Positions 1 to 64,000 are shown, counted from the stretch's first letter. The stretch: 64,000 nt of DNA from an uncultured Alphaproteobacteria bacterium (GCA_963804105.1 CAWDPL010000018.1:3508-67507); one strand, 5' to 3'. A program made the numbers and translations. The notes: generated by a model from the sequence alone, not told the origin.

Positions 1-356
1 GGTGTCGGCGGTTTTTGGGCAAGGGATTCGGCAAAGGCATTTGCCACCGGCAAAGTTTCAAACTGCGCGGGCGGATGCAAAATTATTTTTTGAGCAACCG
101 GCGGAAACTCCATTTTCGAACTGGCCGAAACCGCGTCGGATTTTTTCTCGGACTTTTTTGCGGCAGCGATAGCTTTGCAAAGCGGACAAAGATGCTCGCC
201 ATCAAACGTATGCGTGACGGCTTGAGAAACGGATTGCGTGCAAAGATTGCTTGCGAGCATCGTCGTCCACGCGAAGGTTTGCAATGCGGCCCAATGGAGT
301 CCCGTCGAAAGGACGAGCGCAACGACCACCAGGCTTTTTCCTAAACGCGCAAACAC
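1..356 (-). CDS. hypothetical membrane protein, N-terminal 118 codons only (gene runs off the left edge)
   Basis: Absent from the ORF track because it has no stop inside the window. The minus frame from GTG at 354-356 reads MFARLGKSLVVVALVLSTGLHWAALQTFAWTTMLASNLCTQSVSQAVTHTFDGEHLCPLCKAIAAAKKSEKK...AQKPPTP with no stop through to position 1, in ~50 % GC DNA. It has an N-terminal hydrophobic helix and a CPLC motif. Confidence 0.4.
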   Translation of the reverse strand, partial: MFARLGKSLVVVALVLSTGLHWAALQTFAWTTMLASNLCTQSVSQAVTHTFDGEHLCPLCKAIAAAKKSEKKSDAVSASSKMEFPPVAQKIILHPPAQFETLPVANAFAESLAQKPPT

Positions 357-406
357 GATGCCAGAATAGACTTGGAAATTTCGCCCGCAAGCCGGAATTG
401 GCTTAT

Positions 407-935
407 CTATTTTGAACCGCTCTGCTGCTTTTGCACCTGACTGACCAGTTCGTTGTATTTGGCCACGACCTCGTTCCGGTCTTTCACGCTGTCGTTGAAC
501 TTTTCCACGAAATGATCGCGTTGGCCACGAGGTTGGTGATGGTCTCATTTTGTTTCCCAATGTCGGCGTAGGCATCTTTCAATTTCGACTGCAATGTTTC
601 CACCGCCTGTCTGTATTGGGTGATTTCGTTGGTAAGATTCAAGCTCGTTGAATTGCAGTTTGCTGATTTCGCGCTTTTGCGCAACGACCAGTTGTTCGTT
701 GGTCGCAACGGCGGCTTTTATCTCGGTGATTCGCGCGTCCATTTGCTCGAACCTGATGGTTCAGCAGTGCGACGGAATTGGTGGCGTCCTGAACGGCTAC
801 ATTTTTCTCATAAACAATCTCGTTCAAGGTGGTGATTTCGTTGCGCTGGATGGTTTGTTCATACCATTGAAAGGCGCACAGGCCGCAGAGCGCGAGCGCA
901 AGGACGATGAGCAGGTTTTGTTGGAAGTTTTTCAT
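407..935 (-). pseudogene. membrane-anchored coiled-coil protein, frame interrupted about 3 times
   Basis: The N-terminus MKNFQQNLLIVLALALCGLCAFQWYEQ (TM helix) is followed by heptad-like segments in three frames: ITEIKAAVATNEQLVVAQKREISKLQ, LTNEITQYRQAVETLQSKLKDAYADIGKQNETITNLV and KDRNEVVAKYNELVSQVQKQQSGSK*. Its ATG overlaps the ExbD stop (ATGA at 932-935). Confidence 0.45.
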
Positions 936-1352
936 GGTTGGTCGGGGGCGGCTTTGACGGCGATGGCGACATGCGAGATGCCGGCGCGTTTCACTAAATC
1001 CAAGAACGAAAACCACCGAGCCGTGCGTGGCGTCCTTCGCGCCGGTGATATAAACGGGCAAATTGGTGTTCAGGCTGTAACGGTTGGTCAGCAGCGTATT
1101 CAGTTCGGCAAATGAAATCGCTTTTTTGTCCACGGAAACCTGGCCGTCGCGGTTCACCAGCAGATTCACGATGTCCGGCTTGGTGCTGGAGGTCGCGAGC
1201 GTGGCCGTGGGCAAATTTGCTTTGACGGTGCGGACGATCTGCATTTGCAAACTAATCATCATGAACGAGGCGAGCAGGAAAAACATGATGTCAATCAGCG
1301 GGATGATTTCCAGCCGCGACTTTTTTTCAGGAATGGGGGTGCGAATTTTCAC
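932..1352 (-). pseudogene. exbD: ExbD/TolR family biopolymer transport protein, one frameshift near 1000-1005
   Basis: MKIRTPIPEKKSRLEIIPLIDIMFFLLASFMMISLQ...NLPVYITGAKDATHGSVVFV, then one frame over LDLVKRAGISHVAIAVKAAPDQP*. The GTG start overlaps the stop of the upstream ExbD (GTGA). Confidence 0.7.
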
Positions 1353-1777
1353 GGTGCGGTTAGGTTTGGATTGCCGGTCATAAACGCAACCTTCTGGATA
1401 CCCGCACTGCGGACGGCTTGATAAACATTCACCATGTCGCCGTGCAGCGTGTCGCGGTCGCCGCTGATATAAACCGGCAGATTCGTGTCGGCGCGGAAAC
1501 GGTTGCTCAAGACCAAGCTCAATTGCGGCAGCGAGATGATTTTTTTCTCCAGCCAGATCGCGCCCGATTTGTCCACGGCGATGTTGACCATGTCCGGCTT
1601 GTAATCCTGCGCGGCTTGCGTGGCCGAAGGCAGGTTGACCTTGATGTTCGCGGTTCGGCTCATCTGCAAACTGATCATCATGAACGACGCCAGCAGAAAA
1701 AACATGATGTCAATCAGCGGAATGATGACGATCCGCGAGCGGCGTTTGGGGATGGGCGAAACAATTTTCATCCGCAA
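1349..1777 (-). CDS. exbD: ExbD/TolR family biopolymer transport protein
   Basis: Intact 142-aa ORF: MKIVSPIPKRRSRIVIIPLIDIMFFLLASFMMISLQ...NLPVYISGDRDTLHGDMVNVYQAVRSAGIQKVAF. It is a paralog of the downstream ExbD. The likely ATG is at 1771. No exbB/tolQ gene lies upstream. Confidence 0.8.
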   Translation of the reverse strand: MRMKIVSPIPKRRSRIVIIPLIDIMFFLLASFMMISLQMSRTANIKVNLPSATQAAQDYKPDMVNIAVDKSGAIWLEKKIISLPQLSLVLSNRFRADTNLPVYISGDRDTLHGDMVNVYQAVRSAGIQKVAFMTGNPNLTAP

Positions 1778-1830
1778 AAAATCAATGGCTGGTGGCTTGG
1801 CGGGGTGGCGTGGTTTTGGGTAATTGAACC

Positions 1831-2950
1831 GTGTTATCAGCTTTCCCGCCGCCGACCATCATCATCCAGAGACGCCCCAGCCGCAAGATCCGGGTGGGTT
1901 CGGTGGAGGTGGGGGGCGATGCGCCCATCACCGTGCAGTCCATGACCAACACCCTGACGGCGGACGCAGACGCGACCATCGCCCAGATACGTCAGCTGGA
2001 GGAGGCCGGAGCGGACATCGTCCGCGTGTCCTGTCCGGACGAGGAGACCATCGCGGCCTTCTGCCAAGATCGCCAAGGCGGCCAAGGTGCCGCCCGTGGC
2101 CGACATCCACTTCCACTACAAGCGCGCCATCGAGGCGGCCCGGCGGCGCGGCCTGCCTGCGCATCAACCCCGGCAACATCGGCGGCGAAAAGCGGGTGCG
2201 CGAGGTGTCAAGGCCGCCAGGGACTACGGCTGCTCGATGCGCATCGGCGTCAACGCCGGTTCGCTGGAGCGCGAGCTGCTGGAAAGTACGGCGAGCCCTG
2301 CCCCGATGCGATGGTGAAAGCGCGCTCTCCACGCCAGATCCTGCAGGACCACGACTTCCACGAGTTCAAGATCAGCGTGAAGGCGTCGGACCTGTTCCTG
2401 ACCGTGGCCGCCTATCAGCAGCTGGCGACATCGATTTCCCGCTGCACCTGGGCATCACCGAAGCCGGCGGCCTGAGCACCGGCACGATCAAGTCGGCGAT
2501 CGGCATGGCCCTCTGCTATGGGCCGGCATTGGCGACACCATCCGCGTCTCCTTGGCCGCCGATGCGGTCGGGAAATCAAGGTCGGCTTCGACATGATCAA
2601 GTCCTGGGCCTGGCCACCGCGGCGTGAACATCGTCGCCTGCCCCTCCTGCGCGCGTCAGGGCTTCAACGTGATCGACGGTGGAGACGCTGGAACAGCGCC
2701 TGGCCCATATGGCCACGCCGCCTGTCGCCTGTCGATCATCGGCTGCGTGGTCAACGGCCCGGGCGAGGCCCTGATGACCGACCTGGGTTTCACCGGCGGC
2801 GGCAAGGGCGCGGGCATGATCTATGTGTCGGGCAAGCCCGACCACAAGATGGACAACGAGCAGATGGTCGACCATATCGTCCAGCTTGTAGAGGCCAGGG
2901 CCGCCCAGATCGAGGCGCAAAAGGCCCAGGACCTGCAAGCGGCGGAGTAG
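1831..2950 (+). pseudogene. ispG: 4-hydroxy-3-methylbut-2-en-1-yl diphosphate synthase IspG (GcpE), at least 6 frame switches, probably sequence errors
   Basis: Pieces in three frames add up to a full-length IspG: [173 protein letters not shown]. Confidence 0.85.
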
Positions 2951-2956
2951 CGGCTC

Positions 2957-3911
2957 TTGAGCGAAACGAACGTGGCGGCGCGGAGCGCCCAATCCGCCGG
3001 CGTGTCGGGCTATTCCGGCCGCTTTGACGGCGGCGTGCGAACAGGTGGAGGCGGTGCTTGGAGGCCGTGCTGGCCGCAGCCGACCGCCTATCACGCGCGG
3101 GTGCAGGAGGCGGCGCGCTACGCCATCTTCGCCGGCGGCAAGCGGCTGCGTCCATTCCTGACCCTGCAGTTCGCCGCCCTGTTCGGTGCGCCGGCGCAGG
3201 GGGGCGGGCAGCGCGCGGCGGCGGCCATCGAGGCCCTGCACACCTATTCCCTGGTGCACGACGATCTGCCCTGCATGGACGACGACGATCTGCGGCGCGG
3301 CCGTCCGGACAGCGCACAAGGCGTTCGACGAGGCCACGGCGGTGCTGGCCGGCGACGCGCTTCTTACCCTCGCCTTCGGGAATCCTGGCTGACCCAGCGA
3401 CCCACCCGGGACGGCGCGGTGCGCTCAGCGCTTGTGCTTCGCTTGGCCACAGGCGGGCGGAACGGAAGGCATGATCGGCGGCCAGATGATGGACATCGTC
3501 GCGCCCGAGCACAGCTTCGGCGCCGAGGAGGTCATCACCCTGCAGCGGGATGAAGACCGGCGCCCTGTTTGAATTCGCCTGCGAGGCGGGGTGCGATCCT
3601 CGCCCAGGCCGGGGCGGCCAAATCAGGCCCTGGCTGGCGCGCCTACGCCCGCGACATGGGCCTGGCCTTCCAGATCGCCGACGACCTGATCGACGTGCGG
3701 CGGCTCGGTGGAGCTGGCCGGCAAGGCCGTGGGCAAGGATGAGGAAAAGGGCAAGGCGACCCTGGTGGGCCTATTGGGCGTGGCCGGCGCGCAAAAGGGA
3801 AGCCGCTGCGCCTGGCCGCCTCGGCGGGCGGATCGGCTGGTCGGGCCTTCGGGCCCGAGGCGGAACTGTTGCGCGCCCTGCCCTATTTCCTGCTCGACCG
3901 GGCCAGCTGAA
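2957..3911 (+). pseudogene. ispA: polyprenyl (farnesyl/geranylgeranyl) diphosphate synthase, IspA-like, at least 4 frame switches
   Basis: First Asp-rich motif: [18 protein letters not shown]...[25 protein letters not shown]. Then [43 protein letters not shown], and the second motif GLAFQIADDLIDV. GKDEEKGKATLVGLLG follows, and the protein ends YFLLDRAS*. Confidence 0.8.
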
Positions 3912-3992
3912 CCGGACAAACCCAACGCCCTTCACCCGCCATTCAGGCCCTTGCGGGCAATGGGCGGGCGGAAGACACCCACGGAGACCACC

Positions 3993-4635
3993 ATGACCGT
4001 CGATCATTCCTCCTGCGGTTCGCCGGCCGCCGCCGCCCTGGCCTGCGCGGTGTCCCGCCCTGGCGCCGCGCGGCGCCGCGCGGACGCCTGCGAGCCCGCC
4101 GCGCCAGCAGATCGAAAGCTTCGACGCCGCCCTGATCCGCACCATGAAGGCGGGCAAGAAGGGGCACCGGCCCGCAAGGCCGCTACAAATTGATGGCGCC
4201 GGCGGTTGACGCCACATTCAATATCCCGGTGATGACCGCCTTCGCCGTGGGCCCGGCCTGGGCGAGCGCCTCGGCCGAGGACAAGGCCGCCCTGATCGCC
4301 GCCTTCCGCAAATACACCATCGCCAACTACGCCAAGAACTTCGACAGCTACAACGGCGAGAAGATCACCGTCGATCCCATGGTCCTGACCCGCCTGCCCG
4401 GACAAGATGGTCAAGACATCCATGACCGGCGGCGATGCGCGCCGTGGTGCTGGGCTATCGCATGCGCCAGGCCGGTTCGACCTGGAAGATGATCGACGTG
4501 CTGTTCAACGGCGCCATCAGCCAGCTGACCACCCAACGCTCGGACTTCGCCGCCACGTTGGCCGCCGGCGGCGCCAAGGCGGCCTGATCGCCCACCTGGA
4601 AGGCCGCTGATGGCGAAAAGCTGATGAAGCCGTAG
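3993..4635 (+). pseudogene. hpnM: MlaC/Ttg2D-family periplasmic lipid-binding protein, HpnM-like, frameshifted
   Basis: IESFDAALIRTMKAGKK, MAPAVDATFNIPVMTAFAVGPAWASASAEDKAALIAAFRKYTIANYAKNFDSYNGEKITVDP and VLGYRMRQAGSTWKMIDVLFNGAISQLTTQRSDFAATL lie in different frames. The gene is convergent with the HpnN-like RND gene. The start and end coordinates are approximate. Confidence 0.55.
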
Positions 4636-4641
4636 AGCTCG

Positions 4642-7255
4642 CTAAACGTCGTCCGCCGGCGCGCGCTTGGCCGGCGGCGGGCCCATCAGCGCCGGCTGGA
4701 ACAGCAGCGCCGAGACCAGGGTCCAGACCAGGGAGATCATCAGCAGCTTGCCCATGCTGGCGGTGCCGGGATGGCTGGAGAGCCCAGAGGCTGCCGAAGC
4801 CGGTCGCCGTGGTCAGGGCGCTGAAGAAGCACCGCCCGCGCCAGGCTGGAGGTCAGCAGGTGCGAGCCGCCCGAGCGCCAGGCCATCACGAAATAGATGT
4901 GGAAGGCCACGCCGATGCCGAACAGCAGCGGCAGGGCGATGATGTTGGCGAAGTTGAGCGGCTGGCCGATCACCACGCAGGTGCCCAGGGTCAGCAGGCC
5001 GGTCAGCACGATCGGGCGCCATGGTGATGGCCACGTCGCGCACCCGCCGCAGCACGATGAACAACAGGATGGTGATGGCGATGAACGACAGCACGCCCGC
5101 CTCGCGGAAGGCGTCGACGATGGTGTTGCCGGCCTGAACGATCGACACCGGCCCGCCGCTGGCGTTGGGCGCCACAGCGCTCACCGCCTGGGCGAAGCGG
5201 CGGATGCCTGCGTCGTCGAGCACCCCGCCGGAGGGGAACACCTGCACCCGCGAGCGGCCGTCCGGCGTAATCCATTGCGACACCACTTCGGGCGGCAGGG
5301 TCTGCAGCGTCAGCGGCTTGGCCTGCAGCATCTCGCGCAGCTGGCCGAGCAGCACCTGCAGCGGCTGGGAGACGGCCGCGTCGGCGGCGGCGCGATGCTC
5401 GGGCGGGCCGGACGCCAGGCGGTCCAGCGCGGACGCCAGGGTCAGGGCGTCCTGGCCGGCTTGAGTGCGGTCGCGACCCACGGCCGAACGCAGGGCCTTG
5501 GCCGTTTGGGTCAGACTGGCCTGCAGCTCGGCGTCGCTGGGCGGCGGCGCCACGCCGAAGGGATTGATGGTGGTGTCCAGCAGCATGCCGGCGTCGGCGA
5601 TCGCCGCGAGCTTGGCCGTTTGGTCTGTCGGCGTGAAGGTCGACAGGGTCAGGGCGTACTGCACCTGCGGCAGCTTCTCCAGCTTGGCCGACAGGGCGTC
5701 GGCGGCGGCCACGGAGGGCGTCAGCACGTCGATGGTGTTGGGCGACTGGGTCGGATCCTTCATCAGATCGTTCAGCGTCGCCATGGACTCCGACTTGGGA
5801 TTTTTCAGGTCCAGCGGATTGGAATCAAAGCGCACGAAGGGCAGCAGGCACAGGCAGATCGCGGCCACGGCGGCGTTGGCCCACAGCACCTGGCGGCGGC
5901 GGGCGCGCATGGCCTGGTTTACCGGCGCCAGGGCCTCAAAGCCCGACCGCGCGCCCTCCAGCGGCGGATTGAGCAGATGGAGCAAGGCGGGCAGCAGGGT
6001 GACAGCCAGGATGAAGGCGATGACCATGCCGGCGCCGGCGATCAGGCCGAGCTCGGACACGCCGATGTAGGTGGTCGGCAGGAAGGCGAAGAAACCGGCG
6101 GCCACGGCGGCGGCGGCCAGGGCCAGGGGAACCCCTACCTCGCTCCCCGCCGCGATCAGGGCCTCCTCGCGGGTCGGCAGGATCAGCGTGTCGGCGCGGT
6201 ATTTCACGGCGAACTGGATGCCGAAATCCACGCCCAGCCCCACGAACAGCGGAATGAAGGCCACCGAGATGAGGTTGAAGCGTCCCACCATGGCCAAGCC
6301 CAGACCCGCGGTGATCACCAGGCCGATCAGGGTGGTGGCCATGATGGCGCCGGTGACCCGCACCGAGCGCACCGCCAGCCACAGCATGCCCAGCACCGCC
6401 GCCAGCATGACGATCAGCATGGGAACCGCCCGGTCGGCCAGGCTGGCGAACTCCTCGTCCGACAACGGCACCGATCCCGTCAGGCGCACCTTCACGCCGT
6501 GGGCGGCGTCGAGCCCCGCCTGCGCCGCCGTCTGGCGGATGACCGCGCTGGCGGCCGCGCCCGGCTCCAGGGCCGAATAGTCCAGCTTGGGCCGCACCAG
6601 CACGAACCGGCGCGACGACACGGTGGGGCCGGAGTCGGAGAACATGGCCTGCCAGGAGAAATAGGTCGGCTTGCCGTCGGCCGCGCTCTGCATGGCGACC
6701 GCCAGGCCCTTGATCGGCTTGTCGATGTCGCTCAGCTTGGCCGAGCCGCTCTGCACCCCCAGAGCCATGGTCTGCAAGGTGCTCATGGCCCCGCGCAGAC
6801 TCGGGGTCGGCGGCGAGCGGACCCAGGAACGGCTGGGCGGCGATCAGCTGATTGAGCGTCTTCTGAACCTGGTCCAGCGGCAGCAGCAGCAGGCCTTCCC
6901 AATTCCAGAACGGTCCCCCGTCAGGCCGGTCCACGCTCAGGATGATGTCCTTGCGCTGCGCGAGCTTGTCCGCCAGGGTCTGGGCTCCGCTCTCGGCCAG
7001 TTCCGGCGTCTGGCCGTCGACCACGACGGCGATTGTGTCGCCCTGATCGGGAAAGGCCTTGTTGAAGGCGATGCCGTTCTGCCGCCACGGCAGCTTGGCC
7101 GAGATCAGCTGCTCGGTGTCGGTGGTCATGTTGAAATGACCGACGGCGTAAACGCCCGCCAAGAGGGCGGCGGCGAGCGCTATGGCGACGGTGGTCCACG
7201 CCTCTCGGATGCTCAGCGCAACCAGTCGGCCCAGAATGGACGGCTTGTGCGGCAT
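4642..7255 (-). pseudogene. hpnN: hopanoid-associated RND/MMPL-type transporter HpnN, 3 or more frameshifts (near 6805, 5010, 4820)
   Basis: N-terminus MPHKPSILGRLVALSIREAWTTVAIALAAALLAGVYAVGHFNMTTDTEQLIS. There are two RND halves, with GLGVDFGIQFAVKY and [14 protein letters not shown]. The C-terminus [16 protein letters not shown] lies in a fourth frame segment. Confidence 0.75.
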
Positions 7256-7294
7256 GAACTCATCCTTTTTCAGCGCAAACGCCTAAGGCGATCC

Positions 7295-7789
7295 CTAGAA
7301 GTTAGGGAAATACCGCAGCTTGATCTTGAGGGCCAATGGCGCGGCCGGATCGTGGTCGAACGCCGCGTCCCAGAAACGGGGCGGAGTCAGGCGGATCGCC
7401 ACGTCATTGGAGAATCCGACCCCCTCCAGCGGAATGCCAAGGGCGCCACGCTTGAGCAAATCGCGGTCGTCCTCGTCCTGATAGACTTCCGCCGCGTAGG
7501 TGCCGGCGGGGACGTCCGGAACGATGACCGTGGTCATGCCTTCGTGGGCGGGCGCGGCGCCGTGATAGGGGCAGCTCTTATGGGCGTCGGCGAAGGTCAG
7601 GCTGGTGCAGATGGCCACGCGCACATGGCCCAGGCTCTTGCGGATGTTCCACACCACCACCTCAACGGGACCGGTCTTGCCGATCACGCCTTCACCGGCG
7701 GGCGCTTCGGGCTGGGCGAAGGCCGCGCCGGCGCTCGACGCCGCGATGAGGGCCGCGGCGAAGCCGGCCGCTGTCGTATGGAATTTCAT
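7295..7789 (-). CDS. secreted DUF2141-family protein
   Basis: Signal peptide MKFHTTAAGFAAALIAASSAGAAFAQ. The sequence ...VVVWNIRKSLGHVRVAICTS...GTYAAEVYQDEDDRDLLKRGALGIPLEGVGFSND matches my memory of the DUF2141 pattern, a family often found in hopanoid loci. Confidence 0.55.
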   Translation of the reverse strand: MKFHTTAAGFAAALIAASSAGAAFAQPEAPAGEGVIGKTGPVEVVVWNIRKSLGHVRVAICTSLTFADAHKSCPYHGAAPAHEGMTTVIVPDVPAGTYAAEVYQDEDDRDLLKRGALGIPLEGVGFSNDVAIRLTPPRFWDAAFDHDPAAPLALKIKLRYFPNF

Positions 7790-7990
7790 GCCTTAAGGTC
7801 CGTTGCCGTCTGTCGGCCGCGGCCTCGGTTCCGCCGCGCCCGAGCTATAGGATAAAATGGTGCGGCGCCAAACCCCGTTCGCGCCACCCGACGGGTCCGG
7901 AGGCTCGCCGATCCCGCGCAGCGGTTGTTTTACGGTCGCCTCTGGACGATCGGGCCACTATGAAGACCCCCGGACATTGAGAGGATTGTA

Positions 7991-9136
7991 TTGAGCGTGA
8001 CGTCTGTCGCGACAGCTGCGGGGTATTTCTTCCTGGCCTTGTCGGCCTGCGGGGCGATCTACGCCCTGGGCGCGACCTACGCCCTGTGGCGCTTCCTGCG
8101 GCGCGCCCAGCCGCCGCTGAAGTCCGCCCCTTCCGTCACCGTGCTCAAGCCGCTGCACGGGGACGAGCCGGAGCTTTACGAGAACCTAAGCAGCCTGTGC
8201 GATCAGGACTACCCAGGCGCGGTGCAAGTGATCATGGGCGCGCGCGAGGCCGCCGACGCCGCGCTGGCCGTTGCCGAAAGGGTCCGGCAAAACCATCCCG
8301 ATCTCGACATCACGCTGAACGCCGATCCGGCTCAGCACGGAACCAACCGCAAGATCAGCAATCTGATCAACATGTCGACCAAGGCCACGGGCGAAGTGAT
8401 CGTCATCAGCGACAGCGATGTGCGCCTGGCTCCGGATGGTCTCAGCCGCATCGTCGCCGCCCTGCAGCAGCCGGGCGCGGGCCTGGTTCACTGCCTTTAT
8501 CGCGGCCGACCGACCGCGAGCTTGTGGTCCAAGCTGGCGGCCATGGACATCAACGCCCGCTTCGCCGCCGGCGTGGCGGTTGGCGAGGCGCTGGGGGCCC
8601 ATCCCTGCCTGGGCCCCACCATGGCCCTGCGCGCGGACGTGCTGCAGCGGATCGGCGGCCTGAACATCCTGGCCGATCAGCTGGCGGACGATTTCGTCCT
8701 GGGGCGGGCCGTTCGCGCGGCGGGCCTCAAGATCGTCTCGCCTCCCATGGTGATCGACCATGTGTTCCCGGAAAAATCCGCCCGCGAGATGCTGGTGCAC
8801 GAGCTGCGCTGGGCGCGCACGATCCGCCTGGTTCAACCGGCGGGCTACACGGGCAGCGTGATCACCCATTTCCTGCCCCTGGCCCTGATCGGCGCGGCCC
8901 TCACCGGCTTTTCGCCACTGGGCCTTGAAGGCCTAATCGCCTTGCTGGTCCTGCGGCTGGCCCAAGCCTATGCCCTGAGCCGGATGATGGGCGCAGACCG
9001 CGCCCGCCTGTGGCTGATCCCCCTGCGCGATGCGCTCTCGTTGGCGGTTTTCGTCGGCGCCTTCCTGGGCGACCGGGTGGAATGGCGCGGGGCGCGCCTG
9101 AAGGTGGACCGCGACGGCGCCATGGCGCCGTCATGA
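7991..9136 (+). CDS. hpnI: hopanoid-associated glycosyltransferase HpnI (ceramide glucosyltransferase-like, GT21-type)
   Basis: SVTVLKPLHGDEPELYENLSSLCDQDYPGAVQVIMGAREAADAAL...GTNRKISNLINM...VIVISDSDVRL...ELRWARTIR, with C-terminal TM helices. Confidence 0.75.
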   Translation: MSVTSVATAAGYFFLALSACGAIYALGATYALWRFLRRAQPPLKSAPSVTVLKPLHGDEPELYENLSSLCDQDYPGAVQVIMGAREAADAALAVAERVRQNHPDLDITLNADPAQHGTNRKISNLINMSTKATGEVIVISDSDVRLAPDGLSRIVAALQQPGAGLVHCLYRGRPTASLWSKLAAMDINARFAAGVAVGEALGAHPCLGPTMALRADVLQRIGGLNILADQLADDFVLGRAVRAAGLKIVSPPMVIDHVFPEKSAREMLVHELRWARTIRLVQPAGYTGSVITHFLPLALIGAALTGFSPLGLEGLIALLVLRLAQAYALSRMMGADRARLWLIPLRDALSLAVFVGAFLGDRVEWRGARLKVDRDGAMAPS

Positions 9137-10167
9137 CCCGAACCGAACAAACCTCCGAGCCCGCCGCCGGCAATAAGGCCCGCGTCGGCGCTATCGTCGC
9201 CGGCCTGATCGGCCTGTCCGTCGCCACGGCCGTGGTCGGCTATTTCAACTTCGGCGCGGTCCTGGCCGCCATCCGCCCGATCGGCGTGAGCGGCTTTCTG
9301 ATCGTCATCGCAGCCCAGGTGGCGCTGTTCGTCCCGCTCGGCCTAGCCTGGCAGATGGCCGGCACGCCCAAGGCGGGACCCTCCTTCGTCTTCATGTGGG
9401 GCCGGCTGATGCGCGAGGCGGCGTCCGACGTGCTGCCGTTTTCACAGTTGGGCGGCCTGGTCATCGCCGGGCGCGTGGCGGTGCTGGGCGGGGTGGCGGC
9501 GGGCGAGGCCTTCGCCTCCAGCGTGATCGACATCACCGTCGAGATCGCCGCCCAGCTGATCTACACCCTGGTCGGCATCGCCCTATTGGCCCGGCGCCTC
9601 GGCGAGGGCCATCGAAGCGGCCCTCTGATGTGGTCGCTGCTGGCGGGACTGATTCTGGGCGGCATGGTCGTCGTGGGCATGGTGACGACGCAGAAGAAGG
9701 GCGTGGGCCTGTTCGAACAGGTGCTGCGCAAGGTGGCGCCCGGCGCCGCCGGCCACGCCCAGAGCGCTCACGAAGCCTTTCAGGCCGCCTACGCCCAGCG
9801 CGGACGCCTGTTTATCAGCCTGCTTCTGCATCTTGTCGGCTGGTTCGGCGGGGCTTTCGGCACCTGGCTGATCCTGGGCTTCATCCACCGCCCCCTGCCC
9901 TACTCGTCGGTGGTGGCCATCGAGAGCGTGCTGTTCGCCATCCGCAACGCGGCCTTCATCGTGCCCAGCGGCCTGGGCGTGCAGGAAGGCGCCTACGCCC
10001 TTTTGGGGCCCCTGTTCGGCATTCCCGTGGAGGCGGCCCTGGCCCTGTCCCTGCTCAAACGCGCGCGCGACATCGCCATCGGCGTGCCGGTGCTCTTGAG
10101 CTGGCAGTTGCTGGAAAGCCGGCGCCTGCACGCCAAGCTGAAGACCGGCGCGCAGGACGCCAGTTAG
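9133..10167 (+). CDS. hpnL: HpnL-like membrane protein (lysylphosphatidylglycerol-synthase TM-region family)
   Basis: Its ATG overlaps the hpnI stop (ATGA at 9133-9136). It is a polytopic protein: MTRTEQTSEPAAGNKARVGAIVAGLIGLSVATAVVGYFNFGAVLAAIRPIG...LSLLKRARDIAIGVPVLLSW. Confidence 0.6.
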   Translation: MTRTEQTSEPAAGNKARVGAIVAGLIGLSVATAVVGYFNFGAVLAAIRPIGVSGFLIVIAAQVALFVPLGLAWQMAGTPKAGPSFVFMWGRLMREAASDVLPFSQLGGLVIAGRVAVLGGVAAGEAFASSVIDITVEIAAQLIYTLVGIALLARRLGEGHRSGPLMWSLLAGLILGGMVVVGMVTTQKKGVGLFEQVLRKVAPGAAGHAQSAHEAFQAAYAQRGRLFISLLLHLVGWFGGAFGTWLILGFIHRPLPYSSVVAIESVLFAIRNAAFIVPSGLGVQEGAYALLGPLFGIPVEAALALSLLKRARDIAIGVPVLLSWQLLESRRLHAKLKTGAQDAS

Positions 10168-10211
10168 GGCGTGACAGGCGAAACTGGTCCGATTTCGCCG
10201 ACAGTCTTGCT

Positions 10212-11432
10212 CTAAACGAAGTTGGTCTTGACCGTCGTCCGGTTGATGTCCGACAGCTTGACGCATCCGGCGGCGGAGGCCACCTGGACGAGTTCCTGCT
10301 GCATGATCTCGATCAGCCGCTGCGCGCCGGCGGTTCCAAAGGCGCCAAGGCCCCACCGCGCCGTCCGTCCGAGCATGACCCCGTTGGCCCCCAGGGCGAG
10401 CGCCTTGAAGATGTCGCCGCCGCGACGCACGCCGCTGTCGAACAGGACGGGAATCCGGCCGTTCACGGCCGCCACGATGTCCGGCAGGACCTCCAGCGTC
10501 GAGGGACCGTAGTCCATCGAGCGCCCGCCGTGATTGGACACGATGATCGCGTCCGCTCCGTGCTCGATCGCCAGCTTGGCGTCTTGCGGATCGAGAATCC
10601 CTTTGAGCAGAAGCGGACCTTTGACCATTTTCCGCACGTCATCGATATATTGCCACGTGTACCACAGGCGCTCGGCGCCGATCCGGTACCGCGCCGAACC
10701 GGTAGGCGCGGCCGTTGGAGCGGCTGGGGCGCCTGTACGAGCCACGCGCCCGCCCAAATGACGGTCCTGCTGCGAGCGTTCGTAATAGGACGCTTGCTGA
10801 TCGATGGTGACGATAATGGCGTTGCAGCCGGCGCCCTGCAGGGCATCCAACGATCGCTGCGTGGCGGCGCGATCCTCCAGCGGATAAAACTGCGCCCACA
10901 GCACGCCGCCCGGCGAAGCCGGCGCGACCTGGGTGACCGACATGCTGCTGTTGATGCTCAGCATCATCAGGGTGTTGGATGCCGCGGTCGCCGCCTTGAA
11001 CATCCCGATCTCGCCGTCCGGATGCAGGGCCCGCATCGTCGCCGACGGCGCGATGATGATGGGGAATTTCATCTTCACGCCAAGCAATTCGGAGGAGAGG
11101 TCGACCTGCGATGGCGGGACGGCTGGGCGTGTAGGCGTAATGTCGACCCAATCGAACGCCTGGCGATTGCGCCGAAGGGTGAACTCCGACCCGTCGCCGT
11201 GCGCGGTGTAATCATAGACCGGCAGGAGCACATTGCCGAAGAAGACCGGCTCGAAGTCAAAGGACGTCTGCATCTCCGCCAGGCTCAAGGCGCGGTGATG
11301 CTCGCTGAAGGGCCGAGGGTCGCTCTGCGCCATGGCCGCGGCGATGGGAGAACCCGCCATCAGTCCAGCCAAGCGGGCCAAGGCCTTTCGCCGGGCCGGA
11401 TTCGTTAGCCAGGAACGCTCGATATCAGCCAT
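10212..11432 (-). CDS. FMN-dependent alpha-hydroxy-acid dehydrogenase/oxidase family protein with Tat-type signal peptide
   Basis: The N-terminus MADIERSWLTNPARRKALARLAGLMAGSPIAAAMAQS contains RR followed by a hydrophobic stretch and AxA. The canonical core is present: LLLKGILDPQDAKLAIEHGADAIIVSNHGGRSMDYGPSTLEVLPDI...PVLFDSGVRRGGDIFKALALGANGVMLGR. Confidence 0.75.
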   Translation of the reverse strand: MADIERSWLTNPARRKALARLAGLMAGSPIAAAMAQSDPRPFSEHHRALSLAEMQTSFDFEPVFFGNVLLPVYDYTAHGDGSEFTLRRNRQAFDWVDITPTRPAVPPSQVDLSSELLGVKMKFPIIIAPSATMRALHPDGEIGMFKAATAASNTLMMLSINSSMSVTQVAPASPGGVLWAQFYPLEDRAATQRSLDALQGAGCNAIIVTIDQQASYYERSQQDRHLGGRVARTGAPAAPTAAPTGSARYRIGAERLWYTWQYIDDVRKMVKGPLLLKGILDPQDAKLAIEHGADAIIVSNHGGRSMDYGPSTLEVLPDIVAAVNGRIPVLFDSGVRRGGDIFKALALGANGVMLGRTARWGLGAFGTAGAQRLIEIMQQELVQVASAAGCVKLSDINRTTVKTNFV

Positions 11433-12567
11433 GGGTGTTGCTCCCCGTGAGAAGCGGCGCGTGAACACGCACCACGCTGGGGTCGAGCGCCGCGAGCGAT
11501 GGACGCCCGCACATGCACATGTATCGCGCCAGTTCGGTCTGCAGCATTTCGACAACGCCCTGCACGCCGTCGGCGCCATACGCCGCAAGCCCCCACATCA
11601 CGGGCCGGCCGATCAGCACGCCCTTTGCGCCCAGGCCGAGGGCCTTGAGAATGTCAGTGCCGCGGCGGAAACTGCCGTCGACGAGCACGGGGACCTGATC
11701 GCCGACCGCCTGAACGACCGGGGCGACGAGGAGCAGCGTGCCCGGCAGGGTCTCCGCGTGACCGCCCCGATAGTTGGAGACCACCACGCCCTTGGCGCCG
11801 CGAGCGACGGCTTCCTTGGCCTCTTGCGGACGCGTGACGCCCTTGACGATCACGGGCAGGGACGTGTGCTTGACGACGGCGTCGACGGCCGCCCAATCGA
11901 TCCGCGCCGAGGCCGGCGTCGCGGGCGCGCCGGCGGACCCGCCGGCGTTGACCGTCACGATCACCGCCTTGGCGTGGATCGCATGCGCCTCGGCCAGCAC
12001 GTCCTTCACCTTGGGACTGTTCGCATAGACCTGCAGCCACAGCGGAGTCGTGGCGGCCTGGGCGATCGCCGCCAGGGGCAAGCTGGCGTCGCTGCTCACC
12101 ACCATCGCCGCCTTCGCCGCGGATGCCCCGCGCGCCGTGGCGACCTCGCCCTCGGGGTGGAAGCGCGTCTGATCGGCCATCGGGCCGACGATGATCGGCG
12201 TGAAGTGCTCATCGCCGAACAAGGTGCTCGTCAGGTCCAGATCCCGCGTGGGTACGTTCATCCGAGGACGCAGGGTGATGCGATCGGTGATGGTCCGGTC
12301 GCTGCCCAAAATCGGGGCGACCTCCGCCGGTCCCAACACCAGACGGGCTTGAGGTTCGTACTCGAGCACATCCACCAGGTCCGCTCGCGGCGCCAAGACC
12401 GGCGGCGGTATCGGCTCGCGAAGCGGCGTCGCGCCATGCGCAGGCGTGGTCGCGGCCGCCATGCCGGCGGAGACAGTCGTGGCCATCACCCCGATAACCT
12501 GGCGGCGCGACGTCATCCCTGCAGGTGAGCCGGTCTTTTCGGCCGTAATCGTCTCGTCATCCGGCAT
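11425..12567 (-). CDS. divergent FMN-dependent alpha-hydroxy-acid dehydrogenase paralog with Tat-type signal peptide
   Basis: MPDDETITAEKTGSPAGMTSRRQVIGVMATTVSAGMAAATTPAHG. The core VIVKGVTRPQEAKEAVARGAKGVVVSNYRGGHAETLPGT...VLVDGSFRRGTDILKALGLGAKGVLIGR has SNYRGGH where the neighbouring paralog has SNHGGR. It overlaps the downstream paralog by 8 nt. Confidence 0.65.
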   Translation of the reverse strand: MPDDETITAEKTGSPAGMTSRRQVIGVMATTVSAGMAAATTPAHGATPLREPIPPPVLAPRADLVDVLEYEPQARLVLGPAEVAPILGSDRTITDRITLRPRMNVPTRDLDLTSTLFGDEHFTPIIVGPMADQTRFHPEGEVATARGASAAKAAMVVSSDASLPLAAIAQAATTPLWLQVYANSPKVKDVLAEAHAIHAKAVIVTVNAGGSAGAPATPASARIDWAAVDAVVKHTSLPVIVKGVTRPQEAKEAVARGAKGVVVSNYRGGHAETLPGTLLLVAPVVQAVGDQVPVLVDGSFRRGTDILKALGLGAKGVLIGRPVMWGLAAYGADGVQGVVEMLQTELARYMCMCGRPSLAALDPSVVRVHAPLLTGSNTHG

Positions 12568-12750
12568 TACCGTCTCCCCCGTTGATCGCCTGCAGAACTC
12601 TCGCAGCGCACGCCTATGCGCGCGGCAGGCCGGTGAAGCGGCCACTGTGCAGACTGGCGCTCATGTTGCACAGGGGGATTGTCAGTCCAACATGCGCCAT
12701 CAGGTAATCGGCGGGGCGTGAGGCGCCGGCCGCGCCGCGCGCTACGAGCG

Positions 12751-15219
12751 CTAGTTCTTGAACCGCACGGTCACACCGAAGGTGCGCGGCGCCGCCAGGA
12801 AGGCGTTGTAGGTGCGGATCGAGGCGGGATCGGTCTGGGCGCCCTGCAGCGGCGCATTGAACGCCAGGTCCACGATGGTGACGTTGGTCAGGTTCTCGGC
12901 CCAGGCCTCGACTGTCCAGCCGCGCTGTGGATCGCCCACGCCCAGGCGGGCGTTGAGGACGGTGTAGGCGTCCTGGATCTTTTGCGGGGCCAGGTCAGAG
13001 CCGGTGTTGTAGGCGGAATTGTACTTGGCCGCGAGATTGGCGCGGGCGACCAGCCCGCCGCCCAGCGGCGTCTGGTAATCGCCCGCGAAGGTGGACGACC
13101 ACAGGGGCGCGTAAGAGATCGTCGCGCCGGGCAGCAGCGACAGGCCGGCGAAATCCTGCGGATTGGTCAACTGGGCGGCAGTGAATTGGCCGTAGTGGGT
13201 CTGGTCGTAGGTCGCCCCGCCGTCCAGTCTGAGGCCCGTCACCGGCGTCTGCCAGTCGAAGTCCGCGTCCACGCCGGTGGAGTTCACCTGCGGGATGGAT
13301 TCCACGATGAAGCTGGTGCCCAGGAAGGTGTTGAGCTGGAAGTTATGGTAGGTCTGATCGAACAGGGCAGCGTTCAGCGTCACCGTCCGGCCCAGCCACT
13401 GGGATTTGACGCCGACTTCATAGGCGTCGACCGTCTCGGGGGCGAAATAGGTCGAGTTGTTGATGATCAGGGAGGCCGAGGTCGGCGTGAACGACAGGCT
13501 CGACGCGGCTCGGTCAAAATTGAATCCGCCGGCCTTGTAACCGCGCGAATAGGACGCGTAGCTCATCAAATCCTGGGTCCAGCGGTAGTTGGTCCCGGCC
13601 GTGCCCGACCAGGCCCGCTCCGAAGAGGTCTGCGCGCCGCTGCGGGCGTCGAAGGCCTGGGCTTCCCACGGCAGGCACATGGCGCCGGTGATCGCCTGAG
13701 CCGTCGGCGCCCCCACCACCCCCGCCAGGGCCGGATAGGCCGCCAGGCCCTGGTTGCAGGAGCCGCCGGTGGTGGAGAAGGTGGAATTGAGCTTCTTTTC
13801 GTCGTCGGTGTAGCGCACGCCCACGGTGACATCCCAGGCGTCGGTCAGGGCCAGGGTGTCGTTGGTGAACAGGGCGATGGTCGTGTCGGTCTGCTTGAAG
13901 CTGTCGTTCTGCCCCGTGCCCGGCAGGAAGGTGTTGGACGGCAACAGGCCGATCAGGCCCGGCGCGCCGCCCGTCACCTTACCGGCCAGGAACGAGTAGT
14001 AGTCGGTCCCATAGAGCAGGGGCGAGGCGCCGTTGTAGGTCTCCGAATCCAGGAACAGGCCCCCCAACCAGCTGACGCGGTCGACCTTGCCGGCCAGACG
14101 CGCTTCCTCGGTCAGGGTGTCGAACCGGTCGGTGTATTGGCCGGCGGGCCGATAGAACAGGTCCGCCGCGCTGAAGTCCCAGTCGCCGCCGCGTCGGGAG
14201 TCCCAGTCGCGCCAGGCGCTGATGGAGGTGAAGTCGGCAAATCCGAGCTTGGCGTCCACCTGGGCGGAAATCCCGCCGTCGGTGGTGTGGTCCAGGTCGT
14301 CACGGTTGGCGTAGGTCACCCGGCTGTCGGGCGAAGGCGTGAGGGTCTCGGCGGCGGGCTGGACCTGGGTAAGCAGGGCCGCGCGCGAGGCGGGCGAGCC
14401 GCCTTCCCACACCTGCACCGCCTCGCAGCAATGCTGGCGCAGATCGGCGTAGTCGGCGATCAGGCGCACGCGCAGCTGATCGGTGGGCGTGTAGAGCAGT
14501 TGGCCGCGCGCGGTCCAGTCGTTTTGGTCGTCGTCATGCAGGTCCGTGCGCGGACCGGCGGCCGTGACCACCGTGTTGTAGCCGGCGTGGCCCTCGCCGC
14601 CGATGTAAAGGCGTCCGGCAAGCTGGTCGGCCACCAGCGGTCCGGTGACCGAACCCTTCACGCCCCAGCCGTCATAGTTGCCCGCGGTGGCCTCGACGGA
14701 ATAGCCGGGCTTGAACGACGGCTGGGCGGTCAGGACGTTGATCACGCCCGCCGAGGTGCTCTTGCCGAACAAGGTCCCCTGCGGGCCCTTCAGGACCTCG
14801 ATCCGGTCCAGTTCGCCCAGGTCCTCGAAGCCCACGCCGTTGCGCGGGCGATAGACTCCGTCGATCACCACGCCGACGGAGGACTCCAGGCCCGGGTTGT
14901 CGCCCACCGTGCCGATGCCGCGGATACGAGCGGTGGTCGAGGCCTCGCTGGTGCTGGAGGTTACAGTCAGGCCGGACATCAGGATTTGCAGGGATTTGAT
15001 GTCCACCACGCCCGCCTGGGCCGCGCGGACCGCCGTCACGGCCGACACGTCCACCGGCACGATTTGCAGGTTCTGTTCGCGCTTTTGGGCGGTGACGATC
15101 ACCTCGTCGGAGGGGGCGGCCGCAGCCTGCGCGCACGCCTGAGACGCCGCGATCATGCCGAGCGACAAGGCCGTGGCGCCGCTCAGGGCGCGAAGCAGAT
15201 CACGCGGAAAATTAGCCAT
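12751..15219 (-). CDS. TonB-dependent receptor
   Basis: Intact 822-aa ORF. It has a signal peptide (ALSLGMIAASQACAQA) and plug motifs (VIVTAQKREQNLQIVPVDVSAV, IEVLKGPQGTLFGKSTSAGVINV). A long beta-barrel ends FGVTVRFKN*. Confidence 0.85.
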   Translation of the reverse strand: MANFPRDLLRALSGATALSLGMIAASQACAQAAAAPSDEVIVTAQKREQNLQIVPVDVSAVTAVRAAQAGVVDIKSLQILMSGLTVTSSTSEASTTARIRGIGTVGDNPGLESSVGVVIDGVYRPRNGVGFEDLGELDRIEVLKGPQGTLFGKSTSAGVINVLTAQPSFKPGYSVEATAGNYDGWGVKGSVTGPLVADQLAGRLYIGGEGHAGYNTVVTAAGPRTDLHDDDQNDWTARGQLLYTPTDQLRVRLIADYADLRQHCCEAVQVWEGGSPASRAALLTQVQPAAETLTPSPDSRVTYANRDDLDHTTDGGISAQVDAKLGFADFTSISAWRDWDSRRGGDWDFSAADLFYRPAGQYTDRFDTLTEEARLAGKVDRVSWLGGLFLDSETYNGASPLLYGTDYYSFLAGKVTGGAPGLIGLLPSNTFLPGTGQNDSFKQTDTTIALFTNDTLALTDAWDVTVGVRYTDDEKKLNSTFSTTGGSCNQGLAAYPALAGVVGAPTAQAITGAMCLPWEAQAFDARSGAQTSSERAWSGTAGTNYRWTQDLMSYASYSRGYKAGGFNFDRAASSLSFTPTSASLIINNSTYFAPETVDAYEVGVKSQWLGRTVTLNAALFDQTYHNFQLNTFLGTSFIVESIPQVNSTGVDADFDWQTPVTGLRLDGGATYDQTHYGQFTAAQLTNPQDFAGLSLLPGATISYAPLWSSTFAGDYQTPLGGGLVARANLAAKYNSAYNTGSDLAPQKIQDAYTVLNARLGVGDPQRGWTVEAWAENLTNVTIVDLAFNAPLQGAQTDPASIRTYNAFLAAPRTFGVTVRFKN

Positions 15220-15510
15220 AGTGAACAGTCCTCCCAGGCCCCCGGCAAGGTGAGTCTAGCCCGCAAATTACGAATAGAGAGATAATGGGCGGCGATGGCG
15301 GCTGTCGGAAGAATTTCATGCTTAAATTTAGACCCAATATCCGGGATCAAGGACAAAGCCACTCCGTTCGCTGTCGCAGCAATTTCGGATATGACAGGTG
15401 TTGCTTGAGTCTGGCGCTCGAATTTCCTGGCCATTGGTATAGGTCCTCGGCCAAGCTCTCCCAGGACGTTCGGCTGGCCTCGCGCGCCGCGTCGCGCTAG
15501 AGCCCGAGCC

Positions 15511-16603
15511 ATGAAGATCGACGGCGTTCCCTATCGCACCATCTGGCGCACCGCCGACCGGCGCGCGGTCGAGGTGATCGACCAGACCGCCCTGCCCCAC
15601 GCCTTCCGCACCCAGGTTCTGGCCGACGCCGACCAGGCTCGGGCGGCCATCGCCGACATGATCGTGCGCGGCGCCCCCTTGATCGGCGCCACCGGCGCCT
15701 ATGGCATGGCGCTGGCGGCGCAGGTCGACGCCTCCGACGCGGCGGTGGAGCGCGCCGCCTTGCTGTTAGCCCAAGCGCGGCCGACCGCGATCAATCTGCG
15801 CTGGGCGGTGGAGCGGGCCAAGGCCGCGATTCTCGCCGCCGCGCCCGCCGATCGCGCCCGGGCGGCCTGGGCCGAGGCCGACGCCATCGCCGAGGAAGAC
15901 GTCGCCGCCTGCATGGCCATCGGGCGGCATGGACTGGCCCTGATCCAGCGGGCCGCCATAGGGCGCGCGCGGGTCAACATCCTGACCCACTGCAACGCCG
16001 GATGGCTGGCGACGGTGGACTGGGGCACGGCTTTGGCGCCGGTCTACGCCGCCCACGACGCGGGGATCGCCGTGCACGTGTGGGTCGACGAGACCCGGCC
16101 GCGCGGCCAGGGCGCGGCGCTGACGGCATGGGAGCTGGCCGGGCACGGCGTGCCGCACACGGTGATCGCCGACAACGCCGGCGGCCATCTGATGCAGCAC
16201 GGCCTAGGTGGACCTGTGCATCGTCGGCTCCGACCGCGTGGCGGCCAACGGCGATGTCTGCAACAAGATCGGCACCTATCTGAAGGCCCTGGCCGCCCAC
16301 GACAACGGCGTGCCCTTCTACGCCGCCCTGCCCTTCTCAACCATCGACTGGAGCGTGGCGCGCGGCGCCGACATTCCCATCGAGGAGCGGGACGCCCGGG
16401 AGGTGACCCATCAGACCGGGATCGACACGGACGGGGCTCTGCGCACGGTGCGCCTGACCCCCGAGGCCAGCCCCGCCGCCAATCCCGCCTTCGACGTCAC
16501 CCCTGCCCGCCTGATCAGCGCCATCATCACCGAACGCGGCGTATGCGCGGCGAGCGCGGAGGGTCTGCGAGGGCTGTATCCGGAGACGGCGAGCGTCCGC
16601 TAG
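15511..16603 (+). pseudogene. mtnA: S-methyl-5-thioribose-1-phosphate isomerase MtnA, one frameshift near 16205
   Basis: MKIDGVPYRTIWRTADRRAVEVIDQTALPH...IVRGAPLIGATGAYGMALA...RPTAINLRWAV...NILTHCNAGWLATVDWGTALAPVY...VWVDETRPRGQGAALTAWEL, then in the next frame [42 protein letters not shown]...[18 protein letters not shown]. Confidence 0.85.
16500..16591. repeat. left copy of a 92-bp direct repeat (inside the mtnA 3' end)
   Basis: cccctgcccgcctgatcagcgccatcatcaccgaacgcggcgtatgcgcggcGagcgcggagggtctgcgagggctgtatccggagacggcg recurs at 25621-25712 with one mismatch (G/A). About 12 nt of degenerate similarity follow. Confidence 0.95.
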
Positions 16604-16987
16604 CGGGCAAGGTCTGACGCTTAAATCTCGGCGGTTTGCTGAAGATGCTGTCGGTGGAAGGTCAGGTTTCGGGCCAGGCGCCAAAGAGGATGGTCGACCC
16701 TCTGCGGCGGTTGGGAAGGTCCGCTCCCCGGCTCCGGCGGCTGGAAACCGCGTCCCACCGGCGGCTAAGCCAACTCTCGAAACTTTGTCTCAGCACAGGA
16801 ATGTCGATCATGATGCGAAATACTCCGAACGAACGCCGCCGGGCTGCGTTTATGGTCTGGGCGACAGCTGCGCCTCTACGGCGCTGTGCGTTCCGCCCTC
16901 ACCACGGTCTCAATGAGTGGCGTTAGCCAACGCTTCCAAAATGCAGGGAGGAAACGCCGTTCATTCGACCGCTTAGGAAAGATTCCT

Positions 16988-19201
16988 GTGTTCCATCCGC
17001 CCTCGATCGATATCGCCCGCGCTCGGATTCGCTTCGGCCAGAACGCCGATGGATCGCCCGATCGGCGCGCCGCCACGCCGAGCGGCCTTCTGGCAAGTTG
17101 GCCCGAATATGCGATCGACGCCCTTCAGCGCGGTGCTCTGTTCCTCGATCTGTTGCGGCAGCGCGGCAACGAGGAGATCGAGATCACCTCGCGGCCTCTG
17201 GCCACTTTGCTCAGTTTCGATCACGAAGTGCTGATGAGCGGCCTGTCGCTGCCGCGGCCGATCAACTATTCGCTTTCACGCATCCTCCCACCGCCGCGCG
17301 TGACGATCGACCCATGCAAACGGCCGGTGGTGGTGATCGACCCTCGGGCCGGCCAGGGATCGGGCATCGGCGGCTTCAAGGCCCAGAGCGAGATCGGCGA
17401 CGCCCTCGCCGCCGGCCATCCAGTCTACTTCATCGGCTTCGGGGCGATGCCCGCGCCGGACCAGCAGTTCCTGGACGTCGTCGAGGGACAGGTGAAGTTC
17501 TTCGAGCGCGTGGCCGAGTTGCATCCCCACGCCCCCCGCCCCTTCGCCATCGGCAATTGCCAGGCCGGCTATCAGACGCTGATGGTGGCCATGCTCAGGC
17601 CGGACCTGTTTGGCCCGTGCCTGGTCGTCGGCTCGCCGATGTCCTACTGGCAGGGCGTGCGCGGCAAGGACCCGATGCGCTATTCCGCTGGCCTGTCGGG
17701 CGGCAGTTGGATCACCGCCATGACCAGCGATCTGGGCGACGGCCTGTTCGACGGCGTCTGGCTGATCCTGAACTTCGACAGCCTGAACCCAGCCAACACG
17801 CTTTGGGGCAAGCAGTACCAAGTCTACGCGGACATTGACGCGGGCGCCGACCGCTACCTCCAGTTCGAGAAGTGGTGGGGCGATTTCATCCAGCTGAACG
17901 GCGACGAGTTGCAGTTCCTGGTGGACGACCTGTTCATCGGCGACAAACTCGCCCGGACCGCCCTGCACGCCAGCGACGGAACAACGTTCGACGTGCGGAG
18001 GATCACGTCCCCCATCGTCGCGTTCGCCTCCTCCGAAGACAATATTAGCCCGCCGCCGCAGGCCCTGGGCTGGATTCTGGACGTGTACAGGGACGTGGAG
18101 GACATCCGGACCGCCGGACAGACGATCATCTACGCCCTGAACCACAAGGTGGGGCATCTGGCGCTGTTTGTCTCGGCCAAGGTGGGCGCCAAAGAGGACG
18201 AAGAGTTCGTGCAGTCGATGGACGTCATCGACTGCCTGCCGGCCGGCCTCTACGAGATGATCATTTCGCCCCGGCCGGCGGATCTGGCGTCGGGCGGTCT
18301 GGTCGAGGACGACTGGATCGCCCGTTTCGAGGCGCGTTCGCTGGACGACATCCGCGCTCTGGGGCGCAACAGCCCCGAGGACGACCGCGCCTTCGCCGCG
18401 GTAGCCCGGCTGTCGGCGCTGAACCTTTCCGCCTACCGCAGGTTCATGCAGCCCTGGGTGCGAGCCTTCTCCAATCCGCTGACGGCCCAACTGGCTCGGG
18501 ACTTGAACCCCCTCAGGCTCAGCTACACCGCCTTCGCCGACGGCAACCCCTGGATGACCGGGGTCAAGGGACTGGCCGCCGAGGCCAAGGCCCAGCGCAG
18601 GCCGGTGGCGAACGACAATCCCTTCCTGACGCTGCAGACGCAGATCTCCGATCAGATCACCGCGGGGCTGGACGCCTATCGCGCGGCGCGCGACCAGATG
18701 TCCGAGCGGATGTTCTTCGGCTTCTACGGCTCGCCTGTGGTGCAGGCGCTGCTCGGCGTAGGCGACGACGTGCGCCCTCCCCCGGGGCCCGTGTCCGAAC
18801 AACCGGCGCCCAGCGTGGCCAAGGCCTGCGCGGCGAAACTGGAGGCCGGCGGCTTCGATGAAGCCCTGGCCCGGGCGGTGCTGTTCGTGACCGCGGCCGA
18901 GCGGATGGTCGATCCGTATTGCGCCCTGGCGCTGAGCCGCGCCCGCCAACATCTGGCCCATCTGTCGCTCGACCAGTTCAAGGCGCTGGTGCGCGGCCAG
19001 TTCTCCATCCTGCAGATCATGCAAGACGAGGCGGTGCAGGCCCTGTCCGCCCTCATCCCCAAGGCGGACGACCGCAAGATCTTGCTTGAGCGGGTGCGGA
19101 CCATCGTCGGCGCCGCGGCCGAAAGGGACCGTCTCGCCCGGCTGTCGCGGGTCTGGGCCCCGCCCTCGACCGCAGACCTCGCCCCCGCCCACCGCGCCTG
19201 A
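16988..19201 (+). CDS. DUF3141-family alpha/beta-hydrolase-like protein (often annotated as 3-hydroxyalkanoate synthetase-like)
   Basis: Intact ORF. GTG at 16988 is preceded by aggaaag. YAIDALQRGALFLDLLRQRGNEEIEI...PVVVIDPRAGQGSGIGGFKAQSEIGDAL..GHPVYFIGF...FAIGNCQAGYQTLMVA...GGSWITAMTSDLGDG. Confidence 0.65.
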   Translation: MFHPPSIDIARARIRFGQNADGSPDRRAATPSGLLASWPEYAIDALQRGALFLDLLRQRGNEEIEITSRPLATLLSFDHEVLMSGLSLPRPINYSLSRILPPPRVTIDPCKRPVVVIDPRAGQGSGIGGFKAQSEIGDALAAGHPVYFIGFGAMPAPDQQFLDVVEGQVKFFERVAELHPHAPRPFAIGNCQAGYQTLMVAMLRPDLFGPCLVVGSPMSYWQGVRGKDPMRYSAGLSGGSWITAMTSDLGDGLFDGVWLILNFDSLNPANTLWGKQYQVYADIDAGADRYLQFEKWWGDFIQLNGDELQFLVDDLFIGDKLARTALHASDGTTFDVRRITSPIVAFASSEDNISPPPQALGWILDVYRDVEDIRTAGQTIIYALNHKVGHLALFVSAKVGAKEDEEFVQSMDVIDCLPAGLYEMIISPRPADLASGGLVEDDWIARFEARSLDDIRALGRNSPEDDRAFAAVARLSALNLSAYRRFMQPWVRAFSNPLTAQLARDLNPLRLSYTAFADGNPWMTGVKGLAAEAKAQRRPVANDNPFLTLQTQISDQITAGLDAYRAARDQMSERMFFGFYGSPVVQALLGVGDDVRPPPGPVSEQPAPSVAKACAAKLEAGGFDEALARAVLFVTAAERMVDPYCALALSRARQHLAHLSLDQFKALVRGQFSILQIMQDEAVQALSALIPKADDRKILLERVRTIVGAAAERDRLARLSRVWAPPSTADLAPAHRA

Positions 19202-19217
19202 CGAAGCGGAGTCCGAC

Positions 19218-20579
19218 GTGCCTGTCCTCGTGAACAAGACCTTCGAAGAAATCGCCCTCGGCGACACCGTGTCCATCGAGCGCACGCTGCAGGTTGGCGA
19301 CATGAGGGCCTGGGCGGCGGCCTTCGGCGATGCCGATCCGCTCACCGGACCAGGCGAGAGCCAAGTCGCCTCCGGCATTGTCACCGCCTTGCTGACCGCA
19401 TTGGCGGGATCGGCGCTGCCCGGACCCGGGTCTTCGATCCGTGCGGCCTCGGTGCAAATGCTGGGTCTGCTGCCCGTCGGCGCGGCGGTGACGGCCCAGC
19501 TCGTCGCGCGCGAGAAGCGGCCCGATCAAGGCGTGGTGATGCTGGATGGCAGTTGCACGGACGCCGCCGGAAAGATCGTGGCGACCGCCGTGCTGGAGGT
19601 GCTGGCGCCGACCACGCGGCTGGAGCGCCAGGTCCCCGACCACCGGCTCGAGGGCCTGGTGGCGCTTTGCCGAGACCTCAAGCCCATGCCGACAGGCGTA
19701 GTTCATCCCTGCAGCGCGGAGGCCCTGGCCGGCGCGGTGGAGGCCGCCGAGGCCGGGCTGATCGTGCCGGTGCTGTTCGGCCCCGAGGCCGAGGTCCGAC
19801 GCGTCGCCGACCAGGCCGGCCTCGACATTTCCGCTTGCCGAATCACGCCCTCCGACGGCGCCGAGGACTCGGCGCTCAAGGCCGCCATGGCGGCCGGTCG
19901 GGGCGAGGTCGCGGCGCTGATGAAGGGCAGCTTGCATAGCGACGTGTTCCTGCACGCCATCATGCAGGCCGACGCCAAGCTGCGCACTGGGCGGCTGATC
20001 AGCCATTGCGCCCTGGTGTCGGCGCCGACCTACGGCCGCCGCTTCATCATCAGCGACGCGGCTTTGAACATTGCGCCAAACACCGACCAGAAGCGCGACA
20101 TCTGCCAGAACGCGATCGGCTTCGCCCGCGCGCTCGGCGTCGATACGCCGAAAGTGGCCGTGCTGGCGGCGGTGGAAATGGTCAATACGGCGATGCCGGC
20201 GTCCCTGGACGGAGCGATCCTGGCGAAGATGGCGGACCGCGGCCAGATCGTGGGCGGTGTTGTCGACGGTCCCCTCGATCTGGACGCAGCTGTGGACCCG
20301 GAGGCGGCGCGCATCAAGCATATCGCCTCACCCGTCGCCGGCGCCGCGGACGTGCTGATCGCGCCAAGCATCGAGGCCGGCAACATGGTCTACAAGAATC
20401 TGGCCTTCATGGCCGACGCCCAGACCGCCGGCCTGGTGGTGGGCGCCCGAGTTCCGCTGATCCTGACCAGCCGCGCCGACGCCGCCCCCGCACGCATCTT
20501 CTCCGCCGCGGCGGCCGTCCTTTACGCCGATGCGCTGGCGCGCGATCCGAAGAGTCTCCTGCCTGACGTGGCGGAGTGA
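19218..20579 (+). CDS. pta: bifunctional MaoC-like enoyl-CoA hydratase / phosphate acetyl(butyryl)transferase
   Basis: The N-terminal hot-dog segment is VNKTFEEIALGDTVSIERTLQVGDMRAWAAAFGDADPL. The C-terminal Pta/Ptb domain is VVHPCSAEALAGAVEAAEAGLIVPVLFGPE...ALMKGSLHSDVFLHAIM...FIISDAALNIAPNTDQKRDI..NAIGFARALG...VLIAPSIEAGNMVYKNL. Confidence 0.8.
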   Translation: MPVLVNKTFEEIALGDTVSIERTLQVGDMRAWAAAFGDADPLTGPGESQVASGIVTALLTALAGSALPGPGSSIRAASVQMLGLLPVGAAVTAQLVAREKRPDQGVVMLDGSCTDAAGKIVATAVLEVLAPTTRLERQVPDHRLEGLVALCRDLKPMPTGVVHPCSAEALAGAVEAAEAGLIVPVLFGPEAEVRRVADQAGLDISACRITPSDGAEDSALKAAMAAGRGEVAALMKGSLHSDVFLHAIMQADAKLRTGRLISHCALVSAPTYGRRFIISDAALNIAPNTDQKRDICQNAIGFARALGVDTPKVAVLAAVEMVNTAMPASLDGAILAKMADRGQIVGGVVDGPLDLDAAVDPEAARIKHIASPVAGAADVLIAPSIEAGNMVYKNLAFMADAQTAGLVVGARVPLILTSRADAAPARIFSAAAAVLYADALARDPKSLLPDVAE

Positions 20580-20585
20580 CCGGCG

Positions 20586-21792
20586 ATGACCGAGATCATC
20601 CTGGTCTTCAACAGTGGGTCCACCAGCGTCAAGTTCGCCGCCTATGGGTTGGGCCAAGCCAAGACCCTGGACCTTGTCAGTCATGGCGAAATCGAGGGCC
20701 TGCCATCGGACGCGGTGTTCACGGCGAAGGACCCCGCCGGCAAGACGCTGGGCGAGAACGCCTTCCCCAAGGGCCACGAGATCGATCATCGGACGGCGCT
20801 GCATTACGTCGTCACCTGGCTCGAGCAGAACCTGGCGAACGCCAAAGTCGTCGGAGCCGGTCACCGGATCGTGCTGGGCGGGGCGCGATACGAGGCGCCG
20901 GTGCTGATCGACCGCGATGTGCTGGCCTATCTCGATACGCTCGTGGCCATGGAGCCGTCGCACCAGCCCTACAACGTGGCCGGCGCCCGAGCGCTGGCCG
21001 ACGCCTTCCCCGGTCTGCCGCAAGTCGGCTGTTTCGATACGTCCTTCCATCGGACCATGCCCGAGCTGGCCCAGACCTATGCGCTGCCCAAGGATGTGCG
21101 CGACAGCGGAGCGCGACACTGGGGCTATCACGGGATTTCCTACGAATACATCAGCCGGCAGGTCCCGAAGTTCGCGCCGATGGCGAGGCGGGTGATCGTC
21201 GCCCATCTAGGCGGCGGCGCCAGCATGTGCGCCATGCTGGACGCGAAAAGCATCGAAACGACCATGGGGTTCGGCGGCCATTACCGGCCTGCCCATGGCG
21301 ACCCGCTCAGGCGACATACCGCAGGACCTGCTCTTCTACCTGCTGCGGTCCAAGCTGTTCGATGACCAGTCGCTCGAAAAGATGCTCTACGAGCGATCGG
21401 GTCTCCTGGGGTTGTCCGGTTTCAGCGGCGACATGCGCGAGCTGCAGGTCAGCGACGATCCGCGGGCCGTCCAAGCCGTCGCCTACTTCGTCTACGCCAT
21501 GACCAAGGTGGTCGGCGCCTATGCGTCGGTGCTGGGGGGGCTGGACGCCCTCGTGTTCACCGCCGGCATCGGCGAGAATTCGGCGCCGGTGCGGGCCGGC
21601 CTATGCCGCGCCCTGGGCTGGCTCGGCGTGGCGCTCGACGAGGCGGCGAACCAAACCAACGGGCCACGCATCTCCACCGCGGACAGCCGCGTGTCGGTCT
21701 GGGTCATTCCGACAAACGAGGAATTGATGATCGCCCAGCACACGCTGGCGCTGACCAAGGCGCAAGGATCGAACCATGTTCAAGTCGATTGA
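20586..21792 (+). pseudogene. ackA: acetate (propionate) kinase, one frameshift near 21280
   Basis: MTEIILVFNSGSTSVKFAAYG...VGAGHRIVLGGARY...EPSHQPYNVAGARAL...QVGCFDTSFHRTMPE...WGYHGISYEYI...VIVAHLGGGASMCAM, then LPMATRSGDIPQDLLFYLL...LVFTAGIGENSAPVRAGLC...VWVIPTNEELMIA. Confidence 0.85.
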
Positions 21793-22156
21793 GGGCCTAC
21801 CCGCAGATGTACTGGCAATCGAAGCCAGTGGGCAGATCACCGACCAGGACTATCGCGGCACATTAATACCCCTCGCCGAATGCTTACTGGCCAAGGGTCC
21901 GATCAAGATGCTTTACGTCATCGGATCCGATTTCACCGGCTTTGATCTCGCGGCGCTTTGGGACGACAGCGCCTTCGGCTTCAGCCACTGGCACGACTTC
22001 AGCCGGATCGCATTGGTTACAGATCACGCCTGGATGTGTGGCGCGGTCACCATGTTCAAGCCCTTCTTTCAAGGGGAGGTGCGCCTGTTTCGGCTCGCGC
22101 AATTGTCCGCCGCGAAGGACTGGATCACGGCTCCGCTGGCGGGCGCACGGTCATGA
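21776..22156 (+). CDS. STAS/SpoIIAA-like (DUF3478-type) protein
   Basis: MFKSIEGLPADVLAIEASGQITDQDYRGTLIPLAECLLAKGPIKMLYVIGSDFTGFDLAALWDDSAFGFSHWHDFSRIALVTDHAWM. Its stop overlaps the ATG of the ATPase (ATGA at 22153-22156). Confidence 0.55.
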   Translation: MFKSIEGLPADVLAIEASGQITDQDYRGTLIPLAECLLAKGPIKMLYVIGSDFTGFDLAALWDDSAFGFSHWHDFSRIALVTDHAWMCGAVTMFKPFFQGEVRLFRLAQLSAAKDWITAPLAGARS

Positions 22157-24717
22157 CAAATTCCCAGAAGCAGAGCGCCAAGCCAGCGCACGCGCACAAG
22201 AACGCCAAGCCGCCAGCCAAGACGGCGCACCACGCCGTGGCTGAGAGGCCGGGCTCGAAGCCCGATCCGAACGAAGCCCTCAAATCGATGTCCATGGCCG
22301 ATCTGGTCGCCAAGCTGGAGTCCTCGGCCGACGGCCTGACGCAGGCCGAGGCGCAGAAGCGGCTGACCCAATACGGCCCCAACGAACTTGAGGAGAAAAA
22401 GACCAACGAGGTCCTGAAATTCCTCGGCTACTTCTGGGGTCCGATCCCGTGGATGATCGAGGCGGCGGTGATCCTTTCGGCGGTCGCCAGGCATTGGCCG
22501 GACTTCGGCATCATCCTGCTGCTGCTGGTCGCCAATGCCGTGGTCGGTTTCTGGGAAGAGCATCAGGCGGGCAATGCGATCGCCGCCCTGAAGGCCAAGC
22601 TCGCGGTCAAGGCCAGGGTGGAGCGGGACGGCAAGTGGGTGCAGCCGCCCGCCAGAGAACTCGTGCCCGGCGATGTCATCCGCCTGCGTCTGGGCGACAT
22701 CGTCCCGGCCGACGCGCGCCTGCTCGAGGGCGACCCGATCGAGGTTGACCAGTCCGCACTGACCGGAGAATCCCTGCCCGCCACGCGAAAGCGGGGCGAG
22801 GCCGTGTTCTCCGGTTCGATCGTCCGCCAGGGCGAGATCGGCGCCCTGGTCTACGCTACGGGCGCCCACACCTACTTCGGCAAGACCGCGGAATTGGTGC
22901 AGGAGGCCCACACGGTCAGCCATTTCCAGAAGGCTGTTCTGAAGATCGGCAACTACCTGATCATTCTCGCCGTGGCCCTCGTCGCGGTGATCATCGGCGT
23001 CGCGCTCTACCGGGGCGATCCGCTCCTGACCACCTTGCAGTTCGCCTTGGTATTGACCGTCGCGGCCATCCCAGTGGCGATGCCGACGGTGCTGTCGGTG
23101 ACCATGGCTGTGGGCGCGCGCCTCCTGGCCAAGAAGGAAGCGATCGTCACCCGTTTGTCGGCGATCGAGGAACTGGCCGGGGTCGACATCCTGTGCTCGG
23201 ACAAGACAGGCACCCTGACCCAGAACAAGCTGACGCTGGGCGATCCATTCTGCCTGGATCACATGCCGGCCGATCGGGTGATCCTCAACGCCGCCCTAGC
23301 CTCGCGCGCGGACGACAAGGACGTCATCGACCTGGCGGTTGTCGGCGGCCTGAAGAACGACCAGGCCTTGAAGGGCTACCAAGTTGTCCATTTCCAACCG
23401 TTCGACGCGGTGCAAAAGCGCACCGAGGCCACGGTGAAGGGCGCCGACGGCAAGCAATTCAAAGTCGCCAAGGGCGCGCCCCAGGTGATCCTGGCTTTGG
23501 CGTCCAACGCCAAGACGGTGAAGGCGGCCGTCGACAAGGCGGTCGACGATTTCGCGGCGCGCGGCTTTCGCGCCTTGGGCGTGGCGCGGGCCGACGGGGA
23601 CGGCGAATGGCGCATGCTCGGCGTACTGCCGTTGTTCGATCCGCCGCGGGACGACGCCAAGGCGACGGTCGCGACCGCGCGGACAATGGGCGTCAGCGTC
23701 AAGATGGTGACCGGCGACGCCATCGCCATCGCCCAGGAGACCGCCAAGAAGCTGGGGATGGGAACGAACATTCTAGACGCCAGCGGCTTCGGCGACTCCA
23801 AACGCCACGAAACGAAGGCTTTGTCCGCGTTGATCGAGACGGCGGACGGCTTCGCTCAGGTCTTTCCGGAGCACAAATTCCACATCGTCGATGTCCTGCA
23901 GAAGGCCGGCCACATCGTCGGCATGACCGGCGATGGGGTGAACGACGCCCCGGCGTTGAAGAAGGCCGATTGCGGGATCGCCGTTTCCGGCGCCACAGAC
24001 GCTGCGCGGGCGGCGGCGGCCATCGTGCTGATGACGCCGGGTCTTTCGGTGATCATCGACGCGATCAAGGAGAGCCGGCGCATATTCCAGCGGATGAACA
24101 GCTACGCCATTTACCGCATCGCCGAGACGCTGCGGGTTCTGCTGTTCATGACCCTGGCGATCCTGGTGTTCAATTTCTATCCCGTGACGGCGGTGATGAT
24201 CGTCATGCTGGCTCTGCTCAACGACGGCGCCATCCTCTCGATCGCCTATGACAACGTGCATTACAGGAACCAGCCCGAAGCCTGGAACATGCGCGTTGTT
24301 TTAGGCGTCTCCACCGTGCTGGGAGTGGTCGGCGTTATCGCCGCCTTTGGACTTTTCTACCTGGCCGACCGCGTGTTTCATCTCGACCGGGCGCACATCC
24401 AGACGCTGATGTACCTGAAGCTCTCGGTCGCCGGCCACTTGACGATCTTCCTGACCCGCACGCGGGGGCCGTTCTGGTCGATCCGCCCGGCGCGGATTCT
24501 GCTGATAGCGGTATTCGGCACCCAGGCCGTGGCGACCCTGATCGCGGTCTACGGTCTGTTCATGACCCCGCTCGGCTGGGGCTGGGCGGCGTTCGTGTGG
24601 GGTTACGCACTGGCCTGGTTCCTGGTGAACGACCGCGTGAAGCTGCTGGCCTACCGGATACTCGATCTGTTGGGCGCGGCGTCGAAGCCGCCGGTTTTGA
24701 CGCCACAGGTCGCCTGA
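22153..24717 (+). CDS. P-type ATPase, plasma-membrane proton-efflux (type IIIA)-like
   Basis: Intact [74 protein letters not shown], with 10 predicted TM segments. Confidence 0.8.
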
Positions 24718-24745
24718 TGATCGGACCGTGGTCGAAAGGGACAAG

Positions 24746-25615
24746 ATGAAAATCCACACCAAGGACTTTCGCGTGGCCGAGGGCGAGGACGTCGACCTGG
24801 GGAATTGGCCGACCAAGGCCGAGCCCGTCTACAAATCGAAGGACCAGTACAAGAAGCTGCTGGAGGACCACGTCCAGCGGCTAAGCGATCAGCAGCAGCT
24901 CCTGTACGCCTCGAACCGCCACGCGATCCTTCTGATTTTTCAGGCGATGGATGCGGCCGGCAAAGACGGCGCGATCCGGCACGTGATGTCGGGGGTCAAT
25001 CCCCAGGGCTGCCAGGTATTCAGCTTTAAACATCCCAGCGCGGCCGAGTTGGAGCACGACTTCCTCTGGCGCACCACGCGCGACCTGCCGGCGCGCGGGA
25101 AGATCGGCATCTTCAATCGATCCTATTATGAGGAAGTGCTGATCGCGCGTGTGCATCCCGAAATTCTCGAAAGCGAAGGCGTCCCGGACGCAAGCCACGC
25201 CGACAAGGGGGTTTGGCGCGACCGCTATCGTTCGATCGTGGACCTGGAAAGGCACCTGCACGCCAATGGGACACGCATCGTGAAGGTCTTCCTCCACCTT
25301 TCAAAAGACGAGCAGCGCAAGCGCTTCCTTGAGCGGATCGACCAGCCCGAAAAGAACTGGAAATTCAGCCAGGCCGACATCGAGGAGCGGAAATTCTGGA
25401 AGCACTACATGAAGGCCTACGAGCAGTGTCTCAGCGCGACCAGCACGGCGGACTCACCATGGTATGTCGTCCCGGCCGACGACAAGGAGAACGCCCGGCT
25501 GATCGTATCCCAAATCATTCTGGACCTCCTGGATGGGCTCAAAATGACTTACCCGAAGACGACCGAAGAACGGCGAAAGGAGCTTTTGTCGATCCGAGCC
25601 CAACTCGCCGAATGA
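24746..25615 (+). CDS. ppk2: polyphosphate kinase 2 family protein (polyP:nucleotide phosphotransferase)
   Basis: [80 protein letters not shown]...[28 protein letters not shown]...[14 protein letters not shown]. Confidence 0.85.
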
Positions 25616-25620
25616 GGCAT

Positions 25621-25712
25621 CCCCTGCCCGCCTGATCAGCGCCATCATCACCGAACGCGGCGTATGCGCGGCAAGCGCGGAGGGTCTGCGAGGGCTGTAT
25701 CCGGAGACGGCG
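25621..25712. repeat. right copy of the 92-bp direct repeat (orphan mtnA 3' fragment)
   Basis: 91 of 92 nt are identical to 16500-16591. It lies between the ppk2 stop (25615) and the stop of the convergent gene (25726). Confidence 0.95.
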
Positions 25713-25725
25713 GGCGGTCCGTTCA

Positions 25726-27380
25726 TCACGCCCGGCGCGTCAAGAACTCCCTCTCGGCCTGAGGATTGACGAGTTCGAAGCTGTGCGCTTGGGCCATGTC
25801 CCAGGCGTTGCGATAGAAATCGTGGGGGCATTCGCCGCTTAGCAGTTCGCCCGGACGCAGGAATACGTGCATCGCCGAGAAGGGCTTGACCTCGGTCACG
25901 CTGATCCGCCGCACCAGGTGCTGGGGCGCCAACTGGCTGGGGTGCTCCAGGCCCGCCGCCGCCAGCATTTCGGACAAGGCCTTCAGGGTGTTGCGGTGAA
26001 AGTTATAGACCCGCTGGGCTTTGTCCTCCACCACCAGCGCGCGCTGGCGCGTGGGGTCCTGGGTGGCGACGCCGGTCGGGCAGCGGTTGGTGTTGCAATG
26101 GAGCGACTGCACGCAGCCCAGGGCGAACATGAAGCCGCGCGCGGCGTTGGCCCAGTCCGCGCCGATGGCCAGGACGCTGGCGATGTCGAAGGCGGTGACG
26201 ACCTTGCCCGCCACGCCGATGCGAATCTTGTCGCGCAGGCCCGCGCCCACCAGGGTGTTGTGCACCAGCAAGAGGCCCTCGCGCATGGGCGTGCCCATGT
26301 GGTCGGAGAATTCCACCGGGGCGCCGCGCCGGTGCCCCCTTCGCCGCCGTCCACCACGATGAAGTCCGGCCTGACGCCGGTCTCCAGCATGGCCTTGACG
26401 ATGGCCATGAATTCCCAGGCGTGTCCCAGGCACAGCTTGAAGCCCACCGGCTTGCCGCCCGAAAGTTCGCGCAGCCGGGCGATGAAGGCCATCAACTCCA
26501 GCGGCGTGGAAAAGCTGCTGTGGCGCGCCGGCGAGACGCAGTCCACGCCCATGGGCACGCCGCGCGCCTCGGAAATTTCCGGGGTCACCTTCTCGGCCGG
26601 CAATATGCCGCCGTGGCCCGGCTTGGCGCCCTGGCTCAGCTTTATCTCGATCATCTTGACCTGATCGTTGCGGGCCTGGGCGGCGAAGCGGTCAGGATCG
26701 AAACGGCCCTCGGCGGTGCGGCAGCCGAAATAGCCGCTGGCGACCTCCCACACGATGTCGCCGCCGAACTCGCGGTGGTAGCGGCTGATGCTGCCCTCGC
26801 CGGTGTCGTGATAAAAGCCGCCGAGCTTGGCGCCCTTGTTCAGGGCGCGGATGGCCGCCGCGCCAAGCGAGCCGAAGCTCATGGCCGAGATGTTGAACAC
26901 CGACGCCGAATACGGCTGGGCGCACTGGTCGCCGCCGATGGTGATGCGGAAGCTTGAGGGATCGGCGTGGTCCACCGGGCAGGTGGCGTGGCCGATGAAT
27001 TCATAGCCGTCCTGATAGACGTCCAGCAGCGTGCCGAACGCCCGCTCGGCGCCCTGGTTCTTGGCCCGCGCGTAGACCACCGAGCGCTGCACCCGTGAGA
27101 AGGGCGCGGCGTCCTCGTCGGCCTCGATCAGATACTGGCGGATTTCCGGGCGGATCAACTCCGCCAGCCAGCGCACATGGCCGAGCACCGGATAGTTGCG
27201 CAGGATGGAGTGGTGGGGCTGGAACAGGTCGTGGATGCCGACCACGGTGAAGAAGACGGCGACCACGGCGATGGCCTGGTGCCAGAACACGTGGTGGTCC
27301 CAGATGAAGGCGATCTCGAACAGCAGGATGAGCACGCAGATCGCCAGCGTGGCGTAGCGTCCGAGATTCATGGCCTTCAT
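25726..27380 (-). pseudogene. FMN-binding glutamate-synthase-family (GltB domain 2-like) membrane protein, one frameshift near 26320
   Basis: N-terminal TM helices: MKAMNLGRYATLAICVLILLFEIAFIW... Then FNISAMSFGSLGAAAIRALNKGAKLGGFYHDTGEGS, IEIKLSQGAKPGHGGILP, FIVVDGGEGGTGAAP, and in the next frame GLRDKIRIGVAGKV...LGADWANAARGFMFALGCVQSLHCNTNRCPTGVATQD. Confidence 0.75.
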
Positions 27381-27471
27381 TACGGTCCCTCAAGCGGGGT
27401 TGTCACGGCCAGGCGTCCTCCCGACTCGGCGCCTCGGCGGCAGGCTACACCCTATTGCGGTAACCGGGCCA

Positions 27472-28233
27472 TCACTGCGGCGCGACGAGGGCGAAGAAGG
27501 CGCCTTGCGGATCGCGGCACTGAACGATCCATTGGCCGCCGGGCACCGGCATGGGCCCCTGCAGCACCTCGCCGCCGCCGGACTTCACCTTGTCCAGCGC
27601 GGCGTTAATGTCCGGGACGTTGACGTAATACCGCCAGTGCGAGACCGGCATGAACGGCGGCCGCTTCATCATGCCGCCGATGTCGACGCCATCGTGGGAG
27701 AATATCTGGTAGGGGCCCATTTCTCCCATGTCGACGGCGTGGGCTTTGCTCCAGCCGAAGTGCTTGGCGTAGAAGGCGAAGCCCGCCTCCAAGTCGGAGG
27801 TCATCAGCTCGTGCCAACCGACATGGCCGGGTGCTGCGGCCGCGAGCGGCCGCATCTCGCCCTGGCCCTTGAAGATGCAGAGCACCGCCCCCTGAGGATC
27901 GGCCACCACCGCAAAGCGGCCCACGCCGGGAATATCCTCAGGTCCTTTGCGCACCGCGCCGCCGTCCGCCTGCATGGCGGCGGCGACCGCGTCCACGTCC
28001 GACACCGCCACATAGCCGGTCCAGCACGGCGGAACGCCCATGTCGCGTGTCTCCTGCGGCAGGGTCATCAGACCGGCCACGGGCTGTTCGTCCACAGTGA
28101 ACAGCACATAGGCGTCGCCCGGCAGGCCGGAATTTTGGGCCCGCCAGCCGACCACGGCGCCGTAGAAGGCCTCCGCCGCGGCCATGTCGGTGGTCATCAG
28201 GTCGTACCAGACGAAGGCGCCTTGGGTGGTCAT
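27472..28233 (-). CDS. two-domain VOC (glyoxalase/bleomycin-resistance/dioxygenase superfamily) protein
   Basis: Internal duplication: FVWYDLMTTDMAAAEAFYGAVVGW...GRFAVVADPQGAVLCIF in the first half, and VGWHELMTSDLEAGFAFYAKHFGW...GQWIVQCRDPQGAFFALV in the second. Confidence 0.7.
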   Translation of the reverse strand: MTTQGAFVWYDLMTTDMAAAEAFYGAVVGWRAQNSGLPGDAYVLFTVDEQPVAGLMTLPQETRDMGVPPCWTGYVAVSDVDAVAAAMQADGGAVRKGPEDIPGVGRFAVVADPQGAVLCIFKGQGEMRPLAAAAPGHVGWHELMTSDLEAGFAFYAKHFGWSKAHAVDMGEMGPYQIFSHDGVDIGGMMKRPPFMPVSHWRYYVNVPDINAALDKVKSGGGEVLQGPMPVPGGQWIVQCRDPQGAFFALVAPQ

Positions 28234-28332
28234 GCCGGTTTCCTCGCGTTTGGCGCCTATGTTCCACTGTCGGATGACGCTAGTCCAGCGTCGCGACCGT
28301 CCCGTGACGACGCGCTCGGCTGCGCCTCGGAC

Positions 28333-29189
28333 TTAGCGGGTTTTCGCGTTTTCGCGCAGAGCGGCGCGCGCCGACGATGGCAGCGCCACCGCGACCAGGC
28401 TCCGCAGCCAGGGCCGACGCAAAGCCGCGCGGAACATGCGCTTGCTGACGCCGTCGCGCGCACGGCGCAGGCGGCCCAAAAGGACGTCGACCGGATGCTC
28501 CTTGAGGTAGGCCTCCTTGCCGCGCAGCCCGATCTCAGAAGTCGAACTCCGGATGCTGACGAACCGGGAAGGGCCTGACCACATAGGGCACGATGCCGTT
28601 CTCCCAGAACCGATCCAGCGTCTGGTCGATGGGTCGGCTGATCTTGCGCGCATAGGAAACCATGGTTTGGGCGGCGGGCAGACGCATCAGATAGGCGCAG
28701 CCGCCGAGCACGTGGGTGTCCAGCTGATAAAGGCCGGACTCGCCCAGGCTGCAGACCCGCCGTCCCAAATCCTGTTCGTTGCGCGGATTGAGCAGCCTGC
28801 CACGCTGGGTCTGCAGACGCACCACCGTCCATTCCGGATCGCTCTGCGCCGCCAGGGCGCCGACGGCGTCCATGAAATTCGGCTCGATGTGGATGTCGTC
28901 CTCAAGGATCAACGCCAGCGGCAGGTTCTCGCGGCAAATCCGCTCATAGATGCGGTAGTGGCTGAGGTAGCAGGCGATTTCCGAGTCGGTCATCTCCGCC
29001 CGGTAATCCAGCCGCGCCCGGCGCGAAATCATACTGGCCGCGATCGACGTCGGTGAGGGCCCTGCCATCCACCGCCGATACGAACTCCGCCTCCAACCCC
29101 AGTTCGCTCAGCAGGCCTTCCATGTGCGCGCGCCTGTCCACAGCCCTATCCAGGCTGATGACGAAGACCTTGAGAGGCGGCTGAGCCAT
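28333..29189 (-). pseudogene. glycosyltransferase family 25 (LPS/LOS core biosynthesis), 2 frameshifts (near 29060, 28540)
   Basis: MAQPPLKVFVISLDRAVDRRAHMEGLLSELGLEAEFVSAVDGRAL, then MTDSEIACYLSHYRIYERICRENLPLALILEDDIHIEPNF...GGCAYLMRLPAAQTMV, with a tail in a third frame. Confidence 0.7.
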
Positions 29190-29311
29190 GGAACCGGAGT
29201 TCCTATTGTCGTTCTGGTTGGGCCGAACCCTTGGCGACGGGACGGCGACCAACGGACGTTACGCAACGATGGCTTGATTGGCCACGCTAGGGCAAGACCC
29301 TTTATGTCGCG

Positions 29312-30270
29312 TTATGTCGCGGCGAGCGCCTTAAGGCACGCGGCCAGCACGGATTCCACCGAAAGCGCGCTCAGGTCATCAGCCTGCAGCCAGCCCATTC
29401 GCCAGCGCGGGCCGCAATGGGCCGGGTCCGACACGCGCGACATTAGCATCAGGCCCGGTGCGCCGGCGTAGGCCATGAGATGGGTCGGCCCGCTGTCGTT
29501 GCCCACGCACAGGCGGGCGGAGGTCGCCAGGGACGCCAGCTCGATCAGGCTGGTTCGGCCGGTCAGATCCACCGCGCCGGGAGCTCGGGCTGAGATGAGC
29601 GTGAACAGGGGCGATCCGCCGGACCGCCGGCCACGGCGACGTGTAGCCCCGTCGCTTCCAGCGCCTGGGCCAACTCGGCGTAGGCGGCGATCGGCCAGTA
29701 CTTGTCCGGCTTCACCGGCGAGGCGCCCGGCGCCAGGATAACAAAAGGCCGCCGCAGTCCGAACCGTTTCAGCAGGACCTCGGGCTCGCATCCGGGGATC
29801 GAGGCCGCCCAGGTCAGATCCGGAATTGGCGCCTCGCCTGGGCCGTAAGCCGGCCCTATGCCGGCCACATGCAGCTGATCGGCGATGCGGTCGAGGTTGT
29901 GCATGGCGTCCCGGTCGCGCCGGGTCTGGCGGTGGGAGGCGCCCCGCGAAATGCCCGACCATTGCGGCGGCCTGGGCAGGAAAGCGTAGAAGAACCAGCG
30001 CGAACGGCTGGAGGTCTGCAGGTCGTAGACCCGGTCATAGCGCGCGGCTCGCAGGCGTGCGAACAGCTTGAGGGTCTGTCCGAGCCCCTTGGGCCTTCCG
30101 TCGGTGTCGACCCGATCGAACAGGCCGCTGGCCTGCGCCAGCTCGGCATAGGGCGGGGTGGTCAGCAGGGTGATCTGCGCGTCGGCGTGGGCGTCGCGGA
30201 TCGCGCGGAAGGCGGCGAACGCCTGAACGAAATCGCCGAGGGCTCCAAGCTTGATGACCAACACGCGCAT
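29312..30270 (-). pseudogene. glycosyltransferase family 9 (LPS heptosyltransferase-like), frameshift near 29620
   Basis: MRVLVIKLGALGDFVQAFAAFRAIRDAHADAQITLLT...FVILAPGASPVKPDKYWP, then DLTGRTSLIELASLATSARLCVGNDSGPTHLMAYAGAPGLML. Confidence 0.7.
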
Positions 30271-30436
30271 GCGGGGCTCTTTCCTCCCTTGCCACCGGTT
30301 TATTGCCAGGCGCGCGTCCTGGACAGGCAAATCGGCGACAAGGGCGGCAATCGGGTCCACGGGCCTTGTGGCGGGGCCCGCGGCGCCGCTAGCTGTTCCG
30401 GAGTAAATTGTTCGAACTCGACCCGAGGAGCCCGCC

Positions 30437-33400
30437 CTGTCGGTCATCGCCGCCCTCCATCACGTGACGCGCTATCGCTACGACCGGCTGGTCGAGCTGG
30501 GGCCGCAGGTCATTCGCCTCAGGCCGGCGCCGCACTGCCGCACGCGCATCCCCAGCTATTCGCTGACGGTCGAACCGGGCAACCACTTCATCAACTGGCA
30601 GCAGGATCCGCACGGCAACTGGCTGGCGCGGCTGGTGTTCCCTGAGCGGACCACCGAATTCTGCGTGACGGTGGACCTCACCGCCGAGATGACGGTGATC
30701 AATCCCTTCGACTTTTTCGTGGAGCCCTACGCCGAGGTCCTGCCCTTCGCCTATCCGGACGACCTGAAGGAGGACCTGGCCGCCTACATGGGCGTGGACG
30801 ACGACGGGCCGCTGCTGCGCGGCGCCGTCGACCGGCCTGGCGCCCGCCGGCGAGCGCACCGTGGATTTCCTTGTGGAGCTCAACGCCGCCGTCCAGCGCA
30901 ATGTCCGCTATCTGGTGCGCATGGAGCCGGGGGTGCAGACGCCCGATGAGACCTTGACCCTGAATTCCGGGTCTTGCCGCGACAGCGCCTGGCTGCTGGT
31001 GCAGATGATGCGCAGGCTTGGTCTGGCCGCCCGCTTCGTGTCCGGCTACCTGATCCAGCTGCGCGCCGATATCGACCCCGTCGAAGGTCCTCTGGGAACG
31101 CGCACCGACTTCACCGATCTGCACGCCTGGGCCGAGGTCTATCTGCCGGGCGCGGGCTGGATCGGATTCGACGCCACCTCGGGCCTTCTGTGCGGGGAGG
31201 GCCACATCCCGCTGTCGGCCTCGCCCCACTATCGCTCGGCCGCGCCCATCACCGGCGTGGCGTCCGTAGCCAAGACCGACTTCGAATTCGAGATGACGGT
31301 GCAGCGGCTGATCGAGCCGATCCGCATCACCCGCCCGTTCGAGGAAGAGGGCTGGGCGGCGCTGGACGCCCTGGGCCGCGCCGTTGAGGCTGAGCTTGTG
31401 GCGCAGGACGTGCGCCTGACCATGGGCGGGGAGCCGACCTTCGTCTCCATCGACGACTTCCAGGCGCCGGAGTGGAACACGGACGCCTCAGGTCCGACCA
31501 AGCCGGTGCTGGCGCGCGAACTCCTGGCCAGGCTGCAGGACGCGCTTCGGCAAGGGCGGTTTGCTGCACTTCGGCCAGGGCAAGTGGTATCCGGGCGAGC
31601 CCCTGCCGCGCTGGGCGCTGGGTCTGTTCTGGCGCAAGGACGGCAAGCCGGTCTGGCGCGGCGCGGTCGGTGACAAGACGGACAAGAGGGCCACTGTCAA
31701 GGACGCCAGGGTGCTGGCTGAAAGGTTTGCGGCGCGCCTGGGCCTGGACCCTGCGCACATCCTGCCCGCGCGCGAAGACCCGCTGCATTGGATCAAGGCC
31801 GAGGCCGACCTGCCGCCGGACATAACGCTGAGCGACGAAGCTCTGGACGACGAGGTCGAACGCAAGGGCTTGGCCAAGGCCATGACCGGAGGGCTTTCGA
31901 GGCCGGTGGGCTATGTCCTGCCGATCCGGCGCGCCCTGACCAAGGCCGAGGGCTCAGGTTGGGTCAGCGAGGCTTGGCGATTCCGCCGGGAAAGCCTGTT
32001 CCTGCTGCCGGGCGATTCCCCCGTCGGCCTAAGGCTGCCCCTGGCCAGCCTGCCCGAGGTGGCGCCCAAGGACTATCCCTTCATCACGCCGGTCGACCCC
32101 TATGAGGAGCGCGGCCCCCTGCCGAGCTTCGACGAGGCGTTCGGGGCCGATGCGGAAATGGAGCCCGCCAAGCCAAAGAAGACAAAGCCCGCCATCGTGC
32201 GCACGGCCCTGACCTTCGAGGTCCGCCAGGGCGTGCTCTTCGTCTTCATGCCGCCGGTGGCGCGCTTGGAAGATTATCTGGAACTGGTGGCGCATCTTGA
32301 GGCGGCCGGCGAGGGCCTACCCATCCGACTGGAGGGCTATACGCCGCCGGACGATGTGCGCATGGGCGTGCTGAAGGTCACGCCCGACCCCGGCGTGATC
32401 GAGGTCAATGTCCAGCCCGCGGCCAACTGGGACGAGGCCGTGGCCATCACCACCGGCCTTTATGACGACGCGCGCGCCTGCCGGCTGGGCGCGGACAAGT
32501 TCATGATCGACGGGCGCCATACCGGCACCGGCGGCGGCGCCCATGTGGTGCTGGGCGGCGAGAGCCCGGCCAATTCGCCGTTCCTGCGCCGACCTGACGT
32601 GCTCAAGAGCCTGCTGCTGTACTGGCAGCGCCATCCGTCCTTGTCCTACCTGTTCTCGGGCCTGTTCGTGGGGCCGACGAGCCAGGCCCCGCGGGTTGAC
32701 GAGGCGCGGCACGACAGCCTGTATGAGCTGGACATCGCGCTCGGCATGATCCCGCCGCCCGGCGAGGGCGAAGCGCCGGCCCCTTGGCTGGTGGACCGCC
32801 TTCTGCGCAACCTGCTGACCGACGTGGCGGGCAACACCCACCGCACCGAAATCTGCATCGACAAGCTCTATTCCCCTGACGGACCGACCGGGCGGCTGGG
32901 CCTTCTGGAATTCCGCGGCTTCGAGATGCCGCCGGACGCGCGCATGAACCTGGCCCAGCAGCTGCTGATCCGCGCCCTGGTGGCCTGGTTCTGGAAGACG
33001 CCGCAGACCGGCAAGCTGGTGCGTTGGGGCACGGCCCTGCACGACCGCTTCATGCTGCCCCATTTCGTATGGGCGGACTTCCTGGACGTGCTGGGCGAGC
33101 TGAAGGCCGCGGGCTACCCGTTCGATCCGCATTGGTACGAGGCCCAGCGCGCCTTCCGCTTCCCCGTACACGGCGAGGTGCACTACGGCGGCGTGACGCT
33201 GGAGCTTCGCCACGCCCTGGAGCCTTGGCATGTGATGGGCGAGGAAAGCACGGCCGGCGGATCGGTGCGTTTCGTCGATTCCTCGGTGGAGCGGCTGCAG
33301 GTGATGGTCAGCGGCTACAACGCCGAGCGGCACATCATCGCGTGCAACGGCCGCCCCTTGCCCATGACCTCAACCGGCGTGTCGATGCAGGCGGTGGCGG

Positions 33401-33708
33401 GGGTGCGCTTCAAGGCATGGAAGCTGCCCAGCGGCCTTCATCCGACCCTTCCGGTGGACAGCCCTCTGACCTTCGATGTGATCGACAGCTGGAACAATCG
33501 CTCGCTGGGCGGGTGCGTTTATCACGTCGCCCATCCCGGCGGGCGCAGTTATGATACCTTTCCGGTCAATTCCTATGAGGCGCAGGCGCGTCGCAAGGCG
33601 AGGTTCCAAGAGCATGGGCACAGCCCGGGCGTCGTCATTCCCCCGCCGCTGGAACCGCGCGGAGAATTCGCTGTGACGCTGGATTTGAGGACGAGCCTTG
33701 GCCGCTGA
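30437..33708 (+). pseudogene. large transglutaminase-like protein fused to a DUF2126 (putative amidoligase) region, at least 2 frameshifts (near 30840, 31550); start uncertain
   Basis: [33 protein letters not shown] is a Bact_transglu_N-type N-terminus. The transglutaminase core has [57 protein letters not shown] long C-terminal region follows: [24 protein letters not shown]...[19 protein letters not shown]...EFRGFEMPP. Confidence 0.75.
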
Positions 33709-36233
33709 CACCGCCAGCGCCGCCCGTCGGCGGGAAGACCTCAATCCCCAGGCGGCCGAGCGCCTGTCCGGCTGGCTGCGCGATTATCGGCCCTTCGCCG
33801 GCATTCCCGACGAGTTGATCGATTCGAGTGGCCGGCCGCGCGACTATTGGCTGAACTTCCTGGGCGACTTCGCCGAATATCCCGAAAGCGAGTTCAAGAG
33901 CCGCTTCAGCCTGTCCACACGGCACATCCGCGACACGGGCGTGTCCTATCGCATCTACGGCGAGGAGAACGAGCGAACCTGGCCGCTGAATCCCTTGCCT
34001 CTGATCCTCGGCGAGGAGGAATGGGCCCAGATCGCCGAGGGCGTGGAGCAAAGAGCGCGCCTAATGGAGGCCCTGCTGCAGGACCTCTACGGCGAGGCCA
34101 AGCTGCTCAGCGAGGGCGCCCTGCCCGCCGCGGCGGTGACCGGCAGCCCCGATTTCATCCGCACCTTGCGCGGGGTGAGCCCCCCCGGCGGACGCTTTCT
34201 GCAGCTCTACGCCGCCGATTTGGGGCGCGGGCCGGACGGTCGATGGTGGGTGCTGGACGACCGCACCCAGGCCCCCTCCGGCGCCGGCTACGCCCTGGAA
34301 AACCGGCTGGTGCTCTCGCGCGCCTATCCCAATCTTTACAATCACGCCAATGTCCAGCGCCTGGCGGGGTTTTTCGACAGGCTGCGCCGGGGTCTGGCGG
34401 CGAGCGCCACGCGCAACGAACCGCGCATCTGCCTTCTGACTCCGGGCCCGTACAGCGAAACCTATTTCGAACAGGCTCACCTGGCCCGCTATCTCGGCTT
34501 CCTCTTGGTGGAGGGCGATGATCTGGTGGTGCGCGACGGGCGGGTCTATGTGCGCACCATCGCCGGGCTCAAGCGCGCCGACGTCATCCTGCGCCGGGTA
34601 GACGCCGACTTCATCGACCCCCTGGAGTTGAATGGCGCGTCCCAACTGGGCGTCCCGGGAATCCTGGAAGCCATCCGCGGCGGCGGGGTCGCCGTGCTCA
34701 ACATGCCCGGCTCCGGAATTCTTGGAATCGCGCGCCCTGCTCGGGTTCCTGCCCAAGCTCTGCCGCCGGCTGTTGGGCGAGGAGCTGAAGACGCCCAATG
34801 TCGCCACCTGGTGGTGCGGCCAGCCGGTGGAGCGGGCGCTGGTGGAGCGCGACCTGGACAATGTGGCCATAGCCGCTGCGTTCAACACCCAGGGCGCGGG
34901 CGGGGCCTTCGCCAAGCCGCGCGTATTGGCGGACCTGACGCCCCGCGCGCGGGAGTCCTTCCTGCAACGCTTTCAGGACCGACCGGGCGACTTCGTGGGC
35001 CAGGAAGTGGTGCGCCTGTCGACCACGCCGGTGCTGCGTGACGACAAGCTGGAGCCGGCGCCCTTCGTGCTGCGGGTCTACGCCGCCTGGACCCCGGACG
35101 GATTCTGCATCATGCCGGGCGGCTTCTGCCGCACCTCCGACCGGCCGGACGTGCGAGCCATCTCCATGGGCGAGGGCGCGCGCACCGCCGATGTCTGGGT
35201 CATCTCCAAGTCGCCGGTCGAGCCGGTCACGCTGCTGGCCACGCGCGACGAGGTGAAGGTTCAACGGATCACCGGGCATCTTCCCAGTCGGGCCGCCGAC
35301 AATCTGTTCTGGCTGGGCCGCTATCTGGAGCGCGCGGAGGCGACCTTGCGCCTGGTGCGCAGCCTATGCACCAGCCTGATGGACTCCGAGGCCGCCGTGC
35401 ATACCGCGGGCGAGACCCTGGCCCGGCTGCAGCAGCTCCTGATCGCCTGGGGCGCCCTGGAGAAGGAGGCGCTGGGGGGTAAGGCGCTGGACGCGGCGCG
35501 CGCCGCGCTGCGCGACGAGGACGCCATCGGTTCGGTCATTCACCTGGTGCACAAGGCCCGGCGCACCGCCGCCAGCGTGCGCGAACGCCTGTCGGCGGAT
35601 TTCTGGACCCTGCTGCTCAATCTGGAGAGCCGGCTCGAGAGCGCCGCGCCGGACATGCTGTCGGAAGCGGACGTGCTGCAGCAGGTTGAAAGCGCCCTGC
35701 AGATCCTGGCCGCCCTGTCGGGTCTGGCGCAGGAGAACATGAACCGCGTGGCCGGCTGGCGTTTCATGGACATGGGCCGGCGCATCGAACGGGGCATCAA
35801 CATCTGCCGCTTCACCCGCACCCTGGCCAGCGGCACGGCCACCATCGACGATCTGGACCTGCTGCTAGACCTAGCGGACAGCCAGATCACCTACCGCGCC
35901 CGCTATCTAGTGGGACTGGCTCTGACGCCGGTGCGCGACATGGTCATGCTGGACCCGTTCAACACCCGCTCCCTGGCCTTCCAGCTGGAGGCGCTCAAGC
36001 AGCATCTGCAGGCGCTGCCCGCCTTGAGGGAAGACGGCATGCTTGAAGAGCCGCAGAAGATCCTGCTGACCGTCGCCGCCGAGATCGAAACCGAGGAGGC
36101 CTCCGACTTGGACGGCCCCAAGATGCTGGGCTTCGAACAGGCCCTGATGCGCCTGTCCTCCGCCGTGGCCGACCGTTATTTCCTGCAGGGAGCCAACGCC
36201 GTTCCGACGGTCAAGCTCGTCGGCCTGGCGTGA
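33698..36233 (+). pseudogene. circularly permuted ATP-grasp (type 2) fused to an alpha-E domain, one frameshift near 34720
   Basis: SYRIYGEENERTWPLNPLPLILGEEEW...LYAADLGRGPDGRWWVLDDRTQAPSGAGYALENR...LLTPGPYSETYFEQAHLARYLGFLLVEGDDLVVRDGRVYVRT...GVAVLNMPGSGIL, then ESRALLGFLP...NVATWWCG. The alpha-E part is LPSRAADNLFWLGRYLERAE...NRVAGWRFMDMGRRIERG. The TTG start overlaps the upstream stop. Confidence 0.75.
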
Positions 36234-37126
36234 TCTACGATCTGCGGCATAAGACGACCTATACCTACGGCGCGCCGGTATCCTATGCGCGTTGCGTGCT
36301 GCGCCTGACGCCGCGGAGCTCGCCCTGGCAGACCGTTCTGTCCAACGCCATCACGATCACGCCCAAGCCGGCCAGCCTGCTGGAGCGGACCGGCGCCTTC
36401 GGCGAGTCGATACGCACGATGGTGGTGGACCAGCCCCACCGCGCCCTGATCATCGAAGCCAAGTCCCGCGTGGACGTCCACGCCCGGCTGATCGACGTGG
36501 GCGCGCCGAGCGACCCATGGGAAAGCGTGCGGGAGCAGGCATTCGAGACGGAGGCCCTGGGACCTGACGGACCGGCTTCGTTTGTCTTTCCGACGGCGCG
36601 CACGCCGGTGACCGCGAGCCTCACCGACTACGCCCGGCAAAGCTTCACGGCGGGCCGCCCGATCGTCCAGGCCGCGGCCGAGCTGATGCGGCGCATGCGC
36701 GACGACTTCATCTACGATCAGGAGGCGACGGACGTTTCCACCCCGGCGGTCGAAGCGTTCGAGGCCCGGCGCGGCGTGTGCCAGGATTTCGTGCACATCA
36801 TGCTCAGCGGCCTGAGAGGACTGGGCCTGCCGGCCGCCTATGTCAGCGGCTATCTGCGCACCCTGCCTCCGCCCGGCCGCGCGCGGCTGGAAGGCGCGGA
36901 CGCAACCCACGCCTGGGTGTCCCTGTGGTGTGGTCCGGACCGGGGCTGGATCGGCATCGATCCCACCAACGCCATTTTCGCGGAAAATGACCACATCGTT
37001 CTGGCTATCGGCCGGGACTACGCCGACATCGCCCCGATCGACGGCGTCATCCTGGCGCCGCGCGGCCAGACCCTGAAGGTGGAAGTGGACGTAATCCCCG
37101 CCGACGAGGAAGGCCGGCTCCTCTAA
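36230..37126 (+). CDS. transglutaminase-like cysteine peptidase family protein (Bact_transglu_N plus core)
   Basis: MIYDLRHKTTYTYGAPVSYARCVLRLTPR...RRGVCQDFVHIMLSGLRGLGLPAAYVSGYL...ATHAWVSLWCGPDRGWIGIDPTN, giving a Cys-His-Asp triad. The GTG start overlaps the upstream stop (GTGA). Confidence 0.8.
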   Translation: MIYDLRHKTTYTYGAPVSYARCVLRLTPRSSPWQTVLSNAITITPKPASLLERTGAFGESIRTMVVDQPHRALIIEAKSRVDVHARLIDVGAPSDPWESVREQAFETEALGPDGPASFVFPTARTPVTASLTDYARQSFTAGRPIVQAAAELMRRMRDDFIYDQEATDVSTPAVEAFEARRGVCQDFVHIMLSGLRGLGLPAAYVSGYLRTLPPPGRARLEGADATHAWVSLWCGPDRGWIGIDPTNAIFAENDHIVLAIGRDYADIAPIDGVILAPRGQTLKVEVDVIPADEEGRLL

Positions 37127-37235
37127 AGCCCAGAGAGGGACCCAAACTGGGTAATGGAGTAGTCCAGAGCCCTTGTTTTGTCCGCCCCCCAATGTTTCTT
37201 CAGGTAAAGGCATTCAGCCTTTTGGACTGATCGAA

Positions 37236-37688
37236 ATGGGTGAACAGATTTCGCAGAACCTGATTGAGTTGAGCGTCGATATCGCGGTGTCCTACCTCGC
37301 CGCCCATCGCGTTCCGATCGAACAGGTCCCTGACCTCTTATCCTCAATCTTTCAAGGCGTTGAGGCGGCCGCGTCAGATTCGGCGCCTGAGCCTGTCGCC
37401 AAACAGGAGCCGGCGGTTCCCATCAAGAAGTCCGTCACACGCGATTACATCATCTGCCTGGAGGACGGGCGGAAGTACAAGTCGATCAAGCGCCATATCC
37501 TCAACGCCTACGGCCTGACGCCGTCGGACTATCGAGCCAAATGGGGCCTGCCCGGCGATTATCCGATGGTGGCGCCGGGCTATTCAGAGATGCGCTCGGC
37601 CCTGGCCAAGGAACTGGGCCTGGGCTTCGATCGCCCGCCGAACGCGAAGCGGGCGGTGGGGCGACGCGGCAAGAGGCAAAAAGTCTAG
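37236..37688 (+). CDS. mucR: MucR/Ros family zinc-finger transcriptional regulator
   Basis: LSVDIAVSYLAAHRVPIEQVPDLLSSIF...KKSVTRDYIICLEDGRKYKSIKRHILNAYGLTPSDYRAKWGLPGDYPMVAPGYSEMRSALAKELGLG. Confidence 0.9.
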   Translation: MGEQISQNLIELSVDIAVSYLAAHRVPIEQVPDLLSSIFQGVEAAASDSAPEPVAKQEPAVPIKKSVTRDYIICLEDGRKYKSIKRHILNAYGLTPSDYRAKWGLPGDYPMVAPGYSEMRSALAKELGLGFDRPPNAKRAVGRRGKRQKV

Positions 37689-38161
37689 CTCGCGGCGTCA
37701 AATCTCAAAACGTCTTCCTCGGCGTCGAACACGCCTAGCCTGAACAGCGCTTCGATCATCTGATGCGCGTCGGCGAGGGCCCGGCGCAGCACGGCGGGAT
37801 CCTGCTCGGACAGCATCTTGCCAGGCGCGGCGGCTACGCCTTTGCGTCCGTGGTCTTGGATCAATCCGGCCTCGGCCAACTCCGCGCATTTGCGCCGCAC
37901 CGTTTCGCGCGCGAGCCCGGTCGACTGGGCGATCGCCAGCCGGGAGACGGTTCTGGAACCGCTCTCGGCGTCGGGCCGCAGCGGCTCGGCCGGCCGTCCG
38001 GTGGACAGGCAGACGGTCACGAACACCATGGCCGCGGCCGGCTCCAGTCCATAGACGTCGGCCAGCAGCCGCCATGTGCGCATGTGGAAGTTCTCCAGCG
38101 CAAAGATCGTTGCGTGGGGTTTGGCGAAGAATTGCGACTTCGAACGGATCAGGTGGCTCAT
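37685..38161 (-). CDS. winged-helix/HTH DNA-binding protein, family not recognised
   Basis: The HTH-like segment is VSRLAIAQSTGLARETVRRKCAELAEAGLI. Its ATG overlaps the stop of the upstream hypothetical gene (ATGA at 38158-38161). Confidence 0.45.
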   Translation of the reverse strand: MSHLIRSKSQFFAKPHATIFALENFHMRTWRLLADVYGLEPAAAMVFVTVCLSTGRPAEPLRPDAESGSRTVSRLAIAQSTGLARETVRRKCAELAEAGLIQDHGRKGVAAAPGKMLSEQDPAVLRRALADAHQMIEALFRLGVFDAEEDVLRFDAAS

Positions 38162-38807
38162 GCCGGCCCTCGCGCTCCGCCGCGCGCAGCCCAGTCCCGC
38201 GCCTGATGCATGAACCGCGCCCGCGCATCCGGATCGGCGACGGCGTCGAAGCCGCCGCTCACCCAGTTCGACAAGGCCTGCGCCGCTCCCGCGCCCGCCG
38301 CGCGAACTCGCCGCGCCAGCAGGGCGCCGAAGAGTGGATGCGCAGGGCACCACTCAACGGATCGCGCAGTCCGTCCAGTTCGGCGGCCAGTTCATCGGGC
38401 ACATAGACGATCTGATCGGCCAGCAGGGCGCCGAGGCGTTCGAGGCGCGGCGCGGCGTCTGCGGCGGGCCGCGCATGTCCGGGGCCATATCCGCGCGCGG
38501 CGGCGAAGCGGAACTGCAAGGTTTCCTTGAACCGCAGCCGCCCCTCCTGGTCCACCACGGCGACGGCGTAGGCGGGCTGCAGCCCCAGCAAGGTGGTGGA
38601 GGCCAGAAACAGGCAGGTTTCGCCCCCGTCCCGCCGCGCGTCGGCGTCATTGGCGTGCGTGAAATCGGGCTCCAGCAGAGACCGCCCGATGGCCCGGCTC
38701 AGACTTGCGTCTTCGCGCCAACGAAGAGTGACGGGCAGATTCGGCGCCGCGTGGGCCTGGCCCAAGCCGAACCGAACCGTTGTGCGCGCCGCGCTCCCGC
38801 CGTTCAT
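38158..38807 (-). pseudogene. hypothetical protein, one frameshift near 38330
   Basis: MNGGSAARTTVRFGLGQ...LFLASTTLLGLQPAYAVAVVDQEGRLRFKETLQFRF...LLADQIVYVPDELAAELDGLRDPL, then one frame over LFGALLARRVRAAGAGAAQALSNWVSGGFDAVADPDARARFMHQARDW...*. I recognise no motif. Confidence 0.35.
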
Positions 38808-38974
38808 GGCCGTTCCCCGTTAAAGCTTCCGGCGGCGATAGGGTTAGCGGATTCCGGCGAGGCCTATTGTCAACCATTGTAAAGCCGTTGATTGAGAAGC
38901 GTCGCGCAGTAGCGGACAGGGCCGCAAGACGGCAGGGAGCGTCGCGTCCTTCAGACGCCGGGAGTATCAAGGGC

Positions 38975-39679
38975 ATGAAGCTCGCGATTCTCGACGATGA
39001 TCGGATCACAACGCCCACCTGGCCTGGCTGTTCGGCGACGCGGGCCATCAATGCCAGTGCTTCGACAACGCCGCCGGCTTCATCCGCTTCCTGCAGCGCG
39101 AGACCGTCGATCTGCTCGGTGCTGGATTGCACCTTGCCCGCCAGCTCCGGCCTGGAGGTGCTGAGCTGGGCGCGCGCGAATTTGGCGGCGGGATTGCCGG
39201 TGCTGATGGTCACCAACCGCGCGGAGGACGAGGATGTGTTGGCGGGATTCGCGGCCGGCGCGGACGACTATGTGATCAAGCCGGCTCGAACCGGCCATTC
39301 TGCGCGCGCGGGTCGACGCCCTGCTTCGGCGCGCATATCCGCCTCCGGCGACGGACGGGCCGGAGACCTTCGGCCGTTACGTGTTCGACGCCGTCCTGCA
39401 GACCGTGCGCGCGGGGGATGAGACCGTGTCCCTGACCGCCAAGGAATTTCAACTGGCGCTGACTCTGTTCCGCAACCTGTCGCGGGCGTTGTCGCGCGGC
39501 TATCTGCTGGAAGCGGTCTGGGGCAGAACCCGGACCTGCCCACGCGGACTCTGGACGCCCATATCTCGCGGGTTCGCCTTAAGCTCGGTCTTCGGCCGCA
39601 AAACGGCTTCAGGCTGTCCACCGTCTACAGCTACGGTTATCGTCTGGAACAGCTGGAAGCCTGCGAGGAACGCGAATGA
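38975..39679 (+). pseudogene. OmpR/PhoB-type response regulator, at least 4 frameshifts
   Basis: MKLAILDDD, HLAWLFGDAGHQCQCFDNAAGFIRFLQRETVDLL, GLEVLSWARANLAAGLPVLMVTNRAEDEDVLAGFAAGADDYVIKP, ILRARVDALLRR. The winged-helix part is VSLTAKEFQLALTLFRN..RALSRGYLLEAVWG, TLDAHISRVRLKLGL, GYRLEQ. Confidence 0.8.
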
Positions 39680-41022
39680 CGTCCAGGTGCAAGGCGGCTC
39701 TGATCGCCCAATCCTTTCTGCTCGCCGTTCTGGCCGTCAGCGCCGGTCCGGTCTGGGCCGCAGCGCTTCAGCTGGATCCGCCGGTCAGCTACACGGTCAA
39801 ACCAGGCGACACCCTGATCGGGTTGGCCAAGCATTATCTGGTTTCGCGCAACGCATACCGCGATGTGCAGAGCGCCAACCACGTGCGGCGCACCCGGCGG
39901 TTGAAACCCGGCCTGGTGCTGACCATTCCCGGCGCCCTTCTGCGCAGCGAACCGATCACGGCGACCGTCGTGGCCTTCTCCGGGCCGGTGACGGTCGACC
40001 TCGGCAAGGGTCCCCAGCCCGTCGGCCTGAACATGGCCGTGGGCCAGGACGCGGCCGTCAACACCGGCGCCAACGCCTTCGTCACCCTGCAGTTGCCCGA
40101 CGAGTCGCGCATCACCCTGCCGTCCCAGTCGCGCCTGCGCGTCGTGCGCCTGCGTCACATCCTCATGACCGACGGCGAGGACCGGGTGTTCGCCATCGAG
40201 CACGGGCGCAGTGAATCCACCGTCACGCCCCTGCCCAATCCGCAAAGCCGCTATCTGATCACCACGCCGGTGGCGTCCTCGGCGGTGCGCGGCACCGTGT
40301 TCCGCGTCGGCTTCGACGAGGCGGCGGGTCGCGCCACCACCGAAGTGGTCAAGGGCGTGGTCGGCGTGGCGGGAACCGCCGCGACCGGCGCGGAGGCGGC
40401 CGTGCCGGAGGGCTTCGGCGCCAGGACCGCGGCCGACGGCGCGCCGGTCACGCTGAAACTGCTGCCCGCCCCCAAGATCGAGAACGGCGGCAAGGATCAG
40501 CAGGAGCCGACGCTCAGCTTCGCGGTGCAGCCCCTGCCCGGCGCCAAGACCTATCGGTTGCAATTGGCCAACGACGCCGGCTTCGTGGACATCTTTCGCG
40601 AGGCGACCTTCGACACAGGAGCGGCCTCGTTCGAGGGCCTGCCGGACGGGACCTATTTCGTCCGCGCCACGGCGATCGACGAGAACGGCCTGGAAGGCCT
40701 GGCCTCGGTCTACAGCTTCACCCGCGAACTGAATTCCATTTCCGGCGGCGCGCCTGCGGCCCTCGGCGACGCCAAGATGCGCCGCTATCTGTTCCGTTGG
40801 GGCGCGGCCGGCGCGGGGGTCAAGAGCTTCCGCTTCCAGCTGTTCGACAATGCCGACGCCAAGGCGCCGCTGGTGGATCAGCCGGGGCTGAGCGATCCCT
40901 TGATCACCGTCACCGACCTCAAGTCGGGCGACTACTACTGGCGGGTAATCGTCTCGACCTTCCTGAAGGGCCGGCTCACGGAAAAAGCCGGAGAGTTGCA
41001 GCAGCTGCACATCGGCCCATGA
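39676..41022 (+). CDS. secreted LysM plus FecR-domain protein with C-terminal Ig/Fn3-like repeats
   Basis: Signal peptide AQSFLLAVLAVSAGPVWAA. LysM: YTVKPGDTLIGLAKHYL...LKPGLVLTIP. FecR-like: GQDAAVNTGANAFVTLQLPDESRITLPSQSRLRV...TPVASSAVRGTVFRV. Repeats: YRLQLANDAGFVDI...DGTYFVRATAIDENGLEG and FRFQLFDNAD...GDYYWRV. Confidence 0.7.
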   Translation: MTSRCKAALIAQSFLLAVLAVSAGPVWAAALQLDPPVSYTVKPGDTLIGLAKHYLVSRNAYRDVQSANHVRRTRRLKPGLVLTIPGALLRSEPITATVVAFSGPVTVDLGKGPQPVGLNMAVGQDAAVNTGANAFVTLQLPDESRITLPSQSRLRVVRLRHILMTDGEDRVFAIEHGRSESTVTPLPNPQSRYLITTPVASSAVRGTVFRVGFDEAAGRATTEVVKGVVGVAGTAATGAEAAVPEGFGARTAADGAPVTLKLLPAPKIENGGKDQQEPTLSFAVQPLPGAKTYRLQLANDAGFVDIFREATFDTGAASFEGLPDGTYFVRATAIDENGLEGLASVYSFTRELNSISGGAPAALGDAKMRRYLFRWGAAGAGVKSFRFQLFDNADAKAPLVDQPGLSDPLITVTDLKSGDYYWRVIVSTFLKGRLTEKAGELQQLHIGP

Positions 41023-41045
41023 TCGGCGAAGGCGCTTAAGAGCCG

Positions 41046-43348
41046 ATGAGCCTGGGCCGACCGAGGCTTGCCCAACCGTTCTCACGGCGGTTCCTGGCGG
41101 AATGGCTGGCCGTGGCCGCCGTATCGCTCGCGCTCGTGGCCGCCTTATCCCTGACGCGGGCGACCGCGCCGCTGGACGGGCTCGTCTATGACAGCCTGTT
41201 GCGCGTCTCCGAGCGGCCGACGCCGGACGACATCCTGATCGTCGCCATCGACGAACGCAGCCTGGCCGCGCTCGGCCGCTGCCTGGCCCCGCCGCACCCA
41301 CGCCGCACTGCTGGAACGCCTGGCCCAGGCTGCACCCGCCGCGGTGGTCTATGACGTGCTGTTTCTGGAGCCCGAACCCGGCCAGGATCAGGCCCTGGCC
41401 CAGGCCATCTCCGCATGCCGCAAGGTCTATCTGCCCTTGCTGATCAGCGTGCCCGGCCTTGACGGCGCGCCCTATCAGGCGAGCCTGCCGGTGGCGTCCT
41501 TGGCCGCCGCCGCGGCGGGAAGCGGCCAGGTCAATCTGCATCCAGATCCCGACGGCATCGTGCGCCGCGCCTTTCTGATGGAGACGGACGGATCACATCT
41601 GTGGCCGCATCTGATCGGCACGGTCGACGAGGCTTTGCATGGCCCCCTGCCGCGCCTGGAGGCGGCGCGCCGCGTTGGTCCGCCGCTGAACGCCTTGGAA
41701 GGTCGCGGGGAGATGCTGATACCCTACGCCGGACCGGCCGGCCGCATGCGCACGGTTTCCTTCGTCGACGTCCTGCGCGGCGAGGTCCCCGACGGATTTC
41801 TGCGCGGCAAGACGATCTTCGTCGGCGCCACGGCGGCGGGCCTGGCCGACCGCTTCCCGACCCCGCTCGGCGCCCCGTCCAACGACATGTCCGGCGTGGA
41901 GCTGCAAGCCAATATGCTGGACGGCTTGGCCAAGGGCGCGGTGGTCGCCCCGGCGGGACCTTTGACCAATCTGCTGTGCGGCCTGGCGCCCGGTGGCGGG
42001 GCTGCTGGCCGCCTTCCTACTCTGCGCCCGCGCCTCAATGCGGCCCTGGGCGCCGGGCTGATCCTCGCCGTGCTGGCGGCGAGCGCGGCGGGCCTGGCCT
42101 GGCTGCACCTGTGGCTGGCGCCCGGCGCCGCACTGGCAGGCCTGGCCGTGGCCTATCCTCTGTGGGGCTGGCGGCGTCTGGAGGCGTCCAGCGCCTATAT
42201 GCTGGAAGAGCTGGCGCGTTTGCAGCAGGAGCCCGGCGTGCTGGAGGGCGCGCCGGACGGCGAGGGCGGCGGCGACGTGGTGGAGCGACAGGTGCGCCTG
42301 ATGCGCCGACAGGTGGGCCGCATGCGCGACCTGCGCCGCTTCGTCACCGACGCTCTGCACGGCCTGCCTGACGCGACCTTCGTCGTGTCGCCCCAAGGCC
42401 GCATCGTCATGTCCAGCACGGCGGCGGAGGGGCTTGTGATCAGTCTGGGACTAGGTCTGGAGCAAACCGATATCGCCGCCGTGTTCGCCAAGCTCACCGC
42501 CGAGGCGGACGAGTCGGTCCCGCCGCTGACGCTGGGCGAACCCCTCGCCGCCGAGATCGCCGCCCCGGACGGCGCCCGCTACCAACTGGGCCAATCGCCG
42601 ATCGTCGGACACGACGGCGAACGCCTGGGCTGGATCGTTCGCCTGGGCGACATCAGCGAGATCCGCGCGGCCCAACAACGCCGCGAAGAGGTCCTTCAAC
42701 TGCTGACACACGACATGCGCTCGCCTCAGGTGTCGATCCTGGCCCTGCTGGATGGGACCGGGGAAAAAGCCGCCGGCCGATCCCATATCCAAGCGGATCC
42801 GCGCTCTGGCCGAACACACCCTGGCCTTGGCCGACGCCTACGTCCGCCAGTCTCGCGCCGAGTCCGCCGACCTCAAGCTGGAGACGCTGGACGCCGGCGA
42901 CCTGCTGGTGGAGGCGGCGGACGCGTTGTGGCCTCAGGCCAAGGCCAAGGGCGTTGAGCTTCACGCCGAGAGCGGCGAGGAGGAACAGCTGCTGCTGGCC
43001 GACCGCAGCCTGCTGGGCCGCGCCCTGATCAATCTGATCGACAACGCCGTGCGCCACGCGCCCAAGGGATCGGCGGTGACCTGCTGGATCGAACCGGCTG
43101 CGACGGAAATCGCTTTCGTCGTTCAGGACCAGGGGCCTGGGCTGGCGCCTGGGCAGATGGCCGGGCTGTTCAAGCGCTTCGGCGCGGTCGATGTGGGCTC
43201 GGCCAATTCGAGCGGCGTCGGTCTCGGACTGGCCCTGGTCCGCGCCGCGGCCTTGCGCCACGGCGGACGCGTCGCCTGCGACAGCCGCCCCGGCGCAGGC
43301 GCCCGCTTCAGCCTGTCGGTTCCGCGTGGAGGACCATCGCGCGGTTAG
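41046..43348 (+). pseudogene. CHASE2-domain sensor histidine kinase, at least 3 frameshifts
   Basis: CHASE2: LDGLVYDSLLRVSERPTPDDILIVAIDERSLAALGR, VVYDVLFLEPEPGQD, GQVNLHPDPDGIVRR, GKTIFVGATAAGLADRFPTPLG..MSGVELQANMLDGL. HisKA: LQLLTHDMRSPQVSILAL. HATPase: LINLIDNAVRHAPKGS..VQDQGPGL...SSGVGLGLALVRAAALRHGGRVACDS. Confidence 0.8.
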
Positions 43349-43830
43349 GGCTTGGCCCCCGGAGCCACGCCCAGCGCGAAGTCCACCAGTTCAGGCAATG
43401 CCTTCTTGGAATTGCGCCCCCGTCCGGCGAGGGTTGCACCCCCGTCGAACACGGCCTTGCCGCTAACGCGCTCGAGCACCACGATCTGCAGGTGCAGCTT
43501 CTTGCCGTGGCGCGGATCCGCCACCCAATCCTCCGGCGGGGCCTGAGGCGTCTTGGCGTCCGGCAGGTAGACGCCGGCCTTGGCCGGAAGGTCGCTCAAG
43601 CCCAGGTAAACGATGTAGTCCGCGCTCGCGGCTGACGCCGGCGTTAGGCCTTTGTCGGAAAGCCGCTGTGCGACCAGGGCCTGCACAGGGCCTTGCTCCA
43701 CCCCGCCCGCATCGGCGAAGGCGAAGCCGCCCGGCTTGAGGACGCCGCTCACCTTGGCCTCGGGCAGGCTGGCGCAAGCGGTGAGCAGGGCCGCCAGCAG
43801 GATTCCGCAGATCGCCTTTGCTGTCGTCAC
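43345..43830 (-). CDS. lipoprotein, function unknown
   Basis: Lipobox: MTTAKAICGILLAALLTAC|ASLPE. 161-aa ORF, convergent with the kinase gene and overlapping its end by 4 nt. Confidence 0.55.
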   Translation of the reverse strand: MTTAKAICGILLAALLTACASLPEAKVSGVLKPGGFAFADAGGVEQGPVQALVAQRLSDKGLTPASAASADYIVYLGLSDLPAKAGVYLPDAKTPQAPPEDWVADPRHGKKLHLQIVVLERVSGKAVFDGGATLAGRGRNSKKALPELVDFALGVAPGAKP

Positions 43831-43966
43831 TCGCCCGAACTCCCGCCCGTTCAGCCGAGCTTAGTTCAAGGCGCCTGCAATTCAAACCGGCGCGCGACGG
43901 GCGCATGGCGCGGAACCTCGCCTTCCGGCGGGGCGTTGAATCGGCGGATAACCCAAGGAGGCGCCT

Positions 43967-44284
43967 ATGTCTTCGGCGCACGTTTCGAACCATCCCAAAC
44001 CCACTGCCGACATCAGCCAGAACCTGAGGACCTATCATGGGGTCCTGATCGGCCTGCGATATGTAGTGCTCGCCCATGTCGTGGTCGGCAGTTTCCTCAT
44101 CCTGGCGTTCTGCACCCAGGCAAGCTACCTCACCGCTGCGGTGATCGCCCTCATCGAATTGGCGTGCGGCCTTGCCCTGGCCAAGGACCGCAAGGCGCCG
44201 AACTGGATGTCCGAGGCGTCCACCCTGTTCATCAGCACCTCGGTCGACAGCGGCGATCACGGACCGCCCAACAAGATCAGATGA
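43967..44284 (+). CDS. small membrane protein; N-terminal part resembles bacterial aa3-type cytochrome oxidase subunit IV family
   Basis: A strong SD (aaggagg) lies 6 nt upstream of the ATG. DISQNLRTYHGVLIGLRYVVLAHVVVGSFLILAF resembles the DI..EK.TY.GF pattern plus TM helix of that family, recalled from memory. A second TM helix follows. Confidence 0.35.
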   Translation: MSSAHVSNHPKPTADISQNLRTYHGVLIGLRYVVLAHVVVGSFLILAFCTQASYLTAAVIALIELACGLALAKDRKAPNWMSEASTLFISTSVDSGDHGPPNKIR

Positions 44285-44648
44285 ACGGACCCCAATGGGC
44301 GGCCCAGCTTTTTTGATGCTGGTCGGACTCTCCGACATCGCCCAACTCGGACATTTCGAAGGACGGCGCCTGGGCCAGCCGGTCCTTGTCGACGGCGGCG
44401 ACATAGCCGCTTCGGGCCGTGTCGTAACTGAGCATCCGCCAAGGAACAGGATAGCGACGTGAGCCGGCGCCAAGAAAGCCGCCCACGGCCAGGATGGCAT
44501 AGGCGATCTGGCCGGTGACCTTGTCGATGGCGATATCCTCGACGTGGCCGATCCTTTGGCCGGCGGGATTGAACACCGGTGTTCCATTGACCTTGCCCGC
44601 GAAAATCAGCGGTGAAGGCGACAGGCTGAAGGTGTGGCTCTGGCTCAT
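44277..44648 (-). CDS. PRC-barrel domain protein
   Basis: KVNGTPVFNPAGQRIGHVEDIAIDKVTGQIAYAILAVGGFLGAGSRRYPVPWRMLSYDTARSGYVAAVDKDRLAQAPSF. Confidence 0.7.
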   Translation of the reverse strand: MSQSHTFSLSPSPLIFAGKVNGTPVFNPAGQRIGHVEDIAIDKVTGQIAYAILAVGGFLGAGSRRYPVPWRMLSYDTARSGYVAAVDKDRLAQAPSFEMSELGDVGESDQHQKSWAAHWGPFI

Positions 44649-44744
44649 GGATCGGACCCTCCGCGTCGCCGAGGGAACACGAGAGCATCCACTTTGTTCC
44701 TCGTCGCGCGGTCAACCGTGCGGTCGAGCTTTCCGAGCTTCGGG

Positions 44745-45152
44745 CTAAAGGCCGGCCAGATAATCCGCGCCGGCCTGGGCGACGATCCCGTCCTGCGAGG
44801 ATTGCACCCCGGACACGCCGATCGCGCCGACGTATTCGCCGCGATAAAGCAGCGGCACGCCGCCCTCGATGGGCATGGCGCCGGGAAGCATCATCATCAC
44901 CTGCCGGCCGCCGGCCACGGCGTCTTCCAGGGCCTTGCTGGCGCGTTTGAACATGGCCGCGGTGCGCCCCTTTTCCTGGGCGATATAGGTCGACGCCAGC
45001 TGGGTGCCGTCCATCCGCTCAAGGCAATGCAGATGGCCGCCTTCGTCGAGCACCGCGATCACGACATTCCAGCCGTTTTTCACGGCGACGGCCTGGGCGG
45101 CCGCGAGGACGGCCTTGGCTTCAGCGAGCCCAAGATAGCTCTTGGCGATCAT
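44745..45152 (-). CDS. GlcG/HbpS-like (DUF336) heme-binding/degrading family protein
   Basis: LGLAEAKAVLAAAQAVAVKNGWNVVIAVLDEGGHLHCLERMDGTQLASTYIAQEKGRTAAMF...GGVPLLYRGEYVGAIGVSGVQSSQDGIVAQAGA. Confidence 0.7.
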   Translation of the reverse strand: MIAKSYLGLAEAKAVLAAAQAVAVKNGWNVVIAVLDEGGHLHCLERMDGTQLASTYIAQEKGRTAAMFKRASKALEDAVAGGRQVMMMLPGAMPIEGGVPLLYRGEYVGAIGVSGVQSSQDGIVAQAGADYLAGL

Positions 45153-45222
45153 GCAAATCTCCTTGACGGGTAAAGGGGCCTTGTAGCGAAGCCGGCAGGC
45201 CTGCGCCAGCCGCGGCGGCGGC

Positions 45223-48200
45223 CTATTCGGCGGCGTGTCCCAAGTGGGCCGGGCGCTTGGGCTCGGCCGGCCGCTCCGGCGCGGCCGGCTTGGCCGTGGG
45301 CTCGGCTCGCCCTTTCTCGCCGAACACGCGGCGCACGCGATCGAGGTAGACGTAGATCACCGGCGTAGTGAACAGCGTCAGAACTTGGGACACCAACAGG
45401 CCGCCGATGATGGCGAAGCCGAGCGGCCGGCGGAATTCCGAGCCCGTGCCGTTGCCAAGCGCCATCGGAATGCCGCTGAACATGGCGCAGCAAGTCGTCA
45501 TCAGGATGGGCCGCAGCCGCTGATGGCAGGCCTCGGTGACCGCCTCCACGGGCCCCAGGCCGAACTCACGTTCGAGCTTGAGCGCCACGTCGACCACCAT
45601 GATCCCGTTCTTCTTGACGATGCCGATCAGCAGGATGATGGCGATGATGCCGATGACGTTCAGATCCTGTCCGGCCGCCACCAGGGCGAGCAAGGCGCCC
45701 AGACCTGCGGAGGGCAGTGTGGACAAAATGGTCAAGGGATGGATGTAGCTCTCATAGAGCATCCCCAACACCACATAGACCGCCAGCAGGGCCGCCATGA
45801 TCAGGATCGGCTCGGAGGACAGCAACTCCTGGAAGGCTGCCGCATTGCCTTGAAATGACCCGCCAAGCGTATCCGGCGCGCCCAGTTTCTCCCGGGCCTC
45901 CTGCACGAGCTTGGTGGCGTCGCCCAGAGCCACGCCGGGGGTCAGGTTGAAGGAGATGGTGGCCGCCGGAAACTGGCCCTGGTGATTGATCGTCAGACTG
46001 GACGTCGCATTGGGATCGTATTTGAGGAACAACGACAGGCGGACCGGCTTTCCTGTGACCGGCGAATTTATATAGACCGAGTTGAACAGATCGGGCGTGG
46101 CCTGCAGGTTCGGCGGCGCCTCGAGCACGATGTGATAGGTGTTGAGCTGAGTGTAGGTCTGGGCGATCTCTCGCTGGCCGATCTGATCATAGACCGCCGC
46201 ATCGATGTCCGCAGGGGCGATTCCGAAGCGCGCCGCGGCGTCCCGGTCGATCGTGAGCTTGACCGCGCTGGCGGCGGACTGCTGGTCTGAGTTGACGTCC
46301 TTGAGCTGGGGCATGGCCTTCAGGGCGGCCAGCAATTTGGGGGCCCACGCGTTCAACTCTTCCAGGCTCGCGTCCGACAAGGTGTACTGGTAGAGAGCCC
46401 GTCCGCCGCGACCGCCGACGTTGATATCCTGGTTGGGCGCCATGAACACCGGCGCGCCGACGATCTGGGCGAACTTGGGCCGCAGGCGCGCGTAAACCTG
46501 ATCCGCCGTCGCCTTGCGGCCCTCGTCCAGGGGCCTTAGCGCAAGGCTCACGATCACCACATTGCCCCCGGTCAACGCGTAGGTGGCCCAGGTGACGTCC
46601 GGATCCTGCGCGGCGATCTTGGCCCACAGTTTGGCTTTTTGGTTGGCGCTCTGGGTGGAATCCCGCTGGGCGGTGATCATCTGGCCGGTCAGAAAGCCGG
46701 TGTCCTGAAGCGGAAAGAACCCGGTGGGCACGGTGGCGTAGAGCCAGAGCGCCAGGCCGGCGGTGGCGATGAAAACCAGCAATGTCACGCCCATGTGGCG
46801 CATCACCGTGTCGAGGGCGCGCGCGTAGCCGGACTCGATCTTCTGAAAGCCCGACTCGAGCGCGTTCATGATCGGATTGCGGGAATGCTCCGGACGTCGG
46901 AGGAATTTGCCGCACATCATGGGCGTGAACGTCAGCGACAGGAACACCGACAAGGCCACGGCCACGCTGACGGTGAAGGCGAATTCACGCATCAGACGTC
47001 CGATGATGCCGCTCATGAACATCAGCGGCGTGAACACCGCGATCAGCGAGATCGAAATGGTCAAGATGGTGAAGCCGATCTCGGAAGCGCCCGCCAGGGC
47101 CGCGTCCAACGGCTTTTGCCCGTCCTCGATCCGTTTCCAGATCACCTCGACCATGACGATCGCATCGTCGACCACGAAGCCCACGGCGATGGTGAGGGCC
47201 ATCAGGGACAGGTTATCGAGACTGAAATTCAAAGCCAGCATCGCCGCCGCCGTCGCCAGCAGCGAAAGCGGAATCACCGCGCTTGGGATCAAGGTGGCGC
47301 GGACGTTGCGCAGGAACACGAAGATCACGCACACCACCAGGGCGATGGTGATCAGCATGGTGATCTCCACGTCGCGGACCGACGCTTTGATGGTCTGGGT
47401 GCGGTCCTGCAGCGTCGACACGTGGATCGCCGGCGGAATGTTGGCCCGCAGCCCCGGCAAGGCGGCTTTAACGCGATCGACGGTCTGAATGACGTTGGCG
47501 CCGGGCTGCTTGAATATCTGGACGATGAGGCCCGGGCCTCCTGTCGCGGTGGGATCGTCGTTGGCCTTGCCGGGATAGTTCGCGGCGCCGATCTGGTTGT
47601 TTTCGACGCTTTCGACCGCCTGGCCGATGTCCTTGACCCGGATCGGCGCGCCGTTTTTGTAGCCCACGATCAGGTTGTTCCAGCCGTTGACGTCGGTCAT
47701 CTGGTCGTTGGCGTAGATGGCGGAAGTCGTGTTCGGACCCACCAAGGAACCCTTGGGCGAATTGACCGTGCTCGCCGACAGCGCCGTGCGGATCGTGTCA
47801 ATCTGCAGTCCCATGGCCGCCGCTCTGCGCGGATCGATCTGGATGCGGATGGCCGGCTTCTGCTGTCCCAGTAGGTAGACTTGGCCCACACCGGTCAGAC
47901 GGGAAAGCTGCTCGGAAAGGATATTGTCGGCGTAGTCGCTGACGGTCCGCAAAGGCAAGGCGTCGGACGTAGCGCCAGGGTCATGATGGCCGTGTCGGCC
48001 GGGTTGGCCTTGTAGATCGAGGGCGCGCTGGGAAGGTTGGTCGGCAGTTGGCGCGGAAGCCGCGTTGATCTCCGCGAGCACGTCCTGCGCCGCCGCGTCG
48101 ATGTTGCGCGCCAGGTCGAACTGCAGCACCACCCGCGTCTGACTCGAGCTGACTGGTCGAGGTCATCTGAGTGATGCCGGGATCAGCGAGAACTGTCGCT

Positions 48201-48402
48201 CAAGCGGCTGAGCGACGTTGGACGCCATGGTCTCCGGACTGGCGCCCGGCAGGTTGGCCTGAACCTGGATCGTCGGGAAATCCACCTGGGGCAAGGCGGC
48301 CACGGGCAGGGCGAAATAGGCGACAATGCCGAGCACGAAAAATGCGGCGGCCATCAGCGAGGTCGCCACAGGACGTTTGATGAAAGGCGCGGAGATGTTC
48401 AC
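45223..48402 (-). pseudogene. RND multidrug efflux permease (MdtB/MdtC/AcrB-like), about 4 frameshifts, all within 47960-48180
   Basis: N-terminus [47 protein letters not shown] in one frame. LQFDLARNIDAAAQDV..INAAS and ALPLRTVSDYADNILSEQLSRLTGVGQV are in others. A 900-aa uninterrupted remainder follows, containing AVGFVVDDAIVMVE and IGIVKKNGIMVVD. Confidence 0.85.
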
Positions 48403-49616
48403 GGGGTCTGCGGCTTTCGCATGTGCGAGTGGCCGCCGCCCGAGGCGTCCGCATCGCCGCGCACTGCGACCGTGGACCCGGGCGTCAGGGACACCTGACC
48501 GTCGGTCACAACCGTATCGCCTTCATTCAGTCCGTCCTGGATGACCGCGACAGCGTCTTGGGTGACTTGCACCTTGATGGGACGCATCTTCGCCTTGCGG
48601 TCGGGCCCGACCACATAGGCGAACGCGCCTTGGGGCCCCTCGTTCACCGCCGCGGCCGGAATGGATATGACGTGCTGCAGGGTTTGCACCGTCAGGCGCA
48701 CATTGACGAACTGTCCAGGCCACAGCTTCTGCTGGGCGTTCATGAACTTGGCCTTCATCTGCACGGTGCCCGTCGACGGATCGACCTTGTTGTCCGCCAC
48801 CGTCAGTTCGCCGGTGTCGAGCAAGGTGTTGTTTTCCTGGCTAAAAGCCTGAGTCACCAGCGGCTGCCTGAAGCCCTGCGTGACCGCCAGCAAGCGCTGG
48901 AAATCACCCTCGGGCACGGTGAACGTCACCGCGATCGGCGACAACTGATTGACGACGATGATGCCGGTCGTGTCGGTGGTGGCCACAAGGTTGCCAGCGT
49001 CGGTCAGACGCACGCCGACCCGACCGGTGACCGGCGAGGTGATGTCGCAGTAGTTCACGTTCACCTGGGCGGCGGACACCTGACCCTGATCCATCTGGAC
49101 CAAGCCCTCATCCTGCTTGACCAGGGCCTGTTGGGTGTCGACCTGCTGCTGGGCGATGGAGTGGGTGTCAGCCAGCTGTTGATAGCGCTTCAGGTCCAGT
49201 CGCGCATTGGCCAGCAGGGCGGTGTCGCGCGCCAGGGCGCCCTGGGCCTGCAACAGCGCCGCCCGGTAGGGGGCAGGGTCGACTTGGGCCAACAGCTGTC
49301 CGGCTTTGACGAAGGCGCCCTCGGCCACATTGACCTTGAGCAGCTTGCCGTTCACCTGGGTGCGGATCAGGTCGCTTTGCCAGGCCTGAACCGCGCCCAG
49401 CGCGGCGATCGCCACGGGAACGTCCTGATAGGACGCCTTCGCCACGGTCACCGGAACCGACGCCTTCTCGCCCCTCGCGGCTTTCTTCGGCTGCAGCCCG
49501 AGCGTTTGGCCGAACTGAGCGGCTTGCTTGGGCGCCAACACAGACCACGCGCCAAGGACGATGGCGGACAAGCCCAGGAATACCAAAACAATGCGGAACC
49601 GCGTAGGCGCCATCAT
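48399..49616 (-). CDS. RND efflux membrane-fusion (periplasmic adaptor) protein, MdtA-like
   Basis: [62 protein letters not shown]...[13 protein letters not shown]...[11 protein letters not shown]. It overlaps the pump gene by 4 nt. Confidence 0.85.
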
Positions 49617-50094
49617 TCCAATGTTGCTCGCTTAGCCGTCAATAGACGGCTGAAAAGGCTTCAATCCGGACATTCGACTGTCCGACGGGCTCCACCGGGG
49701 TCAGAACGCTAGGGTTCCAGTGCAACATTTTCATTGCCTCCCTAAGTCGGGTTGTTTGCGAAATTGTAGCTAACCGGAAATGAAAACATTGATAAGGCTA
49801 AGCTAACCATGCGCCGTCGGCCCCGAGCCCGGGCGCGGCTGCATTTAGCTCAGACGGCCGTCCGCAGGCCATACCCAAACCCAAAAAGAAGCGAAGTTCG
49901 GGCGCCTAAACTTCAGGCGCCGGCGCCGAAAGCCATCCCTGCGGCCTGGAAACCGAGACCCTGTCCAGCGGATCGGTGGACAAGGCGCAGCCCCCTCCCA
50001 CAGGGTCGAGGGCAAAGACCGCTGTGTTGGAAACGCCATGCCGCCTAATCCTGTTCGCAACGCGGGCGTCGATCGCCCAGATGGCGGAAGCGGC

Positions 50095-51460
50095 GTGAGC
50101 GAATTGCATCACCGCTCCATCGCCCGACTGGCCGCGGACCTGCGCGCCGGCGCGGTGACGGCGCGCGAACTGCTGGATCATTACCTGGAGCGGATCGAAC
50201 GGCTCAATCCGGCGGTGAACGCCTTCGTCTATGTGGACCCCGAAGCAGCGAAGGCGGCGCAGGCCAGCGACGCGCGTCTGAAGGCCGGCCGGCCGCTCGG
50301 CCCTCTGGACGGCATTCCGGTTTCGGTGAAGGACAATCTGCTGGTGCGCGGTTGTCCGGCGGTGTGGGGCTCGCCGCTCTATGCGGATTACGTCCCCGAC
50401 CATGACGAACTGCCGGTGGCGCGCCTGCGTGCGGCGGGCGCGGTCCTGCTCGGCAAGACCAACACGCCGGAATTCTCCCTGCGCGGCTTCACCGACAACC
50501 CGGTGTTCGGACCGACCCGCAATCCATGGAATCTGGTCCTGACCCCGGGCGGTTCCAGCGGAGGGGCCGCGGCGGCCGTGGCCGCGGGACTGTGCCCCAT
50601 CGCCCTGGGCACCGATGGCGGGGGATCGATCCGCCGGCCCGCGGCCCATACCGGCTTGGTCGGTTTCAAGCCCGGCTTGGGCCGCATCGAGCGCGGAGAC
50701 GGCTTTCCGCCGCTGATGTTCGACTGCGAAGTGGTCGGCCCGCTGGCCCGCTCCACGGCGGACACGCGTTTGATGTTTGACATCCTCGCCGCGCACGGTC
50801 GCACCTCGCCTAGGCGCGGCCCACTCAGAATTCTGGTGGTGGAACGGTTCGGCGATGCGCCTGTGGAGCCCATGCTGGCGGCCCGTTGTCGCCAAGTCGC
50901 CGTCGACCTTAAGGTCTTGGGCCACGCGGTGACCTTCGGGGCCCTGCCCTTCGAGATCGACGACGCCATGCTGGCCTGGCAGGCCCTGACCTCCGCCAGC
51001 CTGGCGTGGCTGGCCGAGCAGGAGCCGCGCTTTCTGGAAAGCGCCTCCTCCGAATACGTCGATCAGGCGCGCGGCGGGAGCACTTTGACGGGCGCCGACT
51101 ATGTGGCCCTAACCCAGACCCTGTTCGATTTCCGAACCGTGGCAGCGCCAAGGCTTCCGCGACACGGACATCATCATGACGCCCTGCACGGCGGCACAGC
51201 CCTGGCCCGTCGATCGACCTTATCCGCCGGTGATCGACGGACAGAGGGTGGGTCCGCGCGGGCATGCAGTCTACACCGCCTGGGTCAACGCCTGCGGCCA
51301 TCCCGCCATCGCAGTCCCGGCGCGCCCGGGCGACGACGGGTTGCCGACAGGGGTGCAACTCGTCGCCGCGCGGGGGGCCGACGAGGCGCTGTTCGACCTG
51401 GCGGAGGCTTACGAGGCCGCCCACCCATGGGTTTGTCGCTGGCCAGCCTTGGCGGACTGA
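50095..51460 (+). pseudogene. amidase-signature family amidase (GatA-like), one frameshift near 51160; alternative ATG start at 50038
   Basis: LGPLDGIPVSVKDNL...LLGKTNTPEF...NPWNLVLTPGGSSGGAAAAVAAGLCPIALGTDGGGSIRRPAAHTGLVGFKPGLGRI, then DIIMTPCTAAQPW...TAWVNACGHPAIAVP. Confidence 0.8.
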
Positions 51461-51546
51461 CGGCCGCCCGGATGCGGTCAGATCGGAAATAGATATCGCG
51501 GCGCCGTCGTTTGAGTTGGCGAACGCGTCCCCCTGCACGGCGCGGC

Positions 51547-52532
51547 CTCAGATCAAGTCAATCCGAAACACATAACCGCCCGACGGGCTGTTGTACGGTG
51601 GATAGCCTGCATGCTGGTACGCCGGATTATCGATTGACCAGCCCGGATGCTCGCCCGCGTCGACGCCATAAAGCTGCCCATTGTGGACGGCGACGTCGTG
51701 GATGTCACAGGAACTCTGGGACAAACTCCACCGTCTCCACCACCCGACCGGTCTTCACGTCATATTTGATCAAGCCCGGCGTATAGCCCTCGTAACCATA
51801 GGTCCCAGGTTTTTGACGGCCGCCGACCTGCCAGATGTATCCGTTGTCGTATTCTATTCCATGAAGCCGGCCGCCTAGCTCTGCCCCACGCGCCTCCGCG
51901 AACATGTAGTCGACTTGCCATGATCGCGGATCAATTCGCATGAGACAGCCCATTCGATCCGCCGCGATCCAAAGTTTGCCGTTCTCCCATGCCAGACCAT
52001 GCGTGGGACCACCGTCTTCCGGCGGACCGAAGGGAATTTGGCGCCGGCTGATTTGATTGCCGCTCATGTCGATCTGGAAGATTTCGTCGATCGGCGGATT
52101 GGGATGATTGATTTGCGCGACGCCTTCACAGCCGCTCCAGATATAGCCGTCGCCCACGGTCATGCCCGTGCAGTCTCGGGTATCCTGCATGATCGTGTGG
52201 AGCAGTTTTCCATTCCAATCCAGCAGCCAGACGGCTTCACGGCGCCCATCATGTCGCTGTTCGGCGACCCAGAATCCTCTACCGTCCGGGTCAGCGGCGA
52301 TCGCGTTGGGATAGCCGGGGGGCGTCAGGAACAACTTAGTTGTGGTCGCCTTCCGCTTAGGGATGTCGTGCCGGGGCGGAGGATCGGCCAAGCTCCTGCC
52401 AAGCATATCCGTGCCTGGCCTGCGCCAGGGCGCCGGTTTCTCAAGCTGGGCGAAACTGGGACTCGAACCAAGACCAAGGCCCAGTCCTGCCCCGGTTGCG
52501 AGGAAAGCCCTTCTCCCTATCAGGTCTGTCAT
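51547..52532 (-). pseudogene. Tat-signal secreted beta-propeller-like protein, family uncertain, one frameshift near 51705
   Basis: Tat-type signal: MTDLIGRRAFLATGAGLGLGLGSSPSFAQ. Repeated blade-like units: GFWVAEQ, GDGYIWSG, HGLAWENGKLWIAD, HGIEYDNGYIWQV. After the frame switch: CDIHDVAVHNGQLYGVD...GGYVFRIDLI*. Confidence 0.45.
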
Positions 52533-52616
52533 TTTGTGTCCCCCAAGCTGGAGCGACCGAAGCCGGAGAAAGATAGCCTAATTCAACAGCTCAAGCTTGC
52601 GCTACGTCGACCTGTC

Positions 52617-52640
52617 GAACGTCCCGCGTGCGACGGCGTC
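52617..52640 (+). promoter_or_regulatory. candidate ECF-type promoter (GAAC-N16-CGTC) upstream of the yciI-sigma operon
   Basis: tcGAACgtcccgcgtgcgacggCGTCcc lies about 150 nt upstream of the YciI start. It matches the generic ECF -35 GGAAC-like / -10 CGT-like architecture. This is a single occurrence and unverified. Confidence 0.25.
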
Positions 52641-52791
52641 CCTGTCGATCCGGAGGATACCGGCGCAGCCGAGGTTCGGTGGCGCCCGATCGCTGACGAA
52701 AAAATCTCGCAGCCACTGTCGATTTGGGCGAGGCTTGCGCGTCTTTGGTCCGGTGGCGCGCAGCCGCCGGCCCGAAGGAGGGGCGCGATCG

Positions 52792-53145
52792 ATGCAATAT
52801 GCTTTGTTGATCTACGAAGACGAAGCCGCCAGCGGCAAGGAAACCGCGACGCCGGCCTACAAGGCGCTGGTGGAGCGGCACTGGGCCTTTTCCGGCGAGC
52901 TGCGCGCCAGCGGCGTGCAGATGGGCGGCGCGGGACTGAAGAACGCCGCTTCGGCCACCACCGTGCGGCTGAACAATGGCGCGCACAGCGTGCATGACGG
53001 ACCGTTCGCCGAAACCAAGGAACAGCTCGGCGGGTTCTACATCGTCAACGCCGCGAACCTCGACGAGGCCATCGCCCTAGCCAAGCGGGTTCCGCTGACC
53101 GATGGCGGCTGCATCGAGGTCAGGCCCCTTCTCGGCGTGGAATGA
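52792..53145 (+). CDS. YciI-like (DGPF/YCII) family protein
   Basis: MQYALLIYEDEAA...HDGPFAETKEQLGGFYIVNAANLDEAIALAKRVP. Its stop overlaps the sigma-factor ATG (ATGA). Confidence 0.8.
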   Translation: MQYALLIYEDEAASGKETATPAYKALVERHWAFSGELRASGVQMGGAGLKNAASATTVRLNNGAHSVHDGPFAETKEQLGGFYIVNAANLDEAIALAKRVPLTDGGCIEVRPLLGVE

Positions 53146-54368
53146 GTCTGGCCCTCGACCGCGCAGCCAGGGCGGCGGGCGGACGCATCCGCGCCGCTAT
53201 CGCCGCCCGCTACCGCGATCTCGACCTGGCCGAAGAGGCGTTCGCCGAGGCCTGCGCGCGCGCCGCCGCCCGATGGCCCGAGGATGGCGAGCCGCGCGAC
53301 CCCGCCGCCTGGCTTTACCGGGCCGCCGAACGGATAGCGCTCGACGCCTTGCGGAAACGCAAGGTGCGGCGCGATGCTCCGCCCGACGCCCCGCCTGCGC
53401 AACTGACAGCGGAGGACGTCATGGTCAGCGACGAACATCTGATCCCTGACGAACGGCTGAGACTGATCTTTGTGTGCTGCCACCCGGCGATTGCGGCGGA
53501 GGCGCGCGCGGCCCTAACCTTGCGCTTGGTGTGCGGACTGGAGACCGGCGAGATCGCCCGGGCGTTCCTGGTCCAGGAAACAACGCTCGCTCAGCGACTT
53601 GTGCGGGCCAAGCGCAAGATCGCCGACGCCGGCGTGCCGTTCGAGATTCCCGGCCCCGAATCCTGGCCGGACAGGTTGGACGCCGTCCTGTCGACCCTGG
53701 AGATCGCCTACGCCAAGGCGCACGAGGATGCCGCGGGCGCGGGCCCCCACGCCGGCTACGCCGCCGAAATGTTGACCCTCAGCGCCACCTTGGCCGAACT
53801 TTTGCCGAATGAAGCCGAGGCTCTGGCTTTCGCCGCACTGGTCCGCTTCGCCGAGGCCCGGCGTCCGGCGCGTCTAGCCGAGGACGGCGCCATGGTTCCG
53901 CTGTCGGAACAGGACCCGACGCTTTGGCGGCGGCCTCTGATCAGCCAGGGCGAAAGCTATCTGAGCCGCGCGATTGCCGCCGGCGGCGATGGTCCAAGGG
54001 TGTTGGAGGCCGCGATTCACGGCGCCTGGTGCGCGCGATCCAGCCTGGCGGAGCCACCGCCATGGCCCGATGTCCTGCATCTCTATGACGCCCTGCTCTC
54101 CCGCCGGGACGACGCCGTCGTGCGCCTCAATCGAGCCGTCGCGCTGGCGGAGGTGGCGGGTCCGTCCGAGGCCTTGACCGAGGTAGAGGCGCTGCCGAGC
54201 GAGGCCCTGGGCGCCTTCGCCCCATATCATGCCGTCCGCGCGAGCCTGTTGCGGCGAGTGGGGCGCAATTCCGCGGCGGTCCAAGCGCTCCGGGCAGCCC
54301 TGGCGCTGGGTCCCGCGCCGGCCGAGCGAATGTGGCTCGAGCGGCGTTTAGTCGAGCTTGAGGCCTAA
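53142..54368 (+). CDS. ECF-type RNA polymerase sigma factor with long C-terminal TPR-like extension (the type paired with YciI proteins)
   Basis: Region 2: AEEAFAEACARAAARWPEDGEPRDPAAWLYRAAERIALDALRKRK. Region 4: ERLRLIFVCCHPAIAAEARAALTLRLVCGLETGEIARAFLVQETTLAQRLVRAKRKI. A C-terminal domain of about 220 aa follows. Confidence 0.75.
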   Translation: MSLALDRAARAAGGRIRAAIAARYRDLDLAEEAFAEACARAAARWPEDGEPRDPAAWLYRAAERIALDALRKRKVRRDAPPDAPPAQLTAEDVMVSDEHLIPDERLRLIFVCCHPAIAAEARAALTLRLVCGLETGEIARAFLVQETTLAQRLVRAKRKIADAGVPFEIPGPESWPDRLDAVLSTLEIAYAKAHEDAAGAGPHAGYAAEMLTLSATLAELLPNEAEALAFAALVRFAEARRPARLAEDGAMVPLSEQDPTLWRRPLISQGESYLSRAIAAGGDGPRVLEAAIHGAWCARSSLAEPPPWPDVLHLYDALLSRRDDAVVRLNRAVALAEVAGPSEALTEVEALPSEALGAFAPYHAVRASLLRRVGRNSAAVQALRAALALGPAPAERMWLERRLVELEA

Positions 54369-55619
54369 CGCGGGACGGCAGTCCCTTCGCCGCCCTCTCG
54401 CGCCATGAACGCCACCAGCACCGCGCCGACGGCGGAGACCGCGAGGATCGGCACCAGGGCCATCAGCACCTGGGCCGCCGTATGGCCCGCGCCGATCAGC
54501 ATGCCGCCCAGGAATGGCCCGAACGCCGATCCCAGCCGGCCGGCGGCCACCGCGAAACCGACGCCGGTCCCGCGAATGCGGGTGGGGTAGCAACTGGGCG
54601 CCAGCGAATAGAGCACGGCCTGAACGGCCGAGATGGCGCCGCCCACCAGTCCGCCCGCCAGGAAGGCGTAGGCGAACTGGGCCGGAATTCCCGCCAGATA
54701 GAATAGGGCCGCGGCCGTGGCTGCGAACACCACGGCCGTCGACACGGCCCGCCGGCCCCGGTCCAGAACGAAGCCGATGAGGATGCTGCCGGCGGCGCCG
54801 AACCAGTTGAACGCCACCTGCACGGACGAGGCCTGGGACGCGGTGAGCCCTCGACTGCGCATGAGCGAGGGCAACCAGCCGAGCAATAGGTACATGATCA
54901 ACAGGCCACAGAAAAATCCGATCCACAGCAAGCAGCGTGCGCAGGGCGCGGCCCTCGCCGAACAGGGCTTTGAACACGCCGTCGGCCGCGACCTTGGCGT
55001 CCTCACGCGCCGGCTTGCGGTTGGGCAGGATGAGGATCAGCAAGGGGACGATGAGCAGAGGGGCCACGCCGCCCACCAGATAGACCACCGGCCACTGGCT
55101 GGGCGCCGAGGCCATGGCGACGATGAGGCTGGCCGCGCCGCCGCCGAACGGCAGGCTGCCGTAGAGAAAGCCGATGGCTGTGTGCCGCTTGGCCAGGCTC
55201 ACGCTTTCCGCCGTCAAGGCGATCACATTGGGCAGCGCGCCGCCTAGGCCCAGCCCGGTCAGGAAGCGCATGGACACCAACGCGCTCACGCTGTCCGAAT
55301 AGGCGGTGCCGACCGAAAACAGACCGAACAGGCAGGCGGATATGATCAGCACCCACTTGCGCCCGATCAAGTCCGACAGTCGCCCGCCGACGGCGGCGCC
55401 GACCATCAAGCCGAAGGTGCTCATCGACAGGAACCAGCCGCTCACCGGCAAGAACCAGATCTTTTCCGTCGCGCTGATCTTGAACAGCGGCCCCAGCACC
55501 GGGAGGGTCAGCCCAGGCGCCTGCAGATCGACGCCTTCCATCATGGCGAGCAGGCAACACAGGGCGACCGTCAGAATTACTCGGCCGCCCGCCGGATTGG
55601 TCACATTTCTCGCCTGCAT
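54365..55619 (-). pseudogene. MFS transporter (aromatic-acid/H+ symporter-like), one frameshift near 55000
   Basis: LCCLLAMMEGVDLQAPGLTLPVL...GAAVGGRLSDLIGRKWVLIISACLFGLFSVGTAYS...RFLTGLGLGGALPNVIALTAESV. The second half, in another frame, is LWIGFFCGLLIMYLLLGWLPSLM...YPTRIRGTGVGFAVAAGRLGSAFGPFLGG. Confidence 0.75.
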
Positions 55620-55716
55620 CTGGCCGCCCCGCTCCCTGAGGTTCTGTTCGTGATCGATCTTTGGCGATCCGAACGGCGATCCAACCTCAAATTCGGCGAA
55701 ACGCAAAGAGGCGCTG

Positions 55717-56157
55717 TTACGCGGGCGCCTGCAACTCGGCCTTGACCAGCCACTCGCCGAGATCGTGATCGGCTACTCCGGCGAGATCCTTGGCCAGGGT
55801 CCCCAGGATCGGCGGCCCGTCCTTTAGTTCGGCCATGAGCGGCCCCAGCAGCCGGGCAGGCGCCGCGAGGATGAAACCCTCAACCGGGTGATCTGAGGCG
55901 AACCGTCGGACATGCTCGGCCAGAACCACCGCGAAGGCGGCGCGGACCCTTTTGCGGACCGAGTCATGATCATCCATCCCGCGTCGGGGTTCAGCGCCCT
56001 TTTCAAAGCCCGGACCGGGCGCGTGACGGGGCAGCGACGGGTCGGGGCCGTCGTGGATCGCATGACGGGTCTTATAGCCGCCGACGTCCCGATCCCACTC
56101 GACGATGCGCCCACCGGCGGTGTCGGCGATGAGGTAGGCGATGTTTCTGTGGTGCAT
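55717..56157 (-). CDS. host-attachment-protein family protein (eRF1/Pelota-like baeRF fold, as I recall the classification)
   Basis: IAYLIADTAGGRIVEWD...AFAVVLAEHVRRFASDHPVEGFILAAPARLLGPLMAELKDGPPILGTLAKDLAGVADHDLGEWL. This fits the pattern WVLVADG.RARIF ... LVAPP..LG.LR...L....L...KDLT that I remember for this family. Confidence 0.5.
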   Translation of the reverse strand: MHHRNIAYLIADTAGGRIVEWDRDVGGYKTRHAIHDGPDPSLPRHAPGPGFEKGAEPRRGMDDHDSVRKRVRAAFAVVLAEHVRRFASDHPVEGFILAAPARLLGPLMAELKDGPPILGTLAKDLAGVADHDLGEWLVKAELQAPA

Positions 56158-56329
56158 GGCGCGATTCCGATTTTCAATGCGAGCACTGTAGCCAAGGCCC
56201 GGACGGCCTCGCCGTGATCCACGTCAAATCCGGCCCTTGCGGGAAATCAAGGTCGAGGTCCCGGCGCCACCCTAACACTCGAGCAACAGGGAGGCGTCAC
56301 ATGACCGTGAACCCGGGAGGCGGCCTGAT

Positions 56330-57914
56330 ATGAGCCTGAGCCTGACCTTCCACGGGGCCGCGGAATGCGTGACCGGCTTCTGCGCCCGCTTGCAGACCGA
56401 CAAAGCCGTCATCCTGATCGACTGCGGCATGTTCCAGGGCTCCAAGACCTTGAAGGCCCTGAACTACGACCCGTTTCCGTTCGACGCCGCCGCCGTCGAC
56501 GGCGTCCTGCTGACGCATGCCCACATCGACCATTCAGGCCTGTTGCCCAAGCTGATGCGCGCCGGATTCAAGGGGCCGATCCACGCCACCGCGGCCACGC
56601 GCGACCTGTGCGCCGTCATGCTGGCCGATTCCGCCGATATCCAGGAAAGCGAGGTCGAGCACCTGAATCGGCGCAACCGCGAGCGCGGAAGGGCCACTGT
56701 CGAGCCGATCTACACGGTCAAGGACGCCGAACGGACCATGGCGCTGTTCAGCAAGGTCAAACTGGGTGACTGGATCGAGCCCGCGCCGGGCCTGCGCGCG
56801 CGCTACTGGAACGCCGGCCACATCCTGGGGTCCGCGTCGATCGAGATCGAGGCCCAGACGGCCGAAGGCCTCACGCGGCTGATGTTTTCCGGTGACCTGG
56901 GGCCCGGGTTCCAGGCCTATGCGCCGGACCCCGAAGGCCCGTCGGGAGTCGATCACCTGGTCATGGAATCCACCTACGGCGATCGTCCGCGGCCAAGGCT
57001 CAGCCCCGACGAACGCCGAGATGTGCTGGCCGGGGAGGTCAACGCCGCGCACGAGGCGGGCGGCCCGCTGTTGATGCCCGCGTTCGCCGTGGAGCGCAGC
57101 CAGGAGTTGCTGGTCGATCTGCTGACGCTGATGCGCGACGGAAAGGTTCCCCGCGGCGAGGTGTTTCTCGACTCGCCCCTGGCCATCGAGGCCACCGAGG
57201 TGTTCCTCCAGCGGGGCTGGAACAGCCAATCGGGACAGAATCCGTTCGATATTCTGCGGTCGTCCGAGCAGCTGCATTTTCTCAAGTCGCCCGCCGACAG
57301 CGACTTATTGGACCGGCTCAGCCGATGGCATGTGATCCTGGCCGGCAGCGGCATGTGCGACGCCGGCCGCGTGCGCAAACACCTCAAGCGGCTGTTGTGG
57401 CGGCGTGACGCCACCGTCCTGCTCACCGGATTTCAGGCGGCCGGAACCCTTGGACGCCTGCTGCAGGAGGGGCGCGACCTGGTGCGCATTCAGGGCGATC
57501 CGGTGCGGGTGCGCGCGCGGGTGCGGGCCTTGGACTGCTATTCCAGCCACGCCGACGCCGAAGGCCTCGCGGCGTGGGCCAAGGCGCGCTCGCCGGTGTC
57601 CGGCGCCAATCTTCCTGGCCCACGGCGAGCCGTCAGCCAGCAAGGCGCTGGCCGAACGTTTGGCCAAGTCCGGCGACGCATTGGGGCAGGTGATTGTTCC
57701 CACGCTCGATCAAAGTTTCGATCTCGGCCCCGGACTGTGCCGGGCTGTCGCGGGGGCGGCTGAGGCCCGGCTGGCGCCCGGCGCGGCAGCGGCGCTGGAC
57801 TGGCACAACGCCCGCGCGGCGCTGCTCGGGCTGATGGAATCCCGGTTGGAAGCGGCCGCGAGCGATACGGAGCGCCTGCGCCTTATCGAGCGCCTCACCG
57901 CCGACCTCGGCTGA
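56330..57914 (+). pseudogene. MBL-fold beta-CASP family hydrolase (RNA-metabolising metallo-beta-lactamase), one frameshift near 57610
   Basis: LTFHGAAECVTGFCARLQTDKAVILIDCGMFQG...DGVLLTHAHIDHSGLLPKL...ARYWNAGHILGSASIEI...HLVMESTYGDR...PAFAVERSQELL...ILAGSGMCDAGRVRKHL...VLLTGFQAAGTLGR...SSHAD, then FLAHGEP. Confidence 0.8.
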
Positions 57915-57971
57915 ATCCCTTCCCGGCGCGCCCTGCACCCGCTAGCGTGTCGGCGCGGGGGAGAGCGGCGC

Positions 57972-58553
57972 ATGGGCAAGGGGCGGCTGGAGGCGTTCAG
58001 CGACGGCGTGATCGCCGTCATCATCACCATCATGGTGTTGGAACTGAAGGTTCCGACGGGCGGCGCCCTGGCCGATCTGAAACCCATGCTGCCGATGTTC
58101 CTCACCTATGTGCTGAGCTTCATCAATGTCGGCATCTACTGGAACAACCATCACCACATGCTGCATGCGGCCCGGTCGGTGACCGGGCCGATCCTGCTGG
58201 CCAATCTGCATTTGCTGTTCTGGCTGTCGGTCATGCCCTTCGCCACAGCCTGGATGGCCGAGCATCCGCTGCGGAGCGCGCCGGTCGCCGTCTACGGCGT
58301 CATGCTGATGATGAACGCCCTGTCCTACACCCTGCTCGCCGTCCTGCTGATGCGCCACGAAGGGCCGGATTCGGCCCTGGCCAAGGCCGTGGGATCGGAT
58401 GTGAAGGGCAAGGCCTCCATCGGCCTGTATGCGGCGGGTCTCGTCCTGTCACCGTTCCTGCCCCAGCTGTCGTTGGCGCTCTATGTCGCCGTGGCCGTGC
58501 TGTGGTTCATCCCCGACCGGCGCATCGAGCGCGTGCTGCAGACCCGGCCTTAA
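57972..58553 (+). CDS. TMEM175-family (DUF1211) potassium channel-like membrane protein
   Basis: MGKGRLEAFSDGVIAVIITIMVLELKVP, the RxxxFSD signature, followed by 5-6 TM helices. Confidence 0.8.
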   Translation: MGKGRLEAFSDGVIAVIITIMVLELKVPTGGALADLKPMLPMFLTYVLSFINVGIYWNNHHHMLHAARSVTGPILLANLHLLFWLSVMPFATAWMAEHPLRSAPVAVYGVMLMMNALSYTLLAVLLMRHEGPDSALAKAVGSDVKGKASIGLYAAGLVLSPFLPQLSLALYVAVAVLWFIPDRRIERVLQTRP

Positions 58554-58590
58554 CCCTCCCTTTCGCCTTTGTGGGTTAGGCGTTCAGGCC

Positions 58591-59484
58591 ATGACCGGCC
58601 CAGTCGTCCGCGCCCTTGTGCTGTTCCTGGCCTTCACCGGACCTGTGTGGGCGATGCTCGCCGTGCGCCTGATCCCGGAACGCCTTTGGCCTGCCCAGCC
58701 GACGCGACCGGCGGGCGACCGCATCAATCTGTTCGTCTGGCTGGCCTATATGGCGGCGCAGTTCGGCCTGGGTCCGGCCTTCGGCGGCCTGATCACCCTG
58801 GCGGTCAATGCGGCGGGCGGCGGGCTGATCGTCCTGCCGTCCGCCGGCTGGGGCCTGCTGGTCGGCGCGGCGGTCTATCTGGCGGCCATGGATCCTGCGG
58901 AGTACGCCTTTCACCGGGCGCAGCACGCCGTCCCCGCCCTGTGGGCCATGCATTCCCTCCACCACTCCGACCCGCACTTCGACTCCACCACCTCCGCCCG
59001 CCACTTCTGGGCCGAACCGGTGATCAAGAGCCTGACCGTGTGGCTGGCGGTGGGCATGCTGCTCAAGGCCTCGCCGGCCATCGTGGCGATCTACGCGGCG
59101 GCGACCTACCTGAATGTGCTGATCCACTCCAACACGCGGTTGGACCTGGGCCGGGCCTGGTGGCTGGTCAACACCCCGGCCTATCACCGCCTGCATCACT
59201 CCGCCTCGCCCGAGCACTGGAACTGCAACTTCGCCGCCCTGCTGCCGATCTACGACCTGATCTTCGGACGCTGGCGTCGGCCCGCGCCGGGCGAGCGCCC
59301 CCGCACCGGCCTGGACACGGGCGAAGCGCCCTCAGGACCGATGGAGGCGGTGCTTTGGCCGGTGCGGTGCTATTCAAACCGCTCATTCCCGCGAAAGCGG
59401 GAACCCAGTTCTGTCCAGGGATCGCTGAACTGGAAAGACCTGGGCCCCCGCCTCCGCGGGGGTGAGCGGGGTAATTTTGATTAG
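58591..59484 (+). CDS. fatty acid hydroxylase / sterol desaturase family membrane protein; the last ~35 codons read through a REP-like element
   Basis: His boxes [21 protein letters not shown] and [10 protein letters not shown] helices are present. The tail ...[38 protein letters not shown] is encoded by the palindromic element at 59380-59468. Confidence 0.7.
59380..59468. repeat. REP/MITE-like palindromic element (single copy in this window)
   Basis: Two 7-bp GC-rich hairpins: ttcccgc-gaaa-gcgggaa (59386-59403) and cccccgc-ctcc-gcggggg (59445-59462). cccag at 59404-59408 can pair with ctggg at 59441-59445. The frames translate to SFPRKREPS and IPAKAGTQ, typical of a repeat family common in alphaproteobacterial genomes. 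Confidence 0.55.
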
Positions 59485-59560
59485 CGCGCCGCGCTCTCAT
59501 TTCCACCTAAAGCGCCGCCGCCCCCTCGCGTCCGCAAAGGCGCGCGGCTATGTTGGCGTC

Positions 59561-60495
<935 letters not shown>

Positions 60496-60499
<4 letters not shown>

Positions 60500-61257
60500 A
60501 CTGGCGCGCCGTTTCGGCCATCTATCTGTTCGAAATGCATCGCACTTGGCGCACCCTGATGCAGAGCATCCTGGCGCCGGTGATCTCCACCTCTCTGTAT
60601 TTCGTGGTGTTCGGCGGCGCGATCGGATCGCGCATGTCCAGCATCGACGGGGTGCCTTACGGCGCCTTCATCGTGCCGGGCCTGATCATCATGCAGACCT
60701 TGATGCAAAGCGTTTCCAACGCGTCCTTCGGCATCTATTTCCCCAAGTTCACCGGGACCATCTACGAGGTGCTGTCGGCCCCGATTTCCTTCTTCGAGGT
60801 GGTCCTGGGCTATGTGGGCGCGGCCGCCAGCAAGTCGATCATCCTGGGACTGATCATCCTGGCCACTGCGGCTCTGTTCGTGCCGATCCGGATCGACCAT
60901 CCGCTGTTTATGATCCTGTTCCTGATCGCCACCGCTGCGACCTTCAGTCTGTTCGGCTTCGTCATCGGCATCTGGGCGGACGGCTTCGAAAAGCTCCAGA
61001 TGGTCCCATTGTTGATCCTGACGCCCCTGTCATTCCTCGGCGGCAGCTTCTATTCGCTGAACATGCTGCCGCCGGTTTGGCGGGCTGTGACCTTGTTCAA
61101 TCCGGTGGTCTATCTGATTAGCGCCTTCCGCTGGAGCTTCTTCGGCAAGGCCGATGTGCAGATCAGCTTCAGCCTGCTCGCGATCCTGATCTTCATGGGG
61201 ATCTGCCTGTCGATCGCCGGCTGGATGTTCAAGACCGGCTATCGCCTGAAGACCTGA
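60496..61257 (+). CDS. ABC-2 family transporter permease
   Basis: It overlaps the ATPase stop (ATGA). Six TM helices: [40 protein letters not shown]...[17 protein letters not shown]. Confidence 0.85.
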
Positions 61258-61419
61258 GCGTCATGAGCGGGTCTCGGGAGCGATTCAAATTTTCTGACGT
61301 TCATAAAACCTATCGATTCTGTATGGATATGGCGGCAAGCCTGGAGAGCCCCGCATGAGTTCGTCCCAATCCGCTCAGATCAGTCAGGTTCTAACTCCCT
61401 GACCGCCAAGATCGGCGGC

Positions 61420-61821
61420 GTGGACTCCCATGGCCGAGCCCTGGCCAAGGCGGTGTCCTGGCGGGTGATCGGCACGCTGGACACCTTCGTCTGGAGCTGG
61501 CTCATCACCGGCCACGCCAGCTGGGCCAGCGCCATCGCCGCCACCGAGATCGCCACCAAGATCGCGCTGTTCTATCTGCATGAGCGCGCCTGGCGACTGT
61601 TCCGCTGGGCGCCCAACGCCCACCTGCGTTCGCTGATCAAGGCGGTGAGCTGGCGGTTTTTCGGCAGCCTGGACACCTTCGTCCTCAGCCTGATCTTCAC
61701 CGGCAGCGCCAAGTACGCCGTGTCCATCGCCACGGCCGAGGCCCTAACCAAGATCGCGCTCTACTATGTGCACGAACGCGCCTGGCGACGTGTGGCGTGG
61801 GGACGGCTGGAGGCGGCCTAG
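61420..61821 (+). CDS. DUF2061-family membrane protein (two tandem repeats)
   Basis: [26 protein letters not shown]...[14 protein letters not shown] is repeated as [26 protein letters not shown]...[14 protein letters not shown]. The gene may start earlier, at ATG 61356, if an indel is present. Confidence 0.65.
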
Positions 61822-62384
61822 TCCTTGGCCCGCTCGTAATAGGACCCATCCTCGGTCTGCACCACGATGCGGGTGCCGGCGGTGATGTAGGTGGGCACCA
61901 TGGTGCGCAGGCCGTTGGCCAGGATGGCGGGCTTGTAGGAGCCCGATGCGGTCTGGCCCTTGGTCACCGGCTCGGTCTCCACCACTTCCAGCGTGACGCG
62001 GGCGGGCAGTTCAAGGGCGATGGGCACGCCTTCATGGGTCGACAGGGTCACGGCCATGCCGTCCTGCAGATAGACCGCCAGATCGCCCACCACCTCGGGC
62101 GGCGCCACCAGCTGGTCGTAGGTCTCGGGGTTCATGAAATGGAAGCCCTCCCCGTCGCTGTACAGGAAGGTGTGCTCGCGTTGATCGACGAAGGCGCGCT
62201 CGACCTGCTCGGTGGTGCGGTAGCGCTCGGAAACCTTCACCCCGTCGGAGATGCGGCGCATGTCGAGCTGGGTCACCGGCGTGCCCTTGCCGGGATGGAT
62301 ATTCTCGGCGTTGAGAACCACATAGAGCTTGCCGCCCATGTCGACGACGGCGCCCTTGCGGAGCGAACTGGCCTGGACCTTCAC
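61818..62384 (-). CDS. efp: translation elongation factor P
   Basis: [50 protein letters not shown]...[10 protein letters not shown]...[32 protein letters not shown]. The modifiable Lys sits in the PGKG loop (K33). Confidence 0.95.
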
Positions 62385-62502
62385 CTATTGTATTCCTCAA
62401 ATTCGGCGGGCGATGACCGTCCGCATGATTCTGCTAAGCCGCTTTGACCCGCGCACCTATACGATAAGCGCTCAAATCTCCAGCCTGACAGACCCGCTCA
62501 CA

Positions 62503-63546
62503 GTGACACCGCCCTGGCGCCCCGACCTTTACGCCGAACGCCGGCCTCGCCTGATGGCCCGCAACCGCATCGCCGCGGCCGTGCGCGATTGGTTCGCGGC
62601 GCGCGACTTCGTGCAGGTGGAAACAGCCGCTATGCAGGTGTCGCCGGGCAACGAGACGCACCTGCACGCCTTTTCCACCCAGGCCGTGGCGCCGGACGGC
62701 GAGCGCCGAGGCCTGCACCTGCGCACCTCGCCTGAATTCGCCTGCAAAAAGCTGCTGGCGGCGGGCGAGCCGCGCCTGTTCGAGCTCGCCCGCGTCTGGC
62801 GCAACCGCGAACGCGGGGCCCTGCATCATCCGGAGTTTACCCTGCTGGAGTGGTATCGGGCGGGCGAACCCTACACGGTCCTGATGGACGATTGCGCCGC
62901 CCTGCTGGCTCTGGCGGCCGATGTGACGGGCGCCCGCCAATTCGCCTTCCGAGGACGCACCGCCAATCCGCGCCTTGAGCCCGAACGCCTGACCATGGCC
63001 GAAGCCTTCGAGCGGTTCGCCGGAATCGACCTTTTGGCCACGGTTGAGGCGAACGGCGCCGCGGACCGCAATTCCTTGGCCGCCCTGGCCAAGGCGGCGG
63101 GCGTGCGCATGGCCGAGGATGACAACTGGTCGGACATCTTCAGCCGCGTACTGCTGGACAAGGTCGAACCGAACATCGGCAATGGGCGCGCCACGTTCCT
63201 CTACGAATATCCCATTCCAGAGGCGGCCCTGGCCCGGCCCAAGCCCGGCGCGCCCAAGGTCGCGGAGCGGTTCGAGCTTTACGCTTGCGGCGTTGAGCTC
63301 GCCAACGCCTTCGGCGAGCTGACCGACGCCGCTTTACAGCGCGCACGGTTCGAGGCCGACATGGCCGAAAAGGCGCGACTCTATGGAGAGGCCTATCCCA
63401 TCGACGAGGACTTTCTCGATGCGCTGGCGCAAATGCCTGACGCCGCCGGCGCGGCCCTGGGTTTCGACCGCCTGGTGATGCTGGCCACGGGCGCCGAGCA
63501 CATCGAGCAGGTGCTGTGGACGCCGGTGGCGGAGGCGCGGTCGTGA
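62503..63546 (+). CDS. epmA: EF-P lysine aminoacylase EpmA (GenX/PoxA, truncated LysRS-like); alternative ATG start at 62413
   Basis: PPWRPDLYAERRPRLMARNRIAAAVRDWFAARDFVQVETAAMQVSPGNETHLHAF...LRTSPEFACKKLLAAGEPRLFELARVWRNRERGALHHPEFTLLEWY...ERFELYACGVELANAFGEL...GAALGFDRLVMLATG. Confidence 0.85.
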   Translation: MTPPWRPDLYAERRPRLMARNRIAAAVRDWFAARDFVQVETAAMQVSPGNETHLHAFSTQAVAPDGERRGLHLRTSPEFACKKLLAAGEPRLFELARVWRNRERGALHHPEFTLLEWYRAGEPYTVLMDDCAALLALAADVTGARQFAFRGRTANPRLEPERLTMAEAFERFAGIDLLATVEANGAADRNSLAALAKAAGVRMAEDDNWSDIFSRVLLDKVEPNIGNGRATFLYEYPIPEAALARPKPGAPKVAERFELYACGVELANAFGELTDAALQRARFEADMAEKARLYGEAYPIDEDFLDALAQMPDAAGAALGFDRLVMLATGAEHIEQVLWTPVAEARS

Positions 63547-64000
63547 ACGCCCTCGCCAGCCCCAAGGCCCTGGCCGAGGCCGGGCTGATCGGAGCCGAGA
63601 GCTTGCCTGAGCTGGAAAAGGTCGCCGCGCGCTACGCCGTGGCCCTGACCCCGGCTCTGGCCGCGCTGATCGATCCGTCCGACCCGAACGATCCCATCGC
63701 CCGCCAGTTCCTCCCCGACGCGCGCGAGCTGATCGCCTTGCCGGGCGAGAGCGCCGACCCCATCGGCGATACGGCCCACACCCCGGTCGACGGCATAGTC
63801 CACCGCTACCCGGACCGAGTGCTGCTGAAGGTCGTGCACGCCTGCGCCGTCTATTGCCGGTTCTGCTTCCGGCGCGAGATGGTCGGGCCCGGGGGCCTGG
63901 GCGCGCTGTCGCCGCGGGCGCTGGATCGGGCCCTCGCCTACATCGCCGACCGGCCCGCAATCTGGGAGGTGATCCTCACGGGCGGCGATCCGCTGATCCT
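63543..64000 (+). CDS. epmB: EF-P beta-lysylation protein EpmB (lysine 2,3-aminomutase-like radical SAM), N-terminal part, runs off the right edge
   Basis: The GTG start overlaps the epmA stop (GTGA). LPELEKVAARYAVALTPALAALID...DPIARQFLP...ESADPIGD...VHRYPDRVLLKVVHACAVYCRFCFRREMVG contains the CxxxCxxC motif. ...VILTGGDPL follows. Confidence 0.85.
   Translation, partial: MNALASPKALAEAGLIGAESLPELEKVAARYAVALTPALAALIDPSDPNDPIARQFLPDARELIALPGESADPIGDTAHTPVDGIVHRYPDRVLLKVVHACAVYCRFCFRREMVGPGGLGALSPRALDRALAYIADRPAIWEVILTGGDPLI

Follow-up and report, generated by a model that had tools for sequence, protein, structure and literature searches.

A 9.1-kb gene cluster between two copies of the mtnA 3′ end in a Caulobacteraceae-like genome

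How does a block of genes come to lie between two near-identical copies of the 3′ end of a housekeeping gene when no recombinase is found with it? The locus lies in a 64-kb stretch of DNA (the window, which denotes the whole stretch that was analysed) from a Caulobacteraceae-like host. It consists of a 9.1-kb block of five genes, located between mtnA and a convergent Glu_synthase-like gene. A previous reading of the sequence alone had counted six genes. This number is reduced to five, because ackA is one gene, interrupted near 21275 by a 1-nt insertion (located against loci L173 and L176), and a 96-aa ORF at 16636–16926, which matches no family and has weak coding statistics, is not counted. 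The features of the locus are as follows.

15511–16603, + strand: mtnA (methylthioribose-1-phosphate isomerase), the target gene; Pfam IF-2B, 90% amino acid identity to metagenomic MtnA proteins
16500–16600, + strand: left repeat copy, continuous with the mtnA body; completes the reading frame (…ETASVR, then TAG)
16612–16734, + strand: non-coding stretch, homologous to sister-lineage DNA that lies immediately downstream of the LPG-synthase gene
16988–19201, + strand: DUF3141 protein, 737 aa, GTG start; Pfam PF11339, E 2e-251
19218–20579, + strand: bifunctional enoyl-CoA hydratase/phosphate acetyltransferase; NCBIfam NF006045, 505 bits (cutoff 282)
20586–21792, + strand: acetate/propionate kinase (ackA); Pfam and NCBIfam matches on both halves
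22153–24717, + strand: plasma-membrane-type (IIIA) proton-efflux P-type ATPase; NCBIfam TIGR01647, 1072 bits (cutoff 615)
24746–25615, + strand: ADP-polyphosphate phosphotransferase (PPK2 family); NCBIfam NF042973, 526 bits (cutoff 450)
25621–25722, + strand: right repeat copy, a non-functional mtnA tail without a stop codon
25726–27380, − strand: Glu_synthase (GltS-FMN domain)-like gene, the right flank; Pfam PF01645 on both halves

The repeat search of the window identifies 16500–16595 and 25621–25716 as a 96-nt direct repeat with 98% identity and two mismatches (16552 G versus 25673 A and 16592 A versus 25713 G). The 92-nt, one-mismatch repeat reported earlier lies within it and is thus confirmed. 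The computed chance expectation for such a pair in 64 kb is approximately 1e-40. When one 1-nt indel is allowed (the right copy has an additional G, within the GG at 25717–25718), the similarity extends to approximately 16600 and 25722, which is the position of the mtnA stop; what has been duplicated is therefore, in essence, the terminal ~101 nt of mtnA as far as the stop codon. The duplication of the mtnA tail is real. The left copy leads directly into the mtnA stop at 16601–16603. The right copy is a 3′ fragment without upstream mtnA sequence, which begins just 5 nt past the PPK2 stop and ends 0–3 nt from the stop of the convergent Glu_synthase-like gene (TCA, 25726–25728). Of the three substitutions that separate the copies, two are synonymous when read in the mtnA frame (GCG/GCA and CGC/CGT). 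The tail of the sister lineage is ~86.5% identical to either copy, whereas the copies share 98% identity with each other, the level expected for a duplication within the lineage, which indicates that the duplicated tail originates in this lineage itself.

Approximately 11 uncompensated 1–2-nt insertions in conserved genes of the window were confirmed against two references. In the assembled mtnA, a 1-nt insertion at 16205, placed by comparison with L081 and L088, disrupts the frame, and the assembled Glu_synthase-like gene contains a 2-nt insertion at 26320. The earlier statement that the left copy completes the mtnA frame consequently holds for the 3′ end, which is restored, and fails for the assembled frame, which is not intact. 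Because of the many 1-nt insertions, the fine detail of the junction (the extra G and the two mismatches) may be unreliable.

Comparison with relatives, which the sequence-only reading had suggested as a check, demonstrates that the block is an insertion relative to their empty sites. Three contigs, which represent two lineages (L090, L091 and L092; MtnA 82–85% identical), have mtnA immediately next to the convergent Glu_synthase-like gene, with only one tail; the two stop codons overlap and the genes share 4 nt. The flanking synteny (TonB receptor-mtnA … Glu_synthase-GT9-transglutaminase) is kept in all the relatives, and the homology to L081 (88% nucleotide identity) resumes exactly at the Glu_synthase-like stop codon, at 25726. 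The inserted DNA is exactly what lies between the repeats, and the right copy occupies the ancestral position. Since this copy abuts the Glu_synthase-like stop as in the ancestral adjacency, it is probably the displaced native tail of mtnA, and the left copy is the one that completes the gene. In two closer lineages, this inter-stop junction is occupied by other small inserts (a 78-aa ORF and an orphan RelB antitoxin), and no repeats were found around these inserts. The insertion of the block is real and cleanly mapped, yet it is a fairly ordinary kind of genomic islet.

The DUF3141 protein, the start codon of which was placed by alignment to L173, shares 87–90% amino acid identity with P0121/P0122. 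The P-type ATPase shares 92% with its relative in L093, and PPK2 is full length relative to its homologs. Judged from the family assignments, ATP made from acetyl-phosphate (Pta-AckA) and polyphosphate (PPK2) may feed the proton-efflux ATPase, and the cargo would be a plausible acid/energy-stress module for an acidic peat habitat. Recombination has made the block itself a mosaic, with breakpoints at 16950, 21752 and 22312, and module A (DUF3141-PTA-AckA; 88% nucleotide identity) is present in at least two other contexts. Elsewhere, the cargo cluster is plasmid-borne or transposon-associated. The same gene order is contiguous on the Caballeronia plasmids pSBC2-4 and pSBC1, and four integrase genes are located directly downstream of PPK2 on pSBC2-4. 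On Acidiphilium pACRY01, DUF3141 adjoins the H+-ATPase, beside IS elements. The nearest PPK2 relatives adjoin Tn3-type, resolvase, IS630 or integrase genes, and the cargo relative in L184 lies beside an integrase. The cargo is mobile as a unit. DUF3141-pta-ackA(-fabI) clusters are also found in Pseudomonas genomic islands, together with PHA genes (bioRxiv 10.1101/2025.03.12.642780); there, as in the block, DUF3141, phosphotransacetylase and acetate kinase travel together on mobile DNA. The Pseudomonas clusters are accompanied by phaC/phaR/phaP, whereas the block and the Caballeronia and Acidiphilium plasmids instead carry the proton-efflux P-type ATPase and PPK2, and the block, unlike those islands, has neither a tRNA target nor an integrase.

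To characterize the mobility functions of the locus, approximately 55 ORFs of the window were scanned with Pfam and NCBIfam, with the syntenic 28.3–36.1 kb characterised through relatives alone. Neither the block nor the scanned ORFs yielded an integrase, transposase or conjugation gene, in agreement, over that range, with what had been noticed from the sequence; the transposases are seen only next to the cargo relatives. The block thus has no recombinase found in cis. Its genes leave only two unassigned stretches, of 347 nt and 560 nt, and no space for even the remnant of an integrase gene. No terminal inverted repeats were found at the block ends. A second mtnA tail within 10 kb was found at none of 92 other mtnA loci, and an mtnA-tail fragment, which would be a candidate attP, at none of the 94 loci carrying cargo relatives. 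A transposon (Tn3-family, composite or IS-mediated) was ruled against, given the lack of inverted repeats and of a transposase and a duplication of ~100 nt rather than 2–14 nt.

In Campbell-type insertion-duplication, a circular molecule enters by one homologous crossover, as suicide plasmids do or as happens when an F-prime reintegrates. The reading that we prefer, with a probability of roughly 0.4, is that the block is a horizontally acquired cluster that was fixed at the mtnA/Glu_synthase-like junction by a single crossover of this type with a tail-bearing circle. The incoming circular molecule would carry a near-identical ~100-nt mtnA tail, and one reciprocal crossover would occur between this tail and the chromosomal mtnA 3′ end. 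On the left, the mtnA body would be joined to the TAG-ending tail and the gene kept whole. On the right, the original tail would be left abutting the convergent gene's stop and begin to decay, by loss of its stop, one derived substitution and one indel. As in Campbell-type products, the length of the duplication equals that of the shared homology, and of the two copies one makes the gene complete while the other is left as a truncated relic. The ~100 nt at 98% identity suffices for RecA-type homologous recombination, so that no dedicated enzyme would be needed for the insertion or for loop-out. We infer from these features a circular intermediate, a single crossover, and homology rather than an integrase as the agent. 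The topology of a circle and one crossover fits, and RecA-type homologous recombination or an in-situ duplication accounts for the data as well as an integrase would. A natural case, however, needs a circular donor with a chromosomal fragment, and none was observed; the block contains no vector or plasmid backbone, and the absence of the mtnA tail from the 94 cargo-related loci means that the postulated circle is not seen among them. Another point against the single crossover is that capture of a conspecific mtnA tail by the circle needs a prior imprecise excision or capture event. In addition, the right copy has no stop, which requires at least one later mutation (e.g. TGA to TCA at 25723–25725).

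The sequence-only reading had proposed site-specific integration, with the repeats as attL and attR of an element that targets the mtnA 3′ end and whose recombinase was lost or acts in trans, which would make the block a CIME-like or mobilizable islet. Islands at gene 3′ ends with att duplication include SGI1 in trmE and ICESt3 in fda. The block resembles such islands (and those at tRNA genes) in its bounding direct repeats, the regeneration of the gene by the left repeat, the empty site in relatives and the adaptive cargo; the topology is precisely what integration into a gene 3′ end would give, and the integrases beside the cargo relatives in L184 and on pSBC2-4 also favor this proposal. It differs from them in the absence of an integrase, an excisionase or a remnant in cis, in the length of its repeat (~100 nt, 98% identical), and in that mtnA is not a recurrent site among the 92 other loci. 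Among the traits of an integrative element, the block thus has terminal direct repeats (96–101 nt) and an empty attB, and has neither an encoded recombinase nor a recurrent site or attP. CIMEs are a described class of decayed ICEs or IMEs, which keep attL/attR and have lost the genes for integration and transfer (PMC5704250). Like these, the block is repeat-flanked, has no recombination or transfer genes and would in principle be mobilisable by a recombinase in trans. However, CIMEs are described mainly in Firmicutes and are recognised by att sites shared with a functional ICE or IME; no cognate is known for the mtnA site, none was found in the 64-kb window or the compared loci, and the block contains no decayed mobility gene. 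GInts, the ginABCD tyrosine-recombinase islands, are site-specific, often located at gene ends and flanked by imperfect direct repeats (PMC5385486), and their hallmark is a ginABCD operon at one end, encoding three integrases and a small protein. A GInt-like integrase run adjoins the same cargo cluster on pSBC2-4, but the cluster lies upstream of this run, outside the presumed GInt, and no gin genes are present among the scanned ORFs of the window. Together with the gene-filled block, the absence of second tails and of a candidate attP, and the repeat-less inserts at the same junction, the within-lineage similarity of the two tails, which are equally native-like, leaves a site-specific origin unsupported, and we consider it possible but unlikely.

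The duplication may instead have formed in situ, through an illegitimate, homology-facilitated or replication-restart (template-switch) insertion that involves neither a circle nor an att site, with the ~100 nt as a by-product of staggered breaks or of a template switch-back ~100 nt upstream. This fairly unlikely alternative accommodates the near-identical, native-like copies, the tight junctions (5 nt past the PPK2 stop), the mosaic block, the lack of a recombinase, terminal inverted repeats or a short target-site duplication, and the behavior of the locus as a general hotspot for unrelated, repeat-less inserts. Under random stagger, the right edge of the duplication within ~3 nt of the mtnA and convergent stops is a coincidence, although selection for both genes intact would favor such an edge. 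Moreover, the closing stop of the left copy must come from the first bases of the insert, and the synonymous substitutions are a weak hint of coding constraint on tails in separate genomes. A tandem-duplication remnant, in which 16500–25620 was duplicated downstream of mtnA and a deletion then left the first ~100 nt of the second copy, is highly improbable. Bacteria often undergo tandem duplications that are then remodelled by deletion, and a junction of 25620 to 16500 is what such a duplication would create; nevertheless, two illegitimate events are required, and a deletion that begins within ~3 nt of the mtnA stop in the second copy and ends within ~3 nt of the Glu_synthase stop is left unexplained. 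With the right copy as the native tail, these stop-to-stop boundaries follow naturally. It is also quite improbable that the structure is an assembly artefact, in which a circular or plasmid copy of the block with an mtnA-tail-like repeat was threaded in or the occupied and empty haplotypes were concatenated. The unpolished window, with its uncompensated insertions, and the plasmid-borne cargo of other taxa are compatible with an artefact. Conversely, the copies differ at two positions and one indel and have different flanks on both sides, and both long reads and the large k-mers of modern short-read assemblers exceed 96 nt, so that a repeat of this length should resolve correctly. The indel density of the block is also not significantly different from that of the flanks (1 observed versus 3.8 expected, p ~0.1).

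It is improbable that the locus represents a "homology cassette" without a recombinase, the first mtnA-targeting element with an integrase in trans, or, in 16612–16734, a new mobile-element end. A homology cassette would move between conspecific chromosomes, or between plasmid and chromosome, solely via the ~100-nt 3′ end of a housekeeping gene; the host RecA would integrate and excise the block, and mtnA would be regenerated each time. The 16612–16734 stretch, at the left end of the block, has no Rfam match, and nhmmer matches it only in the window and the L081-group loci. Its local alignment to the sister lineage scores 91, versus 41±7 for shuffles, and the sister-lineage counterpart borders another insertion, one specific to that lineage.

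The last ~101 nt of mtnA are duplicated around a ~9.1-kb block (16500–25620) that separates this gene from a convergent Glu_synthase-like gene. A repeat search over 15000–27500 revealed one outstanding direct repeat, 16500–16595 and 25621–25716 (96 nt, 98% identity), and no inverted repeats at the block ends; the chance expectation for such a pair in the window is about 1e-40. The two copies differ at 16552 (G/A) and 16592 (A/G). If an additional G of the right copy (GG at 25717–25718) is tolerated, the similarity reaches about 16600 and 25722, so the duplicated unit extends to the mtnA stop. The direct repeats of the mtnA 3′ end described in the sequence-only reading are thus borne out. The left copy continues into ...ETASVR-TAG (16601–16603). 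The right copy, which lacks a stop codon, begins 5 nt past the stop of PPK2 and ends 0–3 nt short of TCA (25726–25728), the stop of the convergent gene. The regenerated reading frame claimed earlier holds only locally, because mtnA is split elsewhere by a small insertion. Polarising the two mismatches with outgroups assigned one derived state to each copy and was uninformative on which is older. Scans for promoters and terminators at both junctions were empty.

Pfam and NCBIfam assign five cargo genes to the block, rather than the six counted earlier:

16988–19201, DUF3141 protein
19218–20579, bifunctional enoyl-CoA hydratase/phosphate acetyltransferase (PTA)
20586–21792, acetate/propionate kinase (ackA), split by a small insertion
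22153–24717, type IIIA proton-efflux P-type ATPase
24746–25615, ADP-polyphosphate phosphotransferase (PPK2)

The third-position GC of these genes (0.79–0.86) is only slightly under the flank values. A 96-aa ORF at 16636–16926 has no family match and is poor in third-position GC. The DNA without assignment amounts to 347 nt (16604–16950) and 560 nt (21753–22312), which leaves no space for an integrase remnant. Directly after the left copy, the non-coding stretch 16612–16734 is homologous to 3087–3214 of L081, a sister-lineage locus (score 91 against 41±7 for shuffles; 80% identity across a 61-nt core). In that lineage it directly follows the LPG-synthase gene and borders a lineage-specific insertion other than the present block. 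No further copies were found beyond the window and the sister lineage, and Rfam gave no match at E ≤ 1 in 16400–17200 or in the homologous L081 stretch. The stretch might serve as a regulatory leader or represent an end shared by some mobile entity.

To place the block among relatives, mtnA loci were compared. No MtnA above 68% identity was found in the species-representative genome collection. The large protein collection yielded matches at 90%, from a uniform sister lineage, and at 82–86%, some of them labelled Caulobacteraceae MAGs; no conspecific contig is on record by exact match to the PPK2 protein of the window. The relatives' contigs share a common order of MMPL, DUF2141, glycosyltransferase, LPG synthase, TonB receptor, mtnA, Glu_synthase-like, GT9 and transglutaminase genes. 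Between mtnA and the Glu_synthase-like gene, the following arrangements occur:

L090 and L091 (MtnA 85% identical to the window), genes directly convergent, stop codons overlapping (CTAA)
L092 (82%), genes directly convergent, stop codons overlapping (CTAG)
L081–L087 and L185–L189 (sister lineage, 90%), a 410-nt spacer holding a 78-aa ORF
L088 (85%), an orphan RelB/DinJ-family antitoxin gene (11341–11646) without an adjacent toxin

The empty site that the sequence-only reading looked for is therefore present in three loci. No repeats were found flanking the 78-aa ORF or the RelB insert. DNA homology between the window and L081 (87–88%) ends near the mtnA stop and restarts precisely with the stop codon of the Glu_synthase-like gene (25726). 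The empty sites, the other occupants and this break and restart indicate that the block is an insertion at a repeatedly hit junction. The right copy lies at the ancestral position of the native mtnA tail, directly against the convergent stop. The L081 mtnA tail is equally identical to both copies (86.5%).

The simplest reading makes the right copy the native tail, displaced by incoming DNA (16500–25620) that started with a tail copy of its own, since the end of the right copy coincides with the ancestral boundary between mtnA and the convergent gene. A circle would have integrated by one crossover inside the mtnA tail. Its excised junction would read PPK2 stop-GGCAT, one tail and TAG-CGGGCAAGG, and the restored empty site would read mtnA body, one tail and TCATCACGCC. 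We favor such a Campbell-type single crossover, leaning towards a homology-driven event, with a probability of roughly 0.4. The circle topology is formally identical for an integrase acting on att sites and for RecA acting on ~100 nt of homology, so the earlier proposal of att-site integration, with the recombinase lost or acting in trans, fits in this respect. However, both tails are native-like, no second copy of the own mtnA tail occurs at any of 92 other mtnA loci, and none of 94 cargo-related loci contains an mtnA-tail fragment that could represent attP. Nor was an integrase, transposase, relaxase or phage gene detected among the ~55 ORFs scanned across the window (28.3–36.1 kb being characterised only via annotated syntenic relatives), as the sequence-only reading had stated for integrases, transposases and conjugation genes; remnants are likewise lacking, and the window has no tRNA genes. 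The att reading is thus rather unlikely, and the evidence speaks against a dedicated, recurrent site-specific system, although an integrase supplied in trans would still be compatible with it.

A serious competing reading, to which we give slightly less weight than to att sites, is that the tail was duplicated in situ while the block was being inserted illegitimately or through replication. An assembly artefact is improbable, given that the repeat is short and its copies differ in sequence. Still less credible is the remnant of a tandem duplication, which would take two events and leaves their precise end points unexplained. The assembly itself carries ~11 uncompensated 1–2-nt indels in conserved genes, nearly all insertions, as checked against two references, L081 and L088 (16205, ~21275, 26320, 28542, 29028, 29615, 30290, 30416, 30841, 31542 and 34719). 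One such insertion interrupts each of mtnA, ackA and the Glu_synthase-like gene. The indels are clumped outside the block, at 28.5–31.5 kb (GT25, GT9 and the transglutaminase N-terminus). This pattern most likely reflects an unpolished, insertion-biased assembly, the alternative being local pseudogenisation. The lower frameshift density in the block (1 observed vs 3.8 expected) is not significant, and different coverage was rejected as its meaning.

Other candidate signals were rejected. The left end contains GGTCTGACGCT, which we take to resemble a Tn3 inverted repeat; it has no inverted partner in the block and no match in L179, a cargo-related locus that carries a Tn3-type transposase. Circular permutation was considered since the 14-mer AAATCTCGGCGGTT occurs just after the left copy and just downstream of PPK2 in L093, another such locus. 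However, no alignment grows out of this match, and the 10-mer at its core is frequent in these GC-rich loci, which points to chance. The MtnA tail peptide weakly resembles PPK2 C-termini in about 14 loci (ARLI…YP.T, about 40% over 40 aa, E 0.03–0.5), including a 12-nt near-match GCCCGNCTGATC between 16505–16517 and 25494–25506. This likeness is probably a coincidence, because the real junction is located elsewhere.

Functionally, the structure is akin to an integrated island or an insertion-duplication, but with no recombinase it differs from integrase-encoding islands, and it lacks the defining features of transposons and GInts. With a CIME (PMC5704250) it shares the flanking repeats and the scarcity of mobility genes, although no cognate element is known. 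The most fitting label for the block is a genomic islet without a recombinase, bounded by two copies of a gene end. We found no report of mtnA as an insertion target.

The cargo has relatives in other surroundings. The DUF3141-PTA-AckA part (16950–21752) shares 88–89% DNA identity with contigs whose neighbours differ: the module is preceded by Band_7 and followed by an N-type ATPase operon in one set, and preceded by an ADH fragment in another. In L173 (10001–21659) and L174, its closest relatives, an N-type (AtpR/'gene 1') F-ATPase operon replaces the P-type H+-ATPase and PPK2, so the Pta-AckA module seems to be repeatedly coupled to an ion-pumping ATPase. The ATPase-PPK2 part (22312–25584) is 84.5% identical to L093. 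The nearest PPK2 proteins (89–91% identity) are encoded beside a Tn3-type transposase fragment, a resolvase and IS630 in L179 (where a remnant of ackA precedes the ATPase gene), beside IS630 in L180–L183, and near a phage-type integrase in L184. Caballeronia plasmids pSBC2-4 and pSBC1 carry contiguous DUF3141, FabI, PTA, AckA, H+-ATPase and PPK2 genes (74–78% DNA identity to the window), with four integrase genes and IS91 downstream; in Acidiphilium pACRY01, DUF3141 adjoins the H+-ATPase, with IS elements alongside. These plasmid-borne and IS- or integrase-adjacent relatives identify the cargo as a conserved accessory cluster, mobile by association. On pSBC2-4 (L190, 10897–29007), the six-gene cluster is directly followed by one integrase gene, next by three tandem integrases with a small ORF, which is a GInt-like layout, and then by an IS91 transposase.

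The block offers a cleanly resolved example of a plasmid-type adaptive cluster turned chromosomal without its own recombinase, in which the empty site of the ancestor, two other occupants of the same junction and a displaced gene tail can all be seen. If host homologous recombination uses the ~100-nt repeats, the block would be reversibly excisable without dedicated machinery, which would bear on the turnover of 'flexible' islets in environmental bacteria. The predicted functions are ecologically suggestive, as enzymes generating ATP from acetyl-phosphate and polyphosphate may be coupled to a proton-efflux ATPase. The cargo is also found on plasmids of Caballeronia, Acidiphilium and lichen-associated bacteria, and metagenome contigs contain it too; from their sample names only, we take these contigs to come from peat. 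Current concepts are unchanged; the value lies in a documented example and a hint at an acid/energy-stress module that may be widespread.

Another junction, 4–6 kb upstream, is variable as well; it separates the LPG synthase and TonB receptor genes (window 10212–12660, minus strand; L081 3108–7243). This gap holds two FMN-dependent dehydrogenase genes in the window, a second TonB receptor and a 210-aa ORF in the sister lineage, and nothing in L088, L090 and L092. A glyoxalase/bleomycin-resistance-family gene (27472–28332, minus strand) between the Glu_synthase-like and GT25 genes occupies the same place in L092 and is absent in L081, L088 and L090; it is another small presence/absence polymorphism adjoining the block. 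At the window start (1–1900), two ExbD/TolR-family ORFs (minus strand) lie in DNA whose third-position GC is 0.5–0.7 vs 0.8–0.9 elsewhere, and this stretch is possibly of foreign origin.
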